DNA of 44,570 bases, counting the filler, from Jimgerdemannia flammicorona (taxonomy: Eukaryota): NCBI GenBank assembly GCA_003990765.1. It is 2 parts of 2 records of this genome, joined end to end, with 100 filler letters (N's around TTAATTAATTAA, not from the genome) between each part and the next. Parts side by side here need not be neighbours in the genome. Positions count along the whole stretch, not along the records: positions 1 to 22,238 come from RBNJ01001314.1; 1 more part is not named here. One strand, given 5' to 3'. Made by a program: the position numbers and the translations under genes. Below the pieces are notes generated by a model. That model saw only the letters and a program-made list of their open reading frames with translations. It was not told the origin of the DNA and made no database searches. Numbering within the stretch: the first letter of the stretch is position 1; each line of letters begins with the position of its first letter. This document shows positions 1 through 44,570 of the stretch, in pieces.

Positions 1-29
1 AAAAGACCAAAAAAAAAAAAAAAAAAAAA
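1..29 (+). repeat. Poly(A) tract at the window edge, possibly the tail of a retroposon lying upstream
   Basis: A-run at 9-29. The other long A-runs in this window are retroposon tails, but the body is outside the window. Confidence 0.3.
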
Positions 30-331
30 GTGTGGAGAATGAGCCACACCTCAGAGAAAGAGCATGAATAGCTCTTTCAAGTAGAGCTGCAGAAAATGAG
101 GTATGAGAAAATGACATATGCAATTGCTGGCTAGATGTGCAGTACTAGATACACCATGCTGGATGTGCCTTACTAGATGTGGATGCACTATACCAGATGT
201 ACCTTACTGGATATAGATATACCTGATTGTCTCAAATTTGAGATATATTTATTGAAAAATTAATTCAGAGTTATTCCCTAAACTAATTCAACTTCTTCTG
301 CCCAATTTTGTATAATTACATTAAGCTGAAA

Positions 332-2860
332 TCAGAACACTGAGCTCCACCAGGATTTCAGACATATGTATACTTGAATGGTCTTGGCTTTAAGAGAGCA
401 TCTCCTTGATACAATAAGCTCTTTATCACCAGAAAACACCTGTTTAACTAGCATGCTTATTGTAAGAATAGTCAGATAATCTTTGGCCATATTGCTCAAA
501 TTAGGAAAGTCTATCTGATATTCCTACAAATTTAAAATATAGGGAATTTTTGAGCTAAAAACTAACAATATTTAATAAAAATAATTATGAAAATTCTTAT
601 CTTCTACTAATCTAATATACTAATACTCTCTAATAAGACTACTTAATCAGTAAACAGATATATTGTAAGCTCATATATTGAAGATTCTCTTTTTCTTTTT
701 TTACCATAAAGATGCTATATAATGGAATTATTTACATAATTATTCAAACTATAGTTAGAACCTAGTAGAGGTATATAGTTTTTCTGATATATATTGGTAA
801 TTGATTGCTCAACCTCCTCAATAAATTCTTTTTTCCAGCCTTGATCTTTATGATATTAATGATATTAGAGCTTTAATCATAGATCTATAACTGGTCAAAT
901 ATTGGAATTATAATCAAAATAATGAAATTTCTCATTTTAATTTGTAAAAAACAATACTTTACTCTCTGGTACTGACAGGAAATACAGAAGCACCTGTTTT
1001 TGAATAATATTTTTTAAGCTTCTTCAAAGCCACTTCAATAGCTTCCTTTTGCCTTAAGAAAGATATATCTATATTCTCCAATAAGTCTAGTAGATCTTCA
1101 AGTTGATCAATTAAAAGATTATATACTGGAATTGCAGAATATATTGTTGAAAAATTTTGCTGAACAACTTCTTTTATACATTCATTAAAATGCTATAGAA
1201 AAATAAAGAGTAAAAGTACAAAGAAAGATAAGTAAAGTAAGACTAAATCTGAAAAAATACTAATAAATACCTTTTTATTCATCTTTATAACTTAAACAAC
1301 TTCCCTCAATTTTGCCCACTCATTCTCTTCAATTACCATATCATGCATATCTTTATCAGTAGCAGCTGTAGAATCTAGTACCTAAATTATATATATTTGA
1401 ATAAGTTAATGTTAATTAATAAGTTAAATCCTATTCTATAATATTATTATTAATAATCTACATACTACAGTAAGTATTTGTACTCATTCAATCATTTCGA
1501 ATATTGAATTCCAATATGTACTGATATCTAAAATAAGTTCTTTTGGATTGAGAGAGATTGCTTTACACTATTCAGCAAGTTTTTTTTCACCATAGTAGTG
1601 ATAATTGAATTGTAACAATCAATTTGTATAACTTTGAAATAGTATTAGAGATTTTACTAGTTTCACTCCAGTCACTAAATAGTTGTGTGAGATAATCTTG
1701 AGTAGCAAGATTCAGAATATGGGCTTGATACTGTATATGGTTGTTAGTATCAAAGATTATATTTTCTTATTGAAGTTTTATTACTAAAATATGGAGAAAT
1801 GTGATATTATTGGAGGCATTATCTGTTATAATGGCCAATATCTGTATTTCAAATTTTTAATATATAAAATTATATAGAAAGTAGTTAATAATTAAAAGTA
1901 AAAAGACTTTTTTTTTTTTTTTTTCTTTTTATATTAGTTTAAAATAAAAAACTCCTATATCTTATAATTCCAAGCTTGTGAATATAGTTTATAAATACTT
2001 CTGTAATATTTTCTCTAGAGTGAGAACTCTCAAGCTTTATGAAGTCAAGAGTAAGAGCTTCAAGCTACCAATTGGAATCAATTCAATATCCAGTAATACC
2101 AAGAAATAAAATAATATTGGGAGATATCCAGACATTAATCAAAAAGGAAATTTTACCCATAATACTCCATAGTAAAATTTAAAATATAATTAGTAATTAT
2201 AATTAATTCATTAACATTAATAGAGATTATTATATTCTTTTTATAAGCCTCCATAATATCATTATGAATAGTATCAGCACTTGGGGTATGTAAATCAGGC
2301 TTGAGAAGACCAAAGAGACTTTATAAAGAAGTACTCTGAATTGCTGTAAATGGTTGATCATTACATATAATCCAATGAATAAGTTAATTATATAAATTTT
2401 GGGGGGTTTTTTTTAAGTATAAAAGATATATTTTCAAATTTATACTAAAATAAAAAAGAGATGACCTACTTACCATAGCTGGAATATCAATTTTATTAAT
2501 ACTATATTTAACTCCATTTTATTTAAATATTAGGTGTTTATATACTTTATCATATTTGTTATAAAACTACTATATATTTTATATTTCTACCTATATTTTA
2601 AAATTTTTATATTTATATCAAATAAACTATAAATATATTCAATATAATTATAAGTTTTATTATTTTTTTTAAAAAAGAAAAAAAAAAAATTATCTATAAT
2701 ACTTGTAAGTAATTTCATTTTCCCCAGTTTGGTACAGTGTTGCCAAACTTTAGAATGAGGAGTATAATATGAAATATTATTTAAAGAAGAAGTCTGATAT
2801 AAAGTATTACTAGTATTAGAAAATACTGATAACTGATCTGTAGATATTGATATTGATATA
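332..2860 (-). pseudogene. Intron-containing hAT transposase pseudogene
   Basis: Manual minus-strand translation: NVWISPN (~2115-2138, decayed DxWTS), TDNASNN (~1808-1828), HIQYQAHILNL (~1710-1741, CxxH region), DISTYWNS (~1505-1530, TRWNS), and C-terminal FPNLSNMAKDYLTILTISMLVKQVFS...CLKSWW (332-523, hAT dimerization domain). Many stops. Start approximate. Confidence 0.9.
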
Positions 2861-2890
2861 GTATATATGTAGATATATATATATATATAT

Positions 2891-4178
2891 TGTAACATAC
2901 CTGGCTCAATAGAGGCAAATTACAAGGTTGAAGGTTAATGTAGTTTGGCTTGAGCCCTCAGTTACTTTGTCAAAAAGCAATAAAATGTTCTAAGATTCTT
3001 GAGGTCCTTGGTGTTTAGTGGTATAATAGTCAAAACTAGATATCTGCAAGTAATTTGTGTGTCAATTTCCTAATTGGCACAGTTCTCTGGATGTAGCAGT
3101 GATTTATATGTCTTTTCCTTCTTAGGTCAACTAGAAATTGATAGAATTTCATATATAGCACAATGATCTCCAGAAGTATGCAATTTCTAGCATAATGATC
3201 TTATGTAGTATGACAATTTCCAAAAGTATGTGATTTCTGGTAGATAGCTTGATTTGGCATGGCTTCTCCTGAATCAGCAGACTTCTGGAAATAATAATTC
3301 AGGTGGCACAGATAATTCAAATAACTGGGAACAATACTAGTGGCAGGTAACTCAATAACTCAGACTCACTGACAACCACAAATAACTTTGATGATATAGA
3401 AACTCAGATGGTATGAAATGGGCTTTTCTGGGAATATGGATAACTTGAAAACAGTGGATGATACAGATTCTTTCTAAATCAGCAGCTCTCTGGGAATACT
3501 ACTTGAGTGGTGCAGATTCTTCCTAAATTGGTAGCTTCAACTGAGAAATAACTCAGATTCTTGGCAAGTTACATCTAGACAGACTTCATTTGCATGAATA
3601 GATCACTGCAAAGTTGCATCAAGAGACTGGCTTGTGGCAAGAAAGGTGGGCTCTCTGGAAATATAGCAAATAACTTGGAAATGGCAGCAAAGTTCTTTCT
3701 TGAACTTAGTGGCAAACTTCAGGCTTATCTGACAAGCAAATCAATCAATCTTTATATTGGAAAGTGGACCAGAGTAGAAAAGAGAACCAATGCTTACAAT
3801 CTCCTAGCAGTGACTATAGAGCAGGCATTTCTCCTAAGTGTTGCAATTCTTCCAGGATCAAGTGGCTTTTGGTAGGTGATATATCTCTCAAAGTATAATA
3901 GTCAGACTTGTCTTTTACTTTAAATTCAGACTTTTTGAACTGAGGTTTTTTCACTATTGTCTCTAGGTAATTTATATATTGTAGTTGCTATCTGGTTGCT
4001 ATATGGCTAATTATAGATTACTATCTATGGCAAGTATATAGGTCTTACACAGGTGTACTTTATCTGGTAGTCTGGCTATTTATATAGCTTTCCATAGCAA
4101 TGGTCGCTGGTTACTATGCTATGTATTCACATCATCTGGCTAAGTTATAATTTGGGTGATACATTCTAGTTTATCACA
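2891..4178. mobile_element. Probable solo LTR (~1.29 kb) inserted into an (AT)n tract of hAT copy 1
   Basis: Starts TGTAAC and ends TATCACA (TG...CA). Flanked by ATAT(AT) on both sides. Absent from the homologous stretch of hAT copy 2 (~21680-21750). Confidence 0.7.
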
Positions 4179-4509
4179 ATATATATATATTTATATTTGT
4201 ATTTGTGAATATACCCATGAATATATTTCTCTCACATTCCTCTATTTACACATATAAGTAAATTATATTATAAGTTTTATTTATTCATAGGATTCAAATC
4301 AGATGATTTAAATCTAGCTGAGATTCAAATTTGATAATTTGAATTCCATGATTTGAATTCAGTAATTCAAATTCAGTAATTCAAATTTAGTAATATGAAT
4401 TACCAGTTTAGAGATTTAGATCAGAGCAGTCACAATTTGAATCAGTTTGAATCAGGAATAGTTATAATTTGAACTGGTTTGAACTGACTCATTCAGAGTA
4501 CTAGCAATA

Positions 4510-4960
4510 GGGGCAAGATAGACAAGACAGTAAGACAGTAAGATGGCAAGACAGTAAGATGACAAGACAGACAAGATGACAAGATGATAAGATAGGCAAG
4601 ATAGACAAGACAGACAAAATGGGTGAGATGGACAAGACAGGTAAGATAGACAAGATGGTAAGATGGCAAGATGGGTAATATAGATAAGATAGGCAAAATA
4701 GACAAAAAAGGCAATATAGGCAAGATGGGCAACAGGAGCTAGATGTAAGACAGGCAAGATAGCAAGACCAGTAAGACAGATAAGATGAGTAAGATGAACA
4801 AGACAGATAAGATGGGCAAGATAGACAAGATAGTAAGATGGCAAGATAGACAAGATAGACAAAATAGATAAGATAGATAAAATGGCAAAATAGATAAGAT
4901 AGACAAGACAGGCAAGATAGGAAAAACATATAAGATAGGCAAGATAGGTAAGATAGGTAA
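4510..4960. repeat. 9-10 bp minisatellite (G(G/A)CAAGA(T/C)(A/G)G), left part
   Basis: Tandem gacaagata/ggcaagatg/gacaagaca units. Source of the LSCLSCL/ILPIL-type spurious ORFs. Continues at 17241 beyond the Gypsy insertion. Confidence 0.95.
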
Positions 4961-7021
4961 TGTAAGAGGGTTGCTTTTTAGGGTAACCATTACATAGTTC
5001 TGGAAGGGTTTTCTGGAAGTTCTGGATATTCTGGAAGACTATTTTCTTATGGTCAAGATCAATTTTGTATTGAGTATGTCCTCAATGCTTATTGATTTCA
5101 AGATCGGGTTGATGTCTCAACCAAGGTCCTTTTTCGAACTAGTTCTGAATATTCAGGATTTTCTATATTTCCGAAAGTTTAAGAAACTAAGACCGGCTTA
5201 ATTGAATTGGCGTATCACTGTGACAATACCCAATTAGGAAATTTCGTGACAGGGTTAGGAGTGGGACCTAACAGAGAGTGAATTTGCTTAAGAGTGGTTT
5301 GTGGGTTATTAAATAGGTTTATTCGCTATTCATAATATTGCTATACTAGGAGTAGTTATGTGAAGGGGTAGTGTGGGGAAGTGCTCAGGAGTTGTGTTCA
5401 GATTGTTCAGGTCTGAGATTCTGAGGTCTGAGGGAGGGGGTATTTATACTAGTAAGGGGCTATCTGGACTATACTAAATGTAGATGTAGCACTTAGTGCC
5501 TTACAGAGTCAGAATATAGTCATATAGTACAAGTGTGATCTGATATGTCAAGAGATCGTCTAACTGCTGAGTCAGTTCACAGTCACGTCGTATAATGCTA
5601 ATCTAACTATACTATGACTGCTAAGCTATTTATAGTTTTAGACACTATCTGGGTAGTCTTCGATGATATCACCATTGATGACATCATCTCTGATAAAGTA
5701 GTTTTCTAGAAAAAGTAGTTTGCGGATTACTTCTCCTTATTCACTGAGGTAATAATATATTGGGACTTCATCACTATCTCACAGGATAGCATCATCTATC
5801 TCATATGCTGGATAAGGTATTGGTGGGTGAAGGAGTGGTGCATCGTCTTTGCTATCATCAGATTTGCTGTCTGCATACCTTCTATAAGTTACTGTACTAT
5901 GAGTTGTAGGGTTATAGTAAGCTAGTGGTTGTAGTTCATGTTGCTCATACTTAGGTGGTGGAGTTGCTGGTTCGATGTCGAGGGTTGTCTGAAGGTACAG
6001 GTTATATTCTCCAGTCTCTTCATTATAATTGAAGTAATTGGGAGCAAACGTGGGTTGGTATTCATACTAGTGGTCATTGTCCCAATAAGTCTTGTATGCA
6101 GTTATAAACTGTTGTAAGTTCATTGGCAAGGTTGGCGGCATGACCAGAGTTGGTAGAGATCTGTGGCTTGAGGTCATATTGGCATCAGAGGGATCATTGT
6201 CTTCTGCTTCATCTTTGTCGAGGTGGATTATATCGTAGATGTCCTTCATGACATATCCAACTTGGAGCATTTGCAGGATATAGTCGTTAGGGTGCAGGAA
6301 GGTTCTGTCTGTAGTTTTAACATACTCAAGGTACTTGTAGTTGAGTTCTTATATTATGTCATCGATTTGGCCATAAGACAGGGTAGCAATCATTTCGCTG
6401 GTAGTGACTCAGAGGTAGGGAATAAAGGTGCTATACTCATAAAAGAGTTCTCAGTGTTTGCAGGCAATAAGTTTCTAGTGTTGAGACATCTGGATAATGT
6501 CTGTATCATAGTGGCATTTGACAATATCTTCCAGGAGGCAGCCGATCTGGTAGTAGCTTGAGATTTGTCTGATCTGGTAGGTCTCATTAAGCATGTTCAG
6601 AGCATTCCATCGAGCTTCCACAAAGTAGAGGGGTACTAGGCTATGGATATTCATGGGAGGCAGAGGGGGTGTAGCTTAGTTGACAATGGTATTCCAAATG
6701 TCAGTACAGATATAGTTGTAGATCTTGGTGGTCATATTTGTGTGTTTGGAAATTGTGGTTGTTGTTTGTTTTGGTTCTGCTTTGACACGTCTCGGTGCTT
6801 GGTATATATGCAATTGGTCCTGATTGGTAAGATTCTGTTTGTGTGAATCTTGTATTCCATGACTTCGTGTTGACTTAGCTTTGTGTGTTGTGACTTCGGT
6901 TTGACTCAGCTTTGTAATCTTGCAGATGATTTCCAGATTTGTTCAGAGATCGCAGGTGATTTTAGTAGCTTATTCAGAGGGTAACATGTGATTTCAGTGA
7001 CTTGGAGGTTGTATGCTTACA
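4961..7021 (-). repeat. 3' LTR (2061 bp)
   Basis: TGTAAG...CTTACA inverted termini, colinear with 15181-17240. First 60 nt differ at 4 sites, all transitions. Minus-strand TATAAA at 5443-5448 and AATAAA at 5318-5323. Confidence 0.97.
5638..6735 (-). pseudogene. LTR(U3)-encoded ORF of unknown function, 3' LTR copy (366 codons, no frameshift, several stops)
   Basis: ATG at 6735 to TAA at 5638 is 1098 nt in one frame. Most internal stops are sense codons in the other LTR or fit C>T changes. Includes track ORF 6067-6270. Confidence 0.8.
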
Positions 7022-7035
7022 ACTCTCCCCTTCTT
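7022..7035 (-). other. Polypurine tract
   Basis: AAGAAGGGGAGAGT on the minus strand, directly abutting the 3' LTR. Same motif at 18202-18215 in the related element. Confidence 0.9.
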
Positions 7036-8741
7036 AGCTTTTGATGTCCTTGTCAGGGCTTTCTAATTTGTTCTAGTGTTGTTACACCATTTGGGAGGTC
7101 AAAAGTCCAGTGAAGTCCATTTCTCTCAGAAAGTGGCATGCTCGTAGTACAGTTACCTAACACGTTGGATTTACACATTAAAGGGTCATGTGTTCAATGC
7201 TGTATGCCAGAAGTGATTCTGATGTCATTCACTACTGGAGAATTTCCTCTAAGGAATCTTCTTAAATGTCTATGCCTCGTTTTCCACCAGTGGTATGGGG
7301 AGAATAGGCTTGCTTTCAGTTTTGCTATTTTTCTAGAGGATCAGTATTCTTTTGTCTTGTCTTGCTGAGTTCTTGATTTTGTTCATGATAATTATAGTGT
7401 TCAGGAGGGTAATATATAGTATGTACTGATAGATATTGGAGTATTCAGATTTCAGTTGTTTAAGGAATCATATTCCTGAACTAAGTTGGTAGCATTCTGG
7501 AGGTTGGTCTTGGGTTCCCATGTTGTATCATGGATCAGATAACCTTTCCATTTGACAAGATACTCAAGGTGGTTCTTGTGACCATATTTGTTAAGAATTT
7601 GTTCAACTTTGTACTCTTCTTGATCATTAATAATGATGGGTGCAGGTGGTTTCATGGTTCAGTTTGAGAATAGTTCTTCATCATTCTCATTATATTGCTT
7701 GAGACATTGGACATTGAAGACTGGGTGAATCTTAATAGTATCTGGTAGTGCCAATTTGTAGGAGGTCAGAGAGACTTGTGCAATGACTTTGAATGGTCCA
7801 ATGAACTTGCTGTTCAGCTTTATAGATGGTCTGTGTTTGAGGTTGTCAACTCGGTATCCTCAGATATCTAGTAGAACTTTTTCTCTAATATCGAAAGTTT
7901 CTTCTCAGCAGTATTAGTTAACATACTGTGACTGTTGTTCTTGAGCTCGCAATAAGTTCTCGATTGCGATCTGGCTTAGATTATGCATTTGGAGCAAGAA
8001 TTCTTCAATAGCTTCGACTGTGGAAGGTTCATCAGTAGTTCGGATAAGTGTCAGAGGAGTGTTTGGATTTTGTCCAGTGTTGGCGAAGAATGGGGTCATT
8101 TGAAGAGAGGCTTGCTTGCTGTTGTTATAGGCAAACTCAATTGCAGTGAGATGTTCATACCAATCATCTTGTCTGTAGGAAATATAGTTCCTTTGCATTT
8201 GTTCCAGAGTTCGGTTCATTCTTTTGGTTTGGCCATCAGTTTCAGAGTGAAAGGCAGGGGATAGTGCAAGTTTTGTTCCAAGATATGCATGGAGGGCTTT
8301 CTAAAAATAGCTGGTGAATTTCGGATCTTGGTCACTAACAATGATCTTAGGAAGACTATGATAGTGGAAGATGTTGTCAAACAAGAGTGTGGCTATGTCT
8401 GGTGCTGTTGCAGTAGTGATAGTAGGTACAAAGTGGGCTTATTTGCTGAGGTAGTCTACAAAGACAACAATTGCATCTTTTCCATTCTTAGTTCAAGGTA
8501 GTTGTATAATGAAGTCCATAGAGATTTGTTCCCAATTAGCAGATGGTACTGGGATAGGGTGGAGTAGACCAGGTTTTGCTAGTGTTGAGGACTTGTTGTA
8601 TTGGCAGGCATCACAGGAAGTGATGTAGGTCTTGAGCTGATCTGCCATGCAGGGCCAATAGAAGTTTCGGGAGATAACTTCATAGCATTTGTCAAATTCT
8701 AAATGTCCAGCTGTAGGTACATTATGATATTTGAATAGGAT

Positions 8742-10339
8742 CGGGCTGGGCTCCCTGGTGGATGTGGGGGAGTTACAGAGGTCTGTGGAATGGTATGAGA
8801 GGGGCTCTGGGGCTAGGCTGAACTGGCACAAGTGTGAGACTCTAGTGCTAGGTGCTGGGATTGTTGGTGGCAAGGTCATTGGGACAGTGGTACCAGCTGG
8901 AGAACCAGTGCGATATTTGGGGATCTACTTCTTGGTGTTCAGGTCTCTTCTTCCCTGAGTGTGGTGGGATCGTAAATTGTTAGAGTGGGAAAATGTTCTG
9001 CTGTGCTGGGGAGGCTGGCATATGTCCCTAGCTGGAAGGGTAATGGTGCTGAATGTGTATTGGATGCCGAAGCTGTGGTACATTGGTTATCATTTGGATT
9101 TCCCAACCTGGGTGGTCAAGGGGCTGTTGAAGATGGCGAGGTCATGGATCTGGGGAGGGAGGCAGAGCCAGGTCGGTTGGGAGGTGCTCACACTGCCCTT
9201 GAAAAGAGGTGGGCTAGGCTTAGTGGACTTTCCTAAGCAGCTCCTATGCCTTAGAGCTTGGTGGTTGAGAAGAGCAAGAGAGCTTCATGGTCGGGAGTGG
9301 GTGCTACTCATACAGCAATTGTGGGAGGTTCGGTACTCCCCACATGGTGACTCGGGTGATCTGCTCGTAATGGTGGCCATGGAGGGGAGTGGGAGGATGT
9401 GGTTTACGGGCTTCTGGTGGGGGGTGGTGGATAGCGCGAAGAAGATTGGACTTCAGTGGCGAGGTGATGAAGCTGAGGAGGATTGGGGACCACAGATGTG
9501 GCGGTGGGACAGGTTGTTACTGGGTGGTGTCCTGGTGGAGGACTTTAAGCTTGGTGAGGGTCTGGAGTATCTGCGAGGCCTAGGTGGAGACCTGTGGCCT
9601 GAAGCCTGGCAGAGAGTCGGAATTGGTGAGGAGTGGGACTGGAATGGAATCTGGCTCTAGAGCAAAAGGGTGAGGCAGTGGCTGCCCCCCAAGTTCTGAG
9701 TGATATGGTGGCATGTCCTGCGGAGGAATGTGATGTTGAACTATAGGTCTGGGCACTTGGTGGATGGTGGAGGATTCAAGTGTGAGGAGTGTTTCAATGT
9801 TGGCCAGGAGGGAGGTGTGTTACAAATGCCTGAACATTGGCTTGGCAAGTGTGAGGTTTTGGAAGATTATTGGAGAGGTATTAGGAGCCGGGTGGGGCAG
9901 AGTGCTCTGGAGGGAGAGAGAGGGGGGAGATGGGGAGAGCTCTGCCAGCGGCTGGTGGGGGGAGTTGGGGATGAGTGGCTGACCCTTGGGTGGGCCTTGG
10001 CTATATGGGTCGAGTTGACTGGACATTGGGTTCATGTCTTTGAGGAAGGGCATCGGGTTGGGGTTGGGGACAAGTTGGCACATTGGGAATGGTTGCTTTT
10101 GGACATTATGAATGGATGGTGGCAGGGTTGGGGGCTGGGTGGAGGGCACCGCAGGGGGCTGGTAAGGTGCATCTCTCAGAAGAGTGGTGGAAGGATTCGG
10201 GTTGTGGGTGGTCAGATAGTGCTCAGACAGGGAGAGATCGAAGGGGGAGGCCTGGGCCCATGGGGCATCGGTTGAAGGGGAGAGCGACATTGTATTATTA
10301 GTACTATAGACTTCGGTAATAAAGGGCAGTCCAAGTGAC

Positions 10340-10370
<31 letters not shown>
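8742..10370 (+). mobile_element. 5'-truncated L1/Tx1-like LINE (family A) inserted in the Gypsy integrase zinc-binding region
   Basis: RT C-terminal motifs YLGIY and SLAGRVMVLN...PKLWY, GGLGL, zf-RVT-like CEEC...HWLGKC; AATAAA then poly(A) to 10370. TSD atgatatttgaataggat (8724-8741) vs atgacatttgaattggat (10371-10388), 2 mismatches. Confidence 0.95.
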
Positions 10371-10373
<3 letters not shown>

Positions 10374-12743
10374 ACATTTGAATTGGATAGTCCTTTGGAG
10401 GTCTCAGTTGTTTGGGACATATAGTCTGTCCTTGTAGTAGATAGCATTGTCCTTGAGTTGGTATTGATGGTATCAGTATGCTTATCAGTATCGTCACTAT
10501 TCAGGATTTCTCAGAGTACTTGAGCTTCCTTATCATCAGCATATACTGTGATAATTTGTTCTATGATAGAGTTTGTAGCCAAGGTGAGGGTTTGGATAAC
10601 TTCTTCGATTGGTGGTCTGGAGATTGCATCAGCAACAATGTTTTCCTTGCCAGGGTGATACTGGATTTCATAGTCAAAGTTGGTGAGGACTTTCATCTAT
10701 CTGGCTTGCTTTCAAGAAAGAGTAGCCTGGGTCTTGATATTGACTAATGATTTGTGGTCAGTCAATATAGTAAAGTGTGCTCCTTCTAGATATGGTCACC
10801 ATTTGATCAGAGTGTCTACAATGGCTAGCATTTCCTTCTCATGGGTTACATAGTTAATTTCGGCATCATTGAACTTGTGGGAGTGATAGGCTACAGGGTG
10901 TCCTTCTTGTATAAGTATGGCTCCAAGGGCTAGGTCAGAGGCATCAGTGGTAACTTCATATGGCAGTGCAGGGTTTGCCGCTTGAAGTACTAGAGTGGTT
11001 ATCAGGGCATCCTTTAGTACTTGAAAGGCAGTATCTTGCTCAGGTCCCCAATTTACAAGATTGTTGAAGTCTTTTTCTTATTTCGTGGTCCAGGGTTGTT
11101 CTTCTTTCTTGCTATACTTGGTCATTTGAGTGAGGGCAGTAGTGATTTTAGCAAAGTTGGCAACAAATCACCTGTAATAGTTTGCTAATCTCAGGAATAA
11201 CTGGAGGTCTTTCAGTTTCTTAGGTCTGGGCCAGTCCTTGATTGTGGAGATTTTTCTAAGGTTCATCTTGATTCCATTTGGTGTAACAATATGTCCAAGG
11301 AATTGAATTTCCTTCAGGAGAAATTCACACTTACTGAGTTTTGTGAAGAGTCAGTTTTCTTGGAGTTTCAGTAGTACTAGTTCAAGGTGTTCAAGATGTT
11401 CCTCCAGAGTTTTGCTGAAGACTAGGATGTCATCAATGTAGACAACAACAAATTTGTCCAAGTATGGGTGCAGGAGAGTGTTCATCAGTGTCTGGAATAT
11501 TGCAGGAGCATTAGTTAAGCCAAAGGGCATAATCAGGAATTCGAAATGTCCATAGCAAGTCCAGAAGGCTGTCTTGTAGATGTCTTCTTCTTTCATGGCA
11601 ATTTGCCAGTAACCATTTTATAGGTCAAAAGAGCTCATGAATTGTGGGTTGGTAAGCCTATCGAATATTTCATCAATTCTTAGTAGTGGGCAACAGTTCT
11701 TGATGGTCTGTTCATTGAGGTCTCAGTAATCAATGCACATTTGCAGGTCTCCTTCTTTCTTGACAACAAAGAGAACTGGTGCACCATAGGGTGATACACT
11801 GGGTCTGATGAACTCTTGTTCTAGGAGGTCATCAATTTCCTTCTTGAGTACATCAATTTCTCTCAGAGACATATGATAGATTGACTTGAAGGCTGGTTTG
11901 GCATCTGGGATAGTCTTGATCGCATAGTCTACTGCTCGTTTGGGAGGTAGGCCTTTCGGGAGCTTCTTTGGGAATATGACTCAGAATTTCTGGAGTAGAG
12001 GTCTGATATGGCTGTCAACTTTGGAAAAATCTTCTTCAGAGTTCTCGGGTTCTCCTTTGGATGGGAAGATGGAGATAGCAAAGAGAGGGCATTTCTTGGC
12101 CAAATTCTTGAGTTGTAGCTTATTGATGTGGTCTAGGATCGCTAGAACTGAGTGGGTCTTTTTCACCTTGCAGTTTGAAGTTGTGGCATCCTTTCTTGAT
12201 GATCAGAGAATAGTTTACCCAATCAATCATGGGGTTCTCCTGTTTCAACCATAGAGTTTCAAGAATGATCTCATTGTCAGAAAGTGGTACAATTTGGAGA
12301 GTAATATATACTCGATAGTCATCAATTTGGAAGGGCAGATTGTGGACTTCTTTGCTAATAATATATGAGGTTCTGTCAGCTGTGGCAACTGCTTGAGTTT
12401 GTTGTACCAGAGAGGTAAAAACCTTGAGTCTGTTGGCTGTTTCCTCATTGATAAAGTTGCCTGAGGCACCACTGTCTATTATAATCTTGACAGGTACTCG
12501 ATTGACAAAAGCTTTAAGTATAAGCAGTTTGTCTAATTTAATGGTAGTGATTTTAGTTATAGGAGCTTTCCTTCTGTTGGTTCTTCTTTAAGCCAGTTTG
12601 TTGATACAAGAGAAGTAATCATCAATTATTCGGAAAGAGTACATTCCAATACCATGGGGGCATCGGCCACTTGGTACATATCCGTCTTCAATCTTCTTGT
12701 AGAATTGTTCTTCCTTGTTCATAGTAGGTTGGGCTGGCACCTT

Positions 12744-13154
12744 GTTTGATGAGCCAAATCCTTTAGATCCTCAGATAGTGGGCAGTAGTTCAGGAACTTC
12801 CTTGACTGTCAGAGTCGACTCAATTTTTTTGAATAGAATCTGGGCAATACAGAAACCAATAGGGATCTTGAAGGGTGTCCAACTGTGGTTTCGGATGAGG
12901 ACAATAATTTCGCCTGTATAATCCTTGTCAATGACTCCCTCTTCTACTAAGAGTTCTTTCAATACTAGACTGCTATGACAGCATATTCTTCTAACATGTC
13001 CTTCAGGGATTTGGATACTGATTCCTGTGTAGACTTGCTTGACTTCTCGGTTGGAAACTGTAGCTTCTTCGGCTGCATATAGGTCATATCCAACTGCCTT
13101 TTGACTTCCTTTAGTTGGGACCTTGGCATTTTGCCTTAACTTGACAAAGTCTAG
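12744..13154 (-). pseudogene. dut: Trimeric dUTPase domain within the Gypsy polyprotein
   Basis: Translation LDFVKL...AVGYDLYAA...TGISIQIPEGHVRRICCHSSL...GVIDKDYTGEI...CIAQILF...(TGA for R)GSKGFGSS shows all five dUTPase motifs in order. Confidence 0.95.
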
Positions 13155-15165
13155 TGTTCTGGTGGTCAGGTTGTTGAGGTGGTGCAGAGTGGTAACAGTT
13201 GCTTGTGTTGCTGTTTGGGGTTTTCAGTTAGGGCAGGCACTGGCCATATGTCCTGTCTTTCGACAATAGAAGCATGCTTCACTTCTTCGAAGTTTATTTC
13301 TTTCTCCTTCAGTCAGTTTCTTGAAGGTACTCAGCTGGGCAGGTTTGTGATTTCTGGGTGTCTAAGAGGTGGATGTGGAGGGAGCTTGGGATGCTTCATG
13401 CTTGGGTTCTTCTTTCTTAGTCCAAGTCTTTTCCTTGTTATTGAATTGTCTTTGAGGCAGAATTGGTCCAACTGTTAGGATTTGCTTGACCATAGTCTTG
13501 ATTCTTGCCAGGCACTATTGTTGGTGATCACAACCAACTGGGCAGCCTTGTTCTTGGATTTTTCTAGTAAGCCATTCAGGTAGTGCATCAAATAAATGAT
13601 CTGCTCTTGTACCATTTCTTACTTCATCATTGGCAATATATCCTAGGCCAACAGTGTTCAGGAGTGACTCAAGTTTTGTACAGAAGGTTTCGAATTCTTC
13701 TTTGCCATGTACATCGAATTTGAGGTTATGGAGTTTTACTTGAGATTTGGCAATCATGGTTTCGCTGCGATATTGAGTAATCATGAGTTGTTTGAGTCCA
13801 GGGGCTGCAGGGTGGGCTCCATATCCTGGGGCATTGTTTGCTGCATTCTGAGCAACTACTGCAGGTTGGGTGTCTCAAGTGAGAGGTTTTTCAGGAAGGG
13901 TTCGCCACTATTCTTCAGCAGGTCCTTGAAGAATATAACAATTTGCTGGATATAGACTGTGGTGGTAGCAAAGAGTTGTTCTAGAGTGTGGTCTTGATTA
14001 TTTGTCAGAATACAGTTAGCAACTTGCTCATTGGTCTATTGATTGGCTTCAAAGTTGGTGTCAACTATACTAATGAAGCTTTGGACTTCTTGTGCAGTAC
14101 TATTGAAGGTAGGTAGGCTCAGATTTTTGGTAGGTCGGGTCTGTTCAGCTAGGGCAGTAATGGTTGCTGCCATTATCGCCACTTGGGCTGTGAGGTCTAG
14201 AATCTGTTGGTTCGCCATGTTGTTTACTAGAGGCAGTTGGACTGCTGGTAGTGGTGTTACTGGTACTACTTGAGGTACTGGTGTAGAGTGTGATGGAGTT
14301 CTTTGGGTCTGTGTAAGTTGCTGGAGTAGTAGTTGTGGGTCTGGAGTAAGAGCTTGATAGATAGCTGTCTGTTGCTGTGTCGGTATATTTTGTCCTGATG
14401 GAGGGGTGTCTCCTTCGGTAGTATATCTGGGATCGAATTCACTGAGATACTCCTCCTCCTCTTCGGTTTGGTCTCCATGTAATTGGGTCTGCTCAGCATC
14501 AAAGTAGATGGAATCAGTTGTATATCTAATTTCAGATGGACTTAATTCAAAGTCAAGTTCTGGTTCAGTATTGGTTTCAGATTCAGGTAGGGCTGTAGCA
14601 GGGCCTGCTCCTGGTTTGGGGTCAGGTAGTTGATGAAGGGTTTCTCTTGCTTCTTCTTTAAGAATATGGCAGGCCTTACTGTTCTGGAATCAGTAGTATA
14701 ATGCAGTCTTGGTCCTGGTATAGTGAAAGTCAGTAGAGTTGAGCCACTTGGCTATAGAGGCTTGGGCTTCATGAGGAACTATGGCTAGAAAGACTGCTGC
14801 TGGTTGTCCTAGGTCACTCAGATTTGTGGAGCTGATAAAACTCTTGTTGAGAAGAGTAAAGAAGACTTCAATAAGACCTTCTTCATCTTGACTTGCTGGG
14901 TGTAGTGCAAGGAGTTTGGTGAATAGAGTTTCACCTATTTGCTGGTTTAACTGGAGTACTTTTTTCTTTGAATGAAGTTTGTCCCACTTGTTGCAGGTAT
15001 AGAGGTCAAATTGTTCTTGGACATCAGGTTCAATTCTCTTCAGATTGTCAGATAGTTCAGGATAAATTCCAGTTCAGAGGTTGGGCTTCATACCAACTTG
15101 TAGGAATTCGCAGAGGGGTTTATAGTGGAGTGAGGAAGCATCTTGAAGCAGAATTAGATTATAAA

Positions 15166-15177
15166 CTGCTGCTATCA
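15166..15177 (-). other. Probable primer-binding site (initiator tRNA-Met-like, one G>A change)
   Basis: TGATAGCAGCAG, 3 nt inside the 5' LTR; resembles TGGTAGC..., the complement of eukaryotic tRNAiMet 3' ends. Confidence 0.55.
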
Positions 15178-15857
15178 AGTTGTAAGAGGGTTGCTTTTTA
15201 GGATAACCGTTACGTAGTTCTGGAAGGATTTTCTGGAAGTTCTGGATATTCTGGAAGACTGTTTTCTTATGGTCAAGATCAATTTTGTATGGAGTACATC
15301 CTCTATGCTTATTGATTTCAAGATCAGATTGATGTCTCAACCAAGGTCCTTTTTCGGACTAGTTCTGGATGTTCAGGATTTTCCATATTTCAGAAAGTTC
15401 AAGAAACTAAGACCAGCTTAGTTGAATTGGTGTATTGCTGCAGACAATACCTAATTAGGAAATTTCATGACAGGGTTAGGAGTGGGATCTAATGGGAAGT
15501 GGATTTACTTAAGAGTGGTTTGTGGGTTATTAAATAGAGTTATTCACTATTTATGATATTGCTATACTAGAAGTAGTTGTGTGAAGGGGTAGTGTGGGGA
15601 AGTGCTCAGAAGTTGTGTTTGGATTGTTTAGGTCTGAGATTCTGAGGTCTGAGGGAGGGGATATTTATACTAGTGAGGGGCTATCTGGACTATACTAAAT
15701 GTAGATATAGTACTTAGTGCCTTGCTGAGTCAGAATACAGTCACATAGTACAAGTATGATCTGATATATCAAGAGATCATCTGACTGCTAAGTCAGTTTA
15801 CAGTTATATCATATAATACTAATCTAACTATACTATGACTGCTAAGCTATTTATAAT

Positions 15858-16954
15858 TTAGGCACTGTCTGGGTAGTCTTTGATGACATCACCATCAATG
15901 ACATCATCTCTAATGAAGTAGTCATCTAGAAAAAGTGATTCGCAGATTACTTCTCCTTATTCACTGAGGTAATAATACATTGGGACTTCATCACCATCCC
16001 ACAGGATAGCATCATCTGTCTCGTATGCTGGATAAGGCATTGGCGGGTGAAGGAGTGATGTATCATCTTCGCTTTCATCAGATTCGCTGTCTGCATACCT
16101 TCTATAAGTTACCACACTATAAGTTGCAGGGTTATAGTAAGCTGGTGACTGTGGTTCATGTCACTCATACTCAGGTAGTGGAGTTGTTGGTTCAATGTCG
16201 AGGGTTGTCTGAAGGTACAGGTTGTATTCTCCAGTCTCTTCATTATAATTGAAGTAATTGGGAGCAAATGCAGGTTGGTATTCGTGCCAGTGGTTATTGT
16301 CCCAATAAGTCTTGTATGCAGTTATAAACTGTTGTAAGTTCATCAGCAAGGTTGGTGGCATGATCAGGGTTGGTAGAGATCCTTGGCTTGAGGTCATGTC
16401 GGCATCAGAGGGATCATTGTCATCTGCTTCATCTTTGTCGAAGTGGATTATATCATAGACATCCTTCATGGCATATCCAACTTGGGGCATTTGCAGAATG
16501 TGGTCGTCAGGGTGCGGGAAGGTTCTGTCTGTAGTTTCAACATACTCGAGGTACTTGTGGTTGAGTTCTTGTATCATGTCATCAATTTGGCCATAGGACA
16601 GAGTAGCAATCATTTCACTGATAGTGACTTGGAGGCAGAGAATAAAGGTGCTGTACTCATAAAAGAGTTCTCGGTATTTGCGGGTGATAAGTTCTGGTGT
16701 TGAGACATCTGGATAATGTCTGTATCATGGTGGTGTTCGACCATGTCTTCCAGGAGGCAGCTGATCTGGTAGTAGCTTGAGATTTGTCTGATCTGGTGGG
16801 CCTCATTAAGCATGTTCAGAGCATTTCATCAGGCTTCCACGAAGTAGAGGGGTGCTAGACTATGGATATTCATGATGGGTAGAGGGGGTGTAGCTCGGTT
16901 GATAATGGCATTCCAAATGTCAGTGCGGATGCGGTTATAGATCTCAGTGGTCAT
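15858..16954 (-). pseudogene. LTR(U3)-encoded ORF, 5' LTR copy (1-nt deletion near 16690)
   Basis: MTTEIYNRIRTDIWNAIINRATPPLPIMNIHSLAPLYFVEA... continues through track ORFs 16610-16813 and 16161-16613 to TAA 15957 or TAA 15858. Confidence 0.8.
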
Positions 16955-17021
16955 GTTTGTGTATTTGGAAGTTGTGATTATTGTTTGTTTTGGCTCTGCT
17001 TTGACATGTCTTGGTGCTCAG

Positions 17022-17127
17022 TATATATGCAATTGGTCCTGATTGGTAAGATTCCATTTGTGTGAATCTTGTGTTCTGTGACTTCATGTTGACTCGGCTT
17101 TGTATGCTGTGACTTTGGTTTGACTCA
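17022..17127 (-). promoter_or_regulatory. Candidate promoter for the LTR ORF (TATATA, two CCAAT boxes, TGAGTCA)
   Basis: TATATA 17022-17027 about 70 nt upstream of ATG 16954; CCAAT at 17032-17036 and 17042-17046; TGACTCA 17121-17127. Also present in the 3' LTR and partly at ~18030-18090. Motif evidence only. Confidence 0.45.
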
Positions 17128-17240
17128 GCTTCATAATCTTGCAGATGATTTCTAGATTTGTTCAGAGGTTGCAGGTGATTTTAGTAGCTTATTCAGAGGG
17201 TGATGTGTGATTTCGGTGACTTGGAGGTTGTACACTTACA

Positions 17241-17458
17241 GGTAAGATAGACAAGATGGCAAGATAGCAAGATAGGTAAGATGAGCAAGATAGGATAGAC
17301 AAGATGAGTAATATGAATAATATGGGTAAGACAGGCAAGATGGGCAAGATGTACAAGATGAGCAAGACAGACAAGATGGGTAAGATAGGCAAGATAGGCA
17401 AAACTGACAAGACAGACAAGATAGTAAGATGATAAGACAAGTAAGAAAGGCAAGATAG
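17241..17458. repeat. 9-10 bp minisatellite, right part
   Basis: Same unit as 4510-4960; begins with the GGTAA TSD. Confidence 0.95.
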
Positions 17459-17630
17459 GGAGGCACTAATAAGGGTACATCAGATATACCAAATACTAAG
17501 TACTTGAGATAGTTGGGGCTCACAATATATATCTACTCTTAGATAGGACAGACTAGATAGGAGGATGGTATGGGGTGATATTGTATCATTATTATTATAG
17601 ACAGCAGTAATAAAGAGAAGTCCAAGTGAC

Positions 17631-17661
<31 letters not shown>
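17455..17661 (+). mobile_element. Short 3' fragment of LINE family A
   Basis: Tail gtaataaagagaagtccaagtgactat-poly(A) matches 10316-10370. Left boundary approximate. Confidence 0.85.
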
Positions 17662-20600
17662 GATATTTGTAGCAATAAGTTTCTGATGTTGAGATATTTT
17701 AATAATGTTTATATCATTGTAGTGGTTAACTATATCTTCTAGAAGACAGCTAATCTGGTAGTAGTTGGAGATTTGTTCAATTAGGTAAATTTTACTAAGT
17801 ATGTTTAGAATATTATAATAGGCTTTTATGAAATAAAAGAGTACTAGATTATGAATATTAATGAGAAGTAGGGGAGCTGTGGCTTGGTTGACAATAATAT
17901 TCCAAATGTTAGCATAGATGCAGTTGTAGACTTTAGTAGTAATGTCTGGATATATATTGAGAGTTGTAGTTATAGTTTATTATAGTTCTTTATTTTTAAC
18001 ATACTATATATTTAGAATATGCTTTTGGTCCTGATTGGTAAGGTTCTATTTTTATATATCTTATATTCTGTAACTTTGAGTTGACTCAGCTTTATGATCT
18101 GTAACTTTGGTTTGACTTAGCTTTATAATCTTATATATGAATTCTGAATTTTCTCTGAGTGTAATATGTAATTTTAGTAGCTTAGAGATTGTGTACTTAC
18201 AACTCTCCCCTTTTTAGTTTTTGATATTCTTGTTGAGATCTTCTAATTTGGCTAGTGCTATTACACCAATTAGATGGTCAAAAGTCAGATAATATTCCTT
18301 TTTCTTAGAAAGTAATATACTTATAGTATAGTTGTTTAATATATTGAATTTATATATTAAAGAATTATGTATTTGATGTTATATATCAGAAGTGATTCTG
18401 ATATCATTCAGTGCTGGAGAATTTTCTCTAAGAAATCTTCTTAATTATTTATACCTCATTTCCCATCAGTAGTACAGAGAGAATAGGCTAGCTTTCAGTT
18501 TTGATATTTTTCTAGAGAGTTGATATTTCTTTTTTTCTTAGTTTGCTAAGTTCTCAATTTCATTTATGATAATTATAAGAGTACTTTTAACAATATTCAG
18601 GAGGGGTAATATATAGTATAGAAATGATAGGTTGAGGGATATTTAAACTAGTTGTTTAAGAAGTCATATTCTTAAACTAAGTTGATAGTATTCTGGAGAT
18701 TTGTTTTGAATTTTCATATAGTATAACTTTTTCATTTGACAAGATATTCTGGATGATTCTTGTGGCTGCATTTATTGAGAATTTGTTCAATATCATATTC
18801 TTCTTAATTATTAATAATGACAGGTACTAGTGGTTTTATAATTTGATTTGTGAATAGTTCATCATTATTTTCATTAGATTACTTGAGATATTGAATATTG
18901 AATCTTAGTATCTGATAGTACTAATTTGTAAAATATTGGAGAGACTTGTATAATGATTTCACATAGTCTTATGAACTTACTGTTCAGCTTTATAGAGTAT
19001 CTATACTTGAGGTTATCAACTTGATATTCTCAGATATTTAGTAGAACCTTTTCTCCAATATCAAAAGTTTCTTCTCAGTAGTACTGGTTGATATATTGTA
19101 ATTGTTACTCTTGAGTTTGAGATAAATTCTCAATAGCAATCTGGCTTAAGTTTTACATTTGAAGTAAGAATAATTGTATATTTGAAGTAAGAATTCTTCA
19201 ATAACTTCGATAGTAGAGAGTTCATCAGTAGTTCTGATAGTATTGAGAGAGTGTGTGGATTTTATTCTATATTGATAAAGAATGGGGTCATTCCAAAAAA
19301 GCTTATTTGCTGTTATTATTAGTAAACTCCACTATGATAAAGTATACATACCAATTATCTTATCTATAGAAAACATTATTCCTTAGCATTTGTTCTAGAG
19401 TTTGGTTCATTCTTTTAGTTTGTCTATTAGTTTCAGAGTGAAAGATAGTGAATAGTACTAGTTTTGTTCCAAGGTGTACATATATGGCTTTCCAAAAATG
19501 GCTAATAAACTTTGGATTACAGTTAATAACAATTATCTTAGAAAGGCCATAATAGTGAAAGATATTGTCAAATAAGAGTATAGTAATGTCTGGTGCTATT
19601 GTGGTAGTAGCAGTAGGTATACATAAAATGAGCTTATTTGCTAAGATAGTCTACAAAGACAATAATTGCATCTTTTCCATTCTTGGTTCAGAGTAGTTGT
19701 ATAATGAAGTCTATAGAGATTTGTTCCCAATTAGCAGATAGTACTGAAATAGAGTATAGTAGTCTAGATTTTGCTAGAGTTGAGGACTTGTTACATTGGT
19801 AGATATTATAAGAAGTGATATAAGTCTTTAACTAGTCTGCCAATAGGGTCAATAGAAGTTTTGGGAAATAACTTTATAATATTTATTAAATCCTAAATGT
19901 CTAACTGTAGAAGCACATGATATTCAAACAGAATAATTCTTTGGAGGTCTCAATTATTAGAAATATACAATCTATTCTTATAATAGGTAGTATTGTCCTT
20001 CAATTAGTATTGATGATATTGGAAGTACTTATTAATATCATTACCATCCCTTTCTCTGCTATCTTACTAGTTACAATAGTTTGGTAGGCAACCTTCCAAG
20101 TTCACTTTCTACTACTTTTACCCCCTCTACCTCAGGTTGGTTTGCTGCATCTGTTGCAGAGCAGTGGGGAGAAGACAATGGTGATAAGTTGCCCCTTTAT
20201 TGGTGTCTGATCAGTATCTTCTCTACTTTGTCATGGTTTCTGATACTTTTGGCTGTATCTGGAGTACATTCATTTTGGCGCAGTGCTTTCTTCCTTTTGC
20301 CATTACCACCAAGGTATTGTCTCAGTGCATTATGGGTTAAGTAGGGAGTTAGCCAACCTTGGGTGTCAAGTGTCCAGTATAGGTTATCTGCAGGTCCTTG
20401 GTGCCTGTGGTGGGGCCCTCTGGCTTTGGCAAGCTTCTTGGTGAGTGTGGTTCTGGTGTAGGTGACTGTTTTTCAGGTATTGTTGGGATGGAAGAGGAGG
20501 TGGCCATTACAGATAGGAGGAGGAGCAATTATGGTAAACCAGTAGGATACCAGACTGGGGGTGGTCATCAGAGCTAGAGCAAGTGCTGCTTTGGTGGGGC

Positions 20601-21298
20601 CTTTTGATTGGTGTGGAGTGGTTAGATAGTAGGTATCACTCTTAGCTTCTTTTGGTGATTTGGTGGGTTGGGCCCCAGTCATTGGGGGGGGGTTGGGGGG
20701 CCTGAGGCTATCCATTTCAGGTATCTTGGCTGCACTTAACTGGAACTGAGAGCTGATATAGCAATGTGATCGAGGCTTATAGGCTTGAGTAGTGGGGTAT
20801 TGGGGGTCTCCTCCCACCTCATGTATAAGTCCTTTACTCACCTCAACTGGGAGAACCAGAACCTACCCACTATGATATATTTTGATAAGAGTTTTCTTTG
20901 TCTGTTATTCTTCTTTGGGTGGCAGGGGCTATTCTATTCAGCTTGGGCATGGCCTTATACATATATTGGGGTCTCAGGCATATGCTTTTAGTCATTGGCA
21001 TATGGCTGGGTTCTCCTTAGTAGTAGGAAGAGCATAGTATACAGAATGAGGTGCAGGCCAACATAGGCCCTGCTGCATCTAATATGATTGAGCTATTAGA
21101 CAATAGCTAGTCTAGATTAATGGGGGAACAGTGCTTGATGGGTGGTGGGGGAGGGTTTTGGCCAATATAGTTTAGGTTCTCTTCTAATAAAAATCCATAA
21201 GACATTGAGTCTGTTAAAAAAAAATAAAAAAAAATAAAAAAAATTAATATCATCACTGCTCAGAATTTCTCAGAGTACTTGACCCTCTTTATCATCAG
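17662..21298 (-). mobile_element. Partial, more decayed Gypsy related to the full-length element (part of 3' LTR 17662-18201, PPT, chromodomain, integrase)
   Basis: Colinear with ~6460-8740 and ~10370-10540. LTR end CTTACA at 18201 followed by the PPT. Interrupted by a retroposon at 20045-21242 and by hAT copy 2 at 21299. Confidence 0.93.
20045..21242 (+). mobile_element. Poly(A) retroposon family B, copy 1 (probable LINE ORF2 tail plus long 3' UTR)
   Basis: Ends aataaa...aagacattgagtctgtt-poly(A). TSD attaatatcat(t/c)ac at 20031-20044 and 21243-21256. Homologous to 25084-26319. Confidence 0.88.
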
Positions 21299-22238
21299 TA
21301 GTACTCTAAATGAGTCAGTTCAAACCAGTTCAAATTCATTACATGATCAATTCAAACTGATCAGGATCAGTTCAAATTTGTCACATGATTAATTTGAATT
21401 AGTTTGAATTGTGACTGCTCTGATTCAAATCTCTAAATTGGTAATTCAAATTACTAAATTCAAATCATCAAATTTGAATCACTGAATTTGAATCATCAAA
21501 TTTGAATTATCAGATTTGAATTGCCAAATTTGAATTCTTGATTCAAATCACTGAATTCAAATCTCTAAATTTAAATCAGCATTTGAATCATCTGATTTGA
21601 ATCCTATGATAAATCCAATTTATTATATAATTCATTTATATGTATAAATAGAGAAAAATATTCTCAGGTATATATATAAGCATATGTACACAAACACAAC
21701 TACCTATACATATATGTATACATATATGTACACACACATACACACACACTATATCAACATCAACATCAATAGATCAGTCATCAGTATTTTCTAATACTAG
21801 TAATACTTCAAGTCAGACTTCCTTGAACAATGTCCAACCTTTCTTAAATAATATTCTGCACTATGCTCCTCATTCCAAAGTTTGACAACACTGTACCAAA
21901 ACTGGAGAAAATGAAGTTACTTACAAATATTACAGGTATTTGTTTTTTTTTTTTTTTTTTAAAAAAGAAAAAAAAATTAATAATTGTTTTAGATATATTT
22001 TATTTGATATAAATATAAATTTTTTAAAATATTGACAGAAATATAAAACACACAGTGGTTCTATAACAAATACGATAAAGCACATAAAGGCCCAACATTT
22101 AGATAAAATGGAGTTAAATATAGTATCAAGTAAAATTGATATTCCAGCTGTAGTAAGTATATGATCTCTTTTTTATTTTTGTATAAATTTGAAAATATAT
22201 CTTTCATATTTAAAGTTTTTCTTTTTTTTTTATAAAAA
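21299..22238 (+). mobile_element. hAT transposon copy 2, 5' portion (runs into the gap)
   Basis: Inverted homology to 2420-2890 plus 4180-4503, with the same terminus TAGTACTCT.AATGAGTCAG and subterminal repeats. Confidence 0.9.
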
Positions 22239-22338
22239 NNNNNNNNNNNNNNNNNNNNNNNNNNNNNNNNNNNNNNNNNNNNTTAATTAATTAANNNNNN
22301 NNNNNNNNNNNNNNNNNNNNNNNNNNNNNNNNNNNNNN
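22239..22338. other. Assembly gap with artificial six-frame stop linker
   Basis: 44 N + TTAATTAATTAA (22283-22294) + 44 N, exactly 100 nt. Confidence 0.97.
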
Positions 22339-22920
22339 CTCCCCCCTACCCCTTCTCAACAAAAGACCACTTTATCAAACACCATCTCCACCTGCCCACT
22401 ACTCTGTTCACAGATCCCTTCCACCAGATGGTGATGTTGCCCACCTTGTGGTCCCCATCCAACCCACCACCCCATCAGCAAATCTGTCACCAACTCCTCC
22501 CATCTCAACAACTTCTCCCATATCCCTATCTGTCACCTCTCCTCGAAAACAAAGAGCCAATGGCCAGCCAACCCCACCCACACTGCCACAACCCACTCTA
22601 CAGTAAGCCACCTATTGCCGACACCTCCCACAAGTCTAGATTCCAGATCTTCCCAGCAACCTCTCTCTCTATCTGGTCTCCTCTCAACCCCTAGCCAGTC
22701 TCCTACAGCTATCCAAAAGTCCCCCAGCACCTCATACTCCCCCAGCCAATGTTTTGGCATTTGTACAAATCTCCCAACTTGCCCAACATTATAACACTCC
22801 TCACAATCCAGTTGACCACCATCCACCAGATGCCCAGCATGGAAGTTCAACATAACATTCCTCTGCAACATTTACCACCACACTACTCAGAACTTGGAAG
22901 GAAGCCACTGCCATACCTCT
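22339..22920 (-). mobile_element. LINE family A fragment (ORF2 zinc-finger end)
   Basis: Track ORF 22533-22871 (MLQRNVMLN...CEEC...HWLGE) is homologous to ORF 9700-10275. Confidence 0.9.
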
Positions 22921-22924
22921 GTAC

Positions 22925-25900
22925 TCCAGCAAGTGTTGTCTTAATAAAGAGACTGCTAAAAAGTTTAAACTTAAGATATAAAGAAATGCAGAAAGAAATA
23001 TTATTATATTTGAAAATAAAACTACTCAGAAACTCTCTAAAATCTGCAAAGATATATCTCTACAACTAGGAGACTATATCATAAAGTAGATCTTCTATAT
23101 TATATATCTTCCAGAATATAATCTTATCCTCAGAAAATCTATATATTGACAAATAAATCAATATAATCTCTCTAGAATATATTAAGTTATAGCTAGAATA
23201 GATTAAGAAGAAAGTGAAACCTAAGTACAATATTATCTCAAAGAAGCTAATCTAAAAACCAGAGCAGTATATTTATATATATACTATTAAGGAGCTACTA
23301 GTAGAAAATGATAATAATGATTTTTCTAAACTATTAAAGAATAAAGATAATGAAGAAAAAAGCTTTCAGGAACTACTTAGTGACTATAAAGATATTTTTC
23401 AAGAATCCCAAAGACTACTACCTACCCAAGTAGTAGAATATAGTATTGAAACTACTCTAGGAGCAGACTCTCTCTACTGAGAAATCTACTGACTAGCTCA
23501 GCTCAAGCTAAAGACTCTTAAGGAATAGCTGGCAGATCTGTCAAACAAAGGTCTCATATATTTATTGAAATTACTATATAATATACTAATCTTCTTTATC
23601 TGTAAAATAGAAGTCTCTGTATATATTGATTACTGAGTACTTAATAAGATATCTATTAAGAATTAATATATATTTTTATGAATTAATAAACTACTCAATC
23701 AAGTATATATATAATATCAAGACCTTTACACTCATCAATCTTATATCTGAATATCATCAAATTTATATTAAGAAAGAAGATATTCCAAAAACAGTATTTT
23801 GAATAAGATTTGAATATTATAAATTCTGTATAATATCTTTTAGACTTATCAATATACCAGTAATCTTTCAGATACTGATAAATGATATATTTTGAAAATA
23901 TCTTAGAGTATTTATTTTAGTATACTTAGATGATATTCTAGTATATAGTATAAGTAGTACTATCTATTAATAATATCTATAGATAGTTTTTAATATACTC
24001 TAAGAATATAAGCTCTCAGTAAAAAGAAAGTCATACTTCTTCAAGAAGGAAATTAAATATCTAGGATATTATCTCAGCAAATAGTATTATTATTGATCTT
24101 AAAAATACTAAAACAATCTACAACTAATCTATTCTGAAGACCCTTAAGTCTCTATAAGAATTTAATAAATTGACTAAATATTACTAAAGATTTATTTAAG
24201 AATTTTCAGCAATTGTCTCTCTATTCATAAGTCTATATAAGAAGAAAACTAATATTGAAAAAGAATAGACAGAAGAATGCACTATAGTAATAAATACTCT
24301 CAAGAGAATACTGACTAATATATCAATCCTGATCAGTCTAAACTCTATAGAACCCTTTACCATTACTATAGATATCTTAAATATTATCATTAGAGCTATA
24401 TTGATCTAATATAAATATTCAGTTATATATATCTGTTTTAGAAGCTGAATGAGTATAAAAAGAACTATATAATATAAGATAAGAAACTTCTTACTGTCAT
24501 CTGATCTCTATAATTATAATGATATTTTCTTCTTAATAAGAAATTTACCTTATAGATAAACTATCAAGCTCTGTGATATATATATTCAGATACAATCAAT
24601 TCTCATAAAAAGATATATATAATAGATGCAGATCTTTATATCCTTTAATATTGAAATTAAGCACATTATTGATATCAAGAATAAAGTAATCAATATACTT
24701 TTTTATAATACTCAGATGGATGACTTCATAGTAATTATATAGCAATATTACTATTAGCCTATTTAAAGAAGTTAAAAAGAAGTATATCAAGGATATTAAT
24801 ATATTAAGAATATTTCTGTTCAAAATAAATATATATATCTTAGCAATATAAGAATTTAAGTTTCTGACATCTCTATCTACCTACAAATTCTATAAGAATT
24901 ATATAATATACTAATAGTCAGTTACTAATATATATATTATCTGAGATTTCTACTGATCCAAGATGATAGTTGATATTAAGAACTATATTGTATCCTGTGA
25001 TATTTATCTATTAATTCTTAATATTTTTTTTTATAGATAAATAATTTCAAATATTTATATATATAAAGAGATAGATAAATAATCAGAGACTTTTCTCTAC
25101 TACTATATCAGTTATATGTAAGATCTGACAGACAACTGACTAATTTCTCTTTTTCTAACTTACAACCTTCTCTATCTTGATATAGTTTACTATATCTATT
25201 ATAAGATAGTAGGAGGAAGACAATAGTGATGAGTTATCTCTTTATCAGTATCAGATTAATGCCTTCTCCTCTTTTTGTCAGTTTCTGATACTGCTGACTA
25301 TATCTGATATATATCTATTTTGATATAGTACCTTCTTTCTTTTATTATCATTAATAAGATATTATCTTGATATATTATAGACTATATAGAGAGTCAGCTA
25401 ACCTTAGATATATATCAAGTATCAGTAAAGATTTCAGCAGGTCTTTGGTATCTATAACAAGCTCTCTAAGTTTTGATAAGCTTTCTGATAAGTATAGTTC
25501 TAGTATAGATGACTGCTTTTCAGATAAAGTCATAATGAGAGAGAAGATAATCATCACAGATAAGAGAAAGAATGATTACAGTAAACTAGTCAGATATTAA
25601 ACTAGTAATAATTATTAGAGTTATTATAAGTATTATCTTGATGGGGCCTTCTGGGTGACTAATAAATAGTAGGCTAGTATAGTGACCAATAACTTAGCTA
25701 TATTTAACTGAAACTAGAAGCTAATATATTAATATAATTAAGATCTATAGACTTGAGAAGTGAGCTCTTCCTTTTTAATAGTACTTAACTAGAACTGAGA
25801 GCTGATATAAAAATATAATTAAGGCTTACAGACTTAGAGAGAGAGAGTGGTGATCTTGGCTCTTAGTTCTTATATTAGTCTTTTTTATTAGACTTATATA

Positions 25901-26282
25901 TAAGTCCTTTTCTCATCTACTATAGATTCTTCCTATTATTTATTAATTACTGAGGGGTTTTGGTTTCTTTGTCTTTAGCTTTGTTTGGGATCAGAGAGAG
26001 TTATATAGTTCAGTTCTGGTATCATTAAATCCAGTATGTAGATGTGCTCTTCTAGTTTACACTAGTAATCTAGCCCTGGTAATCTTCAAAGTCTGGTCTA
26101 TATATTGTTGAGATGAGGATTTTTAAAACATTACTTTTGTATAGCTGGGATAGTAGGACTGCTGGTTCTCTATATAGTTTAAGGACAATAGAGAGGAGTA
26201 GTACTTAGGGTGAGGGTGGGAGAGAGGTTTGGCCTATGTAATCTAGGTTTTCTTCCAATAAAATTTTGCAAGACATTGAGTC

Positions 26283-26321
<39 letters not shown>

Positions 26322-26380
26322 TAGATAAATAATTCTAAAATATATTCTCCAATTGCTGAAATATATTACAATACATTATA
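22925..26380 (+). mobile_element. Highly decayed Ty3/Gypsy pol region (RT, RNase H, part of integrase), interrupted by retroposon B copy 2
   Basis: VYLDDILVYS (YLDD 23923-23934), EDIPKTVF (~23775-23800), IKYLG (~24052-24066), decayed RNase H start near 24360-24400. Extremely AT-rich. Boundaries approximate. Confidence 0.85.
25084..26319 (+). mobile_element. Poly(A) retroposon family B, copy 2
   Basis: Same 3' end aagacattgagtctgtt-poly(A). Perfect 14-bp TSD gatagataaataat at 25070-25083 and 26320-26333. Internal ~85-bp duplication at ~25697-25845. Confidence 0.88.
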
Positions 26381-26382
26381 GA

Positions 26383-26600
26383 TCAGATTTGGGGCTCAGG
26401 TTTGGGGTCAGGTTTGGGGTCAGATTTCAGGTCAGGTTTTGGGTCAGATTGGTTTTTGAGTTAGGAATGCTGCTGGTTTGACCACTTTCTGGGTCAGGTA
26501 TATATGGTGCTAGCTTGGCCATTTTCCAGGTTGGGTATGTTTCCAGGTTGGGTATGTTGCCAGCTTGGCTATTTTCCAGGTCAGGTTTCGGGTTCATCTG
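26383..26600. repeat. 12-bp tandem repeat (GGTCAGGTTTGG) and related units at the nest/island boundary
   Basis: About six units at 26383-26452, plus a duplicated ttccaggttgggtatgtt at 26524-26558. Possibly the subterminal array of a DNA transposon end. Confidence 0.7.
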
Positions 26601-28103
26601 GTCGCGTTTGTGGAACTCTAGTCCGACTGCGGTATCAATTATGCTGGACTAAGTTGTGTGACTTGTTCGTATACGCCGACCAGATACTGACATAGCGAGA
26701 TCGGTGATGGTCTAGGCCCGCCATTATCTTACACGCTCAGAAATCAAGGACTGCACTGAGCCGTCCTCACAATTTCACACTATTCTCTAGCCTTGCCCAC
26801 TTCCTCCAATTTCTTCACTGCGATCCATGCATCGAATATATACATATCCTACATTCTTCGCAATATTGCGTTTTGGAAAGAGAACTTGCACGTGAAATCC
26901 TCGAGCCAACGCCACCTTCTCAAATACGACGTCATCATCCCTTCTTAACCAATGTGATGTCCAATAATTTCCCTGGTTTGATTGACCTTTTTGGTCTAGA
27001 TCGCACCAGAGGTACAGCGCAGTGCATGACAAGATGCGCAAAGAAAGGCAAGGCGGCGAGCGAAGCGAGAACACCGAAGCGAAGCGGAAGTATCCTGGCC
27101 TTATCAATTATACTGTATGGCTACAGAAACGAGATTGATAGACCTGAAAAGATCTCTAAAATGAACCAGCGCAACTCCGGACGTTCACAGGATGTCGAAA
27201 AAAAAAAGCACCGCGCTGCCCGAAAAAGGTGTCAACCAATCCCAATCTTTGAGCGACGAACGTGATCGTGATGGTGACACCCGTGGTGGTGACGCCGGAA
27301 AATGCACTTGACTGCCGTGTTGGTGAGGCAACCGGCTGAGTCGATGCACCTGATTATGTTGACCGATGCGAAATGTGTGACGTCGTAGTTCAAGCTCCTG
27401 TGCATGACAAGAAAAGGTAACAATTAGCGAATGACGATTATGAATGACGATTATCTAATTTCGCAGGAGATTGTAGACGATAACGCTGAATTCGGTTGCT
27501 GTGTTATGTTCCGGGTCGCGGGGCCCGCTATTTTCCAGTTGAGTAACGGTGGCCGACTTCTTCTGTGACTGGTTCGGGTTTTCTGTTATTTATTCAATCG
27601 TATTTAATTTCAGTGCGCGCGCATGACATCTAAATGCAGAATTCCATTTTCGTGACAGCTAATGCTTGAGGTATGAACGATAATGACGACGAATAACCAC
27701 AGAACAGCGCTGGACGACGACTAGGTGCAGAACGATGAGCGACAACGAAGTACAGAACAATGAACTACGATTGCAGAACGATGAACAGTAGAATGGCAGC
27801 TAATCTGAAATACGAAGTCGACAAACTGAACGACCATGCAGATGACGAAATTCAATTCCCAACCGGCCCTACAGCGAATATCCATGACTCATTATTTGGC
27901 TTGCATGCGGACGATCTCATCCTGGTCGTCCCATAAACAAATTCTGTTTTACATTTCGGTATACTATTCTAAGAATTTTTTTTCCCAAGCCACCACCCAG
28001 GCGATCACAGGGCGATCAATCTCGGCTAGTATGACATTTCGGAAGCTATGTGTGCTTCGGCGAACATAACTGAGAATAACGAGAGAGGGCCGTAAATCGT
28101 TAG

Positions 28104-28471
28104 CGACCGCGTCAGTCTCGCAGTGAGCATTCTTTGTGATGAATGTGGGTACCCATTATCAGATCGCGGCTCAGCCCATGGAGGCATGTTAGCGGGATCG
28201 GTAACCGACCGCGTCAGGTTCGCAGTGAGCATCCTTTGTGGATATTTCATTATCAGATGCCTCAAGCTTAGGAAATTGATCGTGACTCAGCCCCTGGAGA
28301 ATGTTTGCGGAATCGGTAACCGACCGCGTCAGCCTCGCAGTGAGCATCCTTTGTGCATGAAAGTGAGGATATATCTATTATCAGATGCCTCAAGCCTAAG
28401 AAATCGATCGTGGTTCAGCCCCTGGAGGCTTGTTAGCGGAATCGGTAACAGTATCCTTTGTGCATGAAAGT
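28104..28471. repeat. CpG-rich tandem repeat, three units of 102, 115 and 129 bp plus a partial fourth
   Basis: CGACCGCGTCAG..TCGCAGTGAGCAT.CTTTGTG starts at 28104, 28206 and 28321; each unit ends ATCGGTAAC. Confidence 0.92.
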
Positions 28472-29420
28472 TTCTAATATTTCGAGTCACGCTGCAGGGG
28501 AGGGAGCTTGTAAAATGGTGGCGGGCGTGGGAATGGACAAAATGACAAATTTAGACTTTTGATTACGACAAGGTCTTTTCATACAAGTGTTCTGTATATT
28601 CTCCTGAAATCTCCGCCAACACGTCTACTTTGAGCCGCCACAATCCGTCGACTTATAGGTGGTTGAAATATTGAACGAAAGCCAATGTTCATTTTGTGAG
28701 GGCAAGGAAACGACCCTCTGGCCTCATCGTTCGCTTGATGATCAACACTAATTAGTCAAAACCTTTTGTGACCGAGTACATATGTCACATCATTTTTGTC
28801 CAGCGGAACTTCCTTAATTATCGCATTCCATCAATAAACATGGAACGGAACGGAGGCTTCCCGTTGCTATGTCCTTAAAAATAGCCAGTCATTGATAGTT
28901 GTAGAACGCACGTTCTGATCTTAGGATTTTCATCGATTAGAAAATTACGTTTCGCTCCTGATTTCCTGTAAAGAGTTTCCGATGTCAAACCGTTATAACA
29001 CCGACCAGCGTGACAAGGTTGCCCGGAATTCATAACGGTACGTGTCTTGAGCATGTGATGTTTTTTGGGCGGAGGCACCTCGGGCGATATTGTTTCTGGT
29101 TTAAGATTTCGGATCAACAGGAGGTGCTCGAATCGTCCCGATCCTACATTGGTTTCGGCGTATTAAAAAAAAAAAAAAAAAGAAAATGGGGAACAACCTG
29201 TGGTCAAGGAGACAAAAATAGACTTGTCGTCAGGGTTAAGGAGACATGAAATAGACCTGTCGTCAAGGAGACATGTCATTATCACGAACGCCAACAGGGG
29301 TTGAATGACGAACTACATAGGATGCTCCTATCGATGACGTGATAAACGGCCCTTGGTAAACGATAAAAAGGCCATGCTCTGCCCATTTCGTTCCAACATT
29401 CCAACATCTCACTAAACAAG

Positions 29421-31707
29421 ATGTCAAACAACACCAACACCCCCGCCGACCCCCCCCCCCCACCATTCATCGACCAGATCTATGACCAGCTCAAGCAAGT
29501 CTTCGGCGGAATCGCGGAAGACCAGCTGTTTGTGATGGAGTTTCCGGGCCGCCCGCTCGCCCAGGGCACGTACCAGTACCCCGGCGCGGGGACCGTCGAC
29601 GGCGAAACACTCAGGCCTACATCGGTTGCGCAAGAGGAATTCTTACTGGCCGACGGCATCATCCCATTGGGCGACATCGTTGGTGGGCCGACGGGTGAGA
29701 AGCTCTCGGAGACGTGGCAGTACATCATCAACAATCTGATTCCCATCCCTGAAAGCAACGGCACGCTGCAGGCCGCGCAGGACGCGGCGCGCCTGTGGCT
29801 TAACGACTTGGTGGATTTCCAAGGTGGGAAGGTGAAACGCATCGACGTTTATCACACGCTCAACCAGGCCTACGACAATGCACTGAAGGCGTTTAATGAA
29901 CTTGTCGAAAGTAAGAAGCCCAAGCCGGGGGCCCCTGCCAGCGACTTCGAAACATTTAACGAGTGGTACGTAAACCAGCAGCCCGCTAAAGACGATATCG
30001 AGGACCTGCATAGCCAGCTGCTCGCGCAGGTGGACGTCTCCGGCGTCAAAGCGAGAATCACCATCCTGGATACTAAGGCCGCAGACGGCATTCTCGAAGA
30101 TGCCAGGGTGACTCTCCGTGATTCAGAGAAGCTGGCGCTCAGCGGAAGCGGGAAGGTCTACCCTGTTGATTTCACGCCCCGAGATTGGGTGAGCATGGCA
30201 ATATTTTGGAGTTACGTATATACATATATGTGTTTTACTGAGCGTTATTAACAATATTTTCAAACTAATATGGCTTCGCAGGCAAAAGGTCTGAGCACAA
30301 ACTTCTTACCCGAAGACTTGACTCAAGACCCTGATAGTCTCGAGCAGCAAAAGTTGTCCCTCGAAAGCTCACGCGACAACTTGCTGGAAACGAGACGGCT
30401 GCTGGTCGATTCACAGACTGGCAACATCACGAAGCTCCAAGCCGACAAGGACGCCGCCGAGACAGCGTACCAGAATGCCCAGAGCGCCTTGATCTCGCAA
30501 TACACAGATGCGGTCGCCGATATTGCCAAGATCTACCTCAAGAAAAAGTACCCCAACGACAACATTCCCGATAACGCCAAAGCCAGCGATGATTTTACGG
30601 CCATAAAAAATGATGTCAACAGCGAAGTCACCACCAAGTTGGGCAAACCCCCCCTGAGCGACGATGACATTAACAAGCTTGTCAAGTTGCAGAAGGCAAC
30701 TATCTTAGCTCAGCAGAATTTGACGACCACCTCCAAGAACCTGGTACTCCTACAGGAGGCCTTGGCCAATGCCCAGTCAACCGATGCGAAACAGTCGTTG
30801 GCAGTCCTTGACGGCCAGATCAAATCGCTTACTACGCAGATCAACACCATTGACAACTCCATAAACCGCGTTCTCAACCATCCTGTGCGTGTGTTGCCGG
30901 ATGGAACTTCTCCACCGGTCCAACTCATTCCACCGAGTAGGACATCGGTGAGTTATTTCCAAGATGTCATTATAAAATCGACTGCCAACAGCCAGTCCCA
31001 CAGCTCAAGCTTGATGTCGGGCGCGAGCCATACATCGTGGAGTGTCGATTTGATCTTCGGTTCTGCTAGCGGGAATAGCGACAGCCAGTACTCCAATTTC
31101 AACAATACTGTAAAGGCTAAAAATACAAGTATTAACATCGGATTCAAGGTACGAGTAGTGAGCTACTATTTTCAATGAAAATGCGGTGTATTCACGAGAA
31201 ATTAATATTAATCGGATGCACTTTCACAACTATATATCCCAGGCTATGAAAGTTGTCATGGACCGCCCATGGTTCGAACCCACCCTGTTCCAACTGACCT
31301 CCGGTATGAGCCGTGTCTCCCCCGGCCCACTAATCTCGACCGGTCCGCCCACTCGTCCGGATCCCTTCAACGGGGGGACGTGGAACAAAAACCTGAGTGA
31401 TACGCAGAAGGCGTCGCTCCTTCCGGCCTATACAATCGCTTTCATCGTCGCGAAGGATATCACGATCCATATTCAATGCGAGGAGAGCGTCGCGAATGAA
31501 ATGCACAACGTTCTCAGTAAGAGCAACACTATCGGCGGTGGCGTGTTTTGTTTCTCCGCGTCGCATAGTGACGCCTCGTCCAGCGATACTCAGAGCTTTG
31601 GCTCTCAGGCGTCCTCCCAAGGGTTGATCCTACGCATCACCTCTCCCCAGATCATCGGGTGGTACTTGCAGTGCGTGCCTAAGGATGAGAGTCAGAGACT
31701 TCAATAA
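29421..31707 (+). CDS. Uncharacterised 699-aa leaderless protein: N-terminal domain, long coiled-coil hairpin, C-terminal putative beta-pore-forming-like domain
   Basis: Exons 29421-30188, 30282-31148 and 31243-31707, joined by phase-0 GT-AG introns of 93 and 94 nt (CTAAT branch at 30265). No stops, GC-rich coding bias. The gene model is strong; the function is inference. Confidence 0.9.
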
Positions 31708-33066
31708 GTTGTAGGGCAGTCGGGTATCCAATATGTCATACAGTAGTATTTTGATACCTCTTGATCGACGTAGTTTATTTTCGATTCCTTACTTCATTCG
31801 AATTCCAAAAGGGTGCAATGCATAAATATGTCGGGCTATCGCCGCTTTGTTGGGAACCAAGTTGAATAAAAAGACTGATATTCAGTTCATGACTTTCTGT
31901 TGACGGCAAATTGTAAAACACGTGCTTTGAATTCACATGTCCCTCGTTCTCTGATCGATAGCCAAGGGCGATCTTTGGATTTTCCTCGCTGACATAAAGT
32001 TTATTGGACATAAACTGGCATGCACCTATCGCCAGAAGATTTGAAATTTCTCAAACGCACAAGTGGCGTGACGAGGAGCGGCGACAGAGCTCATCAGGTA
32101 GCATGTTACAAAGAGTGTCAGCTTGGGCTCCGGCGATATTGGATATCGCAGCAAAATGCCTCTTCGACAATAATATCGAAACAGCTTCTGTGCAGGTGGG
32201 CATTTGAAATTCTCTTCATATTTCTTGGAAATTCGGTAAAGCTGAATGGCGCCGCAAAGACCGGTAGCACTGATGTCGACGCTATATTTGGTAGGGAGTT
32301 GGACAATGTGTGCTTAAAGTCGTGGAATGTCGGACGCGACCAGGGAGGGTGATGGGATATAGTTCGCGTCGGTAGTTGAACAATTTGCGGCGTACTTGAA
32401 TTTTTTCAGTCGTGCATCGATACTCTCCACAAAAGAGGCCTGTTGGATATAACTATGTACGTGGAGTACGTCAGAAATTCATCGCGTATGTACAAACAGA
32501 AACGTCACATTATCCGAACAATTATATAGTGATTTTCTACACGTCATCAGAAATAGGGCTTAAAAACAAAAAGTTCATAAGCAAGCATCCGTATGAATAT
32601 TAATTTAGCTATTATTGTCATAGTGCTCTCATCGGGCCAAAATTGAAAGTGTTTTCCCGCGAGGTGGAGGGCTGGCGCTACCAGTATTTCAACGCTCCGA
32701 AAGAGCATATCCATCCATATAATTACAGCTATTATCATCGCCATCATCGCCATCGCCGCCTTCCACGAAGAACATGTCTTCCACAGTACCAGAGAAGCCA
32801 GCAGTTATCGAGAATCAATATGACACAGTCACGAATTCGCGGTCGATTGCGTCACGCGACACGAGCGGTCACGCTACAGTGACGGACACAAATTTTAAAA
32901 CCAAATGTGGCTGCGATACAATCTAAGGGACTAAAAAAAGTTATTCGATTTGAAGTTTTAACTTGTTCGAATACGTATAGTTATCCTATGTCACATGTCC
33001 CGTCGCTTGACTTTTGTTTTAACACCGCGCCACGATTCGGAAGTATTTCGTCCCACTTTTATAAAC

Positions 33067-33873
33067 ATGGTCGAGCAATCCAATAGCGGTCTTAGTCTCA
33101 GGGACAACATTGCCTCCATCTGGAAGGACTCAACCTACCACGATGTGACCATCGCCTGCGCTGATGGTGCCGAGCTTGGTGCGTGCCGTGCTGTACTGGC
33201 TTCAAGGTTAGTCCGATTTCGATTCTCTTACACAGTTTAGTTGTATTCCTTATTTTTCTGCATGCCTGATTTCATATGGTCTCTTAATTGGTGTCCAATA
33301 TTCAAGGCGATGCTGTATGGAAACAGGCGAGAGGGTTCCTGTCTTCTCGTTGCCCTCAACGACATCACTCAACATCGTCCTCGGCTTCATTTACACCGAA
33401 AAATTGACAACACGGCCCACATTTCCGTCGCAGTAGGGATATACCATGCAGCGAGCTTTCTCCTCATCCCCAAGCTCATGATGATGGTGCTGTAACGTGC
33501 ACACAATCTCGCTGATTTTGGTGTCGCCTCATCGCTTCTCAACGAAGCCGCTGCCGCCATCCTGTGGAGCGAAGCCAACAAGGACCTCTACGACGTACTT
33601 CTCAACCCCTTCCGCGCTCACAGGCTCGTGGTCTACAGGGACCAGTATAATGATACATTTGATCAAACAGGCCAATACAAATATGGCAAATATATTGAAA
33701 ATGGTGATGTAATAACCTTTCATTTAAACCTCAATTATCATACCTGTGCCCTTTTGATCAATGGATTAAATTACAGGACAGCCTGGAGCAATCTCCCTGA
33801 CAATATGTGCCCTGCTGTGACCTTATATGAACAATGCAAGTATCGGATAAAAAATTATCAAGCTGAATGGTGA
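33067..33873 (+). pseudogene. BTB/POZ-SPRY pseudogene, inverted paralog of 35468-36987
   Basis: MVEQSNSGLSLRDNIASIWKDSTYHDVTIACADG...RAVLASR with the same intron position (donor 33207). Acceptor reads TG not AG (33289-33290); frameshift near 33365; stop at 33493-33495; large internal deletion near 33640 joining to the SPRY C-terminus GDVITFHL...PAVTL. Confidence 0.9.
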
Positions 33874-35467
33874 GGTGGATGATCTATCTATTCTTAGCTT
33901 TGCAATATAAATGCCATTATTTAATTAGTACAGTTGTATCATCCTAACGTTTTCATGAATTTTTTTTATTTTCGACCCATGTCTTAACTCTAAGTTATAT
34001 TCTCCTTAGATAGTACTCTATCATGATTGAATATTAACACAATAAATTTTTCTGTTTTGTCAAAGAATGACATTTGAGCTCTGGCCTCCGATATCATATT
34101 GTACCTTGGCCTAGCATGAAGGACGTTGAACTCCCATCTTGTAATTCTATATAGTTCAAAACATCCTAACCCCATAATTATCGAGAGGGCTGGACATCTA
34201 CCCAAGATTAGTATCTCCGACGAGCGTTTGGATGGTTGAGAATATATGGTTGGTTCCATTTGTGGCACTAGAAATCAACTATAAGAAAAAAGTACAAAAG
34301 ATACACATGTGTCTAATCATTAATTTATAGGGAATAAAGGCAGGAGCACAAATTCCTAATTTGTTTAATTAATATCATCGAATTTTATTTCGAACAGCCT
34401 GGTCTTAGCCATGCATAAGTGATACCATAGCTCCTCATTCTCCGGTTCGTATTCTGTTTCGCTCAGGGGTGACATCATTTGACAATGTCTCAAGCGATTA
34501 TATCAAAGGAATAAAGATTGCTTACCCATCAACCAATGTAATTGGAATGCGCAACGGTGGGCAGACCGATATTAAATCAGAGATACTTCCGGCACTGTTG
34601 AATATTTTCGCCTTCTAACATCAAAATCATGTGGGCTCACATTGTTTCGTGCTTAGTAAATAAGCGATCGCGATGGCTTGAGAGGCTCGAATGTCGAGAG
34701 TATGGTTGTGATGGTTTGAGCGTGTCGGCATGAGCGTTGTCATAAAATGCCTTTTAGTGTGCGAGTGAAGGAAAAGGAACAAAATTGACAAGGACGAAAA
34801 ACGGCGATAGTAAAATCGAGAATGACGTTGAACTTAGTAGACAAACATACAAACACACTAACAAATATGTCAATAATAATCACAATAAAACGGTGTTGCT
34901 TCTATTTCGAGGTCCATTACTACGCAGATTGCTTTCTGAATTTTACTCGGTTGGAAGAAATAGGACAGAAATAAAAAAAAATAAAAAAAAACTAACGGCG
35001 TCTTGGAATCGCGTTTTAGCTTGCTTTCAACCAGGCTTCTGTTCCCAGTTCTGAGATAAGCGAGGAGTACGTGAATATGTTAGATCACCTTTGATATTTT
35101 TGGAGGGAAGGTTATATAAAGTTATATATAAAGATCCGGCCCTTGTGGCCGAGATTTAATTGATAGTAATTGACAATATTACCAATGAATATAAAAATTG
35201 AAACTTGGACAAGGATTCTTGTTCGTGTAATTATCCAAGAGTTTAGTGCTTCGCCTGGCAGAACGTCTCTGTTTTCTTTAGGTATTATCACCAATGACCA
35301 AAATTCGAAAGTTTTAAAGTACTAAATTGAGAGCACAAAAAGAGACCCCTTTTATATTGAAAGATAAGAACATATACATGTATATATATCAGTGCAATAT
35401 ACAGATGTCAATCAGTTAATAAAAGAATGAAGAGAGATTTTATTCAATAAGTGAAAGAGAGACAAAA

Positions 35468-36987
35468 TTAAAGGCGATCTTTTATCCGATACTTGGTTTG
35501 AACACCCAAAGTCACGGCAGGGTATACTGTCTCTGGAAGGTCGGTCCACGCAATCCCGTGGTAAACCCCATTGATGGAAAGGCCGCAAGTATGTGTGACG
35601 TTATCTAGATGCAAAGTTACTACATCTCCTTTTCGAAGAAGCTCGCCATATTCGCGGGTTTCTCTCGGCCCGGTTATTACCTTCCAATTATCTTTCTTCC
35701 AAGACTGGAATACCCATGCCGATCCGGAACCCTCCATGTGGGAATCAAAGTCAGTAAACCCCTCCCCTACCAACCCGACATCGCTGAAGGGCATAGGATT
35801 GTTAAAAAATCTAGACCTTTTATACAATCCAACAGACTCGACAACAATATCCCATTCGCACAGTCGCGCCTGAGTCATCGTGCCGGGGCAGGAAATCCTC
35901 GCCGTCTGCCTCACGGTGTTCACCGTACCGATAGAAAGCTCGACGACCTTGCCGTCGTCTGAGACGACAACGCGCGAACCGATCTTCGATCGATCCCACT
36001 GGAGATTTTGACTATTGCGATACCCGGATGGGTGTCCCGTTGGACACACGGTGTTCTTGCATGTATTGTGAAAAAAGCTCATATAGTGCGGAGACGTCTC
36101 CACAAACCCATCGACCGCCTCCATAAGAATCTTCAAGCGATGCCGACATACAAGGGTGAGATCCACGTGCCTCATCATATTTACAAGCAACGAGTTATCT
36201 CCCAGCTTAATTTTACCGTCGCATCCCGGAACCATACTGGTGACATCACGCAAGACATCAACGCGCTCCGTAACGTCGGGTATTGGTTCTTCGGAATGCG
36301 CCCAAAGCCAGTCGACGATGCCCAGCAGCAGGTCATATTCGGAAGTGACGATGGTAGTCGCGGCGGGTGCAGTGAAGAGCAGCTCGATAGCATCTTGAGA
36401 AAGGTCTCTCAAGTCTCCGAGAGCGAGGTTGCGAGCATAGAATGGCTTGAGGAGAATGTCGTAGAGGTCCTTGCTGGTCTCACTCCATGGAACGGAGGCA
36501 GCGGCTGCATCGAGGAGAGACGACAAAACGCCAAGGTCGGAAACGTTTTGGGTGCCATCCAGTACCATTGTCATGAGCTTTGGCAGGAGAAGAAAGTTTG
36601 CAGCACGGTAAACTTCCAACGCGATGGCGATGGTGAAGTCGATCGATTCGGTGTAGATGAAGCCGAGGACAACAGTAAGCACAGCAGAGTTGATGTCGTG
36701 GAGGACGACTCGCTGAGAGATACTTTCTTGCATGTTTCCGTAGAGCATTGCTTTGAAAACGGGACACCTTGGGACCGTATGAAATCGATTAATATGATAT
36801 ATGCAACTACAATAACCACAACCACAAAACAACACAATAAAATGTACCTTGCAGCCAGCACAGCACGGCAAGCGCCAAGCTCAACGCCATCGGCGCAGAC
36901 GATGGTTACGTCATGGTAAGTTGTGTCTGTCCATATGGAGGCGATGTCGTCCTTGAGGCTAAAGCCACTGTTGAATTGCCCGGCCAT
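35468..36987 (-). CDS. BTB/POZ (BACK-like)-SPRY/B30.2 protein, 479 aa, probable Cullin-3 substrate adaptor
   Basis: Exon 1 36987-36848, 80-nt GT-AG intron, exon 2 36767-35468. BTB motifs DVTIVC, RAVLAARCPVFKAMLYG, VLGFIYT; BACK-like SEYDLLLGIVDW; SPRY motifs WDIVVE, VGLVG, GDVVTLHLD, YPAVTL. Confidence 0.93.
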
Positions 36988-37725
36988 GTTTGATGTTTGA
37001 GTACACCTTTGTTTGGATTGTTGATTCAAGGTATGTTGCAGGAGATGATCGGTGGTTGATGTATGAGTACTTGTTGATTCCCCGTGACGTGTCCCCCAAA
37101 ATTGGAATATTTCAGAGACAAAAAATCTTTCTTCTTCTTTCGCTTCCCTTTCCACATAATAATCAGCCATAGGATGTGGATAGAGCCTCATGAATAGTTG
37201 CCAAGAATTCTCTCGCACAAGTTGCAACTGAATTGCTGCTCTGGCCATGGAGATTGGTATTTGTTCGGTTTTTTACGTGGCCGATCGACTAATTTTGGTA
37301 TGTCGTCACCAACGGTCACTAAGGCACAACCCACCTACATCTCTACGAATTCCACGGCACACCATCCTACGACCCGCTTAAGAAATTTTTTGCCAAGCTT
37401 ACCAACCGCTCATGAGTGCGATATTAGTCAAGTGCAAGGTTAGGTTGACTCTCTCCATTTTTACATCCCTTGGAAAATAAAATACAGAATTCTGAGCCAC
37501 CATTTGAGTAAGGTAAATAATTTAGGCTTCATTGTATCTACACATATATTGTCAGGTTTTATGGTCATGCGAACTGAAGGAAATTTCCAGCCATCATTTA
37601 AATCAAACTATTGATATGAATATATTTGAAAATTTTATTTATTTATTACAACTGCAAGTAAAATATAATACATAGATGGTTTTGAGATATATGCACAGAA
37701 TGGATAGTGTCACTATGACCTCCTT

Positions 37726-38072
37726 CTAGGAGTTGGGTTTTGGCTCAAATTTTCCGGGTTTATGCTCCTTATCTTTTGGTTCATGAGGCTTTGAATTGTC
37801 CACAATGTCGTCCACAATGGTGTTATTTGTGGCTCCTTCCGGCAGAGGTGACTCAACGTCCACTGAAACAGCAGAGCTTTCGGTGCTTGAGTGCGTCATG
37901 GCTATTCTCCGTTTTCGCTCTATATAGAATAGGAAACCCATGGTTATCGCTATGATAAGCGTGATGCCTCCAATCACGGTAGTCGTGATTGTGAGGGGGT
38001 TCAACATCGGTTCAGGGACAACTGTAGGTGTATCACTGGCATTGCATTGAAATTTCCGATCCTTATTGGTAT
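37726..38072 (-). pseudogene. 3' half of a single-pass membrane protein gene split by the Ngaro element
   Basis: TNKDRKFQCNASDTPT...TM helix VIGGITLIIAITMGFLFYI then ERKRR and a polar tail. Joins in frame to 43279-43304 when 38073-43278 is removed. Confidence 0.75.
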
Positions 38073-41000
38073 CAACTCTCATGCACCTCACAACTATGTT
38101 GTATACATGTTTGAAATGTTTTTTTACATGTTTATTTATTTTGGGGAATATCGCAGCAAGTCGAAATATCGACATTGCATGGCGAATGGTCAGTTCGGCA
38201 TAAGCGAACCCAACAGGTAGAATACAGTAAACAGAGAGGTAGGAGAGTGCAAAAATGAGATGAAGTTACTAATTACAGAATTGCAGTAAAGTGATAGAAG
38301 AGGAGTAATAATATATTTAGCAGATTATATTTAAAGAGGATATAAGGTTACATAGATTTGATCTGTTATATCTATTGTTATTCCTACTTCAACTCTTATG
38401 CACCTCACAACTATATTGTACATATATGTTTGAAATATTTTATTACATATTTGATTTATTTTGGAGAATATTACAGTAAGTCAAAATATTGATATTGTAT
38501 AGCAAATGATCAGTTCAGCATTAATGAATCCAGTCTAAGAAATAAAGTGTAGATAGTAGTAAATACTTACTTTATGGTCAATAGAGGTTCTACACAGATA
38601 GCTATAATCAATGGAATATCCTATATATAGGCTGCTTTACTTGGGGACCTATATAATAGTATAGATAATATTTTATATATTGTGCCATAGTTGAAAATTT
38701 GGTTATAAACTATCTCCTAACTATAGTCTTATAGTTGAGAGAGGTCTATATAAATGGATGATATAATGACCTATATGGTAGGTTCTACTTAAAGCCTTAT
38801 AATTAAGAGAGATTTAGTTTGAATAGCTATAATTATTAGACTAGTTTTATATATATAAGCGGTCTTACTCAGAGATTTATATAGTTAGTTATAATCTATA
38901 ATTGATAGAAATTTATAACTATTTCCTAAATATAAAGGATATAGTAAATAAGATAAGATTGGTATATAGATATAAATTTGATATATATTACTATATTATT
39001 ATCTAAGAATCTGAATTTTATAATCAATAAAACTGATAATAATAGCACTAATAGCTATATCAATTTCAAAAGCTATAATCTGTATAGAGTATCAGATTTA
39101 TGCTAATGGCAATAAAGCAGATATGAAGTCTGATAACCAGCTAGATACAACAAAATACAATACTATCAGAATATATAAAAAGTAGTAAGGTGAGATCTGT
39201 AGAATATTAGAGAAAAAATATCTAAAATAGTAAAATAGCACAGAGTATATCTGAGAGGATACAGGTAATATAGATTATTATTCTCTAATAGAATAAATTT
39301 ATTTTAGATATTAGTAGAATTAGAAAAATATATACTAAATTGTTGAGAGATAGAAAGAAAGAGATAGAAGCCCAAGAGAGATATATGATAAGATCAAATA
39401 AAGACTATATAAATTTCCCAGAATAGAGAAAGCTATAATATATAAGGTAATAATAGTAACAAAGTCAATATCAGCTATAAGATTAAAAAGTAATAATACT
39501 GAACATAGTAATAAAAAGATAAATAGAAGATAGGAATAGACAGCAGAATTACCTAATTAGTATTTTATATTATAAGAGATCTATAATAATATTAATAATC
39601 TAATAAGAGAATCTGGGAGCCTTATATTAATATAAAGGGAGTAGATAGCTAATAGGTATACTTTGATAGTAGAATGCTAAAAATGTTTAAGAGTGAGAGA
39701 AGATACTTATAATATTAAAAATATCTTAGAGACTAGTAAGATATTGCTAAAATATCAGATATTATATAGAATATATATATATATCACATAAAAGCTATCA
39801 AATATACTAAAGAAAGAAGGCTATAATGGGTAGAAGATTAGTATTTATGTTATATTACTAATAGAGATCAGATTCTGGTCAGTATTAGAAATAAGAGAGC
39901 AGAAGTAGAGAAGGTCTAAGTAAGATAAAGAATTAGTAATAGAATTATTCATTGAATGAATATAAATAATATAAAGTTAGAAAGAATATAAAGTAATAAA
40001 GTAGAGAAGATGTTAAAGAAGTTTTAAAAGTTTAGAATTATAAGATATTCTAGAATTAATATAGTATATAATGACTTAATTGTCAATATGAAGACAGATG
40101 TGATAAATTCTCTAGTATTTCTCCATATTGCTACAGCTACTATAATTATATATAACTCCTTGAACTGAATATCTTTACTAATAAGATTGATATAAAGATA
40201 CAGACTAGTAATAGTAAAAATCAGATCAATGAACTGATAGAGAAAGAGTCATCTAGCAGATAAAATCTAATATATAAAAGAGAGTATACTAATTAGAGAG
40301 AGAAGATTTTATTTGATATAAATATACTGAGTATCTTAGTAGCTTAGATCAGCTAAGAGCATATAGAGTTTCTTTACTGATAAGTAGACTTCTATAGTAA
40401 TAGTATTAATAGTAATATCTAAAAATATAATAGATATAAATGGTTTTGCAATTCTTCTCATTCTAGATATAGAAGTTAAGAGAGTAATAGATAGCTAGTA
40501 GAAGATGAAACCAATAGATAGTAATGGAGTCTAGTAGAGATCTAAGAAGAATATCATTAATATACTATATAAGATCAAGTAAGCTATACTGATATAATAG
40601 CTACTGAAGTATTTCAGTAAAGATATTAAATAAAAATAGTGATAAATAAAGCCTAAAAGATAGAAATTGGTTAAAAAAATATTATTATCACTAGTGAAAG
40701 CTGAGTATTTTCCAATCTGTAGAATAAATTAAGATGTGCTAGAATATATCTATAATATAAACTTTGATAAAGAGTATATAGCCCAAATATCAAACAATGT
40801 TCAATATCTAATTAAACTTAGAATATACTATTGTAAAATTCTCTAGAGTAATACTATTATTGACAAAGAGATCCTGGGGTTAGAAAAGATAGTATCTATT
40901 ACTATTTAGAAGAACTCTTTTTTATAATAGAACTGAGAGATGATATTTAAAAATTGATAAACCAGTAACTCATTCTGCAGAAACTTCTGTAGCAATATTC

Positions 41001-43278
41001 AAATCAATTATAAAAGAAAACTCTTGAGCAGATAAAAGATTACAATAAGTTTGAGGATAATAAATACTATAATAGCTAATATAAATATCATGATAGAGGG
41101 TATTAAGGAATATATATAGAAAAGAGTAGTTGAAAAAATTCTAAAAGATTAATTCTTATACTGAAACTTGAAGAGATAGTACCAGAAGGGGAAATTAAAA
41201 AAGGATATGATAAATAAATAAGAAAGAAGCAGTTAGTAGAAATAATAACTAAGTATTAGGAGGGGTCAGTGATAGATAGATAGTTAGTAGGAGAAAAGTT
41301 ATAGGTAGAGAAGAAAAGTCCAATAATGAAAAGAGTAGACTAAGGTATATCTCAGTGGAATCCTAGTTTGTATAAAAGAATGCACTATAGTTAATAGAAT
41401 TATACCATATATATTTGTGGTCAAAGGAGCAGCTTTTCTATAAGCAGTCTCAAGAAGATGAGTCAAGAGTCCCTAACTGAGTAATTTAATTATAAGCTTG
41501 ATATACTTTAGTAAGAGAAGTACTATATAGAGCACTGAATAAACTAGTATAATTTTAAGAAGACTTAGAGATAGAGCTAATGATAGGGCTCAGGAGTCAG
41601 AGGATGAATCAGTAGTATCCTAACAGATACTGTAATATAAGTTTATAATTATATATAGCCTATACAGTATAGCCCTGATAGCTTTATAAAGATATCAGAT
41701 ATTTAATATAGAATTTAATATAATAATTCAAAACTACCTTCTAAAGATTTGAATATCAAATATATAAGATCAATAGTATACTTGAAAAGAATAAAGAAAT
41801 TAGTCATTTTGAAAAAAATATCATATATAATTGCAAAATAGAGAAGAAAAGAATTGAGTAGTATATTTAGACTTTGAAAGTTCTTAGTTATAGTAGAATC
41901 TTGAGACTAATAAATATAAGAACCAGACACTAGATCAACTTTCTTACCAGATAGTTAATGATACTTGATAGTAAGCAAATAATTAGTTTATTAAGATTTC
42001 AAGAGTAAAAGTTCTATAAATAATAGCCAGAATAACTACAGAGTTGATAGAAGAGTATTTCATCAAAAGATTATAAAGACTATCAATAGATAAAGAGAAT
42101 AAAATATTATATCTACCTATGGAAATAATAGTAATAGTAATGAAAAAGCTGATAGAAATAATATAGCTAATAGAGATAAAAGCCAGACCTTAGGACAATA
42201 CTGAAAATCCTAGAGTCAGACTCTTGGAAAAATAGCTATAAGTAAAAAATAGCACTACTGATAGTATAAACAGTAGCAGGGGTATAGATAGATGGAGATT
42301 TAGATTCAGAGCTATAATAGAATAATGTGGCCAGGATAGAAGATGAGTGCCAAAAAAACTGAGAGTAATAAGTACTAATTATATGTAGATAAAACTATAT
42401 CTAAGAGTACTACTGTATAGTGAGATCTAATAATTAGAATAAAGAAATAGTCTTGGAAAACTGAAGATTCTTATAAAATTATAGATATATAGGAAATTGT
42501 CACCTTGAGAATTAGTGATATATTAGAGAGTGATAGTATATAAGAAACTGATATACTAGAAACTAGTATACTGAAAACTGGTATACTGGAAATTAATGTC
42601 TTAGAGATCAGTAGAGGCTAGCAAAGGCTTAAAAGAGTGGACTGAAGTATATATATTGACTTTAGTGTAATATAAGTAGATGAGAGGAGTATCTGAAACT
42701 ACCTAATCAGAAATCTATAAGGATAAGAAGTAACTAGACAGTAGAGAGACTATTATTATAACTAGAGAGGAAGCAGCTGACAGATCTATAGGAGTAAATA
42801 AAGTAATAGCTAGAGAATCTATTATAGTGAGAGAAGATCAGTTGATATAGCAGATAGAATGATAAGATAAACTTGGATTACTGGTAGCATAAAGATAGGC
42901 ATTCTCTAGAATATATAGATCATTGGCTAATATATTAGAGAAAAGAACAGTTATAGTAATACATATAGAGAATAATACTAATATTCTTATAAAATGAATA
43001 TGTGTCTGAACCAGTATGATGTCAGCTGTGGTAAATAGTCTCTTGAAAATAGCAGACCAAACAGATGTTAGCAGAGAGAGCCATGATTGTAAGAAAGAAA
43101 TATAAAATATTAAGTATAATATAAATTGAAATAAAGTTATAATAATGTAAAATATTACTAATTGCAAAATTACAACTAAGTGATAGAAGAGGAGTAATAA
43201 TACATTTGGCAGATTATATTTAAAGAAGATATAAGGTTACATAGATTTGATCTATCATACCTATTGCTATTTCTACTT
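38073..43278 (-). mobile_element. Ngaro-type tyrosine-recombinase (DIRS order) retrotransposon, decayed
   Basis: Split direct repeats in minus-strand order: A1 (~43140-43278) ... B1 (38390-38532), A2 (38213-38389), B2 (38073-38212). Decayed Gag zinc finger C...CSFDHK(C>Y)IW(C>Y)...(H>Y) near 41370-41440. RT YLLDDSF near 40243-40263. No TSD. The recombinase itself is too decayed to read with confidence. Confidence 0.85.
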
Positions 43279-43632
43279 TTGTAGGTTTGAGATATAAAAA
43301 TTGGCTTTATGAGATTTTACAATTACCAAAAGTATAATATACTGAGATATTGCACACAAAATACTTACATGAGATGAAGATTCCATATCCAATTGCTGTT
43401 ATCAAAATTGAGCAAGACTACTATGGGAAGTAGTTATTTTACAATACACAAATTCTTCAATTTAATCTAGTATAATTGCTATGGTGGAAATAAAGTGCCA
43501 AATATACATAAGAGTACTTATAGTCAGTATTGACATCAGTATATACCCCATTAACAGAGCTTTGGATAGCAGTATTATGGGTCTAAATGGTATAGCCATA
43601 GAGTGAACTATTGGTCGAAATGAACTGGCAGT
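43279..43632 (-). pseudogene. 5' exons of the split membrane protein gene
   Basis: Phase-consistent exons 43632-43522, 43420-43369 and 43304-43279: CQFISTNSSLYGYTI*THNTAIQSSVNGVYTDVNTD-L-VLLNFDNSNWIWNLHL-I-QFLYLKPT. One donor reads ATAAGT instead of GTAAGT and there is one internal TAG. First exon not found. Confidence 0.65.
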
Positions 43633-43819
43633 CTGGAAAAAGACAGAGTATAAAAAAATCAGTTTTCTTAGCATTTTAAAAACAAAAGTATTTTATATAT
43701 ATATATCTATAAGTCTCCTTAATACTCACTGACCCAATATAGCCTTCTTGACTCAGAAGTAAAGTTGCAGGCCTAGAGCTAAAGATAGCTATCTATGTTA
43801 ACAATATATGTATCAACAT

Positions 43820-44570
43820 TCTACATAGAGATAGGATCAAGTATTGTTGAGAGGTACTTCTCTTATAGACTTTGATATTGGTGATAGAGTAGAGTACCAG
43901 AGAGAGATAAGACAGAATATATGGTCTAGTGACTGGCAGATGACAGAAATTGGAGAAGAGTGGAACTGAAATGGAGTCTGGGCCTAGAGTACAGTAATAA
44001 GATATTGGTTGCCATCTAAATACTGGGTGGTTTGGTGATACATACTGTAGAGGAATATTATACTCAACTTTTGCTCAGACCACCTTATAGAGAGGAGGGA
44101 CTTTGATTGTAAGGAGTACTATAATGTGAGACAGGAAGAGAGGTTTGTACAGATGCCAGAACATTGGCTGGGAGAGTGCAAGGTACTTGGAGACTTTTGA
44201 TTAGTGGTTGGGAATTGGTTGGGTGTTGTGTACAGGAGATGGTAAGTGGGATTGATGGGACAATCTGAGAGATAGATTGGTGGAGAGGGTGGGGAGGGAG
44301 TGGCTGACTTTGGGTTGGGTATTGGCAGTATGGGTGGGACTAGCAGGTCACTGGTAATTTGTATTTGAGGAGAGAATGCAGTTGAGTTTGGAGAAGAGGT
44401 TGGTGAGGTGGGAAGGGCTAATGGAGGACATTTTAACAGGCTGGTGGCTGGGATGGAGTCTGCAGGGGAGTCAGTAACACTAATTGGTGGAGAAAATCTG
44501 TGGACAGAATGAGAGGAAAGTTGAAGTAGTGGGTGGCAGGGTGGTTTTCAAGTATGAAGGTGTGGGGGGA
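43820..44570 (+). mobile_element. LINE family A fragment (ORF2 3' part), continues past the window end
   Basis: Colinear with ~9500-10230, e.g. cagatgccagaacattggctgggagagtgc (QMPEHWLGEC). Start approximate. Confidence 0.88.

Follow-up and report, generated by a model that had tools for sequence, protein, structure and literature searches.

A probable protein-coding gene inside the long terminal repeats of a decayed fungal chromovirus

The long terminal repeats (LTRs) of Gypsy-type retrotransposons are normally non-coding and are treated as regulatory ends. They are masked in annotation pipelines, and a solo LTR is regarded as a dead remnant. The locus described here raises the question of whether an LTR of this kind can encode a protein of its own. 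It lies in a stretch of 44,570 nucleotides (hereafter 'the window') from Jimgerdemannia flammicorona, a soil fungus of the Mucoromycota (Endogonales), in which a first-pass annotation had proposed that both LTRs of one element carry an accessory gene. We consider it probable that a genuine accessory gene, 365 codons long and protein-coding, is indeed present in the 2-kb LTR of this chromovirus family, oriented in the sense direction and located wholly inside the LTR. Its frame has been kept open in diverged relatives and was intact at insertion but for one inherited TAA. The coordinates of the relevant features are collected in Table 1.

Table 1. Positions of the chromovirus, its LTR open reading frame (ORF) and associated motifs, counted along the window
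Feature	Position	Strand	Remarks
5' LTR	15181..17240	minus	2060 nt, TG..CA ends; self-BLAST and alignment
3' LTR	4961..7021	minus	2061 nt, TG..CA ends; self-BLAST and alignment; polypurine tract directly upstream
Target-site duplication TTACC	17241..17245; other copy 4956-4960	minus	5 bp; flanks both element ends
Polypurine tract AAGAAGGGGAGAGT	7022..7035	minus	adjoins 3' LTR
Primer-binding-site-like stretch	15158..15180	minus	adjoins 5' LTR
Internal region, gag to chromodomain	7022..15180	minus	Pfam matches; many stops
LTR ORF, 5' copy	15858..16954	minus	ancestral reading 365 codons plus stop
LTR ORF, 3' copy	5638..6735	minus	single continuous frame; seven private stops plus shared TAA
Shared TAA, codon 333	15957-15959 / 5737-5739	minus	sole lesion common to both LTRs
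Third ORF copy, first 91 codons	17671..17943	minus	older, AT-rich, no stop; start ATG changed to ATA
Promoter-like cluster	17021..17127	minus	70-170 nt ahead of ATG; putative promoter
TGAGTCA; CCAAT; CCAAT; TATATA	17121-17127; 17042-17046; 17032-17036; 17022-17027	minus	in both LTRs
TATAAATA	15662..15669	minus	downstream of ORF; candidate main promoter, putative role
TATAAATA, second	15848-15855	minus	directly after ORF stop; putative role

The carrier is a minus-strand chromovirus, complete but decayed, in which gag, dUTPase, PR, RT, RNase H, INT and a chromodomain are arranged between the two LTRs. Pfam matches in the internal region follow the order gag, dUTPase, aspartic protease, RT, RNase H, integrase (zinc-binding domain, core and SH3) and chromodomain, with E values of 1.4e-27 for dUTPase, 7e-30 for RVT_1, 9.9e-29 for RT_RNaseH, 7.8e-15 for Integrase_H2C2 and 8.7e-13 for Chromo. 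In the numbering of the minus-strand readthrough of 7022-15180, RVP_2 (residues 883-996) and the integrase domains (2147-2307) lie in one frame, RVT_1 (1140-1298) and RT_RNaseH (1403-1501) lie in another, and Chromo (PF00385, residues 2523-2571) is C-terminal of SH3_Tf2-1. The element thus has the hallmarks of chromoviruses (Ty3/Gypsy, Metaviridae), namely the pol order PR-RT-RNaseH-INT, an integrase whose C-terminus carries a chromodomain, TG..CA LTR ends, a target duplication within the range of 4-6 bp and a polypurine tract, and its earlier description as a chromovirus with an NC-dUTPase-PR arrangement was right in view of the domain order. The primer-binding-site-like stretch presumably matches a tRNA; a search for a tRNA gene within the window found none. 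Between the primer-binding site and the recognisable gag, about 380 open codons (14036-15178) lack a Pfam match, and this frame represents either an unusually long N-terminal extension of gag or a further uncharacterised domain.

On alignment, the two LTRs are 89.3% identical, with 218 substitutions (207 transitions and 11 transversions) and three gap columns. CpG and CpA contexts predominate among these differences, and the decay is of the cytosine-deamination type (transition mutation). The transitions are also asymmetric on the sense strand (128 C/T versus 79 G/A), and CpA/TpA contexts (45 and 28) are about as frequent among them as CpG contexts.

Both LTRs contain the same sense-strand frame, which begins with an ATG located 285 nt into the LTR, at 16954 in the 5' copy and at 6735 in the 3' copy. 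The lesions private to the 5' copy are TGA TGA at 16826-16831 (CGA TGG in the 3' copy), a deletion of 1 nt at approximately 16692-16693, and TGA at 16161-16163 (CAA in the 3' copy), and the 3' copy has seven private stops, at codons 20, 87, 95, 109, 129, 223 and 319. Each of the 10 non-shared stops, like the frameshift, is therefore confined to one or the other of the LTRs. The first-pass annotation had stated that merging the LTRs repairs most lesions, and the codons, the 1-nt deletion and the peptides are as it quoted them. Its choice between 332 and 365 amino acids was equally well founded, since one TAA is shared and a second TAA (15858-15860 / 5638-5640), which follows after 32 further codons, closes the frame.

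The occurrence of TAA at codon 333 in both LTRs implies that it was inherited from the parent copy. Because the two LTRs of an element are identical at insertion, the frame of the inserted element must have been open save for this inherited codon. The presence of TAA in the parent also implies that this copy could transpose without the full protein being supplied in cis. Both copies of the ORF in the window are now pseudogenes.

Proteins related to the ORF product were sought with the C-terminal part of the 5' copy against 5.8 billion clusters (a word-indexed search) and with the 3' copy against 1.84 billion representatives (a full HMMER scan). Approximately 15 billion proteins yielded just two true relatives, P0004 and P0005. 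Both are singletons and come from contigs of 998 and 1180 nt in environmental assemblies. P0005 (128 amino acids) is intact and corresponds to residues 1-128, with the same start methionine. Its first 89 residues match the 5' copy at 85% identity, and six of the stop positions, as well as the frameshift site, are sense in this protein. P0004 (247 amino acids) is likewise intact and corresponds to residues 115-365, with 63% identity to the 5' copy and two in-frame gaps. The other five stop positions are sense in P0004, which has N in place of the shared TAA. Each of the 11 stop positions and the frameshift site is consequently sense in at least one of the two proteins.

The C-terminus of P0004 (...YPDSI) corresponds to the exact end of the longer frame in the window (...YPDSA), and the 32 codons beyond the shared TAA are as well conserved as the rest of the ORF. 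Since P0004 continues past the shared TAA to the same end point as the longer frame, the ancestral gene had 365 codons, and the 332-codon form is a truncation of it. A third match, the 1958-residue bacterial repeat protein P0006 (31% identity over 40 residues, E = 1.3e-10), was dismissed as a repeat artefact. Two scans of metagenome contigs and a scan of genome contigs revealed no further copies and no DNA of the relatives. In viral contigs, nothing was found with alignment A3, the P0005 search returned one relative and no loci, and an exact 23-nt pattern had no occurrence.

Part of a third copy of the ORF is present in the window. It belongs to another, older element of related type (17672-19924), in whose 3' LTR a poly(A)-tailed insertion truncates it. 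It lies at the same distance from the polypurine tract of its element as the ORF does in the main element. This common location in the LTR of a second element implies that the ORF is a fixed part of the LTR of the family rather than a peculiarity of one insertion. The surroundings form a three-level nest (17241-19924 and 4511-4960). The older, AT-rich chromovirus fragment is on the minus strand, with 73% identity to 6464-8731, and its 3' LTR is truncated at 17672 by an insertion on the plus strand whose end is a run of approximately 35 A residues. Adjoining this insertion is a minisatellite of the (TCTTGCC/TATCTTAC) type (17241-17459 and 4511-4960), which was the insertion target of the main element.

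The third copy is informative with regard to selection. Over 89 codons compared with the 3' LTR copy, dN/dS is 0.20 in frame versus 1.19 and 0.72 in the shifted frames, and the differences number 19, 17 and 39 at the three codon positions. This spread departs from an even distribution (chi-square p = 0.003) and has p = 0.054 against the neutral LTR-LTR spectrum. Between the two LTRs of the main element, the NG86 ratio is 0.43 in frame, as it is in one shifted frame, and 0.95 in the other, and it is uninformative on selection because the transition bias lowers the ratio in every frame; equal in-frame and shifted values are what neutral decay after insertion predicts. Frame preservation was assessed in neutral simulations, in which 249 codons of the window ORF drifted to 63% amino-acid identity (1000 runs per substitution spectrum). 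Only 5, 12 and 29 runs remained free of stops under uniform, 2:1 and 95%-transition spectra, respectively (0.5-2.9%), and P0004 is stop-free.

Diverged copies thus keep the frame open and exhibit a synonymous excess, in a small sample that consists of two fragments, for which there is protein sequence only, and 89 codons of the third copy. This thin evidence points towards purifying selection on the ORF in the active lineage. Of the checks that had been proposed for the gene, dN/dS and frame preservation turned out favourably for the third copy (0.20 over 89 codons) and for P0004, whose gaps are in frame, and the LTR pair, at 0.43 in frame and in one shifted frame, lent no support. The proposal of an accessory gene is accordingly upheld in one part, that of a real coding sequence, by the intact P0004 and P0005 and by the synonymous excess of the third copy; the suggested role as a silencing suppressor or transactivator, the separate promoter and the placement in U3 are conjectural.

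As judged from its amino-acid sequence, the product is likely to be a soluble protein free of cysteine. P0004 and P0005 both have no cysteine and no hydrophobic segment, the highest 19-residue Kyte-Doolittle means being 0.97 and 0.57, respectively. The 247 C-terminal residues represented by P0004 have a pI of 4.05 and include 46 D+E versus 10 K+R, 23 Y and 24 P, and the protein probably ends in a long, disordered tail that is acidic (pI ~4) and rich in Tyr and Pro. Structure models suggest that the N-terminal ~100-180 residues are helical. With AlphaFold2, the whole 366-residue readthrough reached a pLDDT of 31, and the N-terminal 128 residues reached a pLDDT of 57.8 and a pTM of 0.51, with four to five helices only.

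The initial impression that no domain is recognisable agrees with all the searches made for a family or fold. Pfam gave no match for P0003, P0004, P0005 or the N-terminal piece of the 5' copy, and sequences in the PDB included no relative (best E = 0.47). The ESM Atlas contained no feature match for P0004, for which the Atlas model has a pLDDT of 0.39 and a best TM of 0.30. A Foldseek comparison of the N-terminal 128-residue model with the PDB gave nothing better than E = 2.1, and neither this low-confidence model (pLDDT 57.8) nor the comparison indicated a DNA-binding fold or family. A DUF5338 match on the 3' LTR readthrough P0001 (E = 0.0079, 16.7 bits versus a cutoff of 25.9) was rejected, and Rfam had no matches on the LTR.

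These features must be weighed against the view that the ORF is a passenger, captured from the host or from another mobile element, that renders no service to the retrotransposon and decays neutrally. Such an origin would accord with a product to which Pfam, PDB sequences and Foldseek assign no function, with a nonsense codon that was already present in the parent copy, and with the neutral evolution of both copies in the window. However, the ~15 billion proteins include no host-like homologue but only two fragments of the same ORF. Moreover, P0004 remains open over 247 codons at 63% identity, with the same stop position, as did only 0.5-2.9% of neutral simulations, and the older third copy has an in-frame synonymous excess. 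We therefore regard a passenger as unlikely and favour a gene that belongs to the element.

A second matter is where the gene is located relative to the promoters of the element. The motifs that had been noted upstream of the ORF (TATATA, two CCAAT and TGAGTCA) are present in both LTRs, as are both TATAAATA boxes. In our judgement, the short motifs taken singly do not exceed chance expectation. The CCAAT block is kept at 18 of 18 positions in the older third copy, where the remaining upstream region is 69% identical, and such conservation of promoter motifs is only suggestive. Given that gag opens directly after the primer-binding site and that two TATAAATA boxes follow the ORF, we infer that the main start most likely lies near 15630, which would place the ORF in U3, upstream of the main TATA of the element at 15669.

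The same motifs can be read differently, with the TATATA at 17027 as the only promoter and a real ORF that resides in the transcribed leader (R/U5) as the first cistron of the genomic RNA. This reading draws on the series CCAAT, CCAAT, TATATA situated 70-90 nt ahead of the ATG and partly conserved in the third copy, but it would require an R-U5 region of ~1.8 kb, and gag would have to be translated downstream of a 365-codon cistron and a further ~680 nt. The two TATAAATA boxes downstream of the ORF also speak against this reading. We consider it improbable, and more doubtful than a passenger origin. That the frame is a chance product of permissive merging of two decayed copies is hardly credible, for merging does drop every unshared stop and thereby inflates open frames, but when only stops shared by both copies are counted this frame is open over 401 codons versus 67, 70, 80, 86 and 132 codons for the other five, and P0004 and P0005 are independent intact homologues.

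Each LTR might function as a self-contained cassette in which a CCAAT/TATATA promoter ~70 nt before the ATG is followed by the ORF and by the LTR's own 3'-end signals. The protein could then be made from either LTR of the element and from solo LTRs, independently of gag-pol, and the TATAAATA directly after the stop, instead of being a TATA box, might contribute to forming the 3' end. An acidic-aromatic composition is typical of activation domains, and we therefore favour, speculatively, a trans-acting regulator or adaptor that would aid expression of its own element through an activation-domain-like acidic tail. The full proposal, offered as a tentative possibility, is that of an autonomous LTR cassette with a promoter and a terminator of its own, whose 365-codon gene would specify an acidic factor acting in trans, either as a transactivator or as an anti-silencing adaptor. 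Were it correct, a full-length copy would carry the gene twice and each solo LTR would be a potential expression unit. The element would then be a 'complex' LTR retrotransposon of an early-diverging fungus, with gene dosage scaling with LTR copy number, in parallel to the accessory genes of complex retroviruses.

By position, one of the nearest precedents is sag of mouse mammary tumour virus (MMTV), a superantigen ORF in U3 of a betaretrovirus LTR. In this virus, too, a dUTPase is encoded after the nucleocapsid end of gag and ahead of the protease, and it thus shares with the present element a complete sense-strand protein ORF inside the LTR and a dUTPase encoded before the protease. However, Sag is a type II membrane glycoprotein, whereas the product of the LTR ORF has no hydrophobic segment, and the present carrier is a fungal element devoid of env. 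Similarity to Sag was sought with Pfam, the 1.84 billion representatives and PDB sequences, and none was found. The parallel with MMTV drawn by the first-pass annotation is hence one of position and does not extend to a membrane segment, sequence or fold.

Accessory genes located at the 3' end and running into U3 are also known from foamy viruses (tas/bet) and lentiviruses (nef), and Tas combines an acidic activation domain with expression from an internal promoter of its own. Like the LTR ORF, these genes encode accessory proteins and overlap the LTR, and Tas corresponds to the working model proposed above; the composition of the tail (pI 4.05, 23 Y and 46 D+E in 247 residues) would fit a Tas-like acidic/aromatic activation region. 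Unlike the present ORF, tas/bet and nef begin before the LTR is reached. The ORF described here, including its start, lies entirely in the LTR, so that the element has one copy at each end. No homology of the LTR ORF to tas/bet or nef was found. The ORF also differs from an env-like third ORF, as it is not located between pol and the 3' LTR and has no hydrophobic segment.

Additional ORFs of other kinds are documented in LTR retrotransposons. According to the available portions of the respective reports, the aORFs of plant elements are family-specific, often without an assigned function and kept in most copies (PMC7264820), and the ORF3s of bdelloid rotifers are likewise family-specific extra ORFs (PMC5408684). 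Both kinds are described there as residing in the internal region, mostly between pol and the 3' LTR, in contrast to the ORF in the LTR described here (PMC7264820, PMC5408684), and the phrases 'in the LTR' and 'within the LTR' have no occurrence in the accessible text of the former (PMC7264820). Chromodomain Gypsy elements bearing a dUTPase, and thus having the same backbone as the present element, are reported from Postia, Phanerochaete and Tuber (PMC2864245), whereas the host considered here belongs to the Mucoromycota. The accessible part of that report describes no LTR-borne ORF in these elements, and one legend mentions an 'add. ORF' (PMC2864245). Cassandra TRIM elements, as far as the available text describes them, carry 5S rDNA in their LTRs, which resembles the present proposal as a gene-like LTR module with its own promoter but is a fragment of a pol III RNA gene and not a protein gene (10.1101/2023.07.14.548913). 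Topic searches of the literature outside subscription journals and Repbase, in the text accessible to them, yielded no protein ORF located wholly within a retrotransposon LTR.

What would be new here is a protein gene inside the LTR; extra ORFs of LTR retrotransposons and fungal chromoviruses bearing a dUTPase were already known. To our knowledge, an accessory gene positioned in the LTR is otherwise found only in a few retroviruses, and a conserved LTR protein gene would bring this position into a fungal Gypsy family. The copy number of such a gene would follow the number of LTRs, and the gene would outlast recombinational loss of the element body. Transposon control in Mucoromycota has been little studied, and an orphan protein with neither family nor fold may, speculatively, act there on element expression or host silencing. 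Long LTRs would be worth scanning for coding capacity.

Parts of the LTR also occur in public sequencing runs from soil metagenomes and from two organisms. Contigs matching the LTR at 80% likeness number 3275 in run X1 and 427, 390 and 367 in others, and all 30 LTR bins are covered in three DNA runs. The changes in matching contigs are mostly transitions among the 40 of 439 variant places listed, and contigs of three of four runs have the extra base at the frameshift site. The contig counts, the full bin coverage and the variants together indicate that the LTR family is high-copy and varied. In run X7, which we guess to be RNA, contig depth reaches thousands at 15388-15594 and is 0-22 over the ORF, and 15871-16284 has no contig cover, but contig depth cannot rank parts of the LTR.

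Several further observations concern the remainder of the window. A GC-rich (56%) plus-strand block with a poly(A) end (8959-10370) splits the chromovirus between RNase H and integrase and has weaker copies at 22509-22912 and 43948-44462. It contains long ORFs without a Pfam match and probably represents the 3' part of a non-LTR retroelement. Its 3' end sequence recurs ahead of the poly(A) at 17640-17672. The observed/expected CpG ratio is 0.00-0.3 in repeat-derived stretches (1-24 kb and 40-44.5 kb, some with 23-30% GC) and 1.0-1.1 in the gene-bearing 28-36 kb, and these two classes point to repeat-targeted cytosine methylation and deamination in Jimgerdemannia. A gene in the latter part (29421-30200) matches, at 100% identity, a protein that NCBI lists as a hypothetical protein of Jimgerdemannia flammicorona. 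Finally, two inverted BTB-SPRY paralogues are located within 32962-37272, where 33063-33628 and 36991-36424 are 68% identical. Pfam identifies BTB and SPRY in these genes, and their nearest Atlas clusters have BTB, BACK and SPRY.
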